From a virus (taxonomy: Duplodnaviria > Heunggongvirae > Uroviricota > Caudoviricetes), in IMG/VR virus record IMGVR_UViG_3300045988_147489, positions 20,848 to 84,847 of that record: a stretch of DNA of 64,000 nt; one strand, written 5' to 3'. Positions within the stretch are counted from its first letter, which is position 1; every line of letters begins with the position of its first letter. The position numbers were made by a program, and so were the translations under genes. Below, one piece after another: positions 1-64,000 of this stretch. The notes under the pieces were generated by a model, which saw only the letters and a program-made list of their open reading frames with translations, did no database searches and was not told the origin of the DNA.

Positions 1-37
1 TGTTTTATTAGAACCGCAATTTTCCGGTTATTCGGGA

Positions 38-418
38 ATGCTGTGCGGCGTTCAGTTCGAGAACGGGGTGTCCGTAGCGGAGTTGCCTTTTATCGATCAG
101 CAAAGGATTTGTGCCTCAATGCGAGCATCAACAGTCGAGGGCAAAAATGTTTCTCCGTCTGCCGCATACAGTGATCGTGGCGAGTTGACCGCAGACCTGA
201 TTACCGAGCCAGCAGCACCTGGCATTGTGCCAATGAAACGTGGGACACCAGATGAACCGGCCAAACAGATCCAGACTTTCACACGAGAAGAGTTGGAGTC
301 AATTGCAGACAATGAAGGCATTGCCGGTCTACGTGTGATTGGTAATCAGGTTGGTGTCAAAGCGAAAGGAATTGTCGAGATGATTGAAGGCATCCTGAAA
401 GCACAAGGCGGTGAGTAA
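38..418 (+). CDS. hypothetical phage structural protein; the frame is open to the window edge, so it may be the 3' part of a longer gene
   Basis: ORF in track; same frame has no stop between nt 2 and 38; sits directly upstream of the tail module. Confidence 0.4.
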   Translation: MLCGVQFENGVSVAELPFIDQQRICASMRASTVEGKNVSPSAAYSDRGELTADLITEPAAPGIVPMKRGTPDEPAKQIQTFTREELESIADNEGIAGLRVIGNQVGVKAKGIVEMIEGILKAQGGE

Positions 419-1251
419 TGGCGCAGATCGACTCGTATCGTAGCGGTGAAGCTGTTTCCCTTTCATTTGCCTTCAACGTGCTGGATATCGAATCTGCTAC
501 CTACACAGTAAAGGACAGCACCGGGGCTATTCTCGTTGATGGCGAGCCGCTAGAAATTACCAGCGGTCAAATGTCGATTCCGGTTGTCGTGTCGGCTGAA
601 TATAACCAGCTCTCTGAGAAAGAGCGAGATCTGCGGTACGTCATTGTGAAGGCTGTTGCATCGGGTCTGACGCATGAAGAGCGGCAAATGTATGTTCTGC
701 TGAATAGTTTTGAACTGTCGATACCAGAACAGTCGTTTGCAACTGTCGCTGATGCTCAAATGCAGGCGATCGATATGCTGAATGGGGACACTTTGCTGTC
801 GGATGGTGAAGGCTTAATGCGCAAGCGTCTCATTGAGGCTACCAGACGAATTAAAACTTTACCGTTCTCAATCCGCAAAATTCTACGTATCGACTTTGAC
901 CGATACGATCGCCCTCAAAATATGCTGAATGTGTATGACATTCCGTGGGGAGCAGATGGAGCGTACCGGCATGATTTAGTCGATTGGGAAAAGATGACGC
1001 AGGAGAAGTTTGAAGAGTTCCCTGACTACTTCAAAGAAGCGTTGATGCTTGCCGTTGTCAACGAAGCGTGTGAGATCGCAAATGGCAATGATGTAGCCGC
1101 AGCACGAGAGGATGGCATTTTGTCAGAGTCCATCGGTGAAACAACCAACATGTACCGTACCGGTAAAGCTGCAAACGTGCATGTGGCTCGCAGTACCTGG
1201 CGCTTGCTGGTCAGTTACATCAACAACCGTATGATTGTTCGCCGTGCGTAA
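418..1251 (+). CDS. hypothetical phage protein (head-tail region)
   Basis: 277-aa ORF tightly packed with neighbours on + strand; no motif recognised. Confidence 0.45.
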   Translation: MAQIDSYRSGEAVSLSFAFNVLDIESATYTVKDSTGAILVDGEPLEITSGQMSIPVVVSAEYNQLSEKERDLRYVIVKAVASGLTHEERQMYVLLNSFELSIPEQSFATVADAQMQAIDMLNGDTLLSDGEGLMRKRLIEATRRIKTLPFSIRKILRIDFDRYDRPQNMLNVYDIPWGADGAYRHDLVDWEKMTQEKFEEFPDYFKEALMLAVVNEACEIANGNDVAAAREDGILSESIGETTNMYRTGKAANVHVARSTWRLLVSYINNRMIVRRA

Positions 1252-1330
1252 CGCCAGTCGCATTATTTACTTTTGGTCGAAAGGGTTTTTGGCCAGTAAT
1301 GAGAGCGACCGACAACAACAGGGAGAGAGC

Positions 1331-1675
1331 ATGAATATTTCATGGCAAACAGAAATTGCGATCTACCGCTTTGGCGCAAAGAACGTTTACGGCGAGGCGC
1401 AATTACAATTCGTCAGGAAGACGAATGTCGGCGTGGTTAAGTTCGAACAGAGTAATGAGAAATCGTCAGTTCGTGCTGATAGCTCTGGTAGTCGTGGTAA
1501 GGCGAGTCTGGAGCTGTTTGATGCTGTGTTAGTTGTCCCTTTAGAAGCGGCTGTACAACTTGATGATGTGCTGATCCTTGAAGGTCAAAAATTAAAGGTG
1601 TCCAGTGTTCATCGCCGCTGGGGGCTACGAGGAAGACCTGGGCATCTTGAAGTGGGGGCGAATATATGGGTCTGA
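1331..1675 (+). CDS. putative head-tail joining / neck protein
   Basis: ATG at 1331 preceded by GGGAGAG; about 115 aa; position before tail genes; function assigned by synteny only. Confidence 0.35.
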   Translation: MNISWQTEIAIYRFGAKNVYGEAQLQFVRKTNVGVVKFEQSNEKSSVRADSSGSRGKASLELFDAVLVVPLEAAVQLDDVLILEGQKLKVSSVHRRWGLRGRPGHLEVGANIWV

Positions 1676-2139
1676 AATACGATGCGCATCAGTTCAAACG
1701 TGCGGGGAATAGACTCAATAACAGCCAGAAAGCATTTAAGCGATATCTTATTCGGGACATGGAAAAGCTGGCGCGTTTGGTTGAGCGTCTCAGCCGTGCA
1801 ATGGCCCCGCTGGAAACCGGATCTCTGGAGACAGCCATCTTTGCCAGGGTGATTAAAGAAGGTTATTCAGGGCTGCGTATTGAGCTTTCTGTGTCTGGAG
1901 CAAAACCACGTCAGGGGCATCCGGGCGTAGAAGTCGGTGACTATGCTAAGTACATGGAGCTGGGTAAATACCGACTCGGTTATCTTTCTCGAATGAAGAA
2001 CGTGACAAACCCACCAATTGCCGGTGTTAAACCTCGTGTTGGGCCACACTTTCTGGAAAGAGCGGTGGAAATTAGCGAGAAGCAGTTCTCAGAAGCGATT
2101 CTTGAGGCTGCCAGAAAAGCCGGTTTTACGAGAGGTTAA
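1666..2139 (+). CDS. putative neck/tail-completion protein (HK97 gp10-like size and position)
   Basis: 157-aa ORF overlapping the previous stop; synteny. Confidence 0.4.
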   Translation: MGLKYDAHQFKRAGNRLNNSQKAFKRYLIRDMEKLARLVERLSRAMAPLETGSLETAIFARVIKEGYSGLRIELSVSGAKPRQGHPGVEVGDYAKYMELGKYRLGYLSRMKNVTNPPIAGVKPRVGPHFLERAVEISEKQFSEAILEAARKAGFTRG

Positions 2140-2140
2140 T

Positions 2141-2524
2141 GTGTTTATTGAAGCGTTTGCAAGTTTGATGCAGAAGGCAAAGATTGGCACGGTCGGGACT
2201 GACATTTTCTGTCACTACTTGCCTGCCAATGTGAAATCTGGCGTCCTGCTTATTAACCCAAATACCGGTATCAGCATCGATCATGAGCTACAGGGCTTTT
2301 ACCACGAATCATTCACAATAATTGTGCGTGGTTCGTCAATTACTACGACGGTTGAGAAAGCCAATAAAATCATTGAGATGTTTCCAGTAGAGGAAACGGA
2401 ATCTGGTGGTGTTTATTTTCGACTGGTACGACCGATGGCGATGCCAATCATTTATCCCAAAAATGATGGGGCATTAATAGAAGCAGGCATTCCTATTGAA
2501 TTTGCTGGCTATTTATTGAATTAA
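2141..2524 (+). CDS. putative tail terminator (gpU-like position)
   Basis: GTG at 2141 immediately after the upstream stop; about 127 aa; directly precedes the major tail protein gene. Confidence 0.35.
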   Translation: MFIEAFASLMQKAKIGTVGTDIFCHYLPANVKSGVLLINPNTGISIDHELQGFYHESFTIIVRGSSITTTVEKANKIIEMFPVEETESGGVYFRLVRPMAMPIIYPKNDGALIEAGIPIEFAGYLLN

Positions 2525-2598
2525 CTCAATTGGTAAGTATATACTTACTATTAGCGCAATGAATGCGTAGAATTAACGGAAAAAGGAGTTTTCCATCA

Positions 2599-3345
2599 AT
2601 GTCTAATACCCATGTAAAAAACATCAAACTTGGTGCCTGTAAGGTGTCGTTTGGTGGTGTGGATTTGGGTTACACCAAAGGTGGTGTTCAGGTTGAAATC
2701 GCAACCGAAACGCTGAAAGTGACCGTAGACCAGCTGGGCCAGACCACGATCTCCGAGCTGATCCAGGGCCGCAACATCACCATTACTGCGCCGCTGGCTG
2801 AATCCGTGTTGAAAAACATGGTCGATCTGATGCCAGGTTCCACGCTGAGTTCTGGCGAAGATACCGTAACCATCACGTCTGCGCAGGGAGTGAACCTGAT
2901 CGACGTTGCGAAAGAGTTGGTGCTGACCCCGCAGGATGCGACGGATTATGTTCTGACCATCCCTAAAGCAGCAACCGCGGGTAACTTCACCATGACCTAC
3001 CAGTCTGACGACGTTCGCGTGTTCTCAGTTGAGTTTTCCGCTTACCCGGACGACGCTGGCGTGTTGGGGAAAATGAGCCTCCCAAAGCCGGTTGAGAGCG
3101 TCACGCTGACCCCGTCTTCACCGACCGTAAAAGTGGGCACTAAAGTTCAATTGAGCGCAACCTTCACCCCGGCCGATGCAACCAATAAGACTGGCGTGTG
3201 GAGCTCTGATGCGACTGATAAAGCGACCGTAGATCAGAACGGACTGGTAACTGGTAAAGCTGTCGGTTCAGCCAATATCACCTTCACAACTAATGACGGT
3301 GCCAAGAAGGCGACCAAAGCCGTCTCTGTAACTGCCGCAAGCTAA
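2599..3345 (+). CDS. major tail protein with C-terminal Ig-like (Big_2-type) domain
   Basis: AAGGAG RBS then ATG at 2599; C-terminal segment VTLTPSSPTVKVGTKVQLSATFTPADATNKTGVWSSDATDKATVDQNGLVTGKAVGSANITFTT is a typical bacterial Ig-like fold signature; position before chaperone/tape measure. Confidence 0.8.
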   Translation: MSNTHVKNIKLGACKVSFGGVDLGYTKGGVQVEIATETLKVTVDQLGQTTISELIQGRNITITAPLAESVLKNMVDLMPGSTLSSGEDTVTITSAQGVNLIDVAKELVLTPQDATDYVLTIPKAATAGNFTMTYQSDDVRVFSVEFSAYPDDAGVLGKMSLPKPVESVTLTPSSPTVKVGTKVQLSATFTPADATNKTGVWSSDATDKATVDQNGLVTGKAVGSANITFTTNDGAKKATKAVSVTAAS

Positions 3346-3359
3346 ATTGTGATAACCCA

Positions 3360-3381
3360 AGAGGCCCATGGATGGGCCTCT
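3360..3381 (+). terminator. hairpin downstream of major tail gene
   Basis: AGAGGCCCA-TGGA-TGGGCCTCT perfect 9-bp stem. Confidence 0.45.
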
Positions 3382-3406
3382 GTATGAGTTTAAAAGGATT
3401 TAAACC

Positions 3407-3724
3407 ATGACCAAATTACTCGATCTCGACTCCATTCTGCCGCCGAAAAAAAGCATCAAATTTGGTGGCAAAGAATATCCCATCGTTGAAATGACCGTCG
3501 GCCTCTTTGTTTCCATCAAGCAGATGGAAGGCAAAGATCTCATGAACATGTCTCCTGTTGAGCAAGTGACAGCTTATGCAGATCTGGTTCGTAAGGTTAT
3601 CCCTTCAGTACCTGACGAAGTTCTTGAAAAACTGACTGTTCCGCAACTCCAGCAGATCTTCACCTTCGCTATGGAAGTGATTGATGAAGAAAACGAAAAA
3701 GCGGCTGGCGAAGGGGCAAAGTAA
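3407..3724 (+). CDS. tail assembly chaperone (gpG-like)
   Basis: 105-aa acidic ORF immediately upstream of tape measure gene. Confidence 0.65.
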   Translation: MTKLLDLDSILPPKKSIKFGGKEYPIVEMTVGLFVSIKQMEGKDLMNMSPVEQVTAYADLVRKVIPSVPDEVLEKLTVPQLQQIFTFAMEVIDEENEKAAGEGAK

Positions 3725-4074
3725 TTTCCCGCGATGAATCCGGGACAAGGACCGTCTCAATAGATCTCGGATTCTATTTCAGTCGTGTAGTTGCTCACTA
3801 CGCCGTGTCGCCATTAGAGCTACTGAACGTTCCTCTCACGATGTTCTGGATGCTCAGTCGCAATATAGACCGTCTGCGTGCGGAAGAGGATGTCCGCAAC
3901 TTACAAGTCGCTCGTGCGTCCCAGGCGGATGGCGAGGCTGTGAAGGCGTTCATGGAGGGTTTGCAACTCAGGATTGGAAGACCAGTCGTAACAGATAAAG
4001 TCTACGATCCAAGCCAGGATAAGGCAGACCCTGACGCCAAAGAGCAACTGATGCAAATATTTGGCAGAGGATGA
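3688..4074 (+). CDS. gpT-like extension, probably expressed as a G-T fusion by -1 frameshift
   Basis: -1 frame relative to the G-like ORF is open from 3688 to the TGA at 4072-4074; A-rich GAAAAAG at 3695-3701 lies in the overlap. Confidence 0.5.
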   Translation, partial: RKRKSGWRRGKVISRDESGTRTVSIDLGFYFSRVVAHYAVSPLELLNVPLTMFWMLSRNIDRLRAEEDVRNLQVARASQADGEAVKAFMEGLQLRIGRPVVTDKVYDPSQDKADPDAKEQLMQIFGRG

Positions 4075-4081
4075 CAAGGGA

Positions 4082-7000
4082 ATGTCACAAAACGTAGAGT
4101 TTATCCTGTCGCTGGAAGACAAACAGTTTACAGCGTCAATCGATCGTGCGGGGAAACTGCTTACTCGATTTGGTGAGCAGGTAACAAAGCCTGCTCAAAA
4201 AATCCAAACCTTTGAACGCTCTTTGGGTTCGGTCGCCCGTATCATTGGCGTTCTGGAAAGCAAGCTCGATTCTACGGCAGATAAACTACAGGATGTAGCT
4301 GCCGGTTTTGAGCTTGCTTCAGATGCTACGCGTAAAATGCGTGGCAACATCACCAGCCTCAATTCTGGTCTTAAAGCCCTGATTGAGCGCGTCGATACGA
4401 CAACTTCTTCAGTAGATAAACTCACCGCGTCATTACGTAAAGTGCAATCAGAGCTAAATGATTTCTCTGATTGGGCGACCTATGCAAGCAAAAGCGCAAG
4501 CCGCTTTGGTACGGAGGTCAAAGAAGCCTCTGCGTCCGTGAGTGGCATGAATACGCGCCTTAATACCACGACGAAGCGACTCAGTAATTGGGGTGTCACA
4601 ACGAGTCAGGCTGCCGAGGGACTGAAAAAGGTTCGTGAGCAGATGGACGAAGTTATCGGACGTCAGCAACTGATTAGCAAGCCGGTACGCGTTCGTACAT
4701 CTGGAAGTGGCGATGGTGGCAGCGGGCGGCGTAGCGGCTCTGGCCATAGCGGTAAAAGTAACGAAGGAGGTATGTTCTCTGGCCTTCGTGGCAACATTTT
4801 CCTGCTTGGCGAGATCGGAGATGCAGCCAGAACGGTTACTGACATCATGTTTGGATGGCAGAAGCCTATTGTTGAAGCTGCGGCCGAAATGGAACGTATG
4901 CGGGTGATGCTTCGTGGGTTGAATAAGGAGAAGTCTAACCCTGGCCAGGCTGCCGCCGATGACATGAAGTACATCGTAGACATGGCTCAAAATGCGCCGT
5001 TCGCGATGCAGGCGTTAACAGACTCCTTCGTGAAGTTTCGTTCTGCTGGCTTAGATCCAACCGATGGTTCTCTGAAGGCGCTGGTGGACTCCGTTGCTCG
5101 TTTTGGTGGTGATAGTGAGCTGTTGAAACGTGCGGCTGTGGCCGTTCAGCAGATGTCCGGTAAGGGCGTCGTGTCAATGGAAGAGCTACGTCAGCAATTA
5201 GGTGAAGCCGTTCCTAACGCGATGCAGGCAATGGCAGACGCCGCAGGCATCACTATGGGGGAACTGACTAAAGCCGTTGCCAGCGGTACGGTTGAGGCAA
5301 AACAGGCGTTGTCTCTGATGTTTGTTGGTCTGCGTGCGGAGAATGAGAACGCAGCGAAAGACATGATGCAAACCTACACAGGTGCGCTGGCGCAACTTCA
5401 GACGTCATTCACGTTATTTGCTGATCGGGTTGGTCAGGCCGGATATCTGGATTCTCTATCGAAGGGGATGAAAGAACTGGCTTCAATCATGAATAGCGCC
5501 GAAGGGATTTCGTTTGCCAATTCTTTAGGTTCGGGGTTAACAACGGCAATCGATGGGTTGCGTCAGCTTGCTCAATGGTTAGCAAAGAACCAAGAGCTGG
5601 TAATTAATCTCGGTAAGGTCGTGGCCGCGATGGTTGCGTTCAAACTGATGCGAGCAGGGATCATGGGGGTAGTTGGCGCTGGGAGCCAGATGGTTAGCAC
5701 CTTTGCCACGATGGCGACCGCCATACAGACTCCATTTAACCTCGGCGCTACAGCAGTAACTCGATTCAATCGTGCGGCACGTATGGGGCTGGCTCCGATC
5801 CCCTCTCTTATTTTCGCCATCCGTGGGGCGATTACGGGGCTTAAAGGCGCTTTTGCTGGATTAACGGCGTTTATTGCAGCAAACCCTATAGGGGCAGCAT
5901 TTACAGTTGCCACTGTAGCTGTTGCTGGCCTAATCACGTACATGACCATGCTCCGCAGCGAAACTTCAAAGGTCGTTGACGAGATTAGGAAAATACCAGA
6001 AGCGATGACAGCGGCCAAACGTGCACAAATGGCCGACCGCGCAGAAAAGCTCGAAAATCAGATTCTTGCTGATCAACGAGCATTAAAAACTGGTGAGGGT
6101 GTTAATTACGTATCTAACTCTGCCGGTGTTATTACTCACAAAGAGTCGAAGGCTGACATCGAAGCACGCCTGAAAAAAAATCAGGAAGAGTATCAAAAGA
6201 TAACCGGCACGATAGCTCTTGGTGACGGCGCTGTAGCAAAGCGTTTGGCTAAAGAGGCTGCCGAATCTCAGATTGAGAAAATTCGAGCGGAAAACCAGAT
6301 TTTCGCGGCAACATTCGTGAAAGCCCGGCAGGAGGCTCTGGATAAGATCCAGAAAATCAATGATGACGGTTCACTTTCAGATGATGAAAAGAACAAGCTA
6401 TTGGCACCGTTACGTGAAACGGTAAACAAAAGCTATCTTGAGCCTGCGCAAAAACTGGTTGATTCACTTTCTTCTCGTAAGAATGCGACCGAGAAGCAAA
6501 TCGCGACTCTTAATGATCAGCTTGAAAAAGCCAAAAAGGATGGAAATACCGAGCAGATCCAGAAACTGCAAGGCAGTATTCGTGGTTATCAGGAGCATTT
6601 GGAAGCCGTTGCTCAGGAGCTGACTCAGGCAGAGTTCGAGAGAGATAACGCGGCCAAAACTGGTAAGGGCGTAATGTCAAACCAGGGGACTGTTCTTGGG
6701 TTAGGTACAACTGATAAAGCTGCTCAGAAGGCGCTGGCGCAATATATGCGAAACCAGATGGATTCTGCGACTTATCAACGTACTTTGCCTGACGGCACTC
6801 CGATGATGGACTTCGAAGGTAAGCCGATTATTGGGCCTAAACAACTCAAGACGCAGCTTAATTTGCAGAAAGCATCCAGTGCCAGCTCTCTGGAGAAAAT
6901 GAGCGATGAAGAGCGTGCCGCAGCCATTGCTGCACTGACTAAAGCTCGTGAACAGGATGCAGCAGCCGCCGAGAAAGCAGCCCAACGATCAGCTAACGCC

Positions 7001-8602
7001 TCGCAGCGTGCGGCCAAGAAGGAACAGGCAGCGCAACAGAAGCTGGCTGCCGGCTACCAGAAGGCTCTGGATAAAGCTGATCAGCTCATGGGGCAAATGG
7101 GCGAAAGTTCAAAGGCTACTGTGTCGTTTGATCAGTCGCTGCGTGATGTCACCAAGTCACTAACCGATCTTGCAAACGCCACGCCTAACGAGTTTATCTC
7201 GCAGGAGATGGTTGACCAGGCCAAAAAACGTCTCGCGGATTTGAGGAACGCTACCCCCGAATACCGTGAAATGTTTAATCGCCGCAACGTCGAGCAAATG
7301 ATCAGCGCTTGGGCGCCGGAATCGGATTCGATTATCAGCGCAGGCTTGATGCAAAGCCATGAGGAGAAGGCTGCCGAGTTTTCGGATACCTACAATCGCA
7401 ATCTTAAGGCGCTGATCGAGCTGCGTGATAAGGCGACTGACCCGAAAATCATCTCGCTTTACAACAAGCAGCTTAATCAGCTGGTGGCCGCTGGCAACAA
7501 TGCGCTGATTAAGCAAACAGGTACAGCGACCCAGCAGTTGGCTCTGGAGTATGAGAACCTGGCTGAACAGATTGAGGGCACATGGACAGATCTGTTTAGC
7601 GGCTTAACTGACACGCTTACTGACTTTGTTGTTAACGGGAAGATGATCTTCTCCAGTCTGGCCACATCGATCCTTAAAGACATCACCAACATGGTCGTGA
7701 AGACCCAGATCACTCTGCCTCTCATGAATATGTTGGGAATGGGAACGACAAACGCCGGCAATGCACAAAGTGGAAATCTCATGAATGGCGTAGCGTCTGC
7801 GATCGCTAATCAAGGGGTTCAGCTCGGTAATTCTGGTGGGGCGGTGGCCAATGGGGATAAATCTGTCGGCGAGGCCACTAAGGAGACAGCCTCCGGCGTG
7901 AATTCGATGGGGCAAGCGTCTCAGAATGCGGCCAGTGGTTTAAGTCAGGCGGTGAATGGCGTCTGGGACTGGACTAAGTCATTGTTCACCGGTACTGACG
8001 CTACGAAAGATCAAACCAAAGCGGTTAACAGCAGCATCCTCAGTATGGGGAATCTATCTACCGCGGCTGGGGCGCTGGCAGCTACATTCGCCATGGTAGG
8101 TGCTTCGTCGTCGAGTTCGTCCAGCCGTTGGCTGAATTTCGGTCTGTCACTGGCCAGTACCGCAGTGTCCGCCTGGGCTGGGTCTTCGACGCCATCAGGC
8201 TCAAAGCCAAATGTGAAGAAGCACGCCAATGGCGGCATCTTTGGCAGGGAAGGGGTTGTGCCTCTGAGAGCTTATCAGAAAGGCGGAATTGCCACCTCAC
8301 CACAGTTGGCGATGTTTGGCGAGGGCTCAATGAACGAGGCTTACGTTCCGTTGCCAGATGGTCGAACCATTCCAGTCACACTTTCTGCAGAGTCGGCTGG
8401 AAAGAGCACGGGTAACGCGGTGTCCCCTGTCTCGATTCAGATCAATGTAACCAAGGATGGCCGAACCAGCGAGAGCAGCAGTGGAAGCGAGAGCAGTCTC
8501 TGGAACGGCGCAGCACGGCAAATCAAGTCGATTGTGCTTGAGACGATTGCCGAAGAGAAACGTTCTGGTGGTTCACTTAATCCGCATACCACCAGAGGGT
8601 AG
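4082..8602 (+). CDS. tail tape measure protein
   Basis: about 1500-aa ORF, long coiled-coil-rich, Gly/Ala hydrophobic segments, position after G/T pair. Confidence 0.85.
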   Translation: MSQNVEFILSLEDKQFTASIDRAGKLLTRFGEQVTKPAQKIQTFERSLGSVARIIGVLESKLDSTADKLQDVAAGFELASDATRKMRGNITSLNSGLKALIERVDTTTSSVDKLTASLRKVQSELNDFSDWATYASKSASRFGTEVKEASASVSGMNTRLNTTTKRLSNWGVTTSQAAEGLKKVREQMDEVIGRQQLISKPVRVRTSGSGDGGSGRRSGSGHSGKSNEGGMFSGLRGNIFLLGEIGDAARTVTDIMFGWQKPIVEAAAEMERMRVMLRGLNKEKSNPGQAAADDMKYIVDMAQNAPFAMQALTDSFVKFRSAGLDPTDGSLKALVDSVARFGGDSELLKRAAVAVQQMSGKGVVSMEELRQQLGEAVPNAMQAMADAAGITMGELTKAVASGTVEAKQALSLMFVGLRAENENAAKDMMQTYTGALAQLQTSFTLFADRVGQAGYLDSLSKGMKELASIMNSAEGISFANSLGSGLTTAIDGLRQLAQWLAKNQELVINLGKVVAAMVAFKLMRAGIMGVVGAGSQMVSTFATMATAIQTPFNLGATAVTRFNRAARMGLAPIPSLIFAIRGAITGLKGAFAGLTAFIAANPIGAAFTVATVAVAGLITYMTMLRSETSKVVDEIRKIPEAMTAAKRAQMADRAEKLENQILADQRALKTGEGVNYVSNSAGVITHKESKADIEARLKKNQEEYQKITGTIALGDGAVAKRLAKEAAESQIEKIRAENQIFAATFVKARQEALDKIQKINDDGSLSDDEKNKLLAPLRETVNKSYLEPAQKLVDSLSSRKNATEKQIATLNDQLEKAKKDGNTEQIQKLQGSIRGYQEHLEAVAQELTQAEFERDNAAKTGKGVMSNQGTVLGLGTTDKAAQKALAQYMRNQMDSATYQRTLPDGTPMMDFEGKPIIGPKQLKTQLNLQKASSASSLEKMSDEERAAAIAALTKAREQDAAAAEKAAQRSANASQRAAKKEQAAQQKLAAGYQKALDKADQLMGQMGESSKATVSFDQSLRDVTKSLTDLANATPNEFISQEMVDQAKKRLADLRNATPEYREMFNRRNVEQMISAWAPESDSIISAGLMQSHEEKAAEFSDTYNRNLKALIELRDKATDPKIISLYNKQLNQLVAAGNNALIKQTGTATQQLALEYENLAEQIEGTWTDLFSGLTDTLTDFVVNGKMIFSSLATSILKDITNMVVKTQITLPLMNMLGMGTTNAGNAQSGNLMNGVASAIANQGVQLGNSGGAVANGDKSVGEATKETASGVNSMGQASQNAASGLSQAVNGVWDWTKSLFTGTDATKDQTKAVNSSILSMGNLSTAAGALAATFAMVGASSSSSSSRWLNFGLSLASTAVSAWAGSSTPSGSKPNVKKHANGGIFGREGVVPLRAYQKGGIATSPQLAMFGEGSMNEAYVPLPDGRTIPVTLSAESAGKSTGNAVSPVSIQINVTKDGRTSESSSGSESSLWNGAARQIKSIVLETIAEEKRSGGSLNPHTTRG

Positions 8603-8645
8603 TAAAGCAGGCCGCCTTAACGGGCGGCCATCACAAGGAAGTGAT

Positions 8646-8981
8646 ATGTCGAGGAAAGTATTTAATTGGTATCCAGATTATGAGTCTGAGAAAACCGTAA
8701 AGCCTAACGTGACCGTGCTGAACTACGGCGACGATTACGAGCAGCGCCAGTCGCAGGGGCTCAATCGGATTAAAGAAGAGTGGTCTCTCACGTTCACCCG
8801 TAGCCATGACGTGGTAAACGACGTTGATGACTTTTTGACTGCCCGCGCTGGGGTGGAGTCATTCATTTGGACTAACCCAAGAGGCAAAGCAATTATCGTG
8901 GTTTGTGACAGCCATACGGTAAAGCGTTACCCCGGTTATCAAGTGCTTACGGCAACATTTAGACAGGTTTTTGAGTCTTAA
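8646..8981 (+). CDS. minor tail protein (lambda gpM-like)
   Basis: AAGGAAG RBS, about 111 aa, order M-L-K-I-J as in lambda. Confidence 0.75.
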   Translation: MSRKVFNWYPDYESEKTVKPNVTVLNYGDDYEQRQSQGLNRIKEEWSLTFTRSHDVVNDVDDFLTARAGVESFIWTNPRGKAIIVVCDSHTVKRYPGYQVLTATFRQVFES

Positions 8982-9067
8982 CTTGCGACTATAGATAAGT
9001 AATCACTTATCTATTATCATATATCAACACCACAGGATGTGACGTTGAGTTTTTCAAGGATGAAGTG

Positions 9068-9766
9068 ATGGGTATTAGAGCTGATATTCAGAGTTTATCG
9101 CCTTCTGCGCTCATTGAGTTGTTCGAGTTGGATATGTCGGTGACAACCTCCGGCGGCAAGTTGTATTTCCATGCCGGCACCAACGGGCTTAGCCAGCCAA
9201 TTGTCTGGCAGGGAGTTTCCTATGAGCCGTGGCCAATTAAAGCGTCTGGCTTTGATAAAAGCGGTCAGGGAACACTTCCTCGTCCAAAGATTCAGGTTTC
9301 CAACTACGACGGTGTAATTTCTGCCGAGCTGCAGGCCAATGACGATCTGATTGGCTGCAAAATCATTCGCAAGATGACGCTGGCACGTTTTCTGGACGCG
9401 GTGAACTTTCCGGATGGAAACCCGACTGCAGACCCAAGTCAGCATTTTGCTGATGAAATGTGGTTCGTCGAACAGAAGACCCTGGAGACGCACCAGTATG
9501 TCGAATTCGAGCTGTCCAGCGTCTTAGATCTGATGGGCGTTCAACTGCCGTATCGTCAGATCATCAAAAACAGCTGCCCGTGGAAATATCGCGGAACAGA
9601 GTGTGGTTACACCGGCCCCTATTTCGACAAAAACAACCAGCAAACCTCTTTGGCCGGCGCCGACTACTGCACCAAGCGTTACGACGCCTGTAATGCTCGC
9701 CGCAACTACTTCGCGAATGGCGTTATTCATTTTGGCGGATTTATTGGGGCGACACGATATGAGTAA
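9068..9766 (+). CDS. minor tail protein (lambda gpL-like)
   Basis: contains ARFLDAVNF and WKYRGTECGYTGP, which match my recollection of conserved gpL segments. Confidence 0.8.
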   Translation: MGIRADIQSLSPSALIELFELDMSVTTSGGKLYFHAGTNGLSQPIVWQGVSYEPWPIKASGFDKSGQGTLPRPKIQVSNYDGVISAELQANDDLIGCKIIRKMTLARFLDAVNFPDGNPTADPSQHFADEMWFVEQKTLETHQYVEFELSSVLDLMGVQLPYRQIIKNSCPWKYRGTECGYTGPYFDKNNQQTSLAGADYCTKRYDACNARRNYFANGVIHFGGFIGATRYE

Positions 9767-10556
9767 CCAGACGTTACCTGAGCTGGGCTCAGAAGTCATG
9801 CAGGATATCTATCGCTGCGCTATCCAACGTTACCCGAATGAAGCGTGTGGCTTTCTTGTGCGCACACAGGGTGAGAAATATCGCTTTATGGAAGCGATGA
9901 ATGTCTCTGAAACGCCACGTGAGGATTTTGTCATGCGTGCCAGCGACATTATTGCGGCCGAAGATGCTGGGGAAGTGATCGCTATTTGGCACTCTCACGT
10001 TGAGCGCAGCGCAGAGGCGTCAGACCCGGATCGCTCCGGGTGCGAGGCGACGGAACTACCGTGGATGATTCTGGCAATTCGCAAAAATGTGGAAAGCGAT
10101 ATGCCATTCCACTTTAGCGAAATGAACGTCATTTATCCGTGTGGTTTTGAGATGCCCTACCTCGGGCGCCCATACGTATTCGGTGTGTTTGATTGCTGGA
10201 TGCTGTGCCGCGATTACCTAAAGCGTGAATTTGACGTTGAGCTGAATGCAAACGCCCACCTGCATATTCCTTCTTGGTACACGGGGGACAACGACATCCT
10301 CGACCAGAACTACCGAAATGAAGGACTTGTCCGCATGGCGCCGGGGACGGAACCCCAGCGCGGCGACATCTTCTTCATCCAGTACGGGAAAATGCCAGAT
10401 CACTGCGCGGTATACATCGGCGACGGCATGATCATGCATCACCAGATCGACCGTCTCAGCTGTCGGGCTTATTACGGTGGGATGTATCAGAAGCACACGA
10501 CGCATCACCTGCGTCACAGGGATTTACTCAAGGGAGACGAGACGTGTCTGAATTAG
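9759..10556 (+). CDS. tail assembly protein (lambda gpK-like), JAMM/MPN plus NlpC/P60 domains
   Basis: ATG overlaps gpL stop (ATGAGTAA); HSHVERSAEASDPD is a JAMM metal motif; C-terminal Cys/His region (FDCWMLCRDY). Confidence 0.75.
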   Translation: MSNQTLPELGSEVMQDIYRCAIQRYPNEACGFLVRTQGEKYRFMEAMNVSETPREDFVMRASDIIAAEDAGEVIAIWHSHVERSAEASDPDRSGCEATELPWMILAIRKNVESDMPFHFSEMNVIYPCGFEMPYLGRPYVFGVFDCWMLCRDYLKREFDVELNANAHLHIPSWYTGDNDILDQNYRNEGLVRMAPGTEPQRGDIFFIQYGKMPDHCAVYIGDGMIMHHQIDRLSCRAYYGGMYQKHTTHHLRHRDLLKGDETCLN

Positions 10557-11155
10557 TTCATGTTCAGCTCGGCGGTGCGATGGCAAAGAACTTTGGCCGC
10601 CACTGGAAATTGAAGGTGCGCAACACCAAACAAGCCATCGATTTGATTGAGGCGAATCGCCCGGGCTTTAAAGCCTGGATTAAGCGTAACCGTAACCACT
10701 TCGATAAGTACCACATCCAGGTCACAAATAAGCAGGGCCACAAGTGGTCAATGGACGACACCGAATACCAGATGATGGGCGAGTCGGAAAATATCGTAAA
10801 AATCCGCATTACTCCCGTACCACGTGGCAGCGGTGGTAAGGCGTTTGGGTGGTTCCAGACTTTCGTGGGCGCCGCGATGATCGCTGTCGGCGCTCTGGCC
10901 TCTGGGCTGACTTTTGGTGCGTCTTCCGCGCTGGTGATGGGAGGGATGTCATTGATGATGGGCGGTGTGTCCATGCTGATTTCGCCGCAGGCATCAAATG
11001 CGTCTGTCAGACAGGCGGATAACACGGATTCGTTTTACTTCGATGGGCCTCAAAACACCAGCAACCAGGGAAACCCGGTTCAGCTTAATTACGGCGAGGA
11101 AATTTTAGTTGGCTCACAGATTGTGAGTTCTTCAATCACCATAGACCAACTGTAA
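10544..11155 (+). CDS. tail assembly protein (lambda gpI-like)
   Basis: GTG start after GGGAGA; Gly/Ala-rich hydrophobic middle and C-terminal pattern like gpI; synteny. Confidence 0.7.
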   Translation: MSELVHVQLGGAMAKNFGRHWKLKVRNTKQAIDLIEANRPGFKAWIKRNRNHFDKYHIQVTNKQGHKWSMDDTEYQMMGESENIVKIRITPVPRGSGGKAFGWFQTFVGAAMIAVGALASGLTFGASSALVMGGMSLMMGGVSMLISPQASNASVRQADNTDSFYFDGPQNTSNQGNPVQLNYGEEILVGSQIVSSSITIDQL

Positions 11156-11171
11156 GGGAAGTTTTTTGAAC

Positions 11172-14100
11172 ATGGATCAGTTCAAGAAAAAGAGATTGCC
11201 CCTCCTGATTGCGGGAGCGGGCGGCAAAAAGAGCTCAGGCTCAAGCCGTACACCAGTTGAAGCGGATGATACCGTTAATTCGCGGGCCATGGCGTCTATC
11301 CTCGATCTGCTCGGGGAAGGTGTTGTTGGTGGGCTTATTAACGGTGCTAAATCTATCTTCATCGATGGCGTGGCGCTGGAGAACGAAGACGGATCATTCA
11401 ACTATTCCGGTGTAACCTGGGATTTCCGGGATGGTTCACAAGACCAAAGCCCGATGCCTGGTTTCGATTTTGTCGAAACGCCAAAGGCCGTTAACACACA
11501 GCTGAAAACCACAAACGCGGTTACGGTCGCCATCGATAACGACGACGCTGATCGTGTCCGAGTGATCATGAAGTTCCCGTCGCTGCGTAGCATTGACAAG
11601 AAAACAGGGGACACAAACGGTACTTCTGTCCAGTTTAAGTTCCAGCTGGCCAATGGCAATGGCTCTTTCTATGACGTGATTGCTACAGGTGAGAGCAGCT
11701 CTGACGTGAAGCTGACTGCGAAAAAGACTGGTGTCTACTACCGCAGTTACGAAATCCAACTTCCAAAGCCTGGGCGCGCCTATAAAGTGCGCGTGCTTCG
11801 TCTCTCCGCCGACAGCAACGATCAGTATCTCTTTAACGATACCTGGGTCGACTCTATCGGTGAGATCGTTGACACCCCAATGAACTACCCGAACTCCGTT
11901 CTGGTTGGCCTTAAGGTTAACTCTGAGCAGTTTGGTAGCTCTATGCCGTCACGTTCGTATCTTATCCGTGGCCTCAAAATCCGTGTGCCTTCGAATTATG
12001 ATGAAAATACGAACACTTATAACGGCGTTTGGGATGGAACCTTTAAGCTTCTGTCGTCTTCCAACCCTGCCTGGATTCTGTTCGATCTGCTGACCAATGC
12101 TCGTTATGGCCTCGGCAAATTTGTTTCGGAGTCAATGATTGACCTTGGTCAGCTTTATCAGATCGGTCGCTACTGCGACGAAGAGGTTGATGATGGCTTT
12201 GGCGGCAAAGAAAAACGCTTTGCAATCAACACCCAGATCACCAGTCGTCAGGACGCTTATCGTCTGATTCAGGATATTGCCGGCGCTTTCCGTGGCATGG
12301 TTTTCTGGGCTGGTGGCATGGTGAATATCATGCAGGACAGCCCGTCTGACCCTGTCATGCTGTTTACCAACGCAAACGTAAAAGATGGCCTGTTTACCTA
12401 TAAAGGCTCAGCTCGAAAAGACCGGCCGTCCGTAGCGTTGATCACTTATAACAACAAACAAGACGGCTATAAGCAGAACGTTGAGTATGTTGAAGATCAG
12501 GAAGCGATGGCCCGATACGGGGAGCGCAAGACCGAGGCCGTTGCGTTCGGATGCACCAGCCGAGGTCAGGCTCATCGTGTAGGTTTGTGGCTGCTCTATA
12601 CCGCGCGTATGGAGTCAGACATGATCACCTTTACCGCGGGCCTGGACGCCTCGTTCCTGATGCCGGGCGAAACCGTTCTGATCCAGAACAAATATCGTGC
12701 CGGCAAACGCAATTCCGGTCGCATTGTCTCTTTCACCAAAAACAGCATCACCCTCGATGCACCTGTCTCTCTGAAAAAGAGCGGTAGCTTCATCCGTATC
12801 ATCAATCAGGAAGGCAAAATCGTTGAGCGAGACATCAACGAGACCGGCGACAACATCACTAAAGTTACCTTCAAGACGGCGTTGGCCACAGCCGAACAAC
12901 CAGTAGCGAATGGCGTCTGGACGATCACCGAACCAGACCTTGTTCCAATGCGGGCGCGCGTTGTCGCTATCGCGCAAGGTGAAACCCCGGGGTCGTTTGA
13001 TATCACGGTGGTGCAGAACAATGCATCTAAGTACCAGGCGATTGATAACGGGGCCGCGCTCGTTCCAGAAAATACGACGGTTCTTGATCCCACATATTCC
13101 AAACCGAGCAATCTGGTCATCTCAGAAGGCACCTATCTGTCCAGTCCGGGCAACTTGTCCGTGAAGCTGATGCTTGCCTGGGAAGGTAAATCACCAGAAT
13201 ACTGGGTCAGCTGGCGCCGCTCCGACGAGGGCAACGTCTCCAACTGGCAATCTGCCCGCGCCACGGAAGAACAATATGAAATCGTCAATGTTGCCGAAAA
13301 TGGGCGATATGACTTCCAGCTGTATTCCGTTTCCTTCGGCGGCAAAAAATCCGAGATCATTACTGCTGTCTATCAGGTAAAAGGCACGATGACGCCGCCA
13401 GGGGCGCCCACATCACTCACCGCGGTGGGGGATTATCGTAACGTGGTATTGAATTGGGTTAACCCTGATTCAGTCGACCTCGCGCAGATCAACGTGTATG
13501 CGTCCAAAACAAATAAGCTGGACACCGCAACACTCATTGCTCAGGCTGCAACAACGACTTTCACTCACGCTGGCCTGGGTGACAACGAGACCTGGTATTA
13601 CTGGATTCGTGCGGTAAACAAACGTGGGATGGTAGGCCAGCCGAACTCGAACCTCGGTACAGAGGCCACCACTCGCGACGTATTGTCTTTCCTGAAAGAT
13701 AAGATCACATCTTCTGAACTCGGCAAGGAGCTGCTCGACGAAATCGACAGCAAAGCCACTCAGGAGGCGGTAGACAACGCCATTGGAGAGGTTCAGAACT
13801 CAGTCAACGAGTCTATCCAGCAAGTTGAAAACGATCTGGCGCAAACCTCCTCCGAAATTAAGGCGCAGGTTGACTCTGTCAATCAGTCGCTGAAAGAGGA
13901 TATAAAGACCGTCAATCAGACGATTGTTGACAACATCGATGCCGTCAACCAGACGATCAATACCAACATCTCCAACGTAAACAGCCAAATTGAAGCTGCA
14001 AAACAGTCTATTAAAGACGGCGACGCGGCTCTGTCGCAGGAGATTAAGAATGCGCAGTCATCACTGACAACGTCGCTGTCCCAGACCAGCAAAGATCTGA

Positions 14101-17100
14101 CTGCGGCCATTCAGAAAGAGACGAATGACCGTATTGCAGATGTTAATGACGCAGCCAAGCAAGCGGCCGACCAACTGCTGAGCGCGAAGAATGAGCTGAA
14201 AACCTCTATCGATAGCTTGTCTGAGGTTGTGACCTCCGGTGACGAAAACCTCGCGCGACAGATCTCGCAGATTGCCGCTGGCACAGGGGAACAGTTTGAC
14301 TCTCTGAAAATCTGGTATTTCGACCAGGACGCTGAAGGCTGGACGGAAGATGATAATGGCTACACGCCAATGAGCGTCACCAGCGATGGCTGGCTGAAAG
14401 CGAACAATCCGACCTCAACCTGTCGTTCCCCTAACGGCTTGACGATCGATGCCCATGCTTATCGTTTCATTAAGATGCGCATTAAAAAGGTTGGCAACCC
14501 AACCTGGAACGCCAAAATGTTCTGGATCGGCGCTGATGAAACCGGCTGGAATGCTGGTCGCTCCGTGGTTATCAATGAACCGGAATACGATGACAAGGGT
14601 ATTGCGATTCTGACCCTGCACGACCTTGAGTGGCGAGATTCGACAACGATTCGTCGTTTCCGCTTCGATTTCACTTCAGGTCAGGATACGGACAATTACC
14701 TGTTATTCGACTGGATTGCTGTCGGTCGACCGACGCCGGGCGCAGGCATGGCCGCGTTACAGGAAGAGCAGCAGGCTCGTGCGAATGCAGATACCGCCGA
14801 AGCGCAGGCGCGCAGCACATTGGCTGCACAAATCCGCGGTTCATCTGAAAGCGGAAATCTGGACGACATTCGTTCTGGCCTGATCTATCAGGAGAAAAAT
14901 GCTCGTATCACCGCCGATGCTGCGGAAGCGAGTGCGCGTGAATCCCTGCAGACTGAATTCAACAGAAACAAAGCCTCTGTTGCAGAAGAGCTGCATACGC
15001 TGTCCACTGAACAAGCTTCCCAGGCAAGCAAGATTACCGGGTTGCAAACAAGCCTTGGCCAGAAGGCCGATGCCAGTGCAGTACAGACAATTTCCCAGAA
15101 GGTTGAAGAGCAGGGCAACACCCTTAAATCACAAGGTGCGGCATTGTCTACGCTGGATAATCGCGTAGGAAGTGTTGAGTCTGGTGTATCTGCGAATAGC
15201 AAGGCGATCACGGGTCTGCAGTCGACCGTAACCCAGCAGGATAAAACCCTTAGCAGCCAGAGTGAAAGCATCACCACCCTGAATAACTCGCTGAGCGATA
15301 TCCAGAGCGATACCGATACTGCCAAAAGCAACCCGAGTAATTTGCTGGTTAACGCCTCCTTTGAGCGTGACCTGGCAGGGTGGTCTGCAGGGAACAGCGT
15401 ATCCAATGTTATCAAAGCGAGCGCGCCCCATTCTGGTAGCAAAATTCTTGTTTGCGCCGCTGGCACGGTGCAAATCACGCAATCTGTAAGCGTCGTCGAA
15501 GGGCGGACATACAAGCTGTCCTCTTTTGTGCGGTGCACCACTGATGCGGTGATCAGCAGCCCTGGCAACAACAAACTGCGTATTGGCGCGGCTACGTTGC
15601 TCAAAGAGATTCCGATCCGTCCGGAGAATCTGCCCAAAGATGAAACATGGAAGGAGGTCTCTGATACCTGGAAGGCGACGCTGACCGGTAAAGTTGACGT
15701 ATCGATCATGTCTTCTCTCAAAACCGGTTCTCAGTACTTCGATGATGTTGGTTTTGTTGACGTCACTGATGCTCTGGCGATTGAGGCGAACGCCAGTGCC
15801 ACCAATGCTTTGACCTCTCGGGTATCGTCTGTTGAGGGCACCATCACAAGTCAGGGGCAACAGATCACTTCGATGCAGAACAGTATCAAGAACAAAGCTG
15901 ACGCCTCAGCTGTGACTAATCTGGCAAACCGCGTAACTGCTGCCGAAAATCAGATCTCCAGCCAGTCCCAGAGCATCACCAGCCTGTCAAATTCGCTGGA
16001 TAACGCCAATGCTGATGCGGATGCCTCGAAAGCGATCATCGGCAACATGCTCAAAAACAACTCTTTTGAACGTGGTTTCGAAGGTTGGGAGTATGTTGGT
16101 TGGACTCTGCTGGAGGCCCAAAACCCCAAATCGGGGAAATACATCATCCAGGCGGGCAAACTGGCCTCTGGCGGTGACTCGGGCTGCAACCAAACGATCG
16201 AGCTGCAGGCTGGCAAGACTTATCGTATCGGCGCATGGGTTCGCAAATCCGCTGACTTCGCGATTAATAATGCCGGCAACAACAAAATTAGCCTTCGAAA
16301 CGCAGATCTTACGCCAATAAAGGATATCCCGATCACTGGCGCCGGGCTGTCGACGAACTGGGCGCTTATTAGCGGCGAGTATACGCCAGCCAAAACCGCG
16401 AGCGTGGTTGTGTCTCTGCGCGCAAGTGTCGCTTCAGGCTATATGTATCTCGATGACGTCTTCTGCGTTGACGTGAGCAATGAGAAAGCGATTGATGCGA
16501 CGTCCAATGCGTTATCAACCCTCAACAGCACCGTGACCCAGCAGGGAAAAGACATTACGTCTAACTCCAACAGCATCACTTCGCTGTCAAACCAGATGGT
16601 TAACGGCCGCCAGAACATGTGGGTGCGTAGCGTATACAACGTACAACTGGCGAACAATACCACTGAGCCGACCTTTAGCGATATCAACGGTAAGGCGCCA
16701 ATCTCGATCGATGAGGTTCCTGACGCGGCAAAACTGGACTTTGCGAGCGCCGGCAGTTACGTGATCGCGCATTACAAAGCCTTCGTGAAAGTCAATGCTG
16801 ATACCACCATCACTATGGCACCAGGGTCTCGTGTTTTTGATGATACGGGCGCCGTGTACGTGAACGGTGTTAGGGTTGCCTTTGGTAATGCGAGCTGGAA
16901 TACGGTTAGCTTTGATCTGAAAGCTGGCTGGAGCACGGTTGAGTTCTTGGTGAACCAATGGACTGGTCAGGCTTACATTAACCTCGGCTTTAAACTGTCC
17001 GAGAAGGTAGCCCAGCTGAATTCTGCTCTTGGGATGAACGCGCTTTCGAATGCCATTAGCGCCGTCACCTCAAACGTCAGCACCGTAGGTGATCGCGTCA

Positions 17101-20100
17101 CGAGCACCTCGCAGAGCGTTACTGATCTGCGAAACAGCCTCGAACAGACCAACGCTAATCTGGCGAATAAGGCAGATGCACAGGCGCTGTCTACGCTGCA
17201 AAATACGGTCTCCAAGCAGGGGGATACGATTTCCAGCCAGGGTAACAGCATCACGAACCTGAATAACACCCTGACCGCTGCCAGAAACTCCGGTGACAAC
17301 CTGATCCCGAACTACGATTTCCTGCAGGGTGCAACTGCGTGGGATATCCAGTATCCGGCGGGCGTCGCTTTCGGCAACTTCGGTGATGGTAAGGCTGGGG
17401 TTAAACTGAACCGGACGACCACTACCAGCCCAGGCATCTTCTCCAACAACAACAAGCCGCTGCCGCTTAATGGTCAGCGCAAATATCGTGTTGTGGTTAA
17501 AGCCAAGGGCGTGTCCGGGGCGATGAACATGTTGATCCGGCGCCAGAACAAAATCGGCCAGACCGACAGCAATTATGAAGATAAAAACGTCACACTCACC
17601 AGTGAGTGGCAGACCATTACCTGGGAAACTGGGCTTACTGCCTCTAACGCTGATGGTCAGAACTTTAAGCTTTATGCGCACCCGGCTAATGCCGAAATCT
17701 GGGTTGATACCTTTAAGGTCTTTGATATCACGGATGAGGTGAAGATCAAGGCTAATAGCGATGCGCTGTCTACGTTGTCGAGCACGGTGACACAGCAGGG
17801 TGACAAGATCACCAGCCAGGGCAACAGCATCACTAAGTTGACCAATGACCTCGAGGCCGCTGACGCAAACATCGCGAAAAAGGCCGATCAGTCGGCAGTC
17901 ACTACGCTGACAGGTCGGGTAGAGAAGACGGAGTCCGGTCTGACGGCGGCGAACAGCAACATTACGTCGCTTAGCAGCTCTCTGAGCCAGCAATCCAAAC
18001 GCGGCGCTAATCTGCTTCCTGATGGCACTTTTGAAAGCTACGCGGTTGGCCATAATCTATCAAATAATCGCGTTATCGTTACCACTGATGACTCTCACGG
18101 TGGAAATAAGTGCATCCGTGTGACGCGTCCGAACGACTACAACGCCAACGCAACAGATAACAGCGATAACCATATTTTTAGCGGATTTCAGGTTCGCGAT
18201 AACGCAGTGTTCTACATGGAGTGCTGGGTTAAGCTGGATGCCAATAGCACAGCCATGGCCGAGAACACGCAGATCTCTATCGGTTTGTCGCTCCAGTATC
18301 AGGATAACTCGTGGCAGTGGCCGGCAGTAACTAAAGCTGCGAAAGATCTGTCTACAGCTCAATGGACGAAGGTTTCTGGTTACCTGAAATCAACGAAGAG
18401 CGGTATTAAGCAGGCAATGGTGAGGATTTCTATTCCTAACGTTAGCAGCGTTAAGGCGGGAAACTCATTCCTTATTGATGACCTGGTCATTACCGAAGTA
18501 ACTGATGCCTACAATGCGCAAAGTACAGCAGATGCTAACGCCAATGCGATTTCGACACTGGACTCGACCGTTTCCCAACAGGGCGACCAGATCACCAGTC
18601 AGGGTAACAGCATCACCAAACTGACAAATGACCTGGCAACGACCAATAACAACGTCAGTAAAAAAGCGGATCAGAGCGCTTTAAGCGTGTTGTCCGGGCG
18701 CGTCGATCAAACAGAATCGGGCTTATCCTCTGCGAATAGCAGTATCACTGCGCTTAATTCATCTGTACGCGCAGGGAATGCGACAAGTGGCGATTTGATT
18801 AGCAACCCGACATTTGACCCAGAGTTTAGTCAGATGGGCTTCACTGTGGTTCCCAGCTCGTCTGAGGGCGTGCCAGCCAATTGCCCATACGCTTATGTTG
18901 CACGCATTGCGGCTCGCGACCATCACCCAAATTTTGCTGCTATTCCGGCGACATTGGGGGATGTCTATGAAATGTCTGCTCTCGTCGCGTGTGGCACTGG
19001 CTCCGCTGATTTCAACCTGTATCTCGGAACCGCAACACGGCCAAGCGGCAGCGTGGGCGCGCCTCTGTCATCTGGCGGCAACCGCAAGGCGTCGGCCACA
19101 TGGCAGCGAGTAACCTGGCGTTTCAAAATTACTCAGGGGATTGTCGATCGCGGCTTCTTCCGTCCATTCCTGCAAATCAACCAGTCCAGCCCGTTCGGCA
19201 CCGTCTGGTATGTGACCGACTGGCATCTGCGGAACGTAACCGACTCCTCCAAAGTTCAGGATTCTCTCGATGCTACGGCGAAAGCGGTTGATTCGCTGAC
19301 CTCTACGGTAAATCAGCAGGGGGAGAATATCTCCAGCATTGGTACACGTACTACCAATCTTGAGAATAATTTGAGAACAACAAATGCAAACGTTGCTCAA
19401 AAAGCGGACGCCAATGCTCTGACGGCACTGACCAACCGTGTTACCCAGACCGAAAAAGACATTAACTCAACGAGTTCTTCTGTCACGAATCTGAACAACA
19501 AGGTTGATGCAATTTCTGTCGGCGGTACAAACCTGATCAAGAACTCCGGCGATATGACCGGCTGGTCGAACGTTGTCAGCGATACGTATCGTGGTAACGC
19601 GGTAATTGGCGCAACTGTAAAAGCCGGCTCCGGTTACAGGGATTTGCGGGAAATCACGCTTGAGTCGCCGGTCGATGCAGGTGAGTACGTTTACAGCTTC
19701 TATGCGAAAGGCGGTGTTGCTGGCCAGATTATGACGGCGTTCTTCTACAATCCGAACACTACAACGTCTATCGAGACCAGCCAGGGTGCGAAGGGTAACA
19801 ACAGTGATGGCCGTGCGCAGTTCACGCTGACCACTTCATGGGCCCGCTATTGGGTTAAGTGGAAACAGACACCTACCACGAGTACCAAGCGCCTGATTCT
19901 GTGTCGTATCGAGAGCAATACCTCCAAAGACCAGACGGTGTACATCAACAGTCCGAAGTTTGAGGTAGGTAACGTTGTTTCCGACTGGAACGAGTCTCCG
20001 TCTGATAGTGCCAGTGCGTCGGCTGTGGACTCGCTGACAACGAAAGTGAATCAGCAGGGCACTTCCATTAGCTCTATCGGAAATCGCACCACATCGTTGG

Positions 20101-23100
20101 AAAACGGGTTATCGACAGCTCAAAACAACATTGCCAAGAAGGCTGATGCTTCTGCATTGCAGGATCTCCGGAACACGGTGACATCTCAGGGTGATGATTT
20201 AACCGCGGCGAACAGCAGCATTACCAGCCTGCATGCCTCGATGAACCGTCGCACTGTGTTTACTGTCACTGCACGGGGTAATGGCAACAGCGTTACCCAT
20301 GGGGTGTTTGATGAAAGCGGCAAGAATCTGTTTACCCCTGGTCGCAGCTGGGCGCTGGTCACTTTTGCAAAACACAGCGACGGATCAACGGTGATTGCGA
20401 CCTCCAAAACATACGATGTCTTTGGCAGCGCGAATAATGGCGCCACGATGTCGGCTGATATCGAGGCACTGGCCAGTGGGACTTACGTTTGCGTCCTGAC
20501 ATTCGATGAGCCAACTGGCAACCGAGGTAAGGTGTTGTCTGCCCTGGAATCTCTTGGTGGCACTTCCGAAGTCGTTAACTCTCTGCCGTATCGTGGCGCC
20601 TACATTCTCCTTGGCCGCAAAGGTATGAAGCCGGGCGATGGTCTGGAACTGCGTGCGCCAACCGGTGGCGACGGCACCGCCCACATTTCGACCTCAGTCG
20701 AGTTTGTGAACGGGGTAATGATGGGGCTGGGCGCCGCTGGTGGTGTGATGATGAAGGCTGATGCGAACGCATCTGCAATTACCACGCTCCAGAATACAGT
20801 GAAGACCCAAGGGGATAATATTGACTCCCTGAGCTCCTCGACAACAGCGCTGGAAAACAGCCTTGCGTCCAGTAACGCCAGCGTGGATGCAGCAAGCCAG
20901 ATCCCCGGTAACCTGATCGTAAACCCGTCTTTTGAGCGTGGTACGGAGGGCTACACTGGTTGGAGCGGTATTGCCACGGTGGCAACGCTGCAGGTTCCAC
21001 ATCTTGGCACCAAAGCCGCCAAACTAGCGGCGGGTGGTTCTGCAGGCGTGGGCCAGAAGATCTCCTTCAAAAAGGATCGGTCGTACAAAATTGGTATTTG
21101 GGCAAAGCAGGACCCTAATACCACCATTCAGTCGACCGACAACACAAAATTCCGTGTGGCTGACGGTACTGGCCTGATTGCAAGTAAGGTTTATGGTCCG
21201 TTCACCTCGAACTGGCAGGAGGTGTCATGGACATGGAAGGCGACAAAGGATGTCCTTGCTGACGTTCAGTTCACTGCTTTCTTGTCAGCCGGCGCGATGT
21301 ACTTTGATGATTTTTACGTCGTCGATGTGACCGACTCAGTTGAAACTCAGGCGAACTCGAGTGCGATCACGAAGCTCGATAGTCGTGTGACCAAGACAGA
21401 GAATGACATCACCAGCCAGGGCAGCCAGGTTACGCAACTTAAGAATGACCTTGCTACCACAAACACAAATGTTTCGAAGAAAGCGGATGCAGCTGCGTTA
21501 ACGGCATTAACGAACCGCGTCACGCAGAATGAGAAAGAAATTGGAACCCAGAGCAGCCAGACAACTTCGCTCAAAAACTCTTTGAGCACTGTTCAGGCAA
21601 TGGGAAGCAACCCGTGGTTTGATGGTTCTCTGGAGACGTACTCCGAAAACCAGCAGATCAGCGGCTCGCGCGCGGTCGTCGTCAGCTCTCAGAAACGAAG
21701 CGGAACGAAGTCGTTGCGTGTTTCCCGCGGCGCCGGTGAGGGCGGAAACAGCGATAAAACCATCGGTAAGTGGATTGCTCTGCGTGAAAATGCGGTATTC
21801 CGCATTGAACTCTGGGCGATGATGCCGGCAGATCAGTCGCCATCATCCGGGTGGTCAACGCTCGTTGGTTTGCAGACCCAAAACGCTGCCAACAACAATA
21901 ACTGGCCGACGGCAATCACTATCAATGAAGCCGCATTGGGTGCAAGAGGCGCATGGAAGAAATTCACCGGTACGCTCCGTGTAGCCGCTGGCCACACTCG
22001 CGGCGCATTTTGGGTATCTACCCGCGGCACAACTGGCACTGGTACACCGGGGTATGATCTGTATATCGATGACGTTGTTGTCACCGATATCACCGACGCA
22101 AAAGAGGCTCAAGATTCGGCTAATTCGAACGCATCCGCGCTCACCAGCCTTACCTCACGTGTTACCAATGTAGAAGGGCAGGTGACATCCCAGGCGTCTC
22201 AGCTGTCCTCTTTGACGTCCCAGGTGAATGATGCGTCTTCGAAGGTTGATCAGATGGCGCAAACCATCACCAACAACGAGAAAACGCAGTCGTCGCTGAA
22301 TACCAGCTTGCAGTCGCAAATTGATGCGCAGGCATCGGCAAACATCAAGAACCAGACGGAGTTGAATAACGCCACCACTTCGATGGCGGCAATTAAATCA
22401 ACTCAGCAGACTCAGGCCACAACGATTAGTGCACTGTCTCAGCAGCAAACGAATTTAACGGCCCAGGTAGGAGGCCAGTCAGCCGAGCTGCAGGAGCTGA
22501 AGAAAACGGTTGTTGAAAACGGCAACGTTAACAGCACCTGGATGGTCAAAATGGAAACCAACAGCAACGGTAAAAAGTATGCTGCTGGTATAGCTTTAGG
22601 TATCGATGGCAAAAATTTGCAGAGCCAGTTTCTGGTTCAGACTGATCGCTTCGGCTTAATCAACACCTCTAACGGGAATACGACTACACCTTTCGTTATC
22701 GAAAATGGCGTTGCGTATATTAATGCCGCTGTCATTAAAGATGGCTCGATCACCAATGCGAAAATTGGAGGCGAAATCCGTTCTGACAATTTCGTTAATG
22801 GTTCAAATGGCTGGAGAATTGGAAAAGACGGTAGTTCACAGTTCAACAATGCGATATTCAGAGGTCATATTGAAGCGCGCAGTGGTACGTTCAAAGGAAC
22901 CCTGGAAGCTCAAAACTTTATTGGTGATATCGCTGTAGCTCGGCGTTATGCGGGTTTATCGTTCCGTCGTAACAACACCGTACAGCGTGATGGTCGTTAC
23001 CAGAACCGCGGATACGGTATGACTATTGTGCTAAGTTGCACCCTGATATATCAGGTTACTGGGGGGAATGAGGATCGTAACGGTTATATTGTTGAAATGA

Positions 23101-23330
23101 CATTTAACGTTGGCGGTCAGGAGGCAACTCGCAGTTTCCCGATCAACCCGCGAATGAATATGGGCTCCTACTCGATGGAGTTTCGTTTTGCAGCGGATAT
23201 TCCAGGCAACTATGACAACGTCCCGTTCTTTGTAAGAGCACGTGGTCGGGATGCTACTTGGAACTACCAGTGTTATGTAGAAAACATCACTGCCACTGCT
23301 TTCCGTACAAACAGCAACTCATTCAGCTAA
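11172..23330 (+). CDS. giant host-specificity / central tail fibre protein (gpJ-like N-terminus with repeat-expanded extension)
   Basis: single ORF of about 4050 aa; N-terminal about 800 aa has gpJ-like layout including an FN3-like segment; rest is repeated modules; TTG at 11166 is an alternative start. Confidence 0.85.
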   Translation: MDQFKKKRLPLLIAGAGGKKSSGSSRTPVEADDTVNSRAMASILDLLGEGVVGGLINGAKSIFIDGVALENEDGSFNYSGVTWDFRDGSQDQSPMPGFDFVETPKAVNTQLKTTNAVTVAIDNDDADRVRVIMKFPSLRSIDKKTGDTNGTSVQFKFQLANGNGSFYDVIATGESSSDVKLTAKKTGVYYRSYEIQLPKPGRAYKVRVLRLSADSNDQYLFNDTWVDSIGEIVDTPMNYPNSVLVGLKVNSEQFGSSMPSRSYLIRGLKIRVPSNYDENTNTYNGVWDGTFKLLSSSNPAWILFDLLTNARYGLGKFVSESMIDLGQLYQIGRYCDEEVDDGFGGKEKRFAINTQITSRQDAYRLIQDIAGAFRGMVFWAGGMVNIMQDSPSDPVMLFTNANVKDGLFTYKGSARKDRPSVALITYNNKQDGYKQNVEYVEDQEAMARYGERKTEAVAFGCTSRGQAHRVGLWLLYTARMESDMITFTAGLDASFLMPGETVLIQNKYRAGKRNSGRIVSFTKNSITLDAPVSLKKSGSFIRIINQEGKIVERDINETGDNITKVTFKTALATAEQPVANGVWTITEPDLVPMRARVVAIAQGETPGSFDITVVQNNASKYQAIDNGAALVPENTTVLDPTYSKPSNLVISEGTYLSSPGNLSVKLMLAWEGKSPEYWVSWRRSDEGNVSNWQSARATEEQYEIVNVAENGRYDFQLYSVSFGGKKSEIITAVYQVKGTMTPPGAPTSLTAVGDYRNVVLNWVNPDSVDLAQINVYASKTNKLDTATLIAQAATTTFTHAGLGDNETWYYWIRAVNKRGMVGQPNSNLGTEATTRDVLSFLKDKITSSELGKELLDEIDSKATQEAVDNAIGEVQNSVNESIQQVENDLAQTSSEIKAQVDSVNQSLKEDIKTVNQTIVDNIDAVNQTINTNISNVNSQIEAAKQSIKDGDAALSQEIKNAQSSLTTSLSQTSKDLTAAIQKETNDRIADVNDAAKQAADQLLSAKNELKTSIDSLSEVVTSGDENLARQISQIAAGTGEQFDSLKIWYFDQDAEGWTEDDNGYTPMSVTSDGWLKANNPTSTCRSPNGLTIDAHAYRFIKMRIKKVGNPTWNAKMFWIGADETGWNAGRSVVINEPEYDDKGIAILTLHDLEWRDSTTIRRFRFDFTSGQDTDNYLLFDWIAVGRPTPGAGMAALQEEQQARANADTAEAQARSTLAAQIRGSSESGNLDDIRSGLIYQEKNARITADAAEASARESLQTEFNRNKASVAEELHTLSTEQASQASKITGLQTSLGQKADASAVQTISQKVEEQGNTLKSQGAALSTLDNRVGSVESGVSANSKAITGLQSTVTQQDKTLSSQSESITTLNNSLSDIQSDTDTAKSNPSNLLVNASFERDLAGWSAGNSVSNVIKASAPHSGSKILVCAAGTVQITQSVSVVEGRTYKLSSFVRCTTDAVISSPGNNKLRIGAATLLKEIPIRPENLPKDETWKEVSDTWKATLTGKVDVSIMSSLKTGSQYFDDVGFVDVTDALAIEANASATNALTSRVSSVEGTITSQGQQITSMQNSIKNKADASAVTNLANRVTAAENQISSQSQSITSLSNSLDNANADADASKAIIGNMLKNNSFERGFEGWEYVGWTLLEAQNPKSGKYIIQAGKLASGGDSGCNQTIELQAGKTYRIGAWVRKSADFAINNAGNNKISLRNADLTPIKDIPITGAGLSTNWALISGEYTPAKTASVVVSLRASVASGYMYLDDVFCVDVSNEKAIDATSNALSTLNSTVTQQGKDITSNSNSITSLSNQMVNGRQNMWVRSVYNVQLANNTTEPTFSDINGKAPISIDEVPDAAKLDFASAGSYVIAHYKAFVKVNADTTITMAPGSRVFDDTGAVYVNGVRVAFGNASWNTVSFDLKAGWSTVEFLVNQWTGQAYINLGFKLSEKVAQLNSALGMNALSNAISAVTSNVSTVGDRVTSTSQSVTDLRNSLEQTNANLANKADAQALSTLQNTVSKQGDTISSQGNSITNLNNTLTAARNSGDNLIPNYDFLQGATAWDIQYPAGVAFGNFGDGKAGVKLNRTTTTSPGIFSNNNKPLPLNGQRKYRVVVKAKGVSGAMNMLIRRQNKIGQTDSNYEDKNVTLTSEWQTITWETGLTASNADGQNFKLYAHPANAEIWVDTFKVFDITDEVKIKANSDALSTLSSTVTQQGDKITSQGNSITKLTNDLEAADANIAKKADQSAVTTLTGRVEKTESGLTAANSNITSLSSSLSQQSKRGANLLPDGTFESYAVGHNLSNNRVIVTTDDSHGGNKCIRVTRPNDYNANATDNSDNHIFSGFQVRDNAVFYMECWVKLDANSTAMAENTQISIGLSLQYQDNSWQWPAVTKAAKDLSTAQWTKVSGYLKSTKSGIKQAMVRISIPNVSSVKAGNSFLIDDLVITEVTDAYNAQSTADANANAISTLDSTVSQQGDQITSQGNSITKLTNDLATTNNNVSKKADQSALSVLSGRVDQTESGLSSANSSITALNSSVRAGNATSGDLISNPTFDPEFSQMGFTVVPSSSEGVPANCPYAYVARIAARDHHPNFAAIPATLGDVYEMSALVACGTGSADFNLYLGTATRPSGSVGAPLSSGGNRKASATWQRVTWRFKITQGIVDRGFFRPFLQINQSSPFGTVWYVTDWHLRNVTDSSKVQDSLDATAKAVDSLTSTVNQQGENISSIGTRTTNLENNLRTTNANVAQKADANALTALTNRVTQTEKDINSTSSSVTNLNNKVDAISVGGTNLIKNSGDMTGWSNVVSDTYRGNAVIGATVKAGSGYRDLREITLESPVDAGEYVYSFYAKGGVAGQIMTAFFYNPNTTTSIETSQGAKGNNSDGRAQFTLTTSWARYWVKWKQTPTTSTKRLILCRIESNTSKDQTVYINSPKFEVGNVVSDWNESPSDSASASAVDSLTTKVNQQGTSISSIGNRTTSLENGLSTAQNNIAKKADASALQDLRNTVTSQGDDLTAANSSITSLHASMNRRTVFTVTARGNGNSVTHGVFDESGKNLFTPGRSWALVTFAKHSDGSTVIATSKTYDVFGSANNGATMSADIEALASGTYVCVLTFDEPTGNRGKVLSALESLGGTSEVVNSLPYRGAYILLGRKGMKPGDGLELRAPTGGDGTAHISTSVEFVNGVMMGLGAAGGVMMKADANASAITTLQNTVKTQGDNIDSLSSSTTALENSLASSNASVDAASQIPGNLIVNPSFERGTEGYTGWSGIATVATLQVPHLGTKAAKLAAGGSAGVGQKISFKKDRSYKIGIWAKQDPNTTIQSTDNTKFRVADGTGLIASKVYGPFTSNWQEVSWTWKATKDVLADVQFTAFLSAGAMYFDDFYVVDVTDSVETQANSSAITKLDSRVTKTENDITSQGSQVTQLKNDLATTNTNVSKKADAAALTALTNRVTQNEKEIGTQSSQTTSLKNSLSTVQAMGSNPWFDGSLETYSENQQISGSRAVVVSSQKRSGTKSLRVSRGAGEGGNSDKTIGKWIALRENAVFRIELWAMMPADQSPSSGWSTLVGLQTQNAANNNNWPTAITINEAALGARGAWKKFTGTLRVAAGHTRGAFWVSTRGTTGTGTPGYDLYIDDVVVTDITDAKEAQDSANSNASALTSLTSRVTNVEGQVTSQASQLSSLTSQVNDASSKVDQMAQTITNNEKTQSSLNTSLQSQIDAQASANIKNQTELNNATTSMAAIKSTQQTQATTISALSQQQTNLTAQVGGQSAELQELKKTVVENGNVNSTWMVKMETNSNGKKYAAGIALGIDGKNLQSQFLVQTDRFGLINTSNGNTTTPFVIENGVAYINAAVIKDGSITNAKIGGEIRSDNFVNGSNGWRIGKDGSSQFNNAIFRGHIEARSGTFKGTLEAQNFIGDIAVARRYAGLSFRRNNTVQRDGRYQNRGYGMTIVLSCTLIYQVTGGNEDRNGYIVEMTFNVGGQEATRSFPINPRMNMGSYSMEFRFAADIPGNYDNVPFFVRARGRDATWNYQCYVENITATAFRTNSNSFS
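13680..22520 (+). repeat. internal tandem modules within the J gene (about 11 copies of coiled-coil segment plus CBM-like beta-sandwich domain)
   Basis: recurrent peptide blocks such as STVTQQGDKITSQGNSITKLTNDL...KKADQSA and domain starts such as NASFERDLAGW, NNSFERGFEGW, NPSFERGTEGYTGW; matching DNA repeats e.g. CAGGGTAACAGCATCAC at about 17235, 17818, 18603; coordinates approximate. Confidence 0.7.
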
Positions 23331-23333
23331 CAT

Positions 23334-23352
23334 GGCGCCCCTTTGGGGCGCC
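23334..23352 (+). terminator. GC-rich hairpin after J gene
   Basis: GGCGCCCC-TTT-GGGGCGCC. Confidence 0.5.
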
Positions 23353-23386
23353 CACTAAACCGTATTAACTCAAGGAAGAGTAAATT

Positions 23387-24826
23387 ATGGCAATGTATGA
23401 AGTTGGCACCATAACGGGTGCTGCAAACCAGGCAAAGGTTACAGGTATTTCCACTAAGTGGTCGGAGACCGCCCTGGGTATTCAAGAGGGTTCGATTCTT
23501 GTCATTTATCGCAATGGAAGTGCCGATCTGTATGCCATCAAATCCGTTAATAACGACACTCAACTGACCCTGACGAGAAACATTACAACAGCTTTTTCTG
23601 GTGCGAAATATGGAATTATCACATCAGAAACAGCCAGCACATCGTCTTTTGCTAATCAACTCGCCAGTGCATTCACTCTGTGGCGTAATGTTGTCCAGGG
23701 GTGGTCTACAGCACTAACAGGTAGTGGCAATATTACAATAACAGACCCTTTAACGGGTGTATCTGTGACTGTTCCAGCAATTTCAGGAATGGCGAAAGCG
23801 TCCGATCTCACAGCACTTAGCAACTCGCTGAAAGATGTAGCGAAGACTACAACGGCAAACACATGGACGCAGGCGCAGACGTGGAACGCAGCATCTACGT
23901 TTAAAAATAACCTTACGGTGAACGGCACTTTTACAGTAAATGGGAATTTCTACGGCAAGCAGCTTGCTGGAGGCCACATAGAGTTAACAGGGGCGACCCC
24001 TTATATCGACTTTCACCACGGCAACACCACAACAGACTACACACATCGAATTATTACTGAGAATGGGGCATTGGCTGTTTATCCGGGCTTACGCGTCCGT
24101 GGTGGATTGGGGATTTATGGTGTAGCTACGCAATACGGAGATCAGTACGGGCAGGGATTTATCACCCGTCTTAACACAGATCCAGGTAACGTAGCTAACG
24201 GCACAATCATTGCCTCTCCACGCGTCACAACTAGGTTCAACACTCGCGGCAGTGACACAAATGTTGACGGCGGACAGGGGGCCATGTGGTTTGAGGAGCA
24301 GGTGGGGACGAACCATAGGCTGGTATTCATGCTTGGTGGTTTCAGTCAGCCTGTCCAATATTGGCACCACTTGCCTGATGGGCGGATCTATAGTAGTTCT
24401 CGCGGCGATGTTGCATTTAACGGGACGTCCGACGAACGGTTGAAACATAGTATAGAACCGACTGACGGCCATTTGTCAGTCGATCGCATTCGTCAGCTTG
24501 AGCTGGTGACGTTCGTCTATAACGATGACGAGCAGGAACGAGTACGCCGCGGGATTATTGCGCAGCAGGCTCAGCTGGTCGACAAACAGTATGTTAAGCA
24601 GATTAACACATCGTATATTCTCAACGGTGAGAAAGTGGACGATGACCGTCTGCAACTCGATAATAACGTTATTCTAATGGATACATTGGCGGCGGTTAAA
24701 GTACTGATTCAGCGAGTTGAAGAACTTGAGAATAAACTTAACTCATCAGAAGGGAGCGACGCCATAAATACAAACCAGAATACCTTCGATACAGGCGTGG
24801 CCATGAGAAGTGAGCAATCAAATTAA
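23387..24826 (+). CDS. side tail fibre protein with C-terminal intramolecular chaperone (peptidase S74-type) domain
   Basis: AAGGAAG RBS; C-terminal NGTSDERLKHSIEP matches the autoproteolytic chaperone signature as I recall it. Confidence 0.7.
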   Translation: MAMYEVGTITGAANQAKVTGISTKWSETALGIQEGSILVIYRNGSADLYAIKSVNNDTQLTLTRNITTAFSGAKYGIITSETASTSSFANQLASAFTLWRNVVQGWSTALTGSGNITITDPLTGVSVTVPAISGMAKASDLTALSNSLKDVAKTTTANTWTQAQTWNAASTFKNNLTVNGTFTVNGNFYGKQLAGGHIELTGATPYIDFHHGNTTTDYTHRIITENGALAVYPGLRVRGGLGIYGVATQYGDQYGQGFITRLNTDPGNVANGTIIASPRVTTRFNTRGSDTNVDGGQGAMWFEEQVGTNHRLVFMLGGFSQPVQYWHHLPDGRIYSSSRGDVAFNGTSDERLKHSIEPTDGHLSVDRIRQLELVTFVYNDDEQERVRRGIIAQQAQLVDKQYVKQINTSYILNGEKVDDDRLQLDNNVILMDTLAAVKVLIQRVEELENKLNSSEGSDAINTNQNTFDTGVAMRSEQSN

Positions 24827-24916
24827 TTCAATTCGTATGTAAGTGCTTACCTACAATTAGTTTCTAATTTATGATATAAATCTGCCATCCGATTTGACTT
24901 ATTCATGGAGGAAGAC

Positions 24917-25240
24917 ATGTCAAACGAGATGGCAGGCGTGACGCCAGAGCAGGTGGAGCGCATTGCCGCAATTGTTGCGCGAGAAGTCGTAGGAAAATTA
25001 AGTAAGGAGCTTCGCGATGATATTGGCCAGGAGGTCAACGATCAGCTGCGAACCTACTTTGGCGATATGACTCCGGCGCAACATAGCATTCAGCATTCCA
25101 ACCTGGACAAACTTCTTAATCGGCTCGACACGATTTCAAGCGGGTTCTTTGGAGGCATTATTTCCAAGATTACCTCGTTCCTGATCACCGTGCTGCTTTT
25201 GGGTTTGGCCGCTTATGGCGTGAAAAATGGACTGCAATAA
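24917..25240 (+). CDS. small membrane protein, possible holin
   Basis: GGAGGA RBS before ATG 24917; single C-terminal transmembrane helix; position at head of lysis cassette. Confidence 0.35.
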   Translation: MSNEMAGVTPEQVERIAAIVAREVVGKLSKELRDDIGQEVNDQLRTYFGDMTPAQHSIQHSNLDKLLNRLDTISSGFFGGIISKITSFLITVLLLGLAAYGVKNGLQ

Positions 25241-25253
25241 CAGGAGAACAAGG

Positions 25254-25946
25254 ATGAGTACTCCAAGAGGCATTCGTAACAACAACCCTGGCAACCTGGA
25301 TAAAGGGTCGCCGTGGCAAGGGTTAGTAAACAACCCGTCGGAACCGCGGTTCTGTACTTTTAAAGACCCCGTATGGGGGATTCGAGCACTGACAGTAACG
25401 CTCATCACCTACCATGATAAGCGCCGTGCAAAAGATGGCTCCAGCATCGATACGATCCGCGAAGTCATCGAGCGTTGGGCGCCGCCACACGAAAACAACA
25501 CCGCCGCCTATATCAATGAGGTTTCTAAAGCCGTTGGCGTGACGCCGGACATGATCATCGATCTGCATGACTACAATACTATGCGGCCGCTGGTGGAGGC
25601 GATTATTCGTCATGAGAACGGTCGTGGCCCTTTGAAAACACTCAACAGCTGGTATTCGGCCGAAGTTATTGACGAAGGTATGCGTCGCGCCGGCGTCGTT
25701 AAACCGGTAACTGCAGTGAAAGCCGTACCTGTCACGAAAGAAACTGCAGGCGCAACGGTGACTGCAGGTATCGGTATTGCGCAGCTGGCGGACGTAATGC
25801 CGCAGATCTCCGTTGCGATGGATAAGGCCCAGGGACATATTACCAGCGGGGATACCGTTCGCATTATCTTCGGTATTGCGACCATTGTTGTCGCCGGCTT
25901 TATTGCCTGGTCGCAAGTTCGTAAGCATCAGGCAGGAGTGGTGTAA
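25254..25946 (+). CDS. putative lysis protein (endolysin candidate) with C-terminal membrane anchor
   Basis: globular N-terminal domain starting MSTPRGIRNNNPGNL; C-terminal hydrophobic helix IIFGIATIVVAGFIAW; sits between holin-like gene and Rz/Rz1 pair; enzymatic class not established. Confidence 0.35.
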   Translation: MSTPRGIRNNNPGNLDKGSPWQGLVNNPSEPRFCTFKDPVWGIRALTVTLITYHDKRRAKDGSSIDTIREVIERWAPPHENNTAAYINEVSKAVGVTPDMIIDLHDYNTMRPLVEAIIRHENGRGPLKTLNSWYSAEVIDEGMRRAGVVKPVTAVKAVPVTKETAGATVTAGIGIAQLADVMPQISVAMDKAQGHITSGDTVRIIFGIATIVVAGFIAWSQVRKHQAGVV

Positions 25947-25948
25947 CC

Positions 25949-26200
25949 ATGAACGGCAGCCTGCTTTCAAAGGTCAAATCGACCATCATGACTTTGGCTG
26001 CCGTCTTCTCTGTGCTCGTTGGGGCGTACACCTGGGGTGGACGTGCTGCCCGGCGGGCCATGGAAGAAAAGGCGCAGAGAGAAACCAACAAACGGCTTCA
26101 AGGCACAGTGGATGTGAAAAATGAGACGATTAATGAAGTCAGGACTAAGGATGCTTCTGCCGTTCATCGCGAGCTTCGCGATAAGTGGATGCGTGATTAA
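25949..26200 (+). CDS. Rz-like inner-membrane spanin candidate
   Basis: N-terminal TM helix followed by charged helical region; overlapped by lipoprotein ORF in another frame. Confidence 0.5.
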   Translation: MNGSLLSKVKSTIMTLAAVFSVLVGAYTWGGRAARRAMEEKAQRETNKRLQGTVDVKNETINEVRTKDASAVHRELRDKWMRD

Positions 26201-26348
26201 ACCCCAGACCGTGGGCGTACAATTCTGCGATGGGGCTAACCCTATCTACATCAGCAAGGACGACGCCCTGACAGAAGAAACTGAGAGGGAAATCCTGATC
26301 CACAACACGCTGGGTGAGCGAATCTGTGATTGGGGGAAAGGTACATAA
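26121..26348 (+). CDS. Rz1-like outer-membrane lipoprotein spanin candidate
   Basis: signal peptide with lipobox ISGC; starts inside 3' end of the Rz-like gene in +1 frame; alternative ATG at 26133. Confidence 0.5.
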   Translation: MRRLMKSGLRMLLPFIASFAISGCVIKPQTVGVQFCDGANPIYISKDDALTEETEREILIHNTLGERICDWGKGT

Positions 26349-26360
26349 GGAACTGACGTA

Positions 26361-26400
26361 AGATGCGCTTGCGTTGATGTGAGGCGCATCTGTTTCTTCT
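26361..26400 (+). terminator. terminator-like hairpin after lysis cassette
   Basis: AGATGCGC...GCGCATCT stem followed by T-rich tract. Confidence 0.45.
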
Positions 26401-26428
26401 ATCTGTAATCGAGTAAATGCCGTCATCC

Positions 26429-26460
26429 AAGTTCACCGAACTTGATTATTCTTCACCGAA
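26429..26460 (+). promoter_or_regulatory. two direct repeats TTCACCGAACTT spaced 20 bp, upstream of gene at 26590
   Basis: exact 12-nt direct repeat in intergenic region. Confidence 0.3.
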
Positions 26461-26589
26461 CTTCACTCAAGGTAATCTTGAATCATCCTGCTTAATGATG
26501 TAGATTTAACCAACAGCTGACGATGTCGTCAGCCGTTAGACCTGAAAAGGTGCCGCAATGACACTTGTGTTAACGGCTAAGGTGGATAT

Positions 26590-27009
26590 ATGCTAAATTA
26601 TCATGACAATACGCGTTCTATGCAGACGATCCGCACCAATACTGCGGTTATCGACAGCTTTCCTATGCGTATTCACAACAGTGAAGACGCAGTAGAAGTG
26701 CGACGTATGTTGTGCCGTGAATCAGCTAACCGCCAGCACTTCATCGTCACTTTTAAGAGCGATGTGGCGCGTGCCGAAAAGATCTCTAATTCTACGTCAC
26801 TGGTTAAACCGTTGGCCGAGGTTGTCACTAACGGTAAACGAACCTCTTTTGTTTTAGATGTTGCTGAACAATATCCTGACTTGAAGTGTTTAGATCGTGA
26901 TATTTCTTCACGAATCAAACAAGTTGTAGAGTCTTTTATGAAGAAATTCTGTAAAATCGATGATATGGAACCATCAACGGCACAGAATACTTCATGGCAC
27001 CATCTCTAA
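26590..27009 (+). CDS. hypothetical protein
   Basis: ORF from track; no motif recognised. Confidence 0.4.
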   Translation: MLNYHDNTRSMQTIRTNTAVIDSFPMRIHNSEDAVEVRRMLCRESANRQHFIVTFKSDVARAEKISNSTSLVKPLAEVVTNGKRTSFVLDVAEQYPDLKCLDRDISSRIKQVVESFMKKFCKIDDMEPSTAQNTSWHHL

Positions 27010-27767
27010 TTGGTCAGGCGAACAGATTAATCCCTGAAATAGAAGACTACAGCAAGGTCTTGTCTGAAATGCCGAGAGCGACGAGAATTATCGCTCTCGG
27101 TGAGTTCTATTTTATCTCCCGAGGTTTCGATCTAATTCGATTTACCGAATACGAGCTTGTTGATTCGGCCTATGAACGCTGTATTGTTGGCGAGTGTCTT
27201 GAGTCATGTGATCCTGATTACCAAGAGCAGGAAGTTAAGCGACTCAAACGTGCTGGTTACACACCTCTTGAGATAGGAGCAGAAATTGAATCCTACAAGT
27301 TGCATGTGGGGCAGCCAGTCCAAACAGTCTTCCGCGTGGCCTACTGCGAGTTTCCAATCAAGGATAAATCTGGAGTAAAAGTCAGCGCCAAGCAGATTAG
27401 AGGGGTTTTTACTCATGCTGATTATATGGGATTAGGCATCGCAAGTTTTGCTTACCTTTATCTCGTAGATAAGTATCAGTACTTGGTTTGCGATACGTTA
27501 CAGACGGTAAAAGGCGCAACTCTTTGGGCTGTGAGTATGCGCAAACATGGACTGGTCGAAATTTACGATACGAAGAACGAAAATTTTATAGAGGAATTGG
27601 GTGAGGATGCCTGTGGCGTAAGTGGTTTTATTCCGTGGGATATCGGTAAGTCTGACGGAGGCCAGATGCGAAGACGTGAAGAGTGGGGGACTAATAAAAT
27701 CAATCTCACCCCAGGTGCTTGTACTCATATAGTGAACATTCTGAGTAAACGATCTATGAATCAATAA
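26994..27767 (+). CDS. hypothetical protein
   Basis: ORF from track; followed by clear terminator. Confidence 0.45.
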   Translation: MAPSLIGQANRLIPEIEDYSKVLSEMPRATRIIALGEFYFISRGFDLIRFTEYELVDSAYERCIVGECLESCDPDYQEQEVKRLKRAGYTPLEIGAEIESYKLHVGQPVQTVFRVAYCEFPIKDKSGVKVSAKQIRGVFTHADYMGLGIASFAYLYLVDKYQYLVCDTLQTVKGATLWAVSMRKHGLVEIYDTKNENFIEELGEDACGVSGFIPWDIGKSDGGQMRRREEWGTNKINLTPGACTHIVNILSKRSMNQ

Positions 27768-27790
27768 ACCCGCTACGGCGGGTTTTTTGT
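27768..27790 (+). terminator. rho-independent terminator
   Basis: ACCCGC-TACG-GCGGGT followed by TTTTTTGTT. Confidence 0.7.
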
Positions 27791-27915
27791 TATTAAGCCC
27801 ACCTATGTACCTATCATTAAACCTTTACACCGCAGCCGTAGGCATTTAGGCTATATCACATATAAGAAAACAAGTTGTTTCAGACGATAATTATATACGC
27901 AAAGGGAACTCTCCA

Positions 27916-28584
27916 ATGACCAAGATCTTTGTGGTTGGCGGCACAAAGGGCGGGCCTGGCAAATCCACCGTTGCCCAGCAAATTGCCGTTTGCCTGAAAG
28001 TCAAAAAGAAGAAGAAGGTTTATATTACCGATATAGATATTCAGCGCACGACAACGAGCTGGTGTGAAGACCGTCGACAGAACGAAGACCTTGAGCTGAT
28101 TCCTTTTGCATACGTTCAGGATGACATCATTAAGCACCTAAAATCGCTTCAGGGTAGAGCTGAGTTTGTAGTGGTAGATGCTGGTGGCTTCGACTCCGAA
28201 ATTCAGCGACAAGCGATGCTGATGGCTGACGTTATCATTATCCCGCTGCGTCCTAAGCGTCGTGATTTGAAATCTTTACGTGACATCGATCCTATTATCG
28301 ACAATGTTCGCAATGTAAACGATAAAGTGAAGGTCCGCGCGGTCATGAACCAGTGCCCGGCTTTGCCATCACAAGTGTCTCGCATTCTGGCGGCTAAAGA
28401 GATTGTTGAGACGTTTGGCATCGAGTCTGCGCCAGTCAATCTATATAACCGCAACGTCTATGATGATGCGGAAGAGTCTGGTCGCTCTATCTTTGAAATG
28501 ACCGGTAGCGAGCGCGACAAAAAGGCGGAAGCCGAGTTTGAAGAATTTGTAGATTATCTGTTGAGTCTGGAGGAAGAAGAATAA
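27916..28584 (+). CDS. parA: ParA-family partition ATPase
   Basis: N-terminal deviant Walker A GGTKGGPGKST; size and following small partner gene typical of type I partition loci. Confidence 0.8.
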   Translation: MTKIFVVGGTKGGPGKSTVAQQIAVCLKVKKKKKVYITDIDIQRTTTSWCEDRRQNEDLELIPFAYVQDDIIKHLKSLQGRAEFVVVDAGGFDSEIQRQAMLMADVIIIPLRPKRRDLKSLRDIDPIIDNVRNVNDKVKVRAVMNQCPALPSQVSRILAAKEIVETFGIESAPVNLYNRNVYDDAEESGRSIFEMTGSERDKKAEAEFEEFVDYLLSLEEEE

Positions 28585-28943
28585 TGTCCATGAAAATGGG
28601 TGACCTAGCAAAGCGCAAAGAGCCTGATGCACCGGCTAAGAACACAACTCCTTTGCGCCAACCAGTCAGACCACAGGGACGCCCGACTCGTGGCAAAGAG
28701 AAAATTAAAAGCCGCACAATGTCACTGGAGGACGAATACTTCGAACTGCTGGAGATGATGAAGTTCATCCCTCGCTTCGAGAAGTTCACTCGTTCTGACG
28801 TGATTCGAGCAGCCATTTTCCATCTGGCAGAGAAGTCACCGCAGGAAATCGAGGACATCGTGAAATTGAATGAGGCGATCACCGCTGCCGATGTCACGAT
28901 GCGTACCGATGAAATCAAACGAGAGTTGATGAAGAAAGGTTAA
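28584..28943 (+). CDS. small partition partner (ParB/ParG-like DNA-binding protein)
   Basis: start overlaps parA stop (TAATG); basic N-terminus; position. Confidence 0.5.
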   Translation: MSMKMGDLAKRKEPDAPAKNTTPLRQPVRPQGRPTRGKEKIKSRTMSLEDEYFELLEMMKFIPRFEKFTRSDVIRAAIFHLAEKSPQEIEDIVKLNEAITAADVTMRTDEIKRELMKKG

Positions 28944-28948
28944 AAATC

Positions 28949-28979
28949 ATGCATTGGCGCGTACATTGCGCCAATGCAT
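28949..28979. repeat. 12-bp inverted repeat ATGCATTGGCGC / GCGCCAATGCAT, possible centromere-like site or bidirectional terminator
   Basis: perfect palindromic arms with 7-nt spacer between convergent genes. Confidence 0.4.
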
Positions 28980-28995
28980 AACTACAGTGTCAGCT

Positions 28996-29763
28996 TTATG
29001 CCGCGCTAACACTATGTTCAGTCCTAACCACCCCAACCTTCACAAAAGGGCTACCGTAGCTTGGTGGCTTCTTGATTAATTTGCCTACATACAGTTTTCT
29101 AATATGCTCATCGGCTATTCTGCCAACAAATTCATAACGTTTTGTGTCGGGGCCAAGAGCTATATCCCTTGTAAAGTACTGCTGAGAACCGGCTTTGACC
29201 CAGCATTCAATCTGATAAACTTCCATTATCAGCCCACCATATGTAGCGTAGGCATATTTGAGATTCTCGTCTCTTGGAACCTTTGCCCATACGCCACGCG
29301 TAGCTTCATATAATGCCAGAGCGGACATTCCTGACTTGTAGGTGCTGTTTAGCAGGAAGGCAAGACCGGCGTGCTCAGGAGCAATTTCAGTTTCCTCTTG
29401 CAGCACTAAGTGATGGTAGGCGTCCAGTGATATTCTGCCCATCATGGAACCACTTCCTCGTACCTTATTCGTAAGCTCTCCGACCCCCATAAGGTCGATG
29501 CATGTCGCCTCAACAAGTTTGGCTGTGGTTTCATCCATACCATGACGAAGTATATCTATGCCTAATTTTTTATTAGCCAAAAGTTCTTTGATCCGCATGG
29601 ATTTGGGAGAGTCATCGGGATACTTGATGTGATCGAGACAACGAGTCGATTTGCCTTTTCCTATGTAAAACGGTCTTTTCATCTTGTCTTCTGTATCATA
29701 GAGACAGTAAACATAGTATTTAGCCTTATCCAATGATCTCGCGTATACCGATAAATCGTCCAT
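28996..29763 (-). CDS. GIY-YIG nuclease domain protein
   Basis: N-terminal YYVYCLYD...PFYIGKGKSTR matches GIY-YIG motif. Confidence 0.6.
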   Translation of the reverse strand: MDDLSVYARSLDKAKYYVYCLYDTEDKMKRPFYIGKGKSTRCLDHIKYPDDSPKSMRIKELLANKKLGIDILRHGMDETTAKLVEATCIDLMGVGELTNKVRGSGSMMGRISLDAYHHLVLQEETEIAPEHAGLAFLLNSTYKSGMSALALYEATRGVWAKVPRDENLKYAYATYGGLIMEVYQIECWVKAGSQQYFTRDIALGPDTKRYEFVGRIADEHIRKLYVGKLIKKPPSYGSPFVKVGVVRTEHSVSAA

Positions 29764-29874
29764 TATTGCATCTCTTTGCTACTGACTAATGCGTTCTATT
29801 TTACACATAAGTTTTTAATCAATTTAACAGGCTCAAAGTGTAGAGCTTCTGGGCGTCTAAGACGACAAGTTATG

Positions 29875-29929
29875 CCTGCTTCTGTATATATAAATAATAA
29901 GTAACTTATTAAATATATACGGAAGCAGG
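29875..29929. promoter_or_regulatory. about 55-bp near-perfect palindrome in divergent promoter region
   Basis: CCTGCTTCTGTATATAT...AATAAGTAACTTATT...ATATATACGGAAGCAGG (one mismatch in 17-bp arms). Confidence 0.5.
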
Positions 29930-30045
29930 TCTTTTAAAAGACACCACCAGAACAACTCCCTTCCGTTTCCACTTCCAAAAACTGCCACCAGTCGCTATCA
30001 TCCGCTCATTGTGATAAGTAAGTAACTACCTACCAGGTGAGCCAC

Positions 30046-30786
30046 ATGAGCCAAATCTTTTTCGATACCATCGACAACGACCAGTACGACTTCATGACAG
30101 AGTGGAATACCGCTGTTATGGACAAGTGGGTCGCTGAAAACATTGGTTTGTCGCGCTGTAAAGACGAGGCTGAACTCTTCGAGACGAAGTGGTTTGATTA
30201 CCGCGACATGCATCCTCTCATGGCCACCTGTCTTTTTACGGAGGCATACAAACGTCAGTACTCAAATATCATGCTGACGCACGGTCGCGAACACTTTGAA
30301 ACAGCTCCGTTCACCACCGGGTTAAAACGCCTGCCTTATCAGGAGTTGTCGACTGCCAATAAAACGTCGCTATGGAAAGCACGCCAGTTTGCGGATCGCT
30401 ATTGCTGCTCATACGACTACTTTATCTCCACCGTTCTTTCCGCAGCTGCACGACGGCTGTGGGACAAGCTGCCGCGCCCACAGCATTTATGGCAGCCAGA
30501 ACTGATTGAGATATTTGAAGAGAAATTAGCCAGACGCGCAACAACCCGTCTGGATGACTCTCTGGTTAGCTTTAAGCATATGGGAGACATGCAGTTCAAC
30601 CCGATTCAGGAAAGCTATTTTGAGTGGATTCTGGAGCGTTTGCGCACCATCCCTCGCAGCAAGCGCATACGCGCAATTTTCTCCGCTATCTGGCTAATGG
30701 AAATCGTTCCAGAGCGCCTTATTTCCGCCCACTTTCCAGAAGAACTGGAAGAAGCACGGCGGTTTATTGATCCCCTATCTAATTAA
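30046..30786 (+). CDS. hypothetical protein (replication module)
   Basis: AGGTGA RBS before ATG 30046; GTG at 30037 alternative. Confidence 0.45.
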   Translation: MSQIFFDTIDNDQYDFMTEWNTAVMDKWVAENIGLSRCKDEAELFETKWFDYRDMHPLMATCLFTEAYKRQYSNIMLTHGREHFETAPFTTGLKRLPYQELSTANKTSLWKARQFADRYCCSYDYFISTVLSAAARRLWDKLPRPQHLWQPELIEIFEEKLARRATTRLDDSLVSFKHMGDMQFNPIQESYFEWILERLRTIPRSKRIRAIFSAIWLMEIVPERLISAHFPEELEEARRFIDPLSN

Positions 30787-30829
30787 CTAATACTAGAAAA
30801 CAATTTGTTTAAAAAACAAAGGAAAGCAC

Positions 30830-32170
30830 ATGACCGAACTTTGCCATACAGGACGCGGGCTGTCCGAAGAGTTTGATGAAGATTTCCAGAACAGACTGAC
30901 GGCATATTTTTGTCGTGATCACGAGTTTCTTACTCGTGCGGGAGATCTGGTTGTGCCTAGCCAGTTTGCCAATGCGGCCAATGCCATATTGGTTAATATG
31001 GTTTCGGGCTATTACCGTATGTACAAGAGCGCGCCCTCTTCATCTGCAATTCTGGATATGCTTAAGCGTGCGAAACGCGATAAGACTATCCGTGAGGAAC
31101 TATTCGCCGATGTTGTTGCTGCGTTTAAGCGCATTCTTGCAGAAAAATTGTCCGATACCTCGTACATGGTTGACCAGGTATCAACCTTCGCAAAAAGTGT
31201 AGCGTTTGATGATGCTCTGATTAAGGCTGCTGAACTGAAAGAGAAAGGCGACTTTCAGGGGGCGATGGCAATCATGGCCAAGGTTCAGCAGATTGGATCG
31301 AACGAAGCGACCGGAATCTATGACTACTACACCTCCGCAAGTGAGCGATTGAAAGCGCGTGAATATGAGGCTTCAGAGGAGTATGTACCAAACAGTATTA
31401 CAACTGGACTCCCTCTTCTCGATAGGTTGCTGTACCAAAAAGGCTGGGCAAAGCGCGAAATGGTGCTCTTCATGGGGTTCGCTAAATCCGGTAAATCGAC
31501 CGCAATGGGTGAGTTTTCCATAAACGCAACGCTTGCTGGCTACAATGTTCTGTATCTCTCGCTGGAGGTTCACACCACCATTTTATCCGACCGTTTTGAT
31601 GCAAGATTGTCGGAGACAGAAATGTCCAAGCTGGTGGAACGGCGCGATGAGGTTCATCGTAAGTTGGCAGAGTTGGGAGCCACGAAGGGGATTGGTAGTT
31701 TGTGGGTGGTTGAGCGTCCGTCAGGAAGTATGTCACCGGCAGATCTGGACCGTATGCTTAACAGCATGAAAGCCAACGGCATGGTGCCTGACATGGTTGT
31801 TGTCGACTACGCAGATTTGATGCGTGCCAGTTATGACCTTCGTGATGATCGCGCCAACATTCGTAGCATCTACACCGATTTACGTGCTCTTTATGACAAG
31901 CATAACGTTGCTGGGATCACGGCATCGCAGACAAACCGTGAAGGTGGCGCGTCAGAAGTTGCCACAATGATGCACGCTGCCGACAACATCGAAAAAGTAC
32001 GTATTGCTGACCTGGTAATAACGATCAACAAAACCGAAGAAGAAGAAGCGAAAGGAGAGGCTCGTCTCTACTTTGCCGGTTCACGTAACCAGCAGGGAGG
32101 GATCAGCATTCGCGTTAAACAAAACCTCGAACAAATGCGCTTCATTGAGCGAATCTTAGACGTTACCTAA
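30830..32170 (+). CDS. DnaB-like replicative helicase
   Basis: RecA-fold ATPase with Walker A FMGFAKSGKST, Walker B VVVDYADL, and ITASQTNREGG resembling the DnaB-family arginine-finger region; adjacent to primase. Confidence 0.65.
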   Translation: MTELCHTGRGLSEEFDEDFQNRLTAYFCRDHEFLTRAGDLVVPSQFANAANAILVNMVSGYYRMYKSAPSSSAILDMLKRAKRDKTIREELFADVVAAFKRILAEKLSDTSYMVDQVSTFAKSVAFDDALIKAAELKEKGDFQGAMAIMAKVQQIGSNEATGIYDYYTSASERLKAREYEASEEYVPNSITTGLPLLDRLLYQKGWAKREMVLFMGFAKSGKSTAMGEFSINATLAGYNVLYLSLEVHTTILSDRFDARLSETEMSKLVERRDEVHRKLAELGATKGIGSLWVVERPSGSMSPADLDRMLNSMKANGMVPDMVVVDYADLMRASYDLRDDRANIRSIYTDLRALYDKHNVAGITASQTNREGGASEVATMMHAADNIEKVRIADLVITINKTEEEEAKGEARLYFAGSRNQQGGISIRVKQNLEQMRFIERILDVT

Positions 32171-32251
32171 AAAATAAGCGTGGAGAACACCTCCACGCTT
32201 GATTCATTGGTGAAACAACTTTTCTTTTGCCAAACCACAAAAGAAAAACAC

Positions 32252-33433
32252 ATGAACCTTTATATTATATCAACATTTAGGTTGGTCACAATATTGCCTG
32301 TTAAAAGTGGAATTATCGTGAGCGAGCTGAAAGAGCTAATTACCGAATTAGATTTTGAACAATGGTTGGATACTGAAGGTATCGTTTATCGACGTGGAGG
32401 CGTGAGTACTCGCGGTCGTGAAGTGAATATCAAGGAGTGTCCGGTATGCGGCAGCTCCAACTGGAAGGTATATTTCAATCTGACCAGTGGCGTCGGTAAA
32501 TGCTTCGCTGGTGATCATCCCGAAGAGATTCAGTTCAATAAGCTGGTCTTCCTCAAGCACTACAGCGGCAAATCACGACGACAGTTCGAGGAATATGTGC
32601 AGAACGCCCTTCTTTCCCAGGGGTGGGCACCAAAGAAAGAAGAGCTAGTGCTTGCAAGCACAGTCGAGTTAGAGGAGCCAGTTGCACTCCCTCGTCATTA
32701 CGAGCTTCCTATAGATGGCCGTCTTCCAGACTATCTGGTTGAACGAAACATATCGCCTGAAATGGCAAAGTATTTTGACCTACGATACTGCGTCGAAGGC
32801 AAGCACGCCTATGTAGATCCGTATACAGATCAGGTTAAAGGACAGATATTCGATATGCGAATACTGATACCGGTTTACGATCTGGATGGGGTAATGAAGA
32901 CATTTCAGGGACGAGACATTACCGGTACAGCAGAACGCCGCTACCTCTTTCCTATGCAACTTCCAGCTTCAGGTAAGTTTCTCTACAACGGCCATAATGC
33001 AGTCGGCAAACAGACTGTAGTTGTCTGTGAGGGGGCGTTCGATGTTATGGGGGTTAAACGAGCTATTTTTGACGAAGAAACATTACGTGATTACGTGGAA
33101 CCAATAGGAACGTTCGGGATGCATCTATCTGGTAACACCACTCAGGATGCAGAAGATCAGTTAGGCGCGTTCCTGACGCTCAAGGCGCGTGGGTTACGTA
33201 ATGTGATCATGATGTGGGATAGTGAAAAGCAAGCTATACGCAACACGATGGCCGCAGCCAGGCGACTGACCAGTATTGGTCTTAATGTCAAAGTGGCGTG
33301 TTTGGGCGAGGAAGGACTCGACCCGGGCGATGCAACGCCAGAGCAAATCATCAAAGCCTATTATCGGGCAAAACCGTATACCAAACAGTTGGAGTTGCAA
33401 AGCAAGGTTTTGGGCATTAAGGCTCTATCATAA
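32252..33433 (+). CDS. DNA primase (zinc ribbon plus TOPRIM)
   Basis: CPVCGSSNW...GKCFAGDH zinc-binding region; TOPRIM-like VVVCEGAFDVMGV; ATG 32252 carries the conserved AAAGAAAAACACATG cassette; upstream in-frame start at 32180 possible. Confidence 0.65.
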   Translation: MNLYIISTFRLVTILPVKSGIIVSELKELITELDFEQWLDTEGIVYRRGGVSTRGREVNIKECPVCGSSNWKVYFNLTSGVGKCFAGDHPEEIQFNKLVFLKHYSGKSRRQFEEYVQNALLSQGWAPKKEELVLASTVELEEPVALPRHYELPIDGRLPDYLVERNISPEMAKYFDLRYCVEGKHAYVDPYTDQVKGQIFDMRILIPVYDLDGVMKTFQGRDITGTAERRYLFPMQLPASGKFLYNGHNAVGKQTVVVCEGAFDVMGVKRAIFDEETLRDYVEPIGTFGMHLSGNTTQDAEDQLGAFLTLKARGLRNVIMMWDSEKQAIRNTMAAARRLTSIGLNVKVACLGEEGLDPGDATPEQIIKAYYRAKPYTKQLELQSKVLGIKALS

Positions 33434-33508
33434 CAATCACCTTTAAAATAAGTAGATGATTACTTATCTTTCTGTGAGAATACTTTCATCTGTTAGCTAG
33501 GAGTTGGT

Positions 33509-34291
33509 ATGAAAGACGAAATTCAGAAATTAGCCTGCGACATCATTGATAAAACTGGTTTAGAAATCAGCGAGAGCAATCGGCTAGACATCATTGAAAA
33601 AGCCGTAAAAACAGCAATGGATCATATCGCCACTCGTTTGGTCGAGATCCCGCTACCGGGGCTACCTTATCTGAAGGTTAAGTTACACGTATGGGGTGAA
33701 CCTTCTTGTGCACGGCGTTCTGCATTAGTTGTTTTTATTAGCAAAGAAAACCCGATCAGTCTTAAAGTGCAGGTTGGGGCATGGATGGATGGCAAAGTGA
33801 TCTACACAAATACCGTTTTTTGTGCGTCAAATGACAGTATTATTGAAGAGGCTATTCAAGAATCACTTCTAACTATGCATAGCTTATTTTTGCTGGAAGA
33901 CAAGCAAAACTACGAAGAGTACTTACGGTCGATAAAAGGTGAGAGAACATTGTCACTTAAAGCCGATTTCGTTACCCCGACAAACCTGTTGGAAGTCTTG
34001 CTTAATAAAGGGGCTAATGATGCCGTAAATGTAATCAGAGAGAGTGAGTATGCGTCTCTTTGCGACATGTGCAAAAGCCAGTTGGATCTGGTGCATATCG
34101 TTATTGATGCTGGGAAGGCATGTGATGGCGTAATGGCGGAGTTTGCTGGGAAGATGGTCAGGATTGCTAACGAATTACCGATGATAGAGCAAGAGGCTAA
34201 ATCATACGCCACCAATCATGTCACAGAGCTTCTTGTCCCCTATCGCTTAGAAAGCGATCAGCGCAAGATGATTAGCTGGGGAAGTTGGTAA
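33509..34291 (+). CDS. hypothetical protein
   Basis: ORF from track. Confidence 0.45.
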   Translation: MKDEIQKLACDIIDKTGLEISESNRLDIIEKAVKTAMDHIATRLVEIPLPGLPYLKVKLHVWGEPSCARRSALVVFISKENPISLKVQVGAWMDGKVIYTNTVFCASNDSIIEEAIQESLLTMHSLFLLEDKQNYEEYLRSIKGERTLSLKADFVTPTNLLEVLLNKGANDAVNVIRESEYASLCDMCKSQLDLVHIVIDAGKACDGVMAEFAGKMVRIANELPMIEQEAKSYATNHVTELLVPYRLESDQRKMISWGSW

Positions 34292-34346
34292 TCTCTCCGC
34301 GCGTCGTTTTTTACGCAAATAACGATAGGTAAGTACAAGATTATTT

Positions 34347-34829
34347 ATGGCGGTAGTTGTGAAAGCTGATTTGTCAAAAATCCCCTCTATTTCAGGAAAT
34401 AATGGTTATTCACTTCGTTGTGAGGAAGTAAAGATAAACGGTGAGTCGGCATATTGCAGCTACTCCGTTTGCCAGCACACCATTCTTGCCTTCAAAGAAA
34501 ACCGTCTTCCTCGAACTTCATTCCAGTCGTGCGCAACCGCTATCAAAGCAGGCAAATGCAAGGCGTTAAAAATGATGGTTGAAGAGATTCGTAAAGGAGA
34601 ATCTCTGTATTTCGAAGATATGACCGCGCTCATTAAGGAGGTTGAAGAACGGAATAAACAAGCCAGAACTTTAAAACGAAAACGTGACAGTGTAACGATT
34701 AATAGCATGGTTAAGAAGAGCGCCACATCACAAACAGCGATCACTGACGTGTATGCGGCGTTGCTTGAAGAAACAACAAAAGAAACACATGAGCAAATCG
34801 ATCAACATATGGAGGCAAAACAACAATGA
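34347..34829 (+). CDS. hypothetical Cys-containing protein
   Basis: ORF from track; stop overlaps ligase start. Confidence 0.4.
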   Translation: MAVVVKADLSKIPSISGNNGYSLRCEEVKINGESAYCSYSVCQHTILAFKENRLPRTSFQSCATAIKAGKCKALKMMVEEIRKGESLYFEDMTALIKEVEERNKQARTLKRKRDSVTINSMVKKSATSQTAITDVYAALLEETTKETHEQIDQHMEAKQQ

Positions 34830-36148
34830 AAAAGTTGATCGCACTTAAGCATAAGCTGGACGAAATGAAAGCTATGGGAACCAATGCAAAAAAAGAGGCA
34901 TTGGCCAACATGGATGACTTTGAACAAAGCATGGTTTCATTGATGCTCAACCCTTTCATCCGTTTTGGGGTAAAGAAATACAAAGTGGCAAAGCCGCTTA
35001 GTGAGTCCGTCCCAAGTGACGAAAAAGCCATTGATGTACTGAATAAGCTGGCCTCTCGCGAGCTGACGGGGAACGCAGCAATAGCAGCTGTTGAGTCTAT
35101 CGTGGCGTCAATGTGCGCCGATGGGCAGGACGTGTTCCGTCGTTTCCTCTTAAAAGACCCGAAAGCAGGTGTTGGGATTAGCCTATGCAACAAGGTTTTT
35201 GAAAATCCCATTCCGAAATTCGAGGTGCAGCTGGCGTCACCGTATAAAGAAAAAGGCGACAAATACCCCTTCAAGCCAAATCCTAAAGCAAAATGGCCGA
35301 TGATTGGCAGTCTTAAGCTCGATGGTTTGCTAGTAATTTGCGAGGTTATTGTTGACGAGGAAGAGGTTAACTTCCTTTCTCGTACTGGTAATCCAATCAC
35401 GTCTCTCGATCACCTAAAGCCAGCAATGCTCGAATTAGGCAAACTTTCAGGCCACAAACACATCTTCTTCGATGGTGAAGGAACAGCCGGTTCATTTAAC
35501 CAGTCCGTATCTGCATTGCGCAAAAAGAACGTGCAGGCAATTGGCGCTATTTATCATGTTTTCGACTTCTTCCTACCGGAATGGCGAGCACAGGCTAAAT
35601 CCAAAGAGTATGCAAAGACAGGTATGAAGCTGAAAGAGCGCCTGGCTATTCTCGTGGCGTTGTTCAAAAACGATCGCAGTGAAGGCTACACACAAGACAT
35701 TCACCTGCATCCGTTCTATATCATCCATAGCCACGAAGACCTCATCGAACGCTTCATGAAACGCCTGGACGATAACGAAGAAGGGGAGATGGGTAAAGAT
35801 CCGAACTCTGTTTACGAGTTTAAACGCACCCGCAGCTGGTGGAAGTTAAAAGACGAAGATTCAGAAGATGGTGAAATTATCGATTTTGAGCCGGGCGATC
35901 CGGACTCTGGTTTTGCCAACACGCTTGGAAAAATTGTTATTCGTCTTGAAAACGGCGTCATCGTGCGTGCGAGCGGCATTAAGCATAAATATCTGGACGA
36001 GATCTGGAACAACAAAGAGAAGTACCGTGGTCGTATTGTTGAGGTTCATTGTCACGAGAAAACACCGGATGGCAGCTTACGCCACCCACGACTGAAATGG
36101 CCGCGTTGCTTACGCGATACAGAAGATCGAATCGGAGATAAAGAATGA
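34826..36148 (+). CDS. ATP-dependent DNA ligase
   Basis: adenylation motif MIGSLKLDGLLV (KxDG); further nucleotidyltransferase-like motifs (FDGEGT, WWKLK). Confidence 0.75.
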   Translation: MKKLIALKHKLDEMKAMGTNAKKEALANMDDFEQSMVSLMLNPFIRFGVKKYKVAKPLSESVPSDEKAIDVLNKLASRELTGNAAIAAVESIVASMCADGQDVFRRFLLKDPKAGVGISLCNKVFENPIPKFEVQLASPYKEKGDKYPFKPNPKAKWPMIGSLKLDGLLVICEVIVDEEEVNFLSRTGNPITSLDHLKPAMLELGKLSGHKHIFFDGEGTAGSFNQSVSALRKKNVQAIGAIYHVFDFFLPEWRAQAKSKEYAKTGMKLKERLAILVALFKNDRSEGYTQDIHLHPFYIIHSHEDLIERFMKRLDDNEEGEMGKDPNSVYEFKRTRSWWKLKDEDSEDGEIIDFEPGDPDSGFANTLGKIVIRLENGVIVRASGIKHKYLDEIWNNKEKYRGRIVEVHCHEKTPDGSLRHPRLKWPRCLRDTEDRIGDKE

Positions 36149-36324
36149 TGCTCGGCTGGATGATTGCATTTTTAGCAGTTGGTTTTTTCATCGGTATTGT
36201 GGTGATGTCCAGTTGCATTAATGACTACATTAAAAACGGTGTTATAGAAAGACGCGGTCGTATTTATCGCATTGTAGAAATAACCAACACCCTGAAGGAG
36301 ATTAAGGATGATCGTATTAAGTAA
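36145..36324 (+). CDS. small membrane protein (59 aa), paralogue 1
   Basis: not in ORF track (under 60 aa); ATG overlaps ligase stop; translation MMLGWMIAFLAVGFFIGIVVMSSCINDYIKNGVIERRGRIYRIVEITNTLKEIKDDRIK. Confidence 0.4.
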   Translation: MMLGWMIAFLAVGFFIGIVVMSSCINDYIKNGVIERRGRIYRIVEITNTLKEIKDDRIK

Positions 36325-36523
36325 ACGGGAGAAGGAAACGCTTCATGAAATCAGTAAGTGGCCGGAGTTCCCTGAGTACTGGAAGCCTAAAACGCGAGCT
36401 AAGTTAGAGCGTTTAGGGTTGGTTGCAAACGTTTCTGAAACGAAGTGTTCGGCCAACTACCAGTTAACTGATAAAGGGAAAGTATTGCTACAGCAATTAG
36501 TAGAATCAGGAGTGTTAAAATGA
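36308..36523 (+). CDS. hypothetical small protein
   Basis: 71-aa ORF, start overlaps previous gene. Confidence 0.35.
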   Translation: MIVLSKREKETLHEISKWPEFPEYWKPKTRAKLERLGLVANVSETKCSANYQLTDKGKVLLQQLVESGVLK

Positions 36524-36672
36524 TTCCATACATCTCATTAGCTTTTATGGGTGGCTTCCTTATCGGCTTCGGCATCTGTCGTGATTTAATTAAGCAGGAA
36601 CTTAAAACCAAAACACTGTGCATCGGAAAGCGTGTGTATCGGGTAGTTCATGAAACAAAGGTTAAAAAATGA
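36520..36672 (+). CDS. small membrane protein (50 aa), paralogue 2
   Basis: not in ORF track; translation MIPYISLAFMGGFLIGFGICRDLIKQELKTKTLCIGKRVYRVVHETKVKK; same TM plus G(K/R)R.YR.V pattern as paralogue 1. Confidence 0.4.
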   Translation: MIPYISLAFMGGFLIGFGICRDLIKQELKTKTLCIGKRVYRVVHETKVKK

Positions 36673-36959
36673 GCAATTTAACTTCTTGGGACTGGTGGTT
36701 GGCCACCTATTTCTTAGCGGCCGGAGTCGCATTCGCCTTTTACGTAGGTCAGTTAGTCGTAAAACTGTTGCTGATTAAATTTGCTAGTCATAAACGTATC
36801 GATGATGGTCTGTGGCGTCTTGGCACCCTGGTGGAAACTCGCTACGGGCAACTTAAGGAGAACGAAACCATTACTATCCAGGCGAAACGATTCACTGCCA
36901 CCATCACAAGAACACCTAGTCGTAGAGTGGCCTTGATCAAAAAAGTCACAACCGAATAA
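36669..36959 (+). CDS. small membrane protein (96 aa), paralogue 3
   Basis: N-terminal TM helix then basic region; start overlaps previous stop (ATGA). Confidence 0.4.
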   Translation: MSNLTSWDWWLATYFLAAGVAFAFYVGQLVVKLLLIKFASHKRIDDGLWRLGTLVETRYGQLKENETITIQAKRFTATITRTPSRRVALIKKVTTE

Positions 36960-37195
36960 AAACATCATGATAAGTATTTACTTACTTATCTTTTATGTAT
37001 AAGATGACTTTGTTTTCGTTGAGACGCGACTGTTTGAACTTAAATACAAGTGCAAACGAAGAAGTCTATCTGGCAGTAGCCTAATAAGCCAAACACCAGC
37101 GAGGTCAGTTTCCAGCCTCGTTACCGAAATGGGACACACTGAGCGAGTGTGATTGCAGAACGCAGGAGGGAACATTCATGTTCCCTCCGATGAAG

Positions 37196-37273
37196 TAACA
37201 GAATGGGCGGTTGGTATATTTTCAACTCCATATGACTCCCGGATTCTTAGCCTCTGACCGCCCATCCTGTTAC
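37196..37273. repeat. long-range inverted repeat A (about 17-bp arms, 2 mismatches)
   Basis: TAACAGAATGGGCGGTT ... GACCGCCCATCCTGTTA. Confidence 0.5.
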
Positions 37274-37347
37274 GTCATTTTGTTCAATTATGTCGTTTAT
37301 ACTGGGTTAAAAAGCGGCGACGTAGCCCGGCTGGTATGGTTAGCCAG

Positions 37348-37471
37348 CACACAACGTTGAGGCCATTACATTTTTATCAATTCTAAGGTTCTATTCACAG
37401 AGATACCGGCGAGCGTTGATATGTAACATGTTGGGCAAACATTCAATCGGAGTAGTGGCCTCAACGTTGTG
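37348..37471. repeat. long-range inverted repeat B (16-bp perfect arms, 92-nt spacer)
   Basis: CACAACGTTGAGGCCA ... TGGCCTCAACGTTGTG. Confidence 0.6.
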
Positions 37472-37737
37472 AAGACAGGATTGTTGTGTAGGTTTAACCA
37501 CTGTTGCCATTGGTGCCTGTTTTCACAACAAATGATTCCATACATCACATTGTATAAATTACAAAGTAGGTGCTGTCCTCAGAAACATCATCTACTTAAA
37601 GATTTTGCCTTCTACTATTGAGCGAAGTCGAAAGCGTCTGGCACTAACGAAAAGTGCAAGTAGCGGTGCGTTTCCTGGCAGAAACTAAACCGTCGCGATT
37701 GGCACTGTTGAGTAATAAATACTGGCAGTGCTGAATT

Positions 37738-37812
37738 GATGGTGTAGCTCAGCGGTAGAGCAGTTGGCTGTTAACCAACTGGTCGGTGGTTCGAATCCAC
37801 CCACCATCGCCA
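37738..37812 (+). tRNA. tRNA-Asn (anticodon GTT)
   Basis: cloverleaf folded by hand: 7-bp acceptor GATGGTG/CACCATC, anticodon loop CTGTTAA, T-loop GGTTCGAATCC, CCA end. Confidence 0.8.
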
Positions 37813-37817
37813 ATTTA

Positions 37818-37904
37818 GGGGAGTTAGTCCGTAGAGGTAGCGGTGTAGACTGTAAATCTACTGTCATGGCGACTCGGGTGGTTCGACTCCATCACTCCCC
37901 ACCA
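37818..37904 (+). tRNA. tRNA-Tyr (anticodon GTA), long variable arm
   Basis: acceptor GGGGAGT/ACTCCCC, anticodon stem-loop GTAGA-CTGTAAA-TCTAC, T-loop GGTTCGACTCC, CCA end. Confidence 0.75.
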
Positions 37905-37908
37905 AATT

Positions 37909-37984
37909 GCCGGTTTAGCTCAGTTGGTAGAGCGCCTGCCTTGTAAGCAGGATGTCAGCGGTTCGAGTCCGTTAACCGGCACCA
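37909..37984 (+). tRNA. tRNA-Thr (anticodon TGT)
   Basis: acceptor GCCGGTT/AACCGGC, D-arm GCTCAGTTGGTAGAGC, anticodon loop CTTGTAA, T-loop, CCA end. Confidence 0.8.
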
Positions 37985-37992
37985 ACATAATA

Positions 37993-38073
37993 TTGAGAAC
38001 ATTGGCGTAACGGGTTCATATCCCAATTTATGAATATAATGTTGCGTTGCAGCGTGACAACCAGTGTTCTCAA
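37993..38073. repeat. long-range inverted repeat C immediately 3' of tRNA-Thr
   Basis: TTGAGAACATTGG ... CCAGTGTTCTCAA (1 mismatch). Confidence 0.5.
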
Positions 38074-38278
38074 CATTGTGGTGAATGCACAGGCTGATGT
38101 GCGACGTAGAAGCAAGCGGATGAACTGCCTGAAGGCCGCTAACGTAGGCAATGCCGGAGATCAGCACCGGCCATCACAATTTGGCTCTCTTGCAACAGCA
38201 TAACGCTGAAATACGTCCAACCTGGTGCGGTCTGATCACCCGCCGTTAGCTCCACGAAACGGAGCACACAACACAATT

Positions 38279-38365
38279 GGAGAGTAGGGAGCATGGTGCT
38301 CAAGCGGTCTTGAAAACCGTCCCATTGTGCAAACGATGATGGTTCGATTCCATTACTCTCCGCCA
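38279..38365 (+). tRNA. tRNA-Ser (anticodon TGA), long variable arm
   Basis: acceptor GGAGAGT/ACTCTCC, anticodon stem-loop GCGGT-CTTGAAA-ACCGT, T-loop GGTTCGATTCC, CCA end. Confidence 0.65.
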
Positions 38366-38367
38366 GA

Positions 38368-38445
38368 CACAGCGTTGAGCGGTTTGGCCTTTTAATCAAC
38401 CAGATTAAGACTCCGCTAACATAAACCAGACCGCTCAACGCTGTG
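38368..38445. repeat. long-range inverted repeat D immediately 3' of tRNA-Ser (16-bp perfect arms)
   Basis: CACAGCGTTGAGCGGT ... ACCGCTCAACGCTGTG; arm sequence resembles repeat B. Confidence 0.6.
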
Positions 38446-38499
38446 ATAGACAATTACGGCAGACGTTCTTAACCATAGCTTGCTAACATCCTAGCAACA

Positions 38500-38542
38500 C
38501 TTTTTTCAGCGCAAAATTCAAAGGGGCTTCGGCCCCTTTTTT
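38500..38542 (+). terminator. terminator-like element; also copy 1 of a direct repeat flanking the lipoprotein gene
   Basis: TTTTCAGCGCAAAATTCAAAGGGGCTTCGGCCCCTTTTTT. Confidence 0.55.
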
Positions 38543-38658
38543 GATTTGTTGACACTTAGTTATATTCACGTATCGTTTTATCGCTTTGATCCGAGGCAGC
38601 GTTAGACTGCCTTCATGTTCCTGATTAGATCGCAGCAGTTAAACATGGAGACAAATTA

Positions 38659-39213
38659 ATGAAGAAGTGCCATCTCAATATTTTCGCATCTCTAATAATT
38701 GCGTTAACACTAACAGGGTGTAACGAATCTGAAATAGATGAATTAACGTTAATAGGCAAAGATAAAAGTGAACTTGAACAAAATTATAAAGCCCAATTCA
38801 AGAAGCTAACACAAAATGTTGAAGTGTTTATTCTTCAAGATAAAAATAGTCCGACTGAAAAAGAACCGCATACGAATGGCAACCTGATCGACGGAAAAGT
38901 CGAAATGTCATTAACCAGTAATGTTGGTAAGTATACATTCATCCAGATAAGTGAAATGCTGACAAAGGAGTACGGAAAACCCGTTGCTACAAAAGATCGT
39001 GTTTTTAACAGAGAAGCAGTATCTGGCATGGACTGTATTGAAACTAAAACTTGTGGAGCTGGTAAATATTATGAAATCTTTCGAGGGAAGGATAGATTGA
39101 TTATGGTGTCAAACGGTGCCGGTCTTTTACACGAAAAGGAAGGTGTAACACTACTCACCATCACCGATAAACAATTTAAATTTTCTCGTTTAGAAGAAGA
39201 TAAAATAAAATAA
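38659..39213 (+). CDS. putative lipoprotein (AT-rich cargo gene)
   Basis: signal peptide ending in lipobox LTGC; visibly AT-rich codon usage unlike neighbours. Confidence 0.5.
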   Translation: MKKCHLNIFASLIIALTLTGCNESEIDELTLIGKDKSELEQNYKAQFKKLTQNVEVFILQDKNSPTEKEPHTNGNLIDGKVEMSLTSNVGKYTFIQISEMLTKEYGKPVATKDRVFNREAVSGMDCIETKTCGAGKYYEIFRGKDRLIMVSNGAGLLHEKEGVTLLTITDKQFKFSRLEEDKIK

Positions 39214-39420
39214 TGACAGGGGCGTATACGCCCCTATCTAAAATTTGACATTAAACATATATTGCATCTGGTATCAGCAATTTTTGTGCGCTATGTAAGT
39301 CCTTACCTGCAATCAGTCTCATAAATATCGGATTTTACGTAGCGTACCATCGTTACAGCAAGCATCAAATTATTCACTGACATTTATGCGCTGAAAACAG
39401 CGTTACTTACCGTAAAATAA

Positions 39421-39455
39421 CAATTTTCAGCGCAAAATTTAAAGAGGCTTCGAAT
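39421..39455 (+). repeat. copy 2 of direct repeat (degenerate version of 38500-38530)
   Basis: CAATTTTCAGCGCAAAATTTAAAGAGGCTTCGAAT versus TTTTTTCAGCGCAAAATTCAAAGGGGCTTCGGCC. Confidence 0.5.
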
Positions 39456-39464
39456 CTGCACAAC

Positions 39465-40793
39465 CTATTGTGCGTACTCGCCCAATTTTAATGTTTCACG
39501 CTTATATTCATCAACTATCTCACATGATTTAATATAGATATGGCACAATAGGTTATCACTATCATCATTATCGTTTATTGCCATAAGTGCCAACTTTTTC
39601 TCATATTCATCGATCGCATCACTCAACTGATCACCTGTAATTACATCTGACTCACTCGAGAAATATAACTGCCCAAGATTTACCGCATTTTTTCCAGTTT
39701 TTCTTTGCTCTATGTAATTTTTAATCATATCCTTCACATCCTTTTCACTACTCAGTATTTCACTTTCGAAATGGACATGCTCTGAAATCGACGCGACTCT
39801 GCAACCGATCAAACGATGAATATAGTCATCAATAGACGTAACACTATCATTAGCTTTTTTTAGTGCTTCATCAAAAATGCTCTTTACCTCATTTGGCAAA
39901 TTTTTAAAATAATCATCAATTAAACCAGATAATGGTGTTTGGTAGTTCATTAATACCGATGAAGCAACTTGCGGACGACGAGCCACCCAGATTTCTTTGA
40001 CTTCAACTTGAGAATAATATTCCTTAATCACGTTCCAAAAGTATTTTAACATCTTGGTTTTAAATATTTTATCAAATCTATCCTTTATAAATAGCTCTAC
40101 TTCAGGCATGCTTGAATAAGCATCATCAAAGAATATTTCATCTTTGAAAAAATCATATTTATTTAATAAAGCATACAGTTTTTTTGAATCCAGCGGTTCA
40201 CGAGAATCGATGTCCAATCCAAAAACTGCAATAACCAACTTCATTTGCGGTGGTATTTTTCCACTCAATTGAATAATATATTCCATTTTTTCATCAAAAC
40301 AATTTCCATCTATGTAAAATCGGTTATCTACATAGACTAATATATTGGTAATATGTTTTATGTACTGAATAACCTCATGCTTTCTTACCAATGGATAAAA
40401 AAACGAATGCATTTCATTTTTATTAAATTGTTTTTTTGTCTGTTCAATGATTGGTATGACATTATTGTACAACTCATCATGCTGATTTAATAAAGTGTCA
40501 AACCATTCTTTGAAAGAATTTTTTCTCATCTCAATCAATGAATCGGTAGTTATCCTAACGGCCTCCAGTGCTGCCTTTGCACTTTTTCTTGCTTCATAGG
40601 CGTTCCACGCTGTTGCACAAAAAGCCGCTGTCGTTATAAAACTACTCAATACAGCAATTTGGTCTGTAACCTTCCAATCTTGAAATGGCTCAAGTAGTAA
40701 ACCTAAAAACAAAATTATTATGGAAAACATTAGAATTGCAACAGAAATAAAAACAGGCATGTATGCTCTCGTACTTACCATTGTTAGTTGCAT
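39465..40793 (-). CDS. 442-aa membrane protein of unknown function (two N-terminal TM helices plus large cytoplasmic domain); candidate accessory/defence gene
   Basis: long ORF on opposite strand to surrounding genes; strongly AT-rich; no catalytic motif recognised. Confidence 0.5.
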   Translation of the reverse strand: MQLTMVSTRAYMPVFISVAILMFSIIILFLGLLLEPFQDWKVTDQIAVLSSFITTAAFCATAWNAYEARKSAKAALEAVRITTDSLIEMRKNSFKEWFDTLLNQHDELYNNVIPIIEQTKKQFNKNEMHSFFYPLVRKHEVIQYIKHITNILVYVDNRFYIDGNCFDEKMEYIIQLSGKIPPQMKLVIAVFGLDIDSREPLDSKKLYALLNKYDFFKDEIFFDDAYSSMPEVELFIKDRFDKIFKTKMLKYFWNVIKEYYSQVEVKEIWVARRPQVASSVLMNYQTPLSGLIDDYFKNLPNEVKSIFDEALKKANDSVTSIDDYIHRLIGCRVASISEHVHFESEILSSEKDVKDMIKNYIEQRKTGKNAVNLGQLYFSSESDVITGDQLSDAIDEYEKKLALMAINDNDDSDNLLCHIYIKSCEIVDEYKRETLKLGEYAQ

Positions 40794-40932
40794 TAAATAT
40801 TAACTAAATTAAGTTGTGATTAACAGGCAAGTTTACGATGTATTGCAGACATTAAATAGGTTTTTACTTACCTATCTTTTATAGTAATATTTATTTTCTG
40901 GTTAAGTAACACATAATTATTATGAGGTAAAC

Positions 40933-41178
40933 ATGACTATCGTTATCTACGGACGAGATAACTGCTCATATTGCAAACGTGCGGTCGAGCTGGCGAAACA
41001 ACTAAAGGGACACGGCTATGGTGATTATGAGTACATCGACATCACCACTGCCGGTATCGATAAGGAAAAACTTAGCGAAATTGTTGGCAAACCGGTAGAG
41101 ACTATCCCCCAGGTACTGATCGATGGCCAACCGATTGGCGGATACACAGAACTGGCTGCATACGTCACCACTCTCTAA
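40933..41178 (+). CDS. glutaredoxin-like protein
   Basis: N-terminal CSYC active-site motif in thioredoxin-fold context (VIYGRDNCSYCKRA); 81 aa. Confidence 0.7.
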   Translation: MTIVIYGRDNCSYCKRAVELAKQLKGHGYGDYEYIDITTAGIDKEKLSEIVGKPVETIPQVLIDGQPIGGYTELAAYVTTL

Positions 41179-41183
41179 TTTTA

Positions 41184-41208
41184 ACGGCTCACAGGAGCCG
41201 TTTTTGTT
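41184..41208 (+). terminator. rho-independent terminator
   Basis: CGGCTC-ACAG-GAGCCG followed by TTTTTGTT. Confidence 0.65.
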
Positions 41209-41388
41209 CCCACCAAACTCACGCTTGGTTCCCTTAAAATTCAAAAAACAACGGCTAAATGATTCCATACCTACTATGTATGGAATCATTACTGAAAATG
41301 AGTTACTTTTACTCTTGATCCTATAAGAATCTATGCCTAATATACTGTTTACTTATACAGTGAATCGGCGTAACTCGGTGATTGTCAT

Positions 41389-42492
41389 ATGAAAAATAGC
41401 TTTGACAGAGCACGCGCTGCGGAGAACACCTCAAAAGAGGCGATTGAGTATCTCGAAAGAGCATCTCAAATGCAGGCCGTTATGATCTCGCAGGTCAGCA
41501 ATGACATGAGATTCTCGGACGCATTCATGTTATTCACTCGCTTATCTCTGCTGATAACAAGACGTCGGCCAGAGATCGCTGTTCATTGTATTTTGATACA
41601 TGTTTTGCCGCACATTGCCGATGTAAAAGTAAGTGACATTAATAGGTTCATGGTGAACCAACTGGTCAACCCACTAATACTGGATGGCAAAATTGTTATG
41701 GGCCGCCGCGTTTTCTCTCTGATGAAGCAGTTCCTTAGCTGGTGCGCCTTCCAGGGGATGATAGACGTGTCACCGTTAAACGATATGTCACTAAACAAAG
41801 TTGCCGGTGGCGCAAAGCCTACACCTCGCGAGCGGAAGCTGACCGACGCAGAGGTATGGGTGTTCTGGAATATATGGGACTACTTCAATGTGTGCGCTGG
41901 TACAAAATGGGCGGCCAGGCTGTGTCTTGTATCCGCAAGACGACCTGACGAAGTACTGCGGGCTAAAAAAAGTGAGTTCAATCTTAAGCGTGGGGTTTGG
42001 AATCAAGGCAAGAGGAACAAATCTGCCCGTGAGCATTCTCTGCCTTTAAGCTCATTAATGCGCACTTGTATTGAAGAGTTGTTCGAATATGGTAAAGACA
42101 GCCAGTGGCTCGTGCCTTCGAATAAAAAAATCGGGAAAGACCTTCCTATGTCTAAAGTGGCAATAGCCCAGGCATTACGTCGTATTCTGGAACGACCAGA
42201 ACTGATGGAGCTTGAGCCATTTACACCCCGAGATTTGCGCCGTACTGCGCGTAGTTACTTCCCAGCATTAGGCATAAGCCAGGAGGTATCACGTAAAATC
42301 ATGAACCACAGTCTTGAGGGGATAGATCGGGTCTACGACCGGCACGATTATATGGACGAGATGCGAGACGCCTTAGAAAGTTTCTCGACGTACATCGCAT
42401 CAATCGTAGAGCAACCGGATTTAGACGAAATTGACCACAAATTTAAGGGAGATCGTCTATCAACAGAGCTTATTCGTGTAAATTTTTCATAG
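41389..42492 (+). CDS. tyrosine recombinase / phage integrase family protein
   Basis: C-terminal catalytic-domain pattern with conserved Arg/His/Tyr (LRRTARSYF, HSLEGIDRVYDRHDY). Confidence 0.75.
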   Translation: MKNSFDRARAAENTSKEAIEYLERASQMQAVMISQVSNDMRFSDAFMLFTRLSLLITRRRPEIAVHCILIHVLPHIADVKVSDINRFMVNQLVNPLILDGKIVMGRRVFSLMKQFLSWCAFQGMIDVSPLNDMSLNKVAGGAKPTPRERKLTDAEVWVFWNIWDYFNVCAGTKWAARLCLVSARRPDEVLRAKKSEFNLKRGVWNQGKRNKSAREHSLPLSSLMRTCIEELFEYGKDSQWLVPSNKKIGKDLPMSKVAIAQALRRILERPELMELEPFTPRDLRRTARSYFPALGISQEVSRKIMNHSLEGIDRVYDRHDYMDEMRDALESFSTYIASIVEQPDLDEIDHKFKGDRLSTELIRVNFS

Positions 42493-42873
42493 AGACTTTA
42501 TGGCCTCAACAACCTTTTGTGATGCGCCTTTCTCTTTACCGAATCGCTCGTTATATGCAGCAAGAACCTGTTTTTCGTCCTCGTTAAGAGGAGCAGTGCC
42601 TTCTTTGTATAAAAATGCTGCGAGTTCGGGTTGGCGTTCTTCCAGCACCATCATCATAAGACGACTTGGCTCAATGCCCAGTGCCAGCGCCAGCGGACGA
42701 ACCTTATCGATAGGCAAAGGAATTTTGCCGCTTTTAATTAAAGAAAGGTTGTTGGCGTTTTTATACCCAATTGTTTTGGCTATCTGGGCCTGGCTCATAG
42801 GTGAGGATTCAATCAACCCTGCGATAAAAGCAGCATAGCGACTTTCTATAAATTCAATCTTGTTGTCAGACAT
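42487..42873 (-). CDS. HTH (XRE/Cro-CI-like) transcriptional regulator
   Basis: helix-turn-helix signature QAQIAKTIGYKNANNLSLIKSGK; 3' end overlaps integrase 3' end by 6 bp. Confidence 0.6.
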   Translation of the reverse strand: MSDNKIEFIESRYAAFIAGLIESSPMSQAQIAKTIGYKNANNLSLIKSGKIPLPIDKVRPLALALGIEPSRLMMMVLEERQPELAAFLYKEGTAPLNEDEKQVLAAYNERFGKEKGASQKVVEAIKSL

Positions 42874-43123
42874 TGTTACAACCTTTGCGCGTTCAATTCT
42901 CTCTGGTAAGTGCTTACCGATATTACATCAAAGGTTAGGGTTGTAAAGCTATTATCATTTTTTCGATAGGCACTTAAAAGACCGGTTAAAGGCCATTGCA
43001 CGGAGAAAAATTGGCCCAAAACAGGTAAGAAAATTAACTTGCATATGATATGAATGTATTCAGTATTGATATAAATTTTAGTAGTATTCCTTACCATAGT
43101 ATAAGTTAGAATGGATTGATTGA

Positions 43124-43336
43124 ATGAACACCACTATTTCCAGCCTAATCGCTCTTGAGATCGGACACGTACAGAAATTAGCTGATGAGTGTGTAGCTGA
43201 CATCCTCACCGATCTACCGAATGAGCAGATTCAGGTTGGTGTGAATGACACAACTGGCTTTATATTCGAACTTAACAACAAACGCTTCACGCTTCTCAAT
43301 ATCGGCTCCGGGTCTTTAGCCGTCAGAATCTGTTAA
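43124..43336 (+). CDS. hypothetical small protein
   Basis: 70-aa ORF; followed by 9-bp-stem hairpin CTGCGCGAA...TTCGCGCAG at about 43350-43383. Confidence 0.3.
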   Translation: MNTTISSLIALEIGHVQKLADECVADILTDLPNEQIQVGVNDTTGFIFELNNKRFTLLNIGSGSLAVRIC

Positions 43337-43434
43337 CCCCTCTTCTCCCTGCGCGAATGGCTTAGTTCCCTGTTCGCGCAGTGCTACATTAAACACACTA
43401 GTAAATAATTTGTTTTCATAACAAAGGATTAGCC

Positions 43435-45543
43435 ATGTCTAAAAAACGTTCCATCAAAGAGGTTCAGGACTTCCGTGACAGTGTAAAACGAGTAGTCGCT
43501 CTCCTTTCAGGTAAAAACATCCCTGTTGCAGAACGAGGGGACGACGCTTATGTACGCTATAACGATGATGGAGAGCCAATTCTCGTAAACATCCCATCAA
43601 TCCCGGATAACGCAACACCGGCATTGATGAATGCTGTGCGCGGATTTCTCGATCATGAGGTTGCTCACATTTTGTTTACCGATATTCGTGTGTCCAACAA
43701 AATGAGAGAAAAAGGACGCGTTCCTTCCTGGTCGCTATGGAATGCCTTAGAAGACGTGTTCATCGAGCGAAAAATGGGTCAGGTCTTTAACGGAACAAGA
43801 CGTAATCTGATGGCAACTCAGCGCCTTATAATCGAAAAAGTCTTTAAACCAAAGGCTTCAGAGGCTATTGCTTATTGTGGCAAAGATCAGCGCGCGCTTT
43901 TTCTAAACTTCTTTCTCTGTCCGGTTGTAAGAGCCTGGGATGGCCAAGCACCGTTCGTAGATTTCATGGATGAATACTGGCCTGTCATTGAGAAACCAAT
44001 TTCATTATTAAAAGAACATGGTATCGATGTGGCCGTGCGTAACATGTCTTGCACCGAGGATTGTGTAAAGGTGGCTGCGACCATAGCTAAGATCCTCAAA
44101 GACACTGAAAGTGAAAGCAAAGGTAAGGAGTCAGCTCCGGGAAAAACTTCCGATCCTTCAGACGCTGACCAGACGGATGCCTCTGGAGAAAACAATGAAG
44201 ACAACGAAGATCATGAGACACCCTCATCGTTAGATAATCACAAATCTATCGAATCAGAATCACATAGTAAGCACAAACATGATAATAACGACAGCGATGA
44301 TTCAGATAATTCTGAATCATCAGAAACAATATTCGATGATACAGAAAATGATAAAGAGGTATCAGATTCTGATGCTTCTGATAACGCGGCGTCAGAATCA
44401 TTAACCGCTGACCACGAAAAAAGAAAAACGACAGAAGACGGCTCTTCAGATATCCCAACTCCGTCAAAAATGAGTCTGGAAGAGGCTTTAGAGGAGCTGG
44501 ATAGCATAGAAGATGAAGTCGGAGGCATGACAGAAGATGCTCTATCCGAAACGATTAAAAGCGAGTTAACAGAAAGCTCGAAAAGCGAATACAGGCCATA
44601 CAATCGCTCATACGACTTCATCGGCTCGATTGATCAGGCAGAAGCCCATATCAAACGGCTTATTAAAACATTCTCCGATATTGATTTGGGAGGATATCCA
44701 ATCAGCCGCTATCGCATCGTTCCTGAAGGCAACCAGCTCTTCGACAAATATATTGAAAAGCATCTTTCGTCAGGTGTTTCGTCGACGCTGGCAAAAGACC
44801 TGGAGCGAGCAATAGCAAGCAGAAACAGAGTTCAGTTTATACCGGGCCAGCGTCGGGGGCGCATTCATGGTTCTAGTATCTACAGATTAGCAATGAATGA
44901 TGCTCGCGTGTTTCGTAAAAAAGAAGAATCTAAAGCCGTTAACGCCTGTGTTCAACAAGTGATTGATTTATCAGGTTCAATGAGTGGTATAACGATTAAA
45001 CTGGCTCTTGCAAGTGCATATACCATCGCCGATGCCCTTGATCGAATAAATGTTCCCAACATTATCACCGGCTTCACTACATTTGGTAGTCATATGGCGG
45101 CAGGAGAACTTAAGGCTGTCAAGTATGAGTTCTCTCGCTTTGAATCTTTAATGCTACCTATCATCAAAAATTGGAATGAAAAGGTAAATTCTCGCGAAGT
45201 TCGCTCACGTATGGGGTGCGTAGGCTACACATTCCCACTTCTTAATAACGTGGATGGTGAAAGCATAGCCAGCCTTGCATCGTTATTTTCCGGTCGCTTG
45301 GAGGACAGGAAGATCATGCTTGTTCTGAGTGATGGCGCGCCGTGGGCTGTTGGGAGAGGTTTTGACGCTCATTTGCGTTCAGTTGCGAAGCAAATTGAAA
45401 CGCAGACTGATATTGATTTGATGGCAATTGGCATCATGACTGACGCACCGGAGAGATTTTACTCAAATCATGCCCTGGTAACGAGCGTTGATAGTCTTGG
45501 TTCATCTGTAGTTACTGAACTATCTCGTATCATTTTAAAGTGA
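43435..45543 (+). CDS. von Willebrand factor A domain protein with long acidic Ser/Asp-rich linker (CobT-like architecture)
   Basis: MIDAS motif VIDLSGSMSG; low-complexity acidic region about aa 230-370. Confidence 0.65.
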   Translation: MSKKRSIKEVQDFRDSVKRVVALLSGKNIPVAERGDDAYVRYNDDGEPILVNIPSIPDNATPALMNAVRGFLDHEVAHILFTDIRVSNKMREKGRVPSWSLWNALEDVFIERKMGQVFNGTRRNLMATQRLIIEKVFKPKASEAIAYCGKDQRALFLNFFLCPVVRAWDGQAPFVDFMDEYWPVIEKPISLLKEHGIDVAVRNMSCTEDCVKVAATIAKILKDTESESKGKESAPGKTSDPSDADQTDASGENNEDNEDHETPSSLDNHKSIESESHSKHKHDNNDSDDSDNSESSETIFDDTENDKEVSDSDASDNAASESLTADHEKRKTTEDGSSDIPTPSKMSLEEALEELDSIEDEVGGMTEDALSETIKSELTESSKSEYRPYNRSYDFIGSIDQAEAHIKRLIKTFSDIDLGGYPISRYRIVPEGNQLFDKYIEKHLSSGVSSTLAKDLERAIASRNRVQFIPGQRRGRIHGSSIYRLAMNDARVFRKKEESKAVNACVQQVIDLSGSMSGITIKLALASAYTIADALDRINVPNIITGFTTFGSHMAAGELKAVKYEFSRFESLMLPIIKNWNEKVNSREVRSRMGCVGYTFPLLNNVDGESIASLASLFSGRLEDRKIMLVLSDGAPWAVGRGFDAHLRSVAKQIETQTDIDLMAIGIMTDAPERFYSNHALVTSVDSLGSSVVTELSRIILK

Positions 45544-45638
45544 ACAAAACAGCCTTAATGATAAGTTACTACTTACGATAGATGATGATATATTTATATA
45601 AGAAGTTGAACGCTCATTAGAGAACAAAGGAAAAACGC

Positions 45639-46874
45639 ATGACGACTACTGCACTGCAAAATGAAAAAAATCCTTCTGATTACCTTGTTTGCAAGTGGTG
45701 CGGCAAATCATTTCACTATTTTAAGTCCCATGTAGCCAATGGTAATTGCGAGGGCATTCCTGAGTCAGTAAAAGATGCCGATCCTGACACCGTACTGAAA
45801 ATGTACACAACGCAGTTTCCAGATGAACCAACGCTATCGAAAAAGGCACTTGATGCAATTCAAGCTAAACGTGCCGAGCAAAAAAGCGAAATGGCCAAAT
45901 CTTCTGGCTTGACCAGTAGCCCTGGCTACACAGGCACAGTTGAGTACAAGATGGATCTGGTCGCAGCTCACGAACTGCTAAACGTAACGGTGGAAGAACT
46001 CGGAACAAAACGTGGGACGCCGCTCATGGTTAGCGTCAACGTCAATACGCCGTATCCAGAGTTCGTTCCCGAAGTGAAGAAAGGCTACGTATATGGCGAC
46101 TTCGAACTGATCAAAGATATTTTCATGATGCTTGAACTTGGCATACCTGGCTATTTGTGGGGTCATGCAGGAACAGGCAAATCGTCATTGCCTACACAGC
46201 TATGTGCTTTGCTCAATCGTCCGTTGATCCGTGCCCAACATACAGCATCAATGGAAGAGGCACATGTTACGGGGCAAATTCTGGCGCGTGATGGCTCTAC
46301 GTATTTCGAACCTGGCTTGCTTGCGCTCGCAATGAAGCATGGCTGGGTTTACCTCGCGGATGAATACGACTTTGCGTTTCCACAAATTCTTGGCGTGTAT
46401 CAGCCAGTGCTGGAAGGTGAAGCGTTGGTCATCAAAGAGGCAACTCCAGAATGGCGTCGCATTACTCCGCATGAACGGTTTGCTTTCATTGGCACTGGCA
46501 ACACGAACGGATCTGGTGATGAAACCGGCTTGTACCAGGGTACAAACATCCAGAACGCCGCGAACTTTTCGCGTTTTGGCATCGTTTCGAATGTGAAATA
46601 CATGAGCAAAGACGCAGAGATCAACATGTTGACAAATGCAGGCATCGTGGATGAATACGCTGAAAAGATGGTTAAGTTTGCCGGTATCGTTCGCGATGGA
46701 TACGAAGAACACCTTATTAGTCAGCCAATTGGCCCTCGTGAACTTTTGTTGTCGGCCAAGATTGGAATGATGCGAGGCGACTTTGTGACAGGTATTGAGC
46801 GTTCTTTCATTAACAAACTCCCTTCAGCTTCTGCACAAGCGGCTCGTGAAGTTGTTCAAAAAATATTTGGTTAA
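45639..46874 (+). CDS. AAA+ ATPase (MoxR/CobS-like) with N-terminal Cys cluster
   Basis: Walker A GHAGTGKSS, Walker B VYLADEYDF; CxxC...C..C near N-terminus. Confidence 0.65.
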   Translation: MTTTALQNEKNPSDYLVCKWCGKSFHYFKSHVANGNCEGIPESVKDADPDTVLKMYTTQFPDEPTLSKKALDAIQAKRAEQKSEMAKSSGLTSSPGYTGTVEYKMDLVAAHELLNVTVEELGTKRGTPLMVSVNVNTPYPEFVPEVKKGYVYGDFELIKDIFMMLELGIPGYLWGHAGTGKSSLPTQLCALLNRPLIRAQHTASMEEAHVTGQILARDGSTYFEPGLLALAMKHGWVYLADEYDFAFPQILGVYQPVLEGEALVIKEATPEWRRITPHERFAFIGTGNTNGSGDETGLYQGTNIQNAANFSRFGIVSNVKYMSKDAEINMLTNAGIVDEYAEKMVKFAGIVRDGYEEHLISQPIGPRELLLSAKIGMMRGDFVTGIERSFINKLPSASAQAAREVVQKIFG

Positions 46875-46876
46875 TC

Positions 46877-47080
46877 GTGCGTAAAGGATGTTTCGGCTCT
46901 CTTATCGCTGCTTCTGAAACTGGTAAGGCTTGTCTGGTGTGTCCAGACAAGCCCGATTGTCACCAATCAGCAAAAGAAGTTGCGATTTCGATGCATGGGA
47001 AGTTCGTAGGCTTCCCCAATGACAAAATCAAAAAAACCAGAAAGGTAAAAACACATGAAGGCACTGATGGTTCGAACTGA
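46877..47080 (+). CDS. small Cys-rich hypothetical protein
   Basis: 67-aa ORF with GTG start, overlaps polymerase start; weak. Confidence 0.2.
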   Translation: MRKGCFGSLIAASETGKACLVCPDKPDCHQSAKEVAISMHGKFVGFPNDKIKKTRKVKTHEGTDGSN

Positions 47081-50000
47081 CTTCTCACTTGGGGAGTCGG
47101 CTTTAAAAGCAGAAAACGCGGTGAAGATTGCCAGAGAAGCTGGCTACACCGCTGTAATTTCAGCAGATAGCATGAATATTGCGAGCGTTATTCCACTACA
47201 ACGTGCCGCTGGTGACGACATGGCGGTTATTTGTGGTGTGAAACTAAACATTGTTGATGATCCCACATACGAGCACCGGGTTAAACTTGCTAAAGAATCT
47301 ATGAGATGTATGGAATCATTAGAGCGGGGACGTAACTACTCGTTTACCGCTCTAATTAAAAATGAGCAAGGATATCGCGACATCTGCGAACTAATGACGG
47401 TGGCCAACACACGAGAACAGTTCTACTTTGTACCGCGTCTCTCGCTCGAACAGTTGGTTTCTACATATGCCAAAGGCAACATCATCCTGCTCACTTCCGA
47501 CATCGATAGCGTGTTCCAACGCAACGATTTTGCAAAAATCACAAGCTCACTGATTACAGCGGGCGGGAAAGACAACTTCTATAGCGTGGTTTATCCGCAC
47601 CCTACCCCATTCTACGACCAGATTAACGTCCGGGCGATGAAAGTCGCCAGCGCATTGAAAATAGAGCCAGTGGCGTTCTATCCCGCTTATTACGAATCGA
47701 TCGACGATGCAGACATTAAAGACATTGCGCACATGGTTACGAACAACATAAAAATCGACCAGCCGCATCGTCTGCGTATCCCCCACCAGCGAGATAACGC
47801 CATCAATGGTCGTCGCCATCTCCTTGAGGCGCTTAAAGCCTTCTCCATTCGCATGGATGTGCCGGTAACAGCTGCAATGGCCTCAACAACGCAGGATACC
47901 ATTATCGATGCCTGCACATGGCGCTGGCATGAATTGCCACCAGCACTGCCCAAGATGGCAGACGACGAACCTGCAACGCTGATGAAACTGGCTGTTGCAG
48001 GGCTGCGTAAACGTCTTACCACAAAAGAGTTTGGATACACACCACCTGCTTCTGAGAACAGGGTTTATGTTGAGCGGCTAAAGTACGAAATGGACACGCT
48101 GACTCGCCTGGGATTCTGTGGTTACTTCCTGATGGTGCGCGATCTGATGAATCATAGTCGTGAAACTGGCATTCCCGTTGGGCCTGGTCGTGGTTCCTCT
48201 GCCGGTTCTCTGGTGGCGTGGTGCATAGGCATAACCAACGTCGACCCAATCCGTCACGGTCTTCTGTTTGAGCGTTTCATCAACCCTGAGCGTCTCGACT
48301 TGCCGGATGCGGACTTGGACTTCAGCCAGGCACGTCGCCATGAGGTGATCGAGTATCTGAATGAACGCTACGGCGAAGATTACGTTGCAGGCATTCCGAA
48401 CTTCACCTACCTGGGCGCAGCCTCTGCACTACGTGACACCGCTCGTATTTATGGTGTGGAGTCCGCAGATATGGCGGTATCAAAAGAACTGAAGAACGTC
48501 GAGGATGATAGCCTTCCATTGGAAGAGCTGCGCGAACAACTGGCAAGTCTCGACAAATACGCAACAAAATATCCTGATGCATTCAATGCAGCCTGCAAGT
48601 TACAAAGCCTTATGCGTGGCTTTGGTAGACATGCGGCAGGGATGATCGTAGCAGGTGTTCCTCTGACAGAACGTACACCGGTTGAGCGCCGTGGTGACGC
48701 GCGTTGTATCGCATTTGACAAGCGTTACTGCGAGGCTATGGGCCTAATTAAGCTGGACGTACTTGGTCTGGCAACTCTCGATTTGCTCGATAGTGCAAAA
48801 CGCTACATAAAAGAGAACACAGGTGAAGATATCAATCTTGATGCCATTTCTCTTGAAGATCGCAAGGTGCTGGATGGTTTTGCTGCTGGGTACACTCAAG
48901 GTGTTTTCCAGCTTGAATCAGGCCCAATGCGCAAGCTGCTTAAAGATTTAGGTGGTGGAATTGAGCCAATGAGCTTTAAAACGGTTGTTGCTACGACTGC
49001 GCTCTTCCGGCCGGGGCCAATTCAGTCAGGCATGTTGGATGACTATGTTTCTGTAGCCAAAGGCTTTATGACGCCGGAATCATTACACCCCGTTCTTGAT
49101 GAACTTACCGCAGAAACAAATGGCGTGATTCTCTATCAGGAACAGACGATGAACGCGACTCGATTGCTTGCTGGCTTCACAATGGCTGAAGCTGACGGCG
49201 TTCGTAAAGCGATCGGCAAAAAAGACATGGAAAAAATGAAGAGCATGGGCGAGAAGTTCATCGTTCAGGCTCAAGCTGGCTGGATAGACGTTGAGCTGGA
49301 AGATGGCACTACACAGCGCATTCACCGTGCGGAACATTTTAAATGCGAAGACGGAACTCTGAAAACTGTCGAAGAGGCACTTGAGTACGGCGCAAAACTA
49401 CCTATAAACGCAGTACGCGTTACAGCGTCACATCCAGGGCTATCAGAGATGAAAGCGAAGGAGATCTGGACCGCATTCGAAAAGAATGGTGCCTACCAGT
49501 TCAACAAATCACACTCTGTTGCTTACTCCTTAATCAGTTATCAATCTATGTGGTTGAAAATTCATTATCCCGCGGAGTTCTTCGCTGCTGCTCTCACTAT
49601 TCTTGGCGAAGATAAACACCAGGGGCTGGTTAAAGATGCGCTGACCTATGGTATTCGCGTATTGCCACCAGACGTTAACGTGTCATCTAACCGAATCGAG
49701 ATCCGCACGCTTGAAGATGGCAGCCAGGTGCTGTATGCGCCCTTCTCTGCTGTGAAAGGGTGTTCTGAGAATGGCTGCCAAGCCATCATGAGAGCGCGAG
49801 AAAAAGTTGGCGGCAAATTCGAGTCACTGGCGCAATTCGAAGAAGCTGTCGAGAAACGTGCCTGTAATAGTCGAGTGCGCGAATCGCTGCAAAAAGTAGG
49901 GGCGTTTGCATCCATCGAGCCAGGCAGTCTGCCAGCAACTGATCCAGAGCGCCTACGCGACCAGGCTGAATTGATGGGAAACCTTGTCATAGACGCAGTT

Positions 50001-50573
50001 AAAGCCTCACGTCCGTTTGAGATGAACCCCAAACGTTCGGCTGAAATTAACGTACTCATGACGCGGATGGCGGCTGAAATGGGCTTAGGTGATGAACTAA
50101 TCCGCCCCAGCATTGGTATTAAGCCGAAAATCATGATCATTCTGGACAATGCGAACGGCAATGATGCTCGAACCGGTTACTTTATGGAGAACGGATACGA
50201 CGACTTTAAGGCCAAGCTATTGACGGCTGGAGATTTACGCATGGGCGATCTCTATGTCACAGGTGTTTGCAAGAAGGTTAAAGACAAAGAAAAAGACTAC
50301 ACCAAAGACGAGATCGGCCAGTTCACCGACTTTATGCGTGAAGAGATCAATCTGGTGCGTCCGACCTATGTGCTGACGTGTGGCAGCCGGGCAACTTCAT
50401 TGTTTAACAACAAAAACAAGCCATCCGATTTGGTCGGCAGGAAGGAGTATCTTCCAGACCTTGACGTTACTGTCTTTTACGGGTTTAACCCCAACATTCT
50501 TTACTTCAGACCTGAAGAGGGAGAACGACTAGAAGCGATATTAACCGACGTAGCAGAAACTATTAAGTCGTGA
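47055..50573 (+). CDS. DNA polymerase III alpha subunit (DnaE-like, with PHP domain)
   Basis: palm-domain signature GPGRGSSAGSLVAWCIGITNVDPIRHGLLFERFINPER...LPDADLDF; length 1172 aa. Confidence 0.85.
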   Translation: MKALMVRTDFSLGESALKAENAVKIAREAGYTAVISADSMNIASVIPLQRAAGDDMAVICGVKLNIVDDPTYEHRVKLAKESMRCMESLERGRNYSFTALIKNEQGYRDICELMTVANTREQFYFVPRLSLEQLVSTYAKGNIILLTSDIDSVFQRNDFAKITSSLITAGGKDNFYSVVYPHPTPFYDQINVRAMKVASALKIEPVAFYPAYYESIDDADIKDIAHMVTNNIKIDQPHRLRIPHQRDNAINGRRHLLEALKAFSIRMDVPVTAAMASTTQDTIIDACTWRWHELPPALPKMADDEPATLMKLAVAGLRKRLTTKEFGYTPPASENRVYVERLKYEMDTLTRLGFCGYFLMVRDLMNHSRETGIPVGPGRGSSAGSLVAWCIGITNVDPIRHGLLFERFINPERLDLPDADLDFSQARRHEVIEYLNERYGEDYVAGIPNFTYLGAASALRDTARIYGVESADMAVSKELKNVEDDSLPLEELREQLASLDKYATKYPDAFNAACKLQSLMRGFGRHAAGMIVAGVPLTERTPVERRGDARCIAFDKRYCEAMGLIKLDVLGLATLDLLDSAKRYIKENTGEDINLDAISLEDRKVLDGFAAGYTQGVFQLESGPMRKLLKDLGGGIEPMSFKTVVATTALFRPGPIQSGMLDDYVSVAKGFMTPESLHPVLDELTAETNGVILYQEQTMNATRLLAGFTMAEADGVRKAIGKKDMEKMKSMGEKFIVQAQAGWIDVELEDGTTQRIHRAEHFKCEDGTLKTVEEALEYGAKLPINAVRVTASHPGLSEMKAKEIWTAFEKNGAYQFNKSHSVAYSLISYQSMWLKIHYPAEFFAAALTILGEDKHQGLVKDALTYGIRVLPPDVNVSSNRIEIRTLEDGSQVLYAPFSAVKGCSENGCQAIMRAREKVGGKFESLAQFEEAVEKRACNSRVRESLQKVGAFASIEPGSLPATDPERLRDQAELMGNLVIDAVKASRPFEMNPKRSAEINVLMTRMAAEMGLGDELIRPSIGIKPKIMIILDNANGNDARTGYFMENGYDDFKAKLLTAGDLRMGDLYVTGVCKKVKDKEKDYTKDEIGQFTDFMREEINLVRPTYVLTCGSRATSLFNNKNKPSDLVGRKEYLPDLDVTVFYGFNPNILYFRPEEGERLEAILTDVAETIKS

Positions 50574-50580
50574 TCCAATA

Positions 50581-50610
50581 AACATGGCCTCTATGGCCAT
50601 GTTTTCTCTT
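50581..50610 (+). terminator. terminator-like hairpin
   Basis: AACATGGCC-TCTAT-GGCCATGTT then TTCTCTT. Confidence 0.5.
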
Positions 50611-50698
50611 ATCCCCTCATATCCCCTATCCTCGAACTCCTTGCCTTATCATCACAATGATATAATCAATATAAGATGATAAGTCAAAAGGAAAGCAC

Positions 50699-51130
50699 AT
50701 GATCACCGATATTTACGAGAAAATAATGTCTGATCTCGAGTTTGACCGAGACAATCTGGAGGAAGTCTGGCGTAGACAACCCCGCCTTTTAATGGAGTAT
50801 GGCTCAAAACTCGCTCATGCAGAAAGAAGTGTCGCAGAGGCAAAACTTAACCTTGAAGCTGTTGAAGCAAAGCTATACGACACAGAGCGTAAGAACTTGA
50901 GTATGAACGGTATTAAGTTCAACGAGTCTGTACTGGACGCTAAGGTTAAAACAAACCCACAGTATCTGTCTAAACGGCAGAAGTTGGATGAAGCACGGCA
51001 CATCGCAGACATATACAAACATGCTGTCGCCGCCTTTTCGCATCGCCGAGACATGATCGTTCAGGCGTCAAAGATGGCCATCGTTGAATTAGAGCGATTA
51101 GGCTCTGAACGCTTTATTACTCCCCGTTGA
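50699..51130 (+). CDS. hypothetical coiled-coil protein
   Basis: ORF with conserved RBS cassette. Confidence 0.45.
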   Translation: MITDIYEKIMSDLEFDRDNLEEVWRRQPRLLMEYGSKLAHAERSVAEAKLNLEAVEAKLYDTERKNLSMNGIKFNESVLDAKVKTNPQYLSKRQKLDEARHIADIYKHAVAAFSHRRDMIVQASKMAIVELERLGSERFITPR

Positions 51131-51247
51131 TTTTTGATAGATAATAAGTAAGTACTGATCTATCATTTAACAGCTCGAAAGAGCCACGAATGAACGAAAG
51201 CCCAACGCGCATAGCGCCATCGGCCAAATCACAACAAGGAGAAACAC

Positions 51248-52276
51248 ATGTCTAAGACATTACTTGATTTGCTTAACAAAACTCGTGAAGACATTGCCGC
51301 CAAACGTGGTAACAACGTTGATCTGACTCGCTTAAAAGACGGCGTCAACTATATCCGCATCTTCCCGAATAAAGACGACCCAAACGGTAAGTTCTTCCAG
51401 ACTTTCGGTATGCACTACGTTAAGTATCAGAACGAGGAAGGTAAAGAAGCAACCAACGCTTATATTTGTGAGCAACATACTCACGGTCGCGCTTGTCAGC
51501 TATGCGAAATGGTGATGGAAGGTCGCGCTCGTCACAAGGGTAACAAAGCAATGGAAGAACGCATCGGTCAAATGCGTGCCACTCCTCGCTACCTGGTCAA
51601 CGGCATTCTTTCTGCTCGTGAGGATTTCGCAGATGCTGAGAAATGCCAGTTAATCGAGCTGCCGTCTACTGTATTCGATGATATCTGCAAAGCAATCACC
51701 GAAGACATCGCTGATGATATCGGCAATCCACTGAGCAAAGAGGAAGGCTACGCATTCCTGATTAAACGTACTGGCTCTGGTCGCGATACCAAATATGACG
51801 TCTCGCCTAAGCGTAAAGTCTACAAAGGCGATATCGAAGATAAATTCTGGAATACCCAGCATGATCTGATCGCATACGCAAATCAGGCTGATGAAACTCG
51901 TCTTCTGTCGACAGTTCGCACTATGGGTCGTCTGATTGGCATCGCTGCACCAACTGCCGCAGCATCTGCACCAGCAATTTCCTCAACCGCGAAAACATCG
52001 GCTGCGGCACTACCTGGATTTGGCTCTGTCACTGGTCATACGGAGGGTGCGACTGCTGTAGCTACCGCTCATACCCCAGCTTCTGAACCAACCAGTCTGG
52101 TTGATGAAGAAATCCTCCGTGCCGTTGAAACTGAATTTAAACCAGAAGCAAGTCCCGCTGCCGTTGCAGTATCAGTCAAAGAGTCTGAAGCAGTCGCAGC
52201 GACATCTGTAGCAGCCGCATCTGCGACGGAAGATGAAGGTCTGGATGACCTACTGAGAGAGCTGGACTCTCTGTAA
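51248..52276 (+). CDS. ssDNA-binding protein (T4 gp32-like) with acidic C-terminal tail
   Basis: His/Cys cluster CEQHTHGRACQLCE in an N-terminal segment (IRIFPNKDDPNG) that resembles my recollection of the gp32 zinc-binding core; Ala-rich linker; acidic C-terminus EDEGLDDLLRELDSL. Confidence 0.55.
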   Translation: MSKTLLDLLNKTREDIAAKRGNNVDLTRLKDGVNYIRIFPNKDDPNGKFFQTFGMHYVKYQNEEGKEATNAYICEQHTHGRACQLCEMVMEGRARHKGNKAMEERIGQMRATPRYLVNGILSAREDFADAEKCQLIELPSTVFDDICKAITEDIADDIGNPLSKEEGYAFLIKRTGSGRDTKYDVSPKRKVYKGDIEDKFWNTQHDLIAYANQADETRLLSTVRTMGRLIGIAAPTAAASAPAISSTAKTSAAALPGFGSVTGHTEGATAVATAHTPASEPTSLVDEEILRAVETEFKPEASPAAVAVSVKESEAVAATSVAAASATEDEGLDDLLRELDSL

Positions 52277-52293
52277 TCCCATTACGTGACCAG

Positions 52294-52322
52294 TAAGGCG
52301 TCTACGGACGCCTTACTTTTTG
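52294..52322 (+). terminator. rho-independent terminator (member of a repeated terminator family)
   Basis: TAAGGCGTC-TACG-GACGCCTTA then CTTTTT. Confidence 0.7.
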
Positions 52323-52336
52323 GAAGGAATGTACCG

Positions 52337-53281
52337 GTGAATTATCTCTTCGTAGATGGCAATAGCCTGGGTTATTACCACCAACAATCTGACAAATTGC
52401 ACAACGGCGAAATGGAAGTACAGGCTGCTTTCGGCTTTGTTAAGAACGTCCGTCGTTATGCCTCCATCCTCCATGCCCGACCTATGATTCTTTGGGATGG
52501 ATTTAGTGACAAGCGTCGCGACTTTTACCCGGACTACAAAGCAAATCGCGACGACGATCCTGATATGAAAAAGATGAAGGAAGGCTTTGCTATCCAGAAG
52601 CCATACATCCTCAAAATGATGACCGCGCTTGGAGTTACCCAACTCATTGCAAAAGATGCAGAAGCGGATGATCTGGCCGGGCTGCTGGTAGCCAGCATTG
52701 CACCGCAGCCAATCGTTGAACACATCTATCTGTTAACAGGCGATAGCGACTGGCTTCAGTTAGTTCGCGAAAACGTAAGCTGGGTAAGCCTGCGCGAAGA
52801 CGCCAAAAACAAGCAGGTTAATTTTGAGCAATTTGCGGAGCTGACAGGATTCGCTACTCCTCGCGCATTTTTGGAAGCAAAAGCATTACAAGGCGATAAA
52901 TCGGACAACATTAGCGGTGTTGGTGGCATTGGTGCTGGCGGTGCGAAAGAGCTGCTGCATGAATGGGGAAGTGTCGCAACGATGGTACGCGGCATCAACG
53001 ACGGCTCAATCGTGGTTGACAAAGGACGCCATAAGACCGCCTTCAACAAACTAGCGAAGAATGCCTTCAACGAGAAAACAGGCTGTCGAATGCTCGAAGC
53101 GTTCAAGAGAAACATCACGCTAATGAACCTGATTGAGACGAAGTTTCCGCCTACCGAAATCGAAACAATCAAAGGCAATCGTGACGTGAAAGCATTCGAG
53201 CAACTGTGCTACGAGCTGAATTTCCGTTCGTTCCTTGAAGACCTTGAAGTGTTTGTTCTTCCATTCGAAAGGTATTGCTAA
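52337..53281 (+). CDS. 5'-3' exonuclease / flap endonuclease (FEN-like)
   Basis: N-terminal NYLFVDGNSLGYY, LTGDSD, helix-3-turn-helix GVGGIGAGGAKELL; GTG start placed after the terminator with GGAAGG RBS. Confidence 0.7.
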   Translation: MNYLFVDGNSLGYYHQQSDKLHNGEMEVQAAFGFVKNVRRYASILHARPMILWDGFSDKRRDFYPDYKANRDDDPDMKKMKEGFAIQKPYILKMMTALGVTQLIAKDAEADDLAGLLVASIAPQPIVEHIYLLTGDSDWLQLVRENVSWVSLREDAKNKQVNFEQFAELTGFATPRAFLEAKALQGDKSDNISGVGGIGAGGAKELLHEWGSVATMVRGINDGSIVVDKGRHKTAFNKLAKNAFNEKTGCRMLEAFKRNITLMNLIETKFPPTEIETIKGNRDVKAFEQLCYELNFRSFLEDLEVFVLPFERYC

Positions 53282-53547
53282 TGCTTAAATCGATTATCAA
53301 TGGCGCTACAACCACCCCTGCCCAACTGGCAAAAGAGATTGTCTTTTATCACGGTGAGTACGCTGTCATCGCACTGCCGTCAATTCTAGGCGCTGCCGGA
53401 ATGAAAGCGACAGATCGCGAGTTTGGATTAGTCAGCGAGCAGGTCGTAAAAATCCTCGCTCGTGTATCCAGACTCCTTAACCACGATGCGATTATATTCG
53501 ACGAATCCGCCGCTTTAAAACGAATCAACGAAACAAAAGGAGCCTGA
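53275..53547 (+). CDS. hypothetical small protein
   Basis: 90-aa ORF between exonuclease and recA-like gene. Confidence 0.35.
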   Translation: MLMLKSIINGATTTPAQLAKEIVFYHGEYAVIALPSILGAAGMKATDREFGLVSEQVVKILARVSRLLNHDAIIFDESAALKRINETKGA

Positions 53548-53549
53548 TC

Positions 53550-54623
53550 ATGGCAAAAGGAAAATCCGCACTGGCACTTGCTCTGAAAAAGAAAATCGGT
53601 AGCAACGACGAAATTCAGAAAGTAACTCATTGGATTGATACAGGCTTTCCACCGTTAAACAAAGCTATTTCTGGTCGTTACGATGGCGGCTTCCCATGTG
53701 GTCGTATCGTCGAAGTATTCGGTCCTCCAAGTGCAGGGAAAACGTTCCTTGCAACAGCAGCGATGATCTCCGCTCAAAAACAAGATGGTCTGGCGGTATT
53801 CCTCGATCATGAAAACAGTTTTGACGTTGGCCTGGCTGTAGCCAATGGCCTGAACGCAGATGAGGATGACGGTCAGTGGGTATACAAGCAGCCTGATACC
53901 TTCGAAGACTCTGTAGAGTTGATCGGCACAATTCTTAAATTGGTACGTGATGAAGAGCTTATTCCTGAATCAGCACCTATCTGTATCGTGGCTGACTCAC
54001 TTGCGTCTATGGTTCCGAACTCCAAAGCCGAGAAGTTCGAAAAGATGGCTGAAGGCACTGCCAAAGACAAAGATCAGCTAAACATGAACGACAATACGGC
54101 ACTGGCTCGTGCGACAAGTGCGAACTTCCCTACTCTGGCTTTGTGGGCACGCAAATACAACGCCTGCATCATCTTCTTGAATCAGGTTCGCACAAAAATC
54201 GGTGTAATGTTTGGCGACCCTACTACGTCTCCAGGTGGAGATTCACCGAAGTTCTACGCTTCTGTACGTATCCGTCTTGGTGCATCGGTGATGAAGGATG
54301 GTAAAGAGAAGATCGGCCAGGACGTAGGCGCAGAATGCATCAAAAACAAAGTTGCACCACCGTATGGCAAATGCACCTGGAAATTCTACTTCGATCCTAC
54401 TCGTGGCCTCGACGTTATCGAATCGCTCGTCGAGTACATGCTGGAAGAAGGATACCTGCCAAAGAACGCCAGCGGGCGAGTTGAAATTGGTGACAAGAAA
54501 TACACCAAATCGCAGATCGTCGAGATGTATCGGGAGAAGCCACTGGCTGAAATCATTGCGGCTTTGCAGGCAATCGACGACCGAAGAGCAAAAGACAACC
54601 CAACCGAGTCAGTAGAAGAGTAA
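53550..54623 (+). CDS. RecA-family recombinase
   Basis: GGFPCGRIVEVFGPPSAGKTFLATAAM parallels the RecA Walker A region; AAAGGAG RBS. Confidence 0.8.
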   Translation: MAKGKSALALALKKKIGSNDEIQKVTHWIDTGFPPLNKAISGRYDGGFPCGRIVEVFGPPSAGKTFLATAAMISAQKQDGLAVFLDHENSFDVGLAVANGLNADEDDGQWVYKQPDTFEDSVELIGTILKLVRDEELIPESAPICIVADSLASMVPNSKAEKFEKMAEGTAKDKDQLNMNDNTALARATSANFPTLALWARKYNACIIFLNQVRTKIGVMFGDPTTSPGGDSPKFYASVRIRLGASVMKDGKEKIGQDVGAECIKNKVAPPYGKCTWKFYFDPTRGLDVIESLVEYMLEEGYLPKNASGRVEIGDKKYTKSQIVEMYREKPLAEIIAALQAIDDRRAKDNPTESVEE

Positions 54624-54628
54624 ACACA

Positions 54629-54653
54629 AGGCGTCCACAGGACGCCTTTTTTA
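54629..54653 (+). terminator. rho-independent terminator (repeated family)
   Basis: AGGCGTCC-ACAG-GGACGCCT then TTTTTT. Confidence 0.75.
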
Positions 54654-54715
54654 TCTCTTGAAAATATATAAGTACTTACTTATTATTTTCGCATAACAAC
54701 CACATAGGAAAACAC

Positions 54716-54916
54716 ATGATCAAAATCTATCTATTGGCAGTAGCCACAGGCGTTTCAGTGGCTCTCATCTACGGTTTACTGGTTCCGTCGCTGATTTCTA
54801 CCAAGAGTGATTTAGCCGTCATGTTTGGAGTTATCGTTGGTTTTGGTGCTCCTGTAATCGGTCTTATTGCTGGTCGTAAGTTTATCAACTCATTAATCAA
54901 AGCAAAGGGGAAATAA
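54716..54916 (+). CDS. small two-TM membrane protein (partner of SPFH protein)
   Basis: 66 aa, hydrophobic; conserved RBS cassette. Confidence 0.45.
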   Translation: MIKIYLLAVATGVSVALIYGLLVPSLISTKSDLAVMFGVIVGFGAPVIGLIAGRKFINSLIKAKGK

Positions 54917-54919
54917 GTA

Positions 54920-55750
54920 ATGAAGAAAGGTTTACTTGCAGTTGCTCTGGCGGCTATTTGCACAATGGGTCTTACTGGCTGTGATCGCGTGGAGCCTGGA
55001 TACGTTGGCATCAAAGTAAACAAATTAGGTGAAGACAAAGGGATCGGTGAAGTGGTTGGCGTTGGTCGCCAATGGACAGGTCTTAACACCGAACTTTACG
55101 TATTCCCGACCTTCAAACAAATGAAGACCTACGACGAACCGTTCACATTCCAGATGAGTGACGGTACTGCTATTGGTCACAAAATTGGCGTTGCGTATCT
55201 GGTTAATCGTGACAAGGTAACGACGGTGTTCCAGACCTATCGCAAAGGCGTAGACGATATCACCGAATCAGATCTGCGTCAGAAAATTGCCGACTCTCTA
55301 AACCGTTTGGCCAGCCGTATGACCACTGACTCATTTATCGACGGTGGTAAGGCGCAATTGCTGGACAACGCACTGAAAGACATTCAGAAAGAGATGTCTC
55401 CGGTTGGTATTGAGGTACTGAGCCTGTCATGGGTTGGAAAGCCTGATTACCCAAAAACCGTCATTGAATCTATCAACGCCAAAGTAACGGCTAACCAGCG
55501 TACTCTGCAACGTCAGCAGGAAGTTGAACAACGTAAAGCTGAGGCGAATATGCTACGTGAACAGGCTAATGGTGAAGCTGATGCTATCCGTGCTCGTGCT
55601 CAAGCAGAAGCAGACGCCATTCGTCTGCGCGGTGAAGCTCTGCGTCAAAACCCGAACGTTATGGAACTGGAAGCCATCAATAAATGGAATGGCCAGTTAC
55701 CGCAGTACATGACTCAAGGGGCTAACACTCCTTTCATTACAGTGAAATAA
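54920..55750 (+). CDS. SPFH/band-7 (prohibitin/stomatin-like) lipoprotein
   Basis: signal peptide with lipobox LTGC; band-7-like core; C-terminal Ala/Glu/Arg-rich coiled coil. Confidence 0.65.
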   Translation: MKKGLLAVALAAICTMGLTGCDRVEPGYVGIKVNKLGEDKGIGEVVGVGRQWTGLNTELYVFPTFKQMKTYDEPFTFQMSDGTAIGHKIGVAYLVNRDKVTTVFQTYRKGVDDITESDLRQKIADSLNRLASRMTTDSFIDGGKAQLLDNALKDIQKEMSPVGIEVLSLSWVGKPDYPKTVIESINAKVTANQRTLQRQQEVEQRKAEANMLREQANGEADAIRARAQAEADAIRLRGEALRQNPNVMELEAINKWNGQLPQYMTQGANTPFITVK

Positions 55751-55766
55751 CTCCCCTAAAAAGTTC

Positions 55767-55792
55767 AGGCGTCCAGTTGGACGCCTTTTTTA
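55767..55792 (+). terminator. rho-independent terminator (repeated family)
   Basis: AGGCGTCC-AGTT-GGACGCCT then TTTTTT. Confidence 0.75.
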
Positions 55793-55841
55793 TCGCAATT
55801 ATCTTATTAAGAAAACAATTTGTTTAAAAGGATAAGAAAAC

Positions 55842-56267
55842 ATGACAGTTATTAAGAAACTCTACGATGCCGCAAACGTGGCTCTGGATGTTATTGATGA
55901 TGAAGTAGCAAAAGGCTTTCCTGAACCTGATTGGGCGCATCAGCTACGAAACGCTATCGCAGAAATGACCCCACCAGATCCAACCCCCGACGAGACAGAC
56001 TGGCAGCGATTCATCCGTATGTACGCTCAGGAAATAGGTCCAACGCCAACGGCAGAGCAGGCAATGCTGCTGAAATACTTCAAAGAGGCGGGAGAGGATT
56101 TACCAATTGATGACTCAGCATATTGGTTCCACTGCGCATGGCGTAAGTATGACGTGATATACACACAAGGCATGGGAAGCAAAGATATGGTTGTGTGGCA
56201 TCTACTCCATATAGACACAGCCGTTGACAGAGTTATTGAACAGTTTTTCCCTAACCAAGAAGATTGA
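55842..56267 (+). CDS. hypothetical protein
   Basis: ORF from track. Confidence 0.45.
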   Translation: MTVIKKLYDAANVALDVIDDEVAKGFPEPDWAHQLRNAIAEMTPPDPTPDETDWQRFIRMYAQEIGPTPTAEQAMLLKYFKEAGEDLPIDDSAYWFHCAWRKYDVIYTQGMGSKDMVVWHLLHIDTAVDRVIEQFFPNQED

Positions 56268-56322
56268 TCGCCTATTCATAACTAACAAAATAAGTAAACA
56301 CTAACCACAAAAGGAAAAACAC

Positions 56323-56598
56323 ATGAGAGTTTTAGTTCGAATCGTTACCAGCACTGTCTATGACGTGTTTCCGCTTTTTATGGTCAAAGTCGATGGCCTT
56401 AACGATGAAGAAACTGACGCGCTGATCCAGCGTACTCTTGTTGAATATACAGGTCATGACGCTGATTCAGTGATGGTTGATGATGATGGTGTTTGTTGGC
56501 ATAACGGCAACTGTTGGTACGTAGAAGAGACTCAACAAATCAGTAATGAAGATGCTGAACATCTTGAGCGTATTTTAAGCATCAGCACTTTTGAGTGA
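56323..56598 (+). CDS. hypothetical protein
   Basis: ORF with conserved RBS cassette. Confidence 0.45.
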   Translation: MRVLVRIVTSTVYDVFPLFMVKVDGLNDEETDALIQRTLVEYTGHDADSVMVDDDGVCWHNGNCWYVEETQQISNEDAEHLERILSISTFE

Positions 56599-56813
56599 GT
56601 TTACAGTAAAGTTTATATAAGTTAGTATCTACCTATCATGAAGATTTTTATTGAATACTTGTTACTCATCGTTTCAATAGCTTTTGTCATCGACTGCATT
56701 TTCACTGGTGTCATTCGTAAAGTCTTTTCCCCGGTGCACGACGTAGTCATAAACGCTTTGGCTATCGTGCTCGTATTTAATTCAGCATTTGATGTAATCA
56801 AAGAGGTGGCAGC

Positions 56814-57149
56814 ATGAAGACCATCCCATTCGCGCTGTTGTTTCTTTCTTCGATCGTTGTGGCCGACACCACTGTTTATCAGTGTGAAATGTCTGTAGCC
56901 GACGTTAAGAATGGCGCTCTTACCGACGTCATAAAAGCACCATATGGAGCGATGGTCGTAGACAGCGGCGACCAGTTCTATGTTGTGCGTGACGATCGAG
57001 TGTTGTCATCCCCATATCTCACAAATCGTAATGGCAAATTAACCGGCGTCGGAGAAGACCACTTCGTATACAACAAATACAAGGGCTTCTATGGCGTTCA
57101 CGCTTCTCAGCAAAGCTACCTTTTCGATGACTGCAAGGAGGTTGGGTAA
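56814..57149 (+). CDS. small secreted protein (signal peptide)
   Basis: N-terminal hydrophobic signal-like segment MKTIPFALLFLSSIVVA. Confidence 0.4.
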   Translation: MKTIPFALLFLSSIVVADTTVYQCEMSVADVKNGALTDVIKAPYGAMVVDSGDQFYVVRDDRVLSSPYLTNRNGKLTGVGEDHFVYNKYKGFYGVHASQQSYLFDDCKEVG

Positions 57150-57361
57150 TGGCATTAACACTGGCAGGTCTGGAAATCGAGAAAACAAGCGGCTACTGGC
57201 GTGCTAAGGGTTTCAAGCAGCATGGCATTCTTGAGCGTCTGGAACGTGAAGATGGGTATATCGTCCACCAGCGGCGTGAATGGCGTATGTACGATCCAGA
57301 AACAGGAAAACTGACTACAAAAGCCGGAACACTTTGGGGTCTGTTAAAGAAAATACACTAA
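57149..57361 (+). CDS. hypothetical small protein
   Basis: ORF overlapping previous stop. Confidence 0.35.
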   Translation: MALTLAGLEIEKTSGYWRAKGFKQHGILERLEREDGYIVHQRREWRMYDPETGKLTTKAGTLWGLLKKIH

Positions 57362-57407
57362 ATGCAAACTGACTGCGGCACGTTCCGCAGTCATATTTCA
57401 TAGTCGT

Positions 57408-57941
57408 CACCGCTGACAGCATACACAATCAACTACCGCTGATAGCATATCGAGAGTCTATCTCACCGCTCACAGCATACTTTACTCGATTTTTTACCGC
57501 TGACAGCATACTTAAGAAATTGCATGAATAATGTGTCCCGGTATGGGTATAACCAGAACAAAATTACCGCTGGCAGCATACGAATGTCTGACATATACCA
57601 TTAATTACCGCTGATAGCATATCCAAACAAAAATTCCTCAATAAAACACCGCTGACAGCATACGTTCTATCAGGGAGTAGCAGGCAATAAATGCCTTTCA
57701 CTACAAGCAATCAGCGCAATAGCAATAGAATGTTAGTGAGCGCAAACCTATATGGAATGCACTCTTCGAGGTTAGTAACCACTGGGGAGGTATGACAGAG
57801 CATTGAGTGGTGATAGATGATTTACCGCTCACAGCATACGTTCATCTCACTATACCGCTGGTAGCATATCTTTAACCGTTCACAGCATACTTTTCAGAAA
57901 AATAGCCGCTGATAGCATACATTTCACCGCTGACAGCATAT
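57408..57941 (+). repeat. iteron array downstream of repA (incA-like control locus): 12 copies of about 17-bp repeat, consensus (T/C)ACCGCTGACAGCATAC
   Basis: copies at about 57408, 57434, 57464, 57495, 57565, 57606, 57647, 57823, 57853, 57874, 57904, 57925; same orientation; two clusters separated by about 160 bp. Confidence 0.8.
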
Positions 57942-59035
57942 CAAAGCAGTTTGAGACTATTGGAAAGGATCTCAATCATCTTGATATTTTCAGGCGTCAA
58001 ATTCTGCGAAAGTTCGGTTATCTTGTTGATAATGTTCTGTTTGGCATCAATTTCCCCAGCTTTCTCATCTGGTTTTTTGGGTTCGATGTCTTCAGGTTTT
58101 GGCGGTGCGACTTTGAGTTTTGGATTGCGGCTGTGAATCTGGATATAGATCGACCGCCCACGCTTAATCTCGCTGTATTCGAGATAGCCCAAATCTTGGA
58201 GAGCTTTTAAGCCGTTACGTATAGTCTGATTCTGCGAGCTGACATTCCTGCTACTCAAATTGAGTCGCGCACGCAATCGAGCAAGCGATACCGGCGCAGG
58301 CTTGGTAGGAAGACTTTCGATGAAGGTGTACAGAGCCTGTGCTGTTTCTTTGCGTGGTAGCTTATTGATAACCTTTAACTGCAAAAGAACCTTATGGTCA
58401 AAGCGATATAGTTCGGCCAGCTTCGGTTCTGCATAGAACACCACCGTATCTTTCTGCTCGTTGTAGTCCACGCTATTGATGAGGTGCACCATCAGAAGCG
58501 AGATCTTGTTAGAGCCGTCGACGTTCTTTTCTTCATACGTTCTCTGGAAAGACAGAGTTGTACGCATGATCTTCAAAAGACTGTTTGTAAGCCGGTCGCG
58601 GAGTGTTTTGCGGATCTGTGACGATGGATAGCCACAAAACTTAGCAAATTTCGTGATGCTTAACTCGACACGACCGTTAGGTTCGCCGTATTCTGCCAGC
58701 GAACGCACAACGCCCACCCACGTTTTGAAATCATGATCCATGTCGAGACGAGGACCGGTTATCTTGATATCGGAATAGCCTTCAGAACGGGCTACTTCGA
58801 GCTGGACAAGCTCCTTTGAAGCATCAATCTCATTTGGCTTGTTACGTTTACTGTATTTTGTTCCCTTAAGCGTGGGGACGAACAACCCCAGTCGCATCAA
58901 CGCAATTGGTTGGACTGTATTGTTGCTATTAGGGACAAGTTCCCCTGTGTACAATTCAAGGGAACCTTCTTCAAAGTTGTCGATGTTATCTTCTACTTCT
59001 TTGTTATTTTTACCTTTTTTATTTTTTGTGGACAT
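57941..59035 (-). CDS. repA: plasmid replication initiator RepA (iteron-binding)
   Basis: gene bracketed by iterons; start set at the internal ATG (MSTKNKKG...) because the upstream extension is translated from iteron DNA; AAAGG RBS. Confidence 0.7.
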   Translation of the reverse strand: MSTKNKKGKNNKEVEDNIDNFEEGSLELYTGELVPNSNNTVQPIALMRLGLFVPTLKGTKYSKRNKPNEIDASKELVQLEVARSEGYSDIKITGPRLDMDHDFKTWVGVVRSLAEYGEPNGRVELSITKFAKFCGYPSSQIRKTLRDRLTNSLLKIMRTTLSFQRTYEEKNVDGSNKISLLMVHLINSVDYNEQKDTVVFYAEPKLAELYRFDHKVLLQLKVINKLPRKETAQALYTFIESLPTKPAPVSLARLRARLNLSSRNVSSQNQTIRNGLKALQDLGYLEYSEIKRGRSIYIQIHSRNPKLKVAPPKPEDIEPKKPDEKAGEIDAKQNIINKITELSQNLTPENIKMIEILSNSLKLL

Positions 59036-59044
59036 GTGGACACC

Positions 59045-59147
59045 TTTGTCATTCAACCGCTGACAGCATACTTGATTTGCCGCTGACAGAATACCAAAAA
59101 CAGTTGGCAGCATACGGTGAACCGCTGACAGACTATCAATTACCGCT
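59045..59147 (+). repeat. origin iterons upstream of repA (4 full copies plus one partial)
   Basis: AACCGCTGACAGCATAC, TGCCGCTGACAGAATAC, partial TTGGCAGCATAC, AACCGCTGACAGACTAT, TACCGCTGACAGCATAC. Confidence 0.8.
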
Positions 59148-59196
59148 GACAGCATACATGAACATGGCTTCAGACCAGTCGTGGCGCGGCTTACAG

Positions 59197-59273
59197 CGAT
59201 CGGGGATCTTATTTGATCTATACAAGGATCTATCTATGGATCTCTTTATTAGGATCTATCCTGTGGATATGTG
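59197..59273. promoter_or_regulatory. origin-associated GATC cluster (six sites, mostly in GGATCT heptamers) plus DnaA-box-like TGTGGATAT
   Basis: GATC at about 59197, 59205, 59216, 59227, 59239, 59253; TGTGGATAT at 59263-59271; layout resembles P1 oriR. Confidence 0.55.
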
Positions 59274-59356
59274 AATAATTAAAACAGGCATTTACTACCT
59301 TCGGCGCACCTGGTGGGTTATCGTTGCCTCGGCTAACAATCACAGAAAAATGACAT

Positions 59357-60001
59357 ATGGATCTAAAACGCACGCGCTGGGTTCGTCGTCTTGAAGACGG
59401 CTCCTACACTATCGAATCAAATTCCAACCTGAATAAGCAGAAGTTGCTTTGTGACATCTGCGGTATAGCGGCGAAGTGCCCGATCTACGAAACCAGAATT
59501 AAACTTGATAAGGCTGGTGTGAATTTTCATTTAAACAGTTGCATCAGGTACGTTCCATTACTCGCATTTCGTAAACCGATCATCGGATTGGATGCTCCCT
59601 ACTTCAACACACTCCGTTCAGGTGTGACGTGGCGAGATCGTTTATCACCAGACAAGCTGATTTGCCTCGTATCCGCAGACACAGGGAAAATCATCCGTTT
59701 TGGGAAAGTAGACAAGGTTTACTCAGGCCCAGTAGACGAAATGTTGCGGAAACACAGCCGGTTTAATCATCTCTGTATGGGTGGTGAGAAAATCGAGAAG
59801 GTAGAAGAAGTGATCCGCAAATCCTACGGACACTTTCTGACCAAAGATAGCCTGCTCACCGCAATCTACATCAGACATGTAAAACGTGAGTTCGACCTCG
59901 AATACCACAGCGAAGAAGAGCTTAACCTTGTTGACCCACGTCCAAAAGCTGGCGTCATAAGCATAAACGCAGCGCGTAAAAAGCCCACTGACGCGCTGTA
60001 A
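59357..60001 (+). CDS. hypothetical protein
   Basis: ORF from track; followed by hairpin GGCGTAGAT...ATCTACGCC at about 60020-60040. Confidence 0.45.
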   Translation: MDLKRTRWVRRLEDGSYTIESNSNLNKQKLLCDICGIAAKCPIYETRIKLDKAGVNFHLNSCIRYVPLLAFRKPIIGLDAPYFNTLRSGVTWRDRLSPDKLICLVSADTGKIIRFGKVDKVYSGPVDEMLRKHSRFNHLCMGGEKIEKVEEVIRKSYGHFLTKDSLLTAIYIRHVKREFDLEYHSEEELNLVDPRPKAGVISINAARKKPTDAL

Positions 60002-60255
60002 CCCTCCAGATCGTATATTGGCGTAGATAGAATCTACGCCTCCTCAAAATAGCTCTCATAGCGTTCTACAGTGATCCTGTCTTATTTTTAGTCATACAGA
60101 CAAGCAAAGTTGCTCCACAATAAATAGGTATATACTTACTTATAAATTTTGTATATTAAGACGCTCGTTTCATTCCTAACATACCGTTATGCATAGTTGT
60201 TTACCTTCTCATTGCTCTTAAAATTTGTATCAAAATAACCACAAAGGAAAAACAC

Positions 60256-61341
60256 ATGACTTTGCCATACGGCGTCATTTCTGACTGCCACTACCACAAA
60301 TGGGATGCGTTCTCCACGACGAACGCAGAGGGGCTTAACTCCAGACTTGAAATACAGTTGGAAGCAACGAAAGAAGCAGCCATCGCCATGAAGAAGGCCG
60401 GTTGTAAGTACATGTTGGTTGCCGGTGATACATTTCACGTCCGAGGAACTGTGTCCCCTTCTGTTTTGCATTACGTAACTGAAACGTACAAGTGGATTAT
60501 CAACGAGCTTGATCTGACAGTAGTAATGCTGGCCGGTAATCACGATCTTGAAACCAACGATTCAGTATATAGCGCCAACGCAGCAGCATCGCTGAGTTCT
60601 ATCGGCGTGGTAATCGTATGTGGCAAACGCCCACACTCAATAAAAATTGGTGATGTGACTGTCCACCTGATTAGCTGGCGTAACAATCATGCGGAGCTTA
60701 TCAGCGATCTGAAAGCATTACGTAAGAGCGTAGAAGGTGATAATCATGACGTTGTTATCCATACATCCATTAACAAAGCCATTCCAACAATGCCTGACGT
60801 CGGTATCGATGCGCAGGAGTTAAAGGATATCGGCTTTCGTCTCGTGCTTAGTGGGCATTACCACAACCACAAAGAGGTCATTCCTGGAGTTATCAGTGTC
60901 GGTGCGCTGACCCATCAAAATTGGGGAGATGTTGGATCTCTGGCTGGTTACATGATCGTAAACCCGGACGGCAGTTTCAGTCACTACGAAACCAGTGCGC
61001 CTAAATTCATTAACCTGGAAGATTATGTTGCCGATGACCAAATTCGCGGCAACTACGTGCGTTTCCGCGCCGTAATTGAGAACGATGAAGAAGGCATTAA
61101 GTACCAGAACATCCTCAAAACAATGGGTGCAAAAGGTGTCGTGTGCAACTTCATCCGTAAGTCATCAATGATGGAAGGGACAGCAAGCACAACGGAAACC
61201 AGCAAAATCGATAGCCTGGGAGAGTCGGTATCTGCTTATTGCAAGATTGTCCACGATACTGACGGCGGATTTGATCTGAGCAAGTTGGATATTTTGTGTC
61301 AGGAAATCCTCACCGAAGCGGAGAGTTCGGAGGCTGTGTGA
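60256..61341 (+). CDS. SbcD/Mre11-like metallophosphoesterase nuclease
   Basis: calcineurin-like motifs: DCHYH, GDTFH, AGNHD, SGHYHNH. Confidence 0.7.
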   Translation: MTLPYGVISDCHYHKWDAFSTTNAEGLNSRLEIQLEATKEAAIAMKKAGCKYMLVAGDTFHVRGTVSPSVLHYVTETYKWIINELDLTVVMLAGNHDLETNDSVYSANAAASLSSIGVVIVCGKRPHSIKIGDVTVHLISWRNNHAELISDLKALRKSVEGDNHDVVIHTSINKAIPTMPDVGIDAQELKDIGFRLVLSGHYHNHKEVIPGVISVGALTHQNWGDVGSLAGYMIVNPDGSFSHYETSAPKFINLEDYVADDQIRGNYVRFRAVIENDEEGIKYQNILKTMGAKGVVCNFIRKSSMMEGTASTTETSKIDSLGESVSAYCKIVHDTDGGFDLSKLDILCQEILTEAESSEAV

Positions 61342-61385
61342 GGCAAAGTCGTTATGGGAGCTTTCGAGACTTTGCCATCACGATG

Positions 61386-61574
61386 AAAAGACTTGAACGA
61401 GGCCAGACGGTGATGTTTCACAAGCCCTACCCGCCACAAGGAAATCCCGTAGCGTTTTATCTTGGAAGGTTAACCAGAAAAGGCGTATTGAGGCGCAGAT
61501 CCTTCCCGGCGCATACGGAGTTCAGATTGAAAGAAGGTCAAAAGCTAACACACGGTATCAAAGGTGTTATATGA
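61386..61574 (+). CDS. small basic hypothetical protein
   Basis: 63-aa ORF between the nuclease and ATPase genes. Confidence 0.25.
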   Translation, partial: KRLERGQTVMFHKPYPPQGNPVAFYLGRLTRKGVLRRRSFPAHTEFRLKEGQKLTHGIKGVI

Positions 61575-63121
61575 AGTTTTTAAAGCTCCAGGTTGAGAAT
61601 TTTATGGCTATCGCCAGCGCGGAGGTCGAGTTAGATCAGCGTGGTTTAGTGCTCATTCAGGGTGTTAATAGTGATGATAGTTCCGCATCAAGTAATGGCT
61701 CTGGAAAGTCAACGCTAATGAATAGCCTGATGTGGTGTCTTTATGGCGAAACAGCTCATGGTGTGAAGGGTGACGATGTGTTGTCTACCGACCATGAAAA
61801 GAACTGTCGTGTTGCAGTAACCATCGAGGATGAAGGCAAGAGATATGCGATCATTCGTCACCGTAAACACAAAGAGTTCAAAAATCGGCTTATCGTTCGT
61901 GGTGAAGACGGCGATATGACGAAAGGCAAAGATGCGCTGACGCAAGAGTTCGTCGAGCGTCTGATCGGTGCATCTAAAGAGGTTTTCATGGCTTCCATCT
62001 ATGCGAGCCAAGAAGCTATGCCAGATTTACCTGGAATGTCCGACAAAAACCTCAAAACCATCGTAGAAGAAGCCGCTGGCGTTGACAGACTGACACGCGC
62101 CTACGCTATTGCTCGTGAGCGAGCTAATGCAGCTGCCGCACGTATGGATGTGGTTAAAACCAAATTGGAGTCGACAATCTCGACCATTGAGGCAACACAG
62201 TCAGAAATTGAGTCAGCGAAAGCCTCCTCTGAATCATGGGAGCAAGAGCGTTCTAAACGTTATGACGATGCCCTGGCTGGGCTGGCCAGTGCCGAAGTTG
62301 AGTTAACGGAAGTTGAACTTGAGATCCGCACTCTTCCCGAACAGATCCGTGATACCGAGAAGGCAATCGAAAGTGAGCGCAAAAAGTTAGCCTCAAAAGA
62401 AGAACATGACGCCAAGTTGCTCAAAGTTCGTGGTGCGATAACTGATATTCGGGCAAGCATCAAAGCTACAGAAAATAGTCAGGCTGATGCAATGAACCGC
62501 GCGCGTAATTTTAAGACTAAAGCAGAAGAGGTTGGTACTAAAGTGGGATCACCATGCCCTACTTGTGGCAAAGCCTACTGCGAAGAAGATCTATCAACGG
62601 TGAAGGAGAATTTCATTGAACAAGCACGTCAGGAAATTGGTCAGGCGAAGACACTTGCAGAGGCAATGGCTAAACACAAAACGAATCTTGAGAAAGCGTT
62701 AAGCATTGAGTCTGCCCTTGTTAAAACGACACCTGATGTAACGGCTATCATTGCCCGGATTGAAGAGCTTACGAAACAACTCTCATCTTTGCGTCATCGT
62801 GAGAAGGAGGTTGTTGCTATTGAGTCTCTTGTGACTCGTGCTCGTACTGAGGTCGATCGTATATCAAAAGAGATTAATCCGTTTATTGCTCTTATCGCCA
62901 GACACGAAGATAACCTGGTATCCAGTAAGTCTACCTTCAAGTCCTTAAAAGATGAGTTGAAGGCTATTCAGGAACAAACGTTGCTATTGGAAAAAGCTCG
63001 TCAGGTCTACTCTCCTGCCGGGGTGCGTTCTCATATTTTGACGTCTGTTACGCCTTTCCTGAATACACGCACTGCCGAGTATCTCAATACGTTGTCTGAC
63101 GGGAATATTACTGCTGAGTGA
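61571..63121 (+). pseudogene. SbcC/Rad50-like ATPase truncated by IS insertion (N-terminal ATPase head, coiled coil, zinc hook present; C-terminal ATPase half missing)
   Basis: Walker A NGSGKSTLMNSL; CPTCGK zinc-hook-like CxxC mid-protein; ORF stops at the TGA formed by the first bases of the IS (63119-63121); no signature motif, Walker B or D-loop before the stop. Confidence 0.6.
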
Positions 63122-63190
63122 AGTGGTTTACTGAATTTGGCCACCTGAACAGAGGTGATATGCTCACCTCAGAACAACACAGGTGCCATA

Positions 63191-64000
<810 letters not shown>

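Follow-up and report, generated by a model that had tools for sequence, protein, structure and literature searches.

An AbiC/AbiP-like candidate anti-phage gene in an exchangeable slot of an SSU5-type phage-plasmid

Genes and features of the slot

The stretch of DNA analysed here, 64,000 nucleotides in length and hereafter called the window, belongs to an E. coli phage-plasmid of the SSU5/pHCM2 type. Behind its tRNA-Asn, Tyr, Thr and Ser genes (37738-38365, ARAGORN) lie two convergent genes, the first encoding a predicted lipoprotein on the plus strand and the second a larger, membrane-anchored protein on the minus strand, followed by a grxA-type glutaredoxin gene and a tyrosine integrase gene at 41389-42492 (Table 1). 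The initial annotation described the pair as a strikingly AT-rich island between the tRNA cluster and the integrase. Its coordinates and composition were confirmed, as the two genes have the lowest GC content of the 49 ORFs in the window (0.328, z = -3.59, and 0.350, z = -3.05; GC3 0.298 and 0.297, z about -2.7), and the ten lowest-GC 1-kb windows in the 64 kb all start within 39201-40101. The position also held, but the glutaredoxin gene intervenes before the integrase, and the pair comprises two separate modules rather than one island. Nor could the composition be taken as a sign of foreign origin: GC is low in every putAbiC-family member in every host examined, lactococcal AbiC included, and it is therefore no evidence of recent import.

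Table 1 Features of the slot and its borders (positions in the window)
Feature	Position	Strand	Details
tRNA-Ser(UGA), final gene of the conserved left flank	38279..38365	+	ARAGORN
First copy of the 29-nt direct repeat, bracketing the lipoprotein module on the left	38503..38531	.	93% identical to 39424-39452; spacing 921 nt
Terminator-like hairpin and T-run closing the tRNA cluster	38520..38539	+	8-bp stem, 5 GC pairs, TTTGATTT tail
Sigma-70-like promoter upstream of the lipoprotein gene, within variable DNA	38549..38576	+	TTGACA, 16 nt, TATCGT; 10/12 matches, consensus match only
Predicted lipoprotein, 184 aa	38659..39213	+	Lipobox LTG|C at Cys21, Asn at +2, conserved Cys126 and Cys132; phrog_15156
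GC-rich hairpin between the convergent genes, likely terminator	39215..39238	.	10-bp stem, 7 GC pairs; scored on the minus strand, directly after the lipoprotein stop on the plus strand
Second copy of the 29-nt direct repeat, bracketing the lipoprotein module on the right	39424..39452	.	Just downstream of the AbiC-like stop codon
Predicted AbiC/AbiP-like (putAbiC-superfamily) membrane-anchored protein, 431 aa from M12	39465..40760	-	phrog_18168; homology to the putAbiC-positive clade
Segment common to AbiC and AbiP, residues 131-206, aligned to the Pfam putAbiC core	40143..40370	-	P0008/P0009 putAbiC matches mapped through the window-clade alignment
Putative TM2, residues 35-55, then basic juxtamembrane helix	40596..40658	-	17-mer Kyte-Doolittle peak 1.79; AF2 helix 43-67
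TM1, residues 2-23 (431 numbering)	40692..40757	-	Kyte-Doolittle 19-mer <=2.79, 17-mer peak 3.12; AF2 helix 11-33 (442 numbering)
Divergent intergenic region, AbiC-like gene to grxA	40761..40932	.	Sharp identity drop at right end
grxA-type glutaredoxin, opening gene of the conserved right flank	40933..41178	+	PF00462, E = 6.5e-11; PGAP name

Comparison with related phage-plasmids revealed a replaceable slot at ~38544-40920, reaching from the tRNA-Ser terminator to grxA, whose flanks are 92-99% identical at the DNA level across relatives while its content varies. The left flank, 97-99% identical as far as ~38543, ends at the terminator-like hairpin, with breakpoints at 38542-38546 in seven relatives (L004, L005, L014-L018). 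On the right, nucleotide identity to L015, L016 and L018, measured by 100-nt sliding, is 93-95% beyond ~40950, 60-72% across 40500-40899 and 40-55% farther left. BLAST HSPs, in which a ~92% identical flank reaches the 5' end of the larger gene, had pointed to recombination junctions inside this gene, a possibility ruled out by the sliding identity; the N-terminal conservation reflects constraint at the protein level. Between identical breakpoints, relatives carry an empty slot, other alleles of the large gene, a defence candidate encoding an HNH nuclease (PADLOC PDC-M68A, 6e-25), a Gp49-family gene or toxin-type genes, which bears out the suspicion of a variable hotspot. We found no earlier description of this slot.

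The large gene occupies the same syntenic slot in SSU5-type plasmids of Escherichia, Klebsiella, Enterobacter and Salmonella, and is absent from SSU5 and Cyrano themselves. Around 138 plasmids carry a family member as against 601 with a related integrase, corresponding to about a quarter of SSU5-type plasmids, and the protein is thus not part of the core, in agreement with its proposed status as cargo. Its relatives elsewhere always occur alone, with varying neighbours, on a phage-plasmid, on an ICE, at the tail end of a prophage or at the edge of a satellite-like island with a D5 primase. These data bear on the possibility that the protein serves the phage-plasmid itself, in lysis timing, in maintenance or addiction, or in competition with other plasmids and phage-plasmids. 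The conserved position in four genera would suit such a role, as would the divergent orientation of the gene relative to the grxA operon, and a membrane protein with toxic activity might provide addiction. However, roughly three quarters of related elements lack the gene, a patchy absence which marks it as dispensable; homologues reside on unrelated element types; and scans of the island with Rfam and for small ORFs revealed tRNAs only, with no antitoxin-like or sRNA partner. We consequently regard a self-serving role as unlikely.

The repeat-bracketed lipoprotein module

The lipoprotein gene forms an insertion of 921 bp that is separate and moves independently, bracketed by the 29-nt direct repeat and equipped with its own promoter-like site and terminator, where promoter-like means a consensus match, the total of such sites in the region not being above shuffled expectation. 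In L004, a locus without the lipoprotein gene, one single stretch (locus 2926-2966) aligns to both repeat copies of the window. The lipoprotein gene is likewise absent from L015, L016 and L018 among the inspected loci, while an allele of the large gene is found in L004 and at least 37 other plasmids; conversely, the lipoprotein gene stands beside other neighbours in L002 and L003, and an IncY plasmid carries a homologue amid unrelated surroundings. This independent occurrence, along with the repeats, undoes the earlier pairing of lipoprotein and large protein as a unit. It also largely refutes a two-gene system in which the lipoprotein would be the envelope sensor and the 431-aa membrane protein the effector: the two genes are indeed adjacent, convergent and both AT-rich in the window, but they show no consistent co-occurrence and one of them forms a module of its own, such that we hold this arrangement to be very improbable.

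The 184-aa protein itself is probably an outer-membrane lipoprotein moron. Its homologues form 16 clusters, all from Enterobacteriaceae, in which the lipobox Cys21 is invariant, and the gene is phage-plasmid-borne. Searches of Pfam, PADLOC and the PDB returned no match, and its AF2 model is unreliable (pLDDT 46.7). Like the superinfection-exclusion lipoproteins of the Cor/Llp type it bears a lipobox and is phage-borne, a likeness that identifies a lipoprotein rather than a function, and assignment to the Cor family found no significant support, the match to phrog_1119 (E = 0.041) covering only the signal peptide within residues 1-50. In P1, too, a lipoprotein gene neighbours similar tRNA genes. 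Identity of the window's lipoprotein with P1 Plp was ruled out (E = 0.37).

Relationship of the large protein to AbiC and AbiP

The open reading frame of the larger gene extends to 40793, which led the initial annotation to a 442-aa protein with two transmembrane helices. The two helices were retained, TM1 being strongly and TM2 moderately hydrophobic, the latter helical in the AF2 model, while the length was not: translation most likely starts at M12, giving 431 aa, because 9/9 homologues begin at an aligned MP(V/I/F)L, the PGAP call agrees and a Shine-Dalgarno-like GAGAG motif precedes this codon. Upstream of M12, the search for a promoter gave no convincing candidate. Behind the helices lies a helical domain of ~370 aa with no solved structural relative, which the charge distribution suggests is cytoplasmic. 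Conservation is uneven along the protein: TM2 falls within the best-conserved block (residues 37-100, 52-73% identical in all alleles), the region aligned to the putAbiC core is modelled with pLDDT 70-91, and the C-terminal half is poorly conserved, with 17-25% identity between distant alleles. Overall, alleles of the slot share 29-56% protein identity, the L004 allele standing at 56% and those of L015 and L016 at 29-34%.

Could this be an AT-rich ORF in decay or devoid of function, retained by hitch-hiking in a recombination hotspot? The family is tiny, 1.84 billion representatives yielding 86 clusters at 50% identity, and it has no recognisable catalytic motif, the residues conserved family-wide being mostly aromatic or aliphatic, with one His, which is H94 of the 431-aa protein and lies in an LLNQH motif. 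Against this, annotated alleles in the different genera are full-length, intact and of constant length (~398-438 aa), share conserved blocks and include a fold core modelled with confidence, and the window's gene is 99.9-100% identical in five complete genomes of human, cat and gull origin. Decay is thus a highly doubtful explanation.

Direct profile searches of Pfam, NCBIfam, PADLOC and PDB sequences with both window proteins yielded nothing meaningful, and tblastn against the INPHARED phage genomes gave no match to either, though their PHROG matches are strong. In particular, the 431-aa protein matched neither the Pfam putAbiC family PF16872 at E <= 1 (gathering cut-off 22 bits) nor PADLOC AbiC. 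The link to putAbiC emerged only when its homologues were scanned. Two same-slot alleles, P0008 and P0009, score 22.0 and 22.7 bits over the conserved core and thereby attain the PF16872 cut-off of 22; across the family, 51/64 full-length members match PF16872 at E <= 0.01 (best 1.4e-11), and 8/10 tested members pass the cut-off with 25-37 bits. Profile-profile alignment of the window clade with 19 distant members gave an hhalign probability of 100% (E = 1.4e-43, 410 columns), and NCBI names the distant enterobacterial relatives 'putative phage abortive infection protein'.

The connection onwards to the lactococcal proteins runs through the enterobacterial members, which match PADLOC AbiC at 1e-6 to 6e-4, one of them, P0031, also matching AbiP (2e-4). 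A homologue of AbiC on p275A (L013:9554-10567), recognised by PADLOC AbiC (4e-133), AbiP (3e-5) and PF16872 (32 bits), aligns with the enterobacterial clade over 60 columns of the core (hhalign 80%, E = 1.3e-5). Compared directly, the window clade and this homologue gave an hhalign probability of 3%, and no match to the PADLOC AbiC model PDLC02343 was found in the window clade. The link to AbiC is transitive, and towards lactococcal AbiC it is confined to a core of ~60-80 residues. The combination of an N-terminal membrane anchor and a helical domain without known fold, seen in the AbiC/AbiP group with two TM helices in AbiC and one in AbiP, is present in the 431-aa protein as well.

Judged by these sequence comparisons, the 431-aa protein is a very divergent, previously unrecognised relative of the AbiC/AbiP phage-resistance proteins, and its gene is likely a single-gene defence of the Abi type, a new member of a known family that has escaped annotation. 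Abortive infection had been among the initial guesses, and homology to putAbiC lends it support; the accompanying idea of an undescribed class of function is not sustained, as the protein falls in a known family. Our literature search on PF16872 and putAbiC returned no papers, and we found no published phage-resistance phenotype for any enterobacterial member. In lactococci, an AbiC-like protein that shares 38% identity with AbiC did not make cells resistant to any of the phages tested (PMC11381338).

Proposed function and closest known systems

We propose, with reasonable though not strong confidence, that the gene at 39465-40760 encodes a single-protein, membrane-anchored anti-phage factor of the Abi type, belonging to the AbiC/AbiP (putAbiC) superfamily and carried as exchangeable hotspot cargo by an SSU5-type phage-plasmid. 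In the lysogen, the protein would be inserted into the inner membrane as a helical hairpin, its N- and C-termini both facing the cytoplasm. Its constant executing part would consist of the putAbiC core together with the conserved TM2/juxtamembrane helix, while the variable C-terminal half would set which component of the invading phage is recognised. By analogy with AbiP and AbiC, a late or structural phage protein may activate it, and the activated protein would then prevent the phage from expressing its late genes or producing capsid protein, perhaps by binding nucleic acids at the membrane. With the infection aborted, the host population of the phage-plasmid would be protected.

Membrane anchoring would also be expected of a superinfection-exclusion protein that acts at the envelope, by itself or jointly with the lipoprotein, and keeps incoming phages from using their receptor or delivering DNA while the cell survives. 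The element is temperate, and the signal-peptide region of the adjacent lipoprotein is weakly Cor-like, but this likeness falls short of significance, as described above, and the two proteins occur independently. Furthermore, relatives of the large protein extend beyond phages to ICEs and satellite-like islands, and its large predicted cytoplasmic domain and its homology to AbiC and AbiP, which act after DNA entry, better suit a post-injection mechanism. Exclusion at the envelope therefore appears improbable to us.

Going beyond an Abi-type role for the single gene, we tentatively suggest that the SSU5-type alleles constitute an unrecognised, fast-diversifying AbiC/AbiP branch, which might combine a constant membrane/putAbiC module with a hypervariable C-terminal sensor for allele-specific recognition of phage proteins, and so make up a swappable immune locus. 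The phage resistance conferred by AbiC and AbiP in lactococci has long been known, but its mechanism has stayed unexplained since 1992, and the two proteins have neither a solved structure nor an assigned functional domain. According to a DefenseFinder survey, SSU5 elements carry diverse defence systems (10.1101/2025.09.12.675607); in the accessible part of that survey, AbiC is not among the systems listed. A branch that Pfam, PADLOC and, apparently, surveys based on DefenseFinder miss because of its divergence holds a fixed hotspot in about 1/4 of SSU5-type phage-plasmids, elements found widely among clinical Escherichia, Klebsiella, Enterobacter and Salmonella. Should the gene be active, censuses of the defence systems on these elements are too low, and the natural series of alleles at one slot in E. 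coli would be convenient for mapping trigger specificity and effector function; if the locus is indeed a swappable immune locus, it would provide the first genetically tractable E. coli model for AbiC-type abortion of infection. If inactive, the gene is simply one further hypothetical moron.

Among known systems, lactococcal AbiC (pTN20; Durmaz et al. 1992), described as two N-terminal helices followed by a helical domain (PMC13064643), and its p275A homologue share with the window protein two hydrophobic N-terminal helices preceding a helical domain of unknown fold, the PF16872 core and the status of a single gene on a mobile element. Both genes also lie well below their surroundings in GC content (0.26 against 0.36 for the p275A gene, 0.33 against 0.43 for the window gene). 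However, lactococcal AbiC is shorter (338-344 aa against 431 aa) and comes from Gram-positive rather than Gram-negative hosts, the last ~200 residues of the window protein have no counterpart in it, and the similarity is reached through intermediates only. Lactococcal AbiP, the sole mechanistic precedent for the family, is membrane-anchored, binds RNA and ssDNA and is triggered by the major tail protein; its N-terminal membrane anchor is essential. The core places it in the same AbiC/P group, through the PADLOC AbiP matches of the p275A homologue and P0031, but it has one TM helix, is much shorter (PADLOC model of 223 positions) and does not match the window protein directly, and the effects of AbiC and AbiP differ.

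Also among the closest are the enterobacterial PF16872-positive proteins of ~430-470 aa (for example P0132 from Enterobacter, P0119 from Yersinia and P0128 from Klebsiella), full-length homologues of the window protein that share its length class, its N-terminal hydrophobic helices and its occurrence as stand-alone, AT-rich mobile cargo. Identity between them and the window protein is 13-20%, the motifs SPYMR, RS.IRND and FEH, invariant in their clade, are not kept in the window clade, and they pass the Pfam threshold whereas the window protein does not. The slot itself resembles the hotspots of P2 and P4 and the accessory regions of the P1 and SSU5 phage-plasmids, in which fixed breakpoints between conserved genes likewise enclose interchangeable cargo that includes defence-type genes.

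Cargo slot between the tRNA array and grxA

The window belongs to an SSU5/pHCM2-type phage-plasmid of E. coli. Over 7 kb (36500-43500) it shares 99.2% identity with plasmid NZ_CP083480.1, a non-mobilizable replicon of 111.7 kb in rep_cluster_488; the similarity of phages CMS-2020a and Cyrano to this stretch is limited to its flanks. A plasmid from an 'uncultured bacterium' (MF554642.1, hit H32) carries the same region as 8.3 kb in two pieces with a 'mobile element protein', pointing to an IS insertion inside it.

Features of the tRNA-integrase region, in gene order
Feature	Coordinates	Strand	Remark
DNA ligase			
Small ORFs			
tRNA-Asn/Tyr/Thr/Ser array	37738-38365		
tRNA-Tyr	37818-37904		
tRNA-Thr/tRNA-Ser intervening segment	37991-38272		~280 bp
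Inverted repeat	38368-38445		20 nt, 95% complementary, 38-nt loop; directly after tRNA-Ser, within conserved left flank
Direct repeat, left copy	38503-38531		29 nt
Terminator-like hairpin	38520-38539		closes tRNA cluster
Promoter-like site	38549-38576		near-consensus; inside repeat-bracketed segment
184-aa ORF (lipoprotein)	38659-39213	+	
Terminator hairpin	39215-39238		GC-rich; inside repeat-bracketed segment
Direct repeat, right copy	39424-39452		29 nt
442-codon ORF	39465-40793	-	
grxA	40933-41178		
Second variable slot	41179-41256		empty in window
Palindrome	41258-41290		near-perfect; 16-nt arms, 94% complementary, 1 nt apart
Tyrosine integrase	41389-42492		
HTH regulator			
CobT			

We compared this region across ten related elements. 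In every comparison the conserved left flank ends at 38542-38546, just past the hairpin closing the tRNA cluster, and the right flank restarts at ~40920-40942, just ahead of grxA. With breakpoints fixed and cargo differing, the variable hotspot suspected in the initial annotation was confirmed. The window and L001 hold the lipoprotein gene plus a gene for a 431-aa protein. Alleles of the latter occur without the lipoprotein gene in L004 (420 aa, 56% identical) and in L015, L016 and L018 (432-438 aa, 29-34% identical). L017 carries an unrelated 298-aa gene, and L003 (CP059946.1) an apparently frameshifted lipoprotein gene. In Cyrano (L005) and L014 the slot is taken by a Gp49-family gene that is fused to the grxA operon. 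L002 (NZ_LR882992.1) and its group encode a 75%-identical lipoprotein together with a protein of 262 aa; besides L002, no fewer than 13 plasmids of E. coli, E. fergusonii and Shigella share this arrangement. The first ~130 residues of this 262-aa protein (L002:3658-4446) match HNH-nuclease defence effectors (PADLOC candidate PDC-M68A, E = 6e-25), with further matches to Shedu SduA (1e-16), CBASS SAVED-HNH and the Cap5-type SAVED-HNH PDB chains 9om4 and 7rwk; a SAVED domain is absent from it.

The surroundings also vary. tRNA-Tyr is absent from Cyrano and L003, and the segment between tRNA-Thr and tRNA-Ser, which gave no tRNA or Rfam match, is present in L014 and L015 and absent or replaced in L004, L016, L017 and L018. 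Comparison with L003, L005, L014 and L019-L021 revealed a second slot between grxA and the integrase, holding an unrelated 184-aa gene on the minus strand in Cyrano and an E. marmotae plasmid, a hypothetical gene and a YafO-family toxin gene in L003, L019 and L020, and additionally a colicin E1 family microcin immunity gene in L019. The palindrome upstream of the integrase, possibly an operator or a site of recombination, marks the exact restart of the conserved flank (breakpoints 41240-41256 in L003, L005 and L014).

Two AT-rich genes and their separate distributions

The two ORFs were strikingly AT-rich, as originally reported: their GC values, 0.328 and 0.350, are the two lowest among 49 window ORFs (mean 0.469, SD 0.039; z = -3.6 and -3.1), with GC3 of ~0.30 in both. 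When the whole 64 kb was scanned, the ten lowest-GC 1-kb windows all started within 39201-40101. The accompanying claim of foreign composition did not hold. Every member examined of the AbiC-like family to which the 431-aa protein belongs has a GC 0.07-0.23 below its surroundings, including an Enterobacter ICE copy (0.325 vs 0.558) and lactococcal AbiC (0.26 vs 0.36); the unusually low GC of lactococcal abi genes has long been noted. Low GC is therefore a persistent family trait, and is not evidence for recent arrival of this copy.

Nor do the two genes behave as the single unit first described. DNA searches found the lipoprotein gene on 108 plasmids, among them Salmonella plasmids of the pHCM2 type and one IncY (P1-type) plasmid of unrelated context, and the large gene on 79, with only partial overlap. 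The lipoprotein gene is moreover bracketed by the 29-nt direct repeat (copies 93% identical); in L004, a single stretch (locus 2926-2966) aligns with both copies. Taken together, these observations indicate that the 'island' consists of two independent cargo modules, adjacent by chance. A two-gene system formed by the 431-aa protein and the lipoprotein is contradicted by this distribution and is essentially excluded.

The lipoprotein carries a classical lipobox (LTG|C) at Cys21, with Asn at +2. Under the Lol rule Asn at this position is taken as a cue for outer-membrane sorting, and the sequence suggests such a destination. Cys126 and Cys132 are invariant across 12 clusters, all from Enterobacteriaceae (conservation 61-85%). 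Searches against Pfam, PADLOC and PDB gave no match, a weak match to Cor was confined to the signal peptide, and the AF2 model was unreliable. A guess on general grounds, and a reasonable one, is that a lipoprotein carried by a phage serves receptor-masking exclusion. P1-family phages share 84-90% identity with the window in the genes for tRNA-Asn and tRNA-Thr (37738-37984; P1, P7, D6 and RCS47 compared), and they too have a lipoprotein gene (plp) next to these; identification with Plp was rejected, as the two lipoproteins are unrelated. On the IncY P1-type plasmid pTET-GZEC065 (NZ_CP048027.1), a 184-aa gene (L023:2240-2794) adjoining a YaaC-family gene matches the lipoprotein gene in its 3' half (query 262-555, 74% nucleotide identity), indicating that the lipoprotein cassette moves between phage-plasmid groups. 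The L003 copy (L003:3102-3652), whose two tblastn pieces join at 3389, is probably a pseudogene.

An AbiC-like protein of a small family

Translation of the larger gene almost certainly begins at M12 (window 40760), giving 431 aa, since all homologues begin at an aligned MP(V/I/F)L, PGAP places the same start and GAGAG lies upstream. Searched directly against Pfam, NCBIfam, PADLOC and PDB sequences, the protein had no curated match; its sole strong match was phrog_18168, a PHROG of unknown function (near-perfect, E = 5e-204, as is phrog_15156 for the lipoprotein, 1e-108). Neither window protein was found by tblastn in 50,697 INPHARED phage records. The family is very small: it amounts to 10 clusters (90% identity) in a set of 5.8 billion proteins, and to 86 (50% identity) in a profile search of 1.84 billion representatives, where lengths are mostly 415-500 aa.

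Its relatives revealed a kinship with PF16872 putAbiC ("Putative phage abortive infection protein"; gathering cut-off 22 bits). The slot alleles P0008 and P0009 reach this cut-off (22.0 and 22.7 bits), 8 of 10 distant members tested singly exceed it (25-37 bits, constantly in the same central region), and 51 of 64 full-length members match at E <= 0.01 (best 1.4e-11). Profile-profile alignment of the window's clade with 19 distant members gave 100% probability (E = 1.4e-43) over 410 columns, so homology is full-length and extends beyond the 80-residue Pfam core. NCBI names relatives in Pectobacterium, Yersinia, Klebsiella, Enterobacter, Dickeya, Serratia and others "putative phage abortive infection protein". 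One putAbiC-positive relative (P0106, JGI, 481 aa) is labelled 'antirestriction protein', possibly a fusion or misannotation. These sequence comparisons show homology to the AbiC/AbiP superfamily. Of the original interpretation, the hotspot and the Abi-type candidate thus stand; the undescribed function class, like the single unit and the foreign GC, does not.

At protein level, family members occur on 138 plasmids (71 Escherichia, 37 Klebsiella, 18 Enterobacter, 6 Salmonella, 3 Pantoea, 2 Citrobacter, 1 uncultured), nearly all non-mobilizable replicons of ~105-115 kb; a related integrase is found on 601. Elements from Klebsiella, Enterobacter and Salmonella have the gene in the syntenic slot, where it reads away from the (phoH-gp49-)grxA operon. 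The allele found in the window is itself rare: PLSDB has it on 3 plasmids, and 5 out of 5426 complete E. coli genomes carry it, plasmid-borne each time, from humans, a cat and a gull. Elsewhere homologues are solo cargo: within an ICE conjugation module in Enterobacter, adjoining a prophage tail-fibre-assembly gene in Yersinia and at a D5-primase island edge in Klebsiella. TM2 and the juxtamembrane helix (residues 37-100) are 52-73% identical between alleles; against five distant alleles (P0006-P0010), identity is 36-40% in the putAbiC core and 17-25% in the C-terminal half (residues 221-442). The gene thus stands alone on mobile elements, shares its hotspot with defence-type cargo and has undergone strong allelic diversification. 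Rival readings are that the protein serves the phage-plasmid itself, or that the ORF is functionless.

Proposed function and comparison with AbiC and AbiP

In the predicted model (pLDDT 73.6, pTM 0.65; core 70-91), two hydrophobic helices at the N-terminus are followed by a juxtamembrane helix of 50 residues; the model further has a helical domain of novel fold and a small beta element. No significant structural neighbour was found in PDB or BFVD, agreeing with a statement in the 2026 review PMC13064643. No K/R precedes TM1, the 12-residue loop is net-acidic and 7 K/R fall in the 30 residues after TM2; under the positive-inside rule, such a charge pattern argues for a hairpin that leaves the large domain on the cytoplasmic side. 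Envelope-level exclusion is a further rival reading.

On balance we lean towards an anti-phage defence protein, and hold any specific mechanistic step with much less confidence. In this reading the resident phage-plasmid would express it as an Abi-type defence made of one protein, whose conserved membrane module and core would execute the response and whose variable C-terminal half would set the triggering phage component. The gene adds to a known family a new member that escapes annotation. It would gain in interest if the allele series turned out to be a specificity-swapping immune locus and a tractable model, in E. coli, of AbiC-type proteins.

As reference we used an AbiC homologue of Lactococcus plasmid p275A (L013:9554-10567; plasmid homologue listed in PMC6458302), which matches the PADLOC AbiC model end to end (E = 4e-133), as well as AbiP (3e-5) and PF16872 (32 bits, residues 190-245). 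It aligned with the enterobacterial clade in the core only (hhalign 80%, E = 1.3e-5, 60 columns), and not directly with the window's clade. Enterobacterial members gave weak core matches to PADLOC AbiC (1e-6 to 6e-4), and the window clade gave none. AbiC is missing from the consulted portion of a survey that ran DefenseFinder on 1227 SSU5-group contigs (10.1101/2025.09.12.675607), consistent with a branch invisible to current models. AbiC has two TM helices and an extramembrane domain, superimposes over 93 residues with the single-TM AbiP, and reduces major-capsid-protein production; AbiP, non-toxic alone and triggered by the phage major tail protein, depends on both its membrane anchor and a domain that binds RNA/ssDNA independently of sequence (PMC13064643). 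By analogy, the 431-aa protein may, like AbiC and AbiP, disturb late phage gene expression, possibly via nucleic-acid binding at the membrane.

Follow-up and report, generated by a model that had tools for sequence, protein, structure and literature searches.

Direct repeats of a tRNA-operon terminator around a lipoprotein gene of an SSU5-like phage-plasmid: a probable scar of two accessory modules joined in tandem

Introduction

A predicted lipoprotein gene stands between two direct copies of a short terminator-like sequence in the 64,000-nt stretch of viral DNA that we analysed (the window), which raises the question of whether the repeats are the ends of a mobile cassette or the remains of some other event. 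An earlier note on this DNA had read the arrangement as the footprint of a cassette insertion, or of a duplication, by recombination at a terminator. Of this reading, the recombination at a terminator has held up, but not the idea that the repeats bound a mobile cassette. Instead, we find that each copy is probably the original left edge of an accessory module, and that two such modules, alternatives to each other in relatives, became joined in tandem, a reading to which we assign a probability of roughly 0.78. On this reading, the lipoprotein locus is an ordinary scar of phage genome mosaicism and not a new mobile element.

Results

The window comes from a phage-plasmid of E. coli that is SSU5-like and ∼110 kb in size. 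Between positions 38450 and 39500, it is 99.9–100% identical to plasmids NZ_AP025215.1, MF554642.1 and NZ_CP083480.1, and a match at this level was found in 5 plasmids in a search of 5,426 complete E. coli genomes. The region is 96–100% identical to E. coli plasmids of 108–113 kb, the backbone is 96–99% identical to that of phages CMS-2020a, Cyrano and PhiR41_1, and genes for ParA, a helicase, a primase and a ligase lie inside the window. Judged from its sequence, the host element has the properties of an SSU5-like phage-plasmid, that is, a size of ∼110 kb, a non-integrated state and a backbone in common with named members of the group; this assignment was made by way of the plasmids and the three phages, and the group name is taken from the literature (PMC7969092, PMC3999498, 10.1101/2025.09.12.675607).

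In order, the neighbourhood contains DNA ligase, small ORFs, a block of tRNA genes, the repeat region, glutaredoxin, a tyrosine recombinase and an HTH regulator. The tRNA genes (Asn-GTT, Tyr-GTA, Thr-TGT and Ser-TGA; 37738..38365, plus strand; identified by ARAGORN and Rfam) are conserved in relatives and form the left anchor of a variable slot; the Rfam search found no RNA families besides these tRNAs, and its weak matches were noise. Just past tRNA-Ser lies a 20-bp hairpin with a variable loop (38368..38445, plus strand; inverted repeat I6), in which 2 of the 20 pairs are changed on both sides and still paired in an alignment of 8 variants, and which belongs to a conserved trailer that ends with the first copy of the repeat. 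The right anchor is the glutaredoxin (GrxA) gene (40933..41178, plus strand; Pfam PF00462), at the start of which (∼40922–40940) homology with relatives is back. The backbone flanks of the relatives are 97–99% identical, but the slot itself (38544–40921) differs. We also sought the parent lineage from the flank identities, and these were uninformative, as all backbones are 97–99% identical.

The direct repeat of ∼30 nt reported in the earlier note is real. Copy 1 (38503–38531, plus strand; TTTTCAGCGCAAAATTCAAAGGGGCTTCG) and copy 2 (39424–39452, plus strand; TTTTCAGCGCAAAATTTAAAGAGGCTTCG) match at 27 of 29 bases in alignment and start 921 nt apart; their likeness ends after base 29, with GCC in copy 1 versus AAT in copy 2. 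As claimed, they flank the lipoprotein gene, one on either side of the 184-aa ORF at 38659–39213, and the second copy does run from 39424, but the position given for the first was off by one, the 32-mer lying at 38503–38534. When up to 3 mismatches are allowed, the two copies are the sole matches in the 64 kb, and the number expected from 100 dinucleotide-preserving shuffles is 0.00. The similarity thus exceeds the A/T-rich background, so that chance resemblance, which the same note had named as a ground for dropping its claim, did not apply. Two copies were present in 3 of the 201 plasmids that hold the repeat sequence, and all 3 have the window's own arrangement.

Hairpins with a UUCG loop and G+C-rich stems do recur independently, as with GGGGCTTCGGCCCC in Citrobacter-type relatives, and two A/T-rich terminator-like sequences might in principle have come to resemble each other by chance or convergence. 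We consider the probability of this negligible, since the match lies mainly in the leader, TTTTCAGCGCAAAATT, which is outside the hairpin and is the same in both copies (16/16), zero chance matches are expected, and the homology of single-copy relatives runs from copy 2 into the adjacent gene. The Citrobacter-type relatives have a second GGGGCTTCGGCCCC hairpin ∼480 nt downstream; we rejected this as a duplication of the repeat, because it is a generic hairpin from which the leader is absent.

Copy 1 comprises an A/T-rich leader followed by the rising stem arm and UUCG loop of the terminator of the tRNA operon, with the arm and loop making up its final 12 nt. The complete predicted terminator, AAAGGGGC-UUCG-GCCCCUUU plus a T-run (38520..38543, plus strand; terminator scan and fold), has the stem GGGGC at 38523–38527, the loop TTCG, the stem GCCCC at 38532–38536 and then T6 to 38542, and folds at −15.6 kcal/mol (z −3.1). 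A G+C-rich stem-loop followed by a U-run is what defines an intrinsic (Rho-independent) terminator, and copy 1 is accordingly part of a terminator whose activity is predicted. This terminator closes a conserved 178-nt trailer behind tRNA-Ser, and the repeat starts 138 nt past the end of that tRNA gene at 38365. The sequence of copy 1 is unchanged in E. coli and Klebsiella relatives and has 2 differences in 29 bases in the Salmonella/Citrobacter type. In Klebsiella relatives, where backbone identity is only 71–74%, the ∼50 nt surrounding copy 1 still match at 100%.

Both plasmids (232 in PLSDB) and complete E. coli genomes (204) match the window through the terminator, and the match ends at ∼38543–38552 in all of these except ∼30 plasmids with a lipoprotein module. 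Because the homology of relatives ends here and resumes at the glutaredoxin gene, the terminator is the left edge of a variable accessory slot. Among the 40-odd loci that we fetched, at least 8 unrelated sequences or module types follow the T-run, starting within 1–2 nt of one position past it. These modules include two diverged lipoprotein alleles and several minus-strand genes, as well as a plus-strand hypothetical gene in phage Cyrano and an AbiH abortive-infection gene in Klebsiella relatives.

The lipoprotein gene (38659..39213, plus strand) encodes 184 aa, matches PHROG 15156 and has a signal peptide with a lipobox, LTGC, at residues 18–21. The N-terminus of the product reads MKKCHLNIFASLIIALTLTG-C, and L18, T19, G20 and C21 are invariant in 13 homologues; set against the lipobox consensus (a signal peptide ending [LVI][ASTVI][GAS]C), the product has the sequence of a bacterial lipoprotein, with predicted lipidation. 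It has no Pfam or PADLOC match, its AlphaFold model has a mean pLDDT of 50, and its family is small, with 16 clusters that are enterobacterial throughout. The G+C content of the gene is 35.0%, versus 43–52% across most of the window (backbone ∼46%).

The module may bring its own signals. A promoter-like site (TTGACA, 16 nt, TATCGT; 38549..38576, plus strand), the putative promoter of the gene, agrees with the consensus at 10 of 12 positions, and TTGAC and TATxGT are retained in a 77%-diverged allele (TTGACT ... TATGGT) in which the surrounding 30 nt are only ∼55% identical. Beginning 2 nt past the lipoprotein stop codon is a G+C-rich hairpin (39215..39238; terminator scan and folds), situated between the lipoprotein gene and a convergent gene of 431 aa. 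It folds at −15.0 kcal/mol (z −3.9) on the plus strand and at −19.6 kcal/mol (z −4.9) on the minus strand, and the minus-strand scan gives 10 pairs and then ATTATTTTAT, with the U-rich tail better on the minus strand. The hairpin is thus likely to be a two-way terminator, judging by these folds.

The lipoprotein gene is also found with a single copy of the repeat. In ∼20 E. coli-group plasmids, it lies right behind the terminator with one repeat copy, and relatives of the Salmonella, Citrobacter and Kluyvera type likewise have it behind the terminator with one copy; the order in these single-copy relatives is terminator, promoter, lipoprotein and then plus-strand genes. Because single-copy relatives carry the gene, the succession of terminator and lipoprotein gene is an old arrangement, and the gene needs no second copy. 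Formally, this is what the earlier note had itself named as evidence against a cassette bounded by the repeats, namely relatives that carry the gene without them. A lipoprotein homologue also occurs beside an insertion-sequence transposase in contigs without phage-plasmid backbone genes.

These relatives bear directly on whether the repeats could be attL/attR-like sites. The lipoprotein cassette would then be a small integrative element that the neighbouring tyrosine recombinase (41389–42492; Pfam PF00589), or another site-specific system, had placed in the terminator leader as in an integron-like slot. An att core is usually formed by the 3′ end of a tRNA gene, with no difference between the two sides, and the window does resemble tRNA-associated islands and prophages in having direct repeats beside a tRNA block, a tyrosine recombinase gene 2 kb off and a 16-nt stretch identical between the copies; the shared starting point of the modules past the T-run would also suit such a site. 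However, the window's repeat lies past tRNA-Ser and not within it, is not the 3′ end of a tRNA gene, is imperfect (2/29 mismatches), and is present in two copies in one lineage only out of ∼200, whereas other relatives hold the lipoprotein gene at the same place with one copy. No recombinase or transposase gene was found between the two copies, and the repeat core is nowhere near the recombinase gene. That gene was found in all relatives, whatever module they hold, from which we infer that it is a conserved backbone gene; its PF00589 match is a generic one to the phage-integrase family, which cannot separate IntI from other tyrosine recombinases. The sharp boundary at the T-run is explained equally well if selection keeps the terminator and the adjacent gene, the alleles of which are homologous, diverges fast. 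For these reasons, we consider attL/attR-like sites very unlikely.

Two related classes were also rejected. An integrase-mediated island does not fit a segment with which the recombinase does not travel and which shows no recurrent duplication of an att site (3/201, in one arrangement). An integron gene cassette does not fit either, as there is no attC-like imperfect palindrome pair at the 3′ end of the cassette; other relatives hold single, unrelated modules in the slot, with no arrays.

The gene to the right of copy 2 (39465..40760, minus strand) is 431 aa long in the RefSeq annotation, has N-terminal membrane helices and 33% GC, and lies in an ORF that reaches 40793 (442 aa); we obtained no Pfam, PADLOC or fold match for it. 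In most E. coli relatives, the terminator directly adjoins the stop codon of a minus-strand gene, 12–16 nt off. The minus-strand genes of 410, 420, 431 and 432 aa are homologues with 30–54% amino-acid identity, and all four have N-terminal membrane helices and 31–38% G+C. By these comparisons, the minus-strand gene is an old, fast-diverging, hypervariable resident of the slot.

Alignment of the right-hand side with the relatives connects copy 2 to this gene. With 39205–40935 as a blastn query, ∼75 single-copy plasmids match at 60–80% identity, and in most of the 37 such matches listed the alignment starts exactly at 39424 and reaches ∼1.2 kb into the gene, with ∼67% identity. Base by base, copy 2 aligns with the repeat of the relatives; the window then lacks 14 nt, which read GCCCCTTTTTTGTT in relatives, and the two are collinear from there on, with the stop codon 12 nt beyond the gap in the window and in single-copy relatives alike. 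The missing 14 nt are the falling stem arm and the T-run, and because these are absent, copy 2 cannot terminate. The terminator scan found no terminator at 39424–39464, and the plus-strand fold gives no hairpin there; copy 2 lacks what makes an intrinsic terminator. The description of the repeat as terminator-like thus suits copy 1, which overlaps the terminator, but not copy 2, which is without the falling arm and T-run. On the strength of these BLAST and base-level alignments, we take copy 2, with its 27 of 29 bases, to be what is left of an ancestral junction at which the terminator met the minus-strand gene.

Copy 2 carries two transitions relative to copy 1. Its C-to-T change is also present in a natural leader allele that is joined to another allele of the minus-strand gene (locus L007), which is a hint that copy 2 was brought in by its own module and is not the product of decay after the join.

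The earlier note had proposed looking for an empty site with a single copy of the repeat. Single-copy relatives in which the repeat adjoins a homologue of the minus-strand gene do exist, but the homologue has just ∼67% DNA identity. We found no 431-aa allele (≥90% identity) without the lipoprotein gene among the relatives, so the 'empty site' is represented only by a 67%-identical homologue; in all contexts found for the 431-aa allele, the lipoprotein gene is 252 nt away. The native upstream context combined with the repeat and the flank of the 431-aa gene gave 0 matches in viral and metagenome contigs, and a pattern specific to copy 2 gave 0 matches in metagenomes. A scan of species-representative genomes returned one Kluyvera contig only, of the single-copy lipoprotein type.

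The same alignment bears on a further possibility, that a transposon or insertion sequence carrying the lipoprotein gene left a target-site duplication, as direct repeats around a single low-G+C gene might suggest. Known target-site duplications are identical repeats of 2–14 bp, lengths that the imperfect 29-nt repeat far exceeds. Furthermore, there is no transposase, the sequence just inside the copies has no terminal inverted repeats, and homology extends from the right copy into the neighbouring gene, with a 14-nt deletion. In all collections searched, no unrelated site had the 892-nt unit with such inverted repeats at its ends. We reject a transposon or insertion sequence on these grounds and regard target-site duplication as extremely improbable.

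The two modules are separated by sequence found with this arrangement only. The spacer between the hairpin and the inverted copy described below (39239..39383) was found only in plasmids with the window's arrangement, and it had no relative elsewhere in plasmids, E. coli genomes, phages or the other fetched loci. For the interval 39214–39423 as a whole, we found no source outside that arrangement in plasmids, E. coli genomes or phages, no protein remnant of the neighbouring genes of relatives and, with the repeat excluded, no further homology, direct or inverted, to the sequence upstream of copy 1 above that of shuffles.

A short inverse copy of the repeat had been noted near 39389, and it too is real, and longer than claimed. 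This inverted partial third copy (39384..39407, minus strand; 24 nt; inverted repeat I2) corresponds to 38493–38516 at 20 of 24 bases, with an exact 11-mer, and scores 16, compared with a maximum of 15 in 2000 shuffles and of 12 in 592 other chunks of the window. It holds ∼10 nt of the native upstream context of copy 1 that are absent from copy 2, and together with copy 2 it forms a quasi-palindrome, GCGCTGAAAA-N26-TTTTCAGCGC. A single simple crossover does not predict this third copy, which may have come from a fold-back or template switch at the junction or from an earlier rearrangement.

The quasi-palindrome raises the possibility that copy 2 was kept for a function, forming with the inverted copy a long 3′ UTR hairpin, or a protein-binding palindrome, that stabilises or regulates the transcript of the 431-aa gene. 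This would be a later use of a relic and is compatible with an origin by a tandem join. The inverted copy is non-random, and the minus-strand RNA of 39375–39470 folds at −26.3 kcal/mol (z −3.3), a stability that none of 200 shuffles reached; because a U-run is absent after this hairpin, it is not an intrinsic terminator. The 14-mer TTTTCAGCGCAAAA (≤2 mismatches) occurs at only three places in the window, which are copies 1 and 2 and the inverted copy, but a count of 3 is also reached by 9 of 100 shuffles and thus has no significance across the window. Moreover, the hairpin is found in one sequence class only, and relatives manage with a plain terminator at this place. We consider a retained function unlikely.

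A further reading is that the terminator and its leader are a dedicated cassette-exchange site, at which element-encoded recombination makes nucleotide-precise swaps, with the duplicated and inverted copies as a trapped intermediate. Such a site would account for the near-identical starting points of the at least 8 module types past the T-run and for the ∼50 nt kept at 100% in Klebsiella relatives, and the simple join does leave the inverted copy unaccounted for. Nevertheless, we consider this reading highly improbable.

That modules in the slot do recombine is apparent from two loci, L033 and L034, which are clean chimeras: they are ∼100% identical to the other lipoprotein allele up to ∼38940 and 100% identical to the window from ∼38950 through the glutaredoxin gene. 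All sequences with the window's arrangement agree at every position in the 3′ half of the lipoprotein gene, in the spacer and in copy 2, with L033 and L034 differing in the 5′ half of the module only. The switch at ∼38940–38950 places the crossover inside the lipoprotein gene, and as natural chimeras these loci establish that the modules still recombine in nature.

Discussion

A tandem join of two modules, each with its native left flank, accounts for the two copies as follows. The slot of SSU5-like elements between the tRNA-operon terminator and the glutaredoxin gene would hold interchangeable modules, each starting right past the T-run. In one old arrangement, the terminator would be followed by the 3′ end of the hypervariable minus-strand membrane-protein gene, and in another by the promoter and the lipoprotein gene. 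A single non-homologous join at 39423/39424 would then have placed the lipoprotein module before a terminator leader that was still tied to the minus-strand gene. The partners would have been related, co-resident elements, the first supplying terminator, lipoprotein gene, hairpin and spacer and the second supplying the terminator leader and minus-strand gene, with homologous backbone on both outer sides of the join. Two equivalent routes fit the sequence alike: an unequal crossover, and a 921-nt segment that was circularised and then inserted in the Campbell manner. The homology relationships, the 14-nt gap, the uniqueness of the duplication and the continuing recombination between these modules are direct observations; the order of the events, the type of crossover and the activity of terminator and promoter we infer.

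Following the join, copy 1 would have kept a working terminator, and copy 2, which lost or already lacked the 14 nt, would be a dead relic. The hairpin at 39215–39238 now probably ends both convergent transcripts. Two copies occur only in the window's lineage because no other lineage combines the two modules. In principle, the lipoprotein gene could be lost through the 29-nt direct repeats, and the two arrangements could thus interconvert.

Boundaries of this kind belong to the modular theory of phage evolution, reportedly due to Susskind and Botstein, and boundary sequences are said to have been described in comparisons of HK620 with lambdoid phages (Clark et al. 2001). The locus resembles such mosaic boundaries, or 'linker' sequences, in that relatives change over to unrelated modules at a short conserved non-coding segment (terminator plus leader), and in that natural chimeras document homologous exchange. 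It differs from them in that two modules are stacked in the window rather than swapped, leaving a duplicated boundary segment.

On its sequence, the lipoprotein gene looks like a moron, a type of gene known from lambdoid and other temperate phages and reportedly described in Juhala et al. 2000 (J Mol Biol) and Hendrix et al. 2000 (Trends Microbiol). It is a single accessory gene, present in some close relatives and absent from others, between collinear conserved genes; its base composition is deviant (35% versus ∼46% G+C in the backbone); and the promoter-like site (10/12) and the hairpin at 39215–39238 may give it a promoter and a terminator of its own. In a departure from the moron definition, the gene in the window is accompanied by a duplicated piece of the neighbouring terminator, and its expression in the lysogen is putative.

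Cor (phi80, N15), Llp (T5) and Bor (lambda) are phage-encoded outer-membrane lipoproteins that modify the lysogen. The window's gene is like these in specifying a small add-on lipoprotein from a temperate element, with Asn after the lipobox Cys and no Asp at +2, but it has no sequence relationship to them: its PHROG match to Cor covers the signal peptide only (E = 0.04), and tblastn found no match to it in 50,697 phage records. We also rejected Plp of P1 as a homologue, as there was no tblastn match and, in P1, the plp gene covers the tRNA spacer on the opposite strand.

Events of this kind are known, and the exchange of genes between phage-plasmids is well documented (PMC10879196, PMC7969092). 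The locus offers a clear and datable case of accessory-gene stacking in such elements, and it leaves the understanding of phage genome mosaicism unchanged. The slot behind the tRNA-operon terminator is a hotspot for accessory and defence genes in SSU5-like elements, which helps to annotate elements that are clinically common. Transposons with bla-TEM have been reported as inserted near tRNA loci of SSU5-type phage-plasmids (bioRxiv 10.1101/2025.09.12.675607).

Variable genes beside the tRNA terminator

The variable slot between the tRNA-block terminator and the glutaredoxin gene carries, beside the terminator, a gene for a hypervariable membrane-anchored protein (39465-40760, minus strand), and the equivalent position is likewise occupied in the three comparison loci L007, L010 and L011. 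The four alleles of this family encode proteins of 410-432 amino acids that share a mutual identity of only 30-54%, in contrast to the backbones that carry them, which are 97-99% identical; the G+C content of the genes is 31-38%. Searches of Pfam, PADLOC and protein folds with the hypervariable protein gave no match. In Klebsiella relatives, an AbiH-family gene sits at the equivalent slot position, and because it lies at this same place, it hints that the hypervariable family might have a role in defence or exclusion.

We found natural chimeras of the lipoprotein gene in two Logan assemblies, SRR29183797 (locus L033, 3835-4800) and SRR29445363 (locus L034). In both, the 3' part is the lipoprotein allele of the window and the 5' part is a 77%-diverged allele, with the crossover at the equivalent of window positions ∼38930-38960, where the two alleles resemble each other most.

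In the Citrobacter-type relatives L006 and L044, a second GGGGCTTCGGCCCC hairpin with a UUCG loop (3105-3126 and 2590-2611, respectively) lies ∼480 nt past the tRNA terminator and is followed by a 242-amino-acid gene. We considered a duplication of the direct repeat as its source, but this is disfavoured, and the hairpin is probably an independent terminator, because the leader of the repeat is absent.

The tRNA block and its trailer

The tRNA block is common to P1, P7, D6 and the SSU5-like elements. Its long-arm tRNA (38279-38365) is called by ARAGORN as tRNA-Ser with anticodon UGA, while the best Rfam model is tRNA-Sec, at 44.8 bits, slightly below the gathering score of 47 for that model; the gene also falls below the gathering threshold of the general Rfam tRNA model. 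A comparable caveat is present in the phage D6 record.

Directly 3' of the tRNA-Ser is a 20-bp hairpin (38368-38445), the loop of which is ∼40-50 nt and highly variable. Two of its pairs are altered on both sides yet still paired in Salmonella- and Citrobacter-type relatives, changes that probably represent one single lineage event. Possibly, the 178-nt trailer between the tRNA-Ser and the terminator forms a structured RNA over its entire length.

In phage P1, the counterpart of window positions 37985-38267 (L039, NC_005856.1 69472-70041) is annotated on the minus strand with the genes plp (‘putative lipoprotein’) and upl, and the DNA under these genes is 84% identical to the non-coding tRNA-Thr/tRNA-Ser spacer of the window. 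P1 Plp was rejected as a relative of the window's lipoprotein, to which it is unrelated.

A dispersed 13-mer and other features

The exact 13-mer AATGATTCCATAC occurs five times in the window, compared to an expected 0.14: at 36519-36531, 37531-37543 and 41258-41270, and on the minus strand at 41278-41290 and 47308-47320. Two copies build a near-perfect palindrome (41258-41290), which precedes the tyrosine recombinase gene by ∼100 nt and is also close to the helix-turn-helix (HTH) repressor gene. High-identity homology with relatives restarts exactly at 41256-41257. AATGATTCCATAC is a candidate dispersed operator or recombinase site; as an operator, it would parallel the C1 operators of P1, which are dispersed, both single and paired.

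Elsewhere, the structural part of the element contains a pair of very long ORFs on the plus strand, one of 4,054 amino acids (11166-23330) and the other of 1,513 (4061-8602).

Follow-up and report, generated by a model that had tools for sequence, protein, structure and literature searches.

The main finding of this study is that two adjacent genes of an SSU5-type E. coli phage-plasmid encode a CobT/CobS-like pair—a vWA-domain protein (43435..45543, +) and an AAA+ ATPase (45639..46874, +)—that almost certainly does something other than B12 synthesis, because the zinc-protease motif of the vWA protein is intact and the pair travels with DNA-replication genes. The two proteins are a phage-type CobS/CobT-like motor and adaptor rather than a cobalt chelatase; our preferred reading of what they do, which we hold tentatively and at somewhat short of an even chance, is ATP-driven remodelling and probable cleavage of a client linked to phage DNA replication. 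The pair is already known, since databases carry it under the label "CobT-related / porphyrin biosynthesis." The role of phage vWA and AAA+ pairs, which an earlier sequence-only reading of this DNA called unresolved, is still treated as such in the literature to 2026, and no experiments on any viral cobST pair were found in the searchable literature.

Results

The window, by which we mean the whole 64,000-nucleotide stretch that was analyzed, is 99.4% identical to phage CMS-2020a and 98.4% identical to phage Cyrano, and the region is present in 464 PLSDB plasmids. Very large ORFs in the window are limited to a tape-measure-sized ORF (4061-8602), a gpJ-like tail protein, and DnaE. Both genes of the pair are exactly where the sequence-only reading had placed them, and they appear to form one transcription unit with the phage dnaE. 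The probable first gene of this unit is a 70-aa ORF (43124..43336, +; phrog_2627, function unknown) just downstream of a divergent gene for an HTH repressor, and no terminator-like sites were found on the + strand between this ORF and the end of dnaE. The earlier statement that the pair sits directly upstream of DNA polymerase III alpha is right, with a 67-aa Cys-rich ORF in between (46877..47080, +; phrog_6337), the conservation of which is limited to enterobacterial relatives. This ORF begins 2 nt past the cobS-like stop and overlaps by 26 nt the start of dnaE (47055..50573, +), the last gene of the unit, which encodes a 1172-aa DnaE-type polymerase with a PHP domain; stop and starts at these junctions are thus abutting or overlapping. 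A terminator-like hairpin with a 10-bp stem and a T-rich tail (50580..50604, +) is found 7 nt past the dnaE stop, and it is suggestive by position only, the total of terminator-like sites across the region being not above chance.

The sequence-only reading had left the choice between a CobS/CobT and a MoxR/vWA affiliation to profile searches, and matches in Pfam, PHROG, and the PDB identify the proteins as CobS/CobT-like, that is, a MoxR-class AAA+ protein and a vWA-MIDAS partner. The 702-aa CobT-like protein matches phrog_1576 (E 2.8e-300), Pfam CobT at aa 9-294 (E 1.7e-27), the vWA family CobT_C at aa 492-701 (E 1.8e-81), and CobT in PDB 9uka at aa 440-697 (E 1e-16). It consists, in order, of an M48-like N-terminal domain, an acidic linker, a shaft segment, and a vWA domain (aa 492-701; 44908..45537, +). 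The MIDAS reported earlier is complete (D511-x-S513-x-S515, T548, D633), with each residue invariant across five distant homologues. The acidic low-complexity region, put at about 140 aa by the sequence-only reading, is a disordered linker of 148 aa (aa 225-372; 44107..44550, +) containing 24 D, 24 E, and 28 S, with a net charge of -37; its sequence and length vary among homologues, while its acidity is retained. A segment at aa 465-501 (44827..44937, +), SRNRVQFIPGQRRGRIHGSSIYRLAMNDARVFRKKEE, aligns by phmmer to 9uka_G with the CobT "shaft" that goes into the CobS ring, which corresponds to Q373-R413 in the CobSTN preprint (bioRxiv 10.64898/2026.07.21.739949), and its G471 and G475 are invariant in homologues.

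The 411-aa CobS-like ATPase matches AAA_5 (dynein/MoxR-related; E 2.1e-15), phrog_249 (E 1e-106), and, at aa 142-411, the solved cobaltochelatase CobS 9ujv (E 1.1e-25). Its nucleotide-binding region (46161..46364, +) extends from a Walker A motif, GHAGTGKS (G175-S182; 46161-46184), to a Walker B motif, VYLADE (with D241-E242; 46347-46364), and N288, R312, and R367, which are invariant in five homologues, fall in the alignment at the sensor-1, arginine-finger, and sensor-2 positions of CobS; residue roles for both the ATPase and the shaft were taken from the CobSTN preprint. Genuine CobS is without the 140-aa N-terminal extension of this protein. The "N-terminal Cys cluster" noticed there in the sequence-only reading is indeed a conserved motif but was misnamed, for it is the C2H2-like zinc-finger motif CKWCGKSFHYFKSH (aa 18-31; 45690..45731, +; C18-x2-C21-x4-H26-x4-H31), and C37 is not conserved. 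Pseudomonas phage ZY21 shares this motif and a Rhizobium phage has a degenerate form of it; homologues from ICP2-like phages and cyanophages lack it. For the cyanophage homologues, tblastn coverage begins at aa 68-143, mostly 115-143.

In the CobT-like protein, the N-terminal domain (aa 1-225; 43435..44109, +) has a predicted zincin/M48-like arrangement of a helix, three strands, an HExxH helix, and a Glu helix. Its predicted zinc-binding/catalytic motif is HEVAH (aa 74-78; 43654..43668, +), and the "glutamate helix" NALEDVFIE (aa 103-111; 43741..43767, +), with conserved residues N103, E106, D107, and E111, would be the candidate source of a third metal ligand. The sequence-only reading missed HEVAH. 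H74, E75, H78, and the four residues of the Glu helix are invariant in 128/128 diverse representatives (~35% identity). In an AF2 model (pLDDT 91.5), the elements follow the order of CobT_N (helix, three strands, then helices), the fold of which is M48C peptidase-like according to the CobSTN preprint, and E106 and E111 are located on helix 99-117. HExxH is found in none of 120 genuine cobaltochelatase CobT proteins, which have D-S/A-M/I-A-L-R/K instead, and hhalign sets their DSMALR opposite the DHEVAH of the window protein. ICP2-like, Zobellviridae, roseophage, T4-like cyanophage ("peptidase"), and ICE-like homologues have it, and of nine homologues taken from a range of phages and one genomic island, eight do. 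The exception is ZY21 (Nickievirus), in which both histidines are lost (SEISK) and the gene pair is still at the same position; therefore, catalysis cannot be universally required. The downstream N..ED...E motif is degenerate in ZY21 and in the ICP2-like homologue. Searching Pfam with aa 1-225, even at E<=10, returned only CobT and no peptidase family, the only peptidase-labelled match being phrog_459 (E 1.6e-7, aa 72-128). Judged by sequence, HExxH and a Glu helix on an M48-like fold are the signature of a predicted hydrolytic zinc site, and the intact motif sets this family apart from true chelatase CobT. The N-terminal domain is a probable protease, although HExxH might instead bind metal without any part in proteolysis.

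Co-occurrence with the replication module, on which the sequence-only reading had staked its proposal in advance, held. DnaE comes after the pair in 21/22 informative genome loci, down to ~30% identity, and the order helicase-primase-ligase-CobT-CobS-DnaE-UvsY-gp32-exonuclease-RecA was likewise seen in 21 of these 22 loci, which are from gamma-, beta-, and alpha-proteobacteria, Desulfosarcina, and a Phormidium contig. The helicase-to-RecA order is also found in phages SSU5, ZY21, and RHph_N1_10. Much of the DnaE synteny traces to a single broad clade of ~110-kb elements, and inheritance of the whole module may account for some of it. Elsewhere, CobS-CobT adjoin PolA and primase/helicase genes in Zobellviridae, the order in cyanophage S-SM1 is gp47-gp46-"peptidase"-cobS-gp45-gp44-gp62, and in a Salmonella genomic island an AAA ATPase, ssb, and bet precede an HExxH-vWA protein. 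The pair is found within replication/recombination clusters in mobile elements of four unrelated kinds, a neighborhood that may denote shared expression timing rather than shared function. In RNA-seq data for a Cyrano lysogen, cobT-like (7.8), cobS-like (6.7), and dnaE (10.1) are at the local background (~9.6), while the repressor (95.8) and toxin-antitoxin genes are expressed. These data indicate silence in lysogeny and say nothing on induction in the lytic cycle.

Discussion

Domain identities, motifs, conservation, gene context, and expression in lysogeny are observed directly; the mode of assembly, the proteolysis, and the identity of the client are what we infer here, the assembly from homology to the solved CobSTN complex. 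The CobS-like protein would form an AAA+ hexamer onto which the CobT-like protein would dock via its N-terminal domain, and nucleotide binding would bring the segment ahead of the vWA domain (aa ~465-501) into the pore of the ring as a "shaft." The CobSTN complex of the chelatase holds its CobN client clamped between the N-domain of CobT and the MIDAS face of the vWA domain. The phage pair differs in having no annotated CobN and in retaining, in its N-domain, an HExxH...E zinc-peptidase-type site that the chelatase has lost. Its most likely function is that of an ATP-driven clamp and remodeller in which the vWA/MIDAS face, together with the M48-like domain, captures a protein client that is probably cleaved. 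The client would most likely be a protein of phage or host that has to be processed or removed for lytic DNA replication or recombination to proceed, because the pair appears co-transcribed with dnaE, is silent in lysogeny, and is found in replication clusters. We consider this reading, in which the pair uses ATP during the lytic cycle to remodel, and probably to cleave, a client linked to phage DNA replication, to be not far from an even bet, on its lower side. A more specific version, which we regard as unlikely, is that the pair is a replication-associated AAA+ motor and zinc protease clearing or processing DNA-bound proteins while phage and ICE DNA is replicated. Candidate clients would then be roadblocks, proteins trapped on or crosslinked to DNA, or a factor of the replisome or of recombination. 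If true, the pair would be to prokaryotic viruses what the p97-SPRTN/Wss1 arrangement is to eukaryotes, and the cobaltochelatase CobST of B12 synthesis would derive from this machine, its peptidase site having been lost and CobN taken on as a permanent client.

In the literature, viral CobST is mostly read as an auxiliary metabolic gene product that hijacks host CobN to boost cobalamin for DNA synthesis, a hypothesis explicit in Liu et al. 2021 and repeated in phage genome papers. Although the homology to the aerobic cobaltochelatase (EC 6.6.1.2) CobS and CobT is clear, and alignments to 9ujv and 9uka show that AAA+ catalytic residues, MIDAS, and shaft segment are all shared, we find this reading very improbable. 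Scores are far under the NCBIfam equivalog cut-offs, both for CobS (TIGR01650, 86.6 bits vs 558.55) and for CobT (TIGR01651, 67.6 bits vs 759.05), and HExxH is intact here. There is no CobN among the 126 annotated features of Cyrano, the ribonucleotide reductase of which is the B12-independent class Ia NrdAB. According to the literature, E. coli is without the aerobic corrin pathway, the supplier of hydrogenobyrinic acid a,c-diamide, its production of B12 taking ~30 heterologous genes, cobN, cobS, and cobT included; Salmonella has an anaerobic route (PMC6249242). Moreover, the pair is silent in lysogeny, and oceanic cyanophage cobS is a one-copy core gene, not a niche-dependent metabolic gene. 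Another reading in which metal is central, that of a metallochaperone like NorQ/NorD, CoxD/CoxE, or CbbQ/CbbO supplying a phage metalloenzyme, is less improbable but still unlikely. The targets could be, for example, NrdB or the PHP domain of DnaE, with HExxH as a metal-holding site. The ATPase is related to CbbQ/NorQ (PDB matches 5c3c, 9qh4), that of an ICE-like homologue bears a CbbQ_C domain, the nearest characterized relative is a metal-insertion machine, and the pair adjoins a polymerase with a PHP domain. However, the PolA, T4-type replisome, and ssb/bet contexts have no metalloenzyme neighbor in common, and HExxH with a Glu helix on an M48-like fold would mark a hydrolytic site rather than a holding one.

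Of the roles offered by the sequence-only reading, replication fits the gene context, and the data speak neither for nor decisively against virion assembly. The proteins might be a virion assembly chaperone with a processing protease, like the MoxR-vWA pair that the archaeal virus ATV needs to develop its tail, but we judge this unlikely. MoxR-vWA pairs in general are assembly/maturation chaperones, and Iyer et al. 2021 made this proposal for a jumbo-phage MoxR-vWA pair with a metallopeptidase domain at the N-terminus of its vWA protein. Nevertheless, in every lineage examined the pair is among replication/recombination genes and never among head or tail genes, here in an apparent transcription unit with dnaE and ~20-40 kb from the structural genes, and homologues are also found in ICE-like elements, which form no virions. 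Equally unlikely in our view is a function in host takeover or counter-defence, with motor and protease removing or inactivating some host protein, for example one of defence or of the nucleoid, at an early lytic stage and the acidic linker perhaps acting as a nucleic-acid mimic. An early/middle gene region, a broad spread over unrelated mobile elements, the long polyanionic linker, and a profile match between the Glu helix and the anti-CRISPR AcrIIA26 (E 0.0036) are in line with it, but this match is short and weak, and counter-defence genes are usually variable accessories, whereas the pair is a conserved core at a fixed position over deep divergence. Genuine CobT also has a disordered linker (~90 residues) at the same position, so that having a linker goes back to the ancestor and did not arise in phages, and a PADLOC search for defence components placed the pair in no anti-phage vWA-MoxR defence system and gave no meaningful match, only a marginal one to DrmE (E 0.0011, aa 340-533) partly over the acidic linker. 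Finally, a role in the plasmid state (maintenance, copy-number control, or partition), of which plasmid maintenance was raised by the sequence-only reading, would suit a plasmid-prophage found in so many plasmids. Background expression of both genes in the Cyrano lysogen, unlike that of the repressor and toxin-antitoxin genes, disfavors plasmid maintenance, RepA, ParA, and ParB are encoded away from the pair, and strictly lytic phages (ICP2-like, cyanomyoviruses) also have it; we find this reading very improbable as well.

Like the CobS/CobT motor of CobSTN (PDB 9ujv, 9uka, 21vt, 21vu; same preprint), the pair is encoded by two adjacent genes; its ATPase agrees with CobS in the residues of Walker A/B, sensor-1, Arg-finger, and sensor-2, and its partner protein runs in the same succession from N-domain (helix, three strands, helices) through disordered linker and shaft to vWA-MIDAS. 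Unlike CobSTN, it has no CobN client annotated in the element or, going by the literature, expected in the host, its N-domain has HExxH, its ATPase has the C2H2-like extension, its scores are far below the equivalog cut-offs, and its genes are in a replication operon rather than a cob operon. The viral "cobST" clusters—PHROG 1576/249, the cyanomyovirus core gene cobS with the "peptidase" T4-GC146, Zobellviridae Cobavirinae, and haloarchaeal tailed viruses—share with it HExxH, the acidic linker, vWA-MIDAS, the AAA_5 ATPase, and replication/recombination neighbors, but the window lineage has DnaE as the partner of the pair, with the C2H2-like ATPase extension and the 67-aa Cys-rich ORF coupled to dnaE as additions. 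The fusion of vWA and an N-terminal metallopeptidase domain is as in the jumbo-phage pair that Iyer et al. 2021 described independently. Compared with M48 metallopeptidases (Ste24/ZMPSTE24, HtpX) and other gluzincins, the window domain is soluble and vWA-fused, with no transmembrane segments noted. Mg-chelatase BchI/BchD (ChlI/ChlD) likewise has an AAA+ motor and a partner with an acidic or proline-rich linker and an integrin-I/vWA MIDAS. Unlike the window protein, however, BchD has an AAA+-like rather than M48-like N-domain and requires a porphyrin-binding H subunit, which is absent here. The pair also resembles MoxR-class systems (RavA-ViaA, NorQ-NorD, CbbQ-CbbO, CoxD-CoxE, ATV p618) in having an AAA_5-type ATPase and a client-capturing vWA-MIDAS cofactor. 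While the clients of those known pairs are respiratory or carbon-fixation enzymes or virion tails, the context of the window pair is DNA replication, and its sequence affinity is nearest to the chelatase branch.

Results

The region shares 99.4% identity with Escherichia phage CMS-2020a, 98.4% with phage Cyrano, and about 75% with Salmonella phage SSU5, and it is carried by 464 PLSDB plasmids from Escherichia, Enterobacter, Yersinia, Salmonella, and others, nearly all of them non-mobilisable; these relatives and plasmid matches identify the window as an SSU5-type phage-plasmid. The gene pair is already known and widely deposited, so that as an object it is nothing new: thousands of deposits name its members "cobaltochelatase CobT-related protein," "porphyrin biosynthesis protein," or "AAA family ATPase." Its unusual domain make-up was remarked on in 2021, and the structure of its chelatase relative followed in 2026. 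In the public Cyrano record (OV696614.1), the copies CYRAN_47 and CYRAN_48 are labelled "dimethylbenzimidazole phosphoribosyltransferase" and "cobalamin synthetase," an annotation error that we attribute to confusion with unrelated Salmonella enzymes also named CobT and CobS.

Elsewhere in the window, a single gpJ-like tail-tip ORF of 4054 aa (11166-23330) contains FNIII-A_GpJ, Phage-tail_3, and ILEI domains and a C-terminal Phage_Tail_Tip domain; its Cyrano counterpart is a 1575-aa J protein plus a separate 1341-aa fibre. Four tRNA genes (Asn-GTT, Tyr-GTA, Thr-TGT, and Ser-TGA) lie at 37738-38365, compared with three annotated in Cyrano and one in the SSU5 stretch examined. A 442-aa ORF on the minus strand (39465-40793), with hydrophobic segments at its N-terminus, is flanked by the tRNA cluster and the integrase. 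It lies where the GC content of the window is lowest (0.385-0.395) and was assigned to no family by Pfam and PADLOC searches. The same position in Cyrano is occupied by a different gene, CYRAN_43, by far the top-expressed gene of the lysogen, and this slot is a candidate for cargo or defence genes.

The two ORFs placed by the sequence-only reading were recovered exactly, a CobT-like protein of 702 aa at 43435-45543 (plus strand) and a CobS-like ATPase of 411 aa at 45639-46874 (plus strand), and its assignment of both to a CobT/CobS-like family was correct. The CobT-like protein matches Pfam CobT over aa 9-294 (E 1.7e-27) and CobT_C, the CobT vWA domain, over aa 492-701 (E 1.8e-81), while its aa 440-697 match the solved cobaltochelatase CobT (9uka, E 1e-16). 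Its MIDAS is complete (D511, S513, S515, T548, and D633), and the 148-aa linker between its domains contains 24 Asp, 24 Glu, and 28 Ser, for a net charge of -37. The ATPase matches AAA_5 and, over aa 142-411, the solved CobS (9ujv, E 1.1e-25); Walker A and Walker B are conserved, as are the equivalents of sensor-1 (N288), the Arg-finger (R312), and sensor-2 (R367), these roles being taken from work on CobSTN, the solved aerobic cobaltochelatase. What had been described as an N-terminal Cys cluster in the ATPase is indeed a Cys-containing motif but really a C2H2-like one (C18-x2-C21-x4-H26-x4-H31), which was the sole correction needed. It lies inside a 140-aa N-terminal extension that is absent from genuine CobS and from the ICP2-like and cyanophage homologues. 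At E<=10, Pfam searches gave no family for this extension or for the acidic middle region of the CobT-like protein.

Downstream, a Cys-rich 67-aa ORF (46877-47080; C5, C19, C22, C28, and H29; phrog_6337) starts 2 nt past the cobS-like stop codon and overlaps the start of dnaE (47055-50573, 1172 aa) by 26 nt, so that the cobS-like gene, this ORF, and dnaE abut or overlap in the window. The small ORF was detected in enterobacterial relatives only, Xenorhabdus and Morganella included. A terminator scan, which overall did not rise above chance, revealed no plus-strand terminator-like site from 43435 to 50573 and a hairpin (10-bp stem, T-rich tail) 7 nt past the dnaE stop. Promoter-like sites were no more numerous than expected by chance, and the scan found no convincing promoter for the apparent transcription unit that includes the pair and dnaE. 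Directly upstream of this unit, at 41389-42873, a tyrosine integrase gene (plus strand) overlaps a convergent HTH repressor gene (minus strand), neither of which occurs at the matching position in SSU5. The C-terminal ~145 aa of DnaE (50133-50573) form an extra domain that matches phrog_13175/phrog_4335 and, weakly and under the cut-off, the family-4 uracil-DNA glycosylase (UDG) TIGR00758 (E 2.3e-7); Pfam searches assigned no family to the last 197 aa. The phage DnaE may combine a polymerase and a UDG-like domain in one fusion protein.

A feature of the vWA protein that the sequence-only reading left out is a HExxH motif (HEVAH, aa 74-78) in its N-domain (aa 1-225), accompanied by NALEDVFIE at aa 103-111 (43741-43767). 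Searching 1.84 billion representative proteins with this domain yielded 1125 clusters at E<=1e-3. In a set of 128 sequences, composed of the window protein and 127 near-full-length proteins from the best 150 hits, H74, E75, H78, E106, D107, and E111 are invariant and N103 is present in 124, at an overall identity of ~35%. On diversity, the informative searches were that of 50%-clustered representatives and a species-level genome scan; a word-indexed protein search and two viral-contig scans were dominated by near-identical SSU5-type relatives and say little on the matter. HExxH also occurs in homologues from a Rhizobium phage, an ICP2-like vibriophage, a Zobellviridae phage, roseophage CRP-810, and a Salmonella genomic island, as well as in a 702-aa "peptidase" encoded beside cobS in the T4-like cyanophage S-SM1, a label that is not obviously mistaken. 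In these diverse homologues it goes together with N..ED...E, except in the ICP2-like one, where the latter is degenerate. Among the homologues compared, only that of Pseudomonas phage ZY21 (Nickievirus) lacks HExxH; it carries SEISK instead, which indicates that catalysis is dispensable in at least one lineage. Both HExxH histidines are gone from the ZY21 protein (locus L083, 6847-8931) and D107 is changed (LES for LED), and the pair still occupies the same position in the replication module; this natural "dead-site" variant is comparable to chelatase CobT.

A confident AlphaFold model of the N-domain (pLDDT 91.5) consists of a helix, three strands, the HExxH helix (62-81), a Glu-containing helix (99-117), and more helices. 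Foldseek found no match to this model under E = 1 in the PDB, and its hits among viral models place this domain on vWA proteins of siphoviruses, podoviruses, actinophages, and haloarchaeal tailed viruses. An N-terminal metallopeptidase domain fused to the vWA protein of a MoxR-vWA pair has been described in a group of jumbo phages (Iyer et al. 2021). The best match of the N-domain profile among PDB sequences was AcrIIA26 (9zq6_B, E 0.0036), limited to N-x-V-E-D-x-F-I-E and ~40 residues; this weak, short likeness is probably fortuitous.

Across Proteobacteria, the pair is a fixed member of the DnaE replication module, and three further kinds of element show parallel associations. A one-genome-per-species scan returned 29 loci from gamma-, beta-, and alpha-proteobacteria, Desulfosarcina, a Phormidium contig, and others, many of them on 96-118 kb contigs. 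Using tblastn with the replication proteins of the window, at identities down to ~30%, we found the order helicase, primase, ligase, CobT-like, CobS-like, DnaE, UvsY-like, gp32, exonuclease, RecA in 21 of the 22 loci with enough flanking sequence, so that the pair is conserved with the replication module; a lack of such conservation had been named in the sequence-only reading as a refutation. Phages SSU5 and ZY21 and Rhizobium phage RHph_N1_10 show the same order. The DnaE-linked loci form one broad clade, and part of this synteny is therefore inheritance. At one odd locus (L182), the pair lies on a short contig and different genes follow it. At another, a Vibrio sp. D404a contig (L179, 10001-10762), the CobT-like gene is reduced to a 253-aa N-domain-only ORF, with no vWA domain, cobS-like gene, or dnaE found downstream, so this module looks decayed or rearranged. 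Outside the DnaE-linked clade, the pair shares a gene block with PolA and primase/helicase in Zobellviridae podoviruses, and cyanophage S-SM1 has the order gp47, gp46, "peptidase," cobS, gp45, gp44, gp62. In a Salmonella Typhimurium genomic island (AB571791.1, 804-8797), an AAA ATPase, ssb, bet, and a HExxH-vWA protein form one block. This island is ICE-like, which indicates that the motor/peptidase pair is not limited to viruses; its ATPase is of the NorQ/CbbQ type (AAA_5 plus CbbQ_C), and its 598-aa HEAAH-vWA protein has an N-domain homologous to the CobT-like one.

Published supplementary RNA-seq data for a Cyrano lysogen of LF82 give normalised values of 7.8 for the cobT-like gene, 6.7 for the cobS-like gene, and 10.1 for dnaE, compared with 95.8 for the adjacent repressor and 141 for hicB. 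Since ratios in the main text imply a local background of ~9.6, the pair is off in the plasmid-prophage state, as is dnaE.

Discussion

We tentatively read the pair as an ATP-driven clamp or remodeller, probably a protease, with a client tied to phage DNA replication. By homology to CobSTN, the CobS-like protein would form a hexameric ring with the N-domain of the CobT-like protein placed on the ATPase lid, and aa ~465-501, which align to the CobT shaft (Q373-R413), would enter the ring pore upon nucleotide binding. The client would then be gripped between two surfaces, the N-domain sheet edge and the MIDAS face of the vWA domain. Zincins bind their substrate along the sheet edge beside the HExxH helix, and the intact HExxH at the corresponding place suggests, by analogy, that the client is cleaved. 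Gene context and co-expression suggest that this client is tied to lytic DNA replication or recombination, and the silence of the pair in the lysogen fits a lytic-cycle function.

This silence counts against lysogenic conversion and against a role in plasmid maintenance, which, with the pair at background in the Cyrano lysogen, is barely credible. A chaperone or protease for virion assembly is an unlikely alternative to a replication-linked client, and so, to a similar degree, is a device for host takeover or counter-defence, PADLOC having found no defence affiliation for the pair. That the pair acts as a metallochaperone for a phage metalloenzyme seems more doubtful still. A clamp-loader-like role, brought up by the annotated Cyrano record, which lists neither sliding clamp nor clamp loader, was dropped because the ATPase falls within the MoxR/chelatase branch and because, in T4-like cyanophages, the pair coexists with the phages' own gp44/62 and gp45. 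A role specific to DnaE maturation was down-weighted, as other lineages combine the pair with PolA or a T4-type replisome.

The reading implied by the common annotation, an auxiliary metabolic gene encoding a chelatase, is highly improbable, and in this host the pair very probably does not act as a chelatase. No CobN appears in the complete annotation of Cyrano, an absence that would leave a motor without its chelatase client. The same annotation lists a class Ia NrdAB ribonucleotide reductase, which is B12-independent. The standard explanation, that the phage subunits hijack a host CobN, is contradicted by E. coli itself: B12 synthesis in this species requires ~30 heterologous genes, cobN, cobS, and cobT among them, and Salmonella uses an anaerobic route (PMC6249242). 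Cyanophage cobS shows, in marine metagenomes, the pattern of a core gene, at one copy and constant with depth, unlike a niche-dependent metabolic gene.

Viral cobS/cobT are among the most widespread pairs routinely called auxiliary metabolic genes. In marine cyanomyoviruses, cobS belongs to the single-copy core genes, and the pair, which also names a Zobellviridae subfamily, is found in haloarchaeal viruses, actinophages, ICE-like elements, and hundreds of enterobacterial phage-plasmids. Its common annotation is probably wrong. If the pair is not a chelatase, inferences of "B12 metabolism" in viromes that are based on viral cobS/cobT are wrong, and phage DNA replication has a conserved component that lacks characterisation. 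Our analysis adds the HExxH discriminator, the linkage to the DnaE module, and the host argument against the hijacking of CobN. This phage-plasmid of E. coli is a handy test case, its host having, according to the literature, neither CobN nor the aerobic corrin pathway (PMC6249242); its close relatives Cyrano and PhiR41_1 (in K-12) are inducible and genetically tractable, and the solved CobSTN structures point to residues to mutate.

Comparison with the genuine cobaltochelatase highlights both likeness and difference. In the solved CobSTN holoenzyme, CobN lies between the CobT N-domain and the vWA domain without contacting CobS. Both phage proteins miss the NCBIfam equivalog cut-offs by far (86.6 vs 558.55 bits for the CobS-like and 67.6 vs 759.05 bits for the CobT-like protein), and the phage N-domain profile did not recover the genuine CobT N-domain from PDB sequences. 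Direct alignment of the profile with the solved domain (21vu_H) by hhalign gave E 2.5e-4 over 167 columns, at a probability of only 43%, and set DSMALR of genuine CobT opposite DHEVAH of the phage protein, with the two glutamates kept. HExxH occurs in none of 120 homologues of the genuine N-domain, where the site reads D-[SA]-[MI]-A-L-[RK]; those named in their source are all called cobaltochelatase subunit CobT. At the level of sequence, the motif, invariant in one family and missing from the other, cleanly separates the viral family from true chelatases, and its intact and degenerate forms suggest an evolutionary route from a peptidase-coupled motor to a chelatase.
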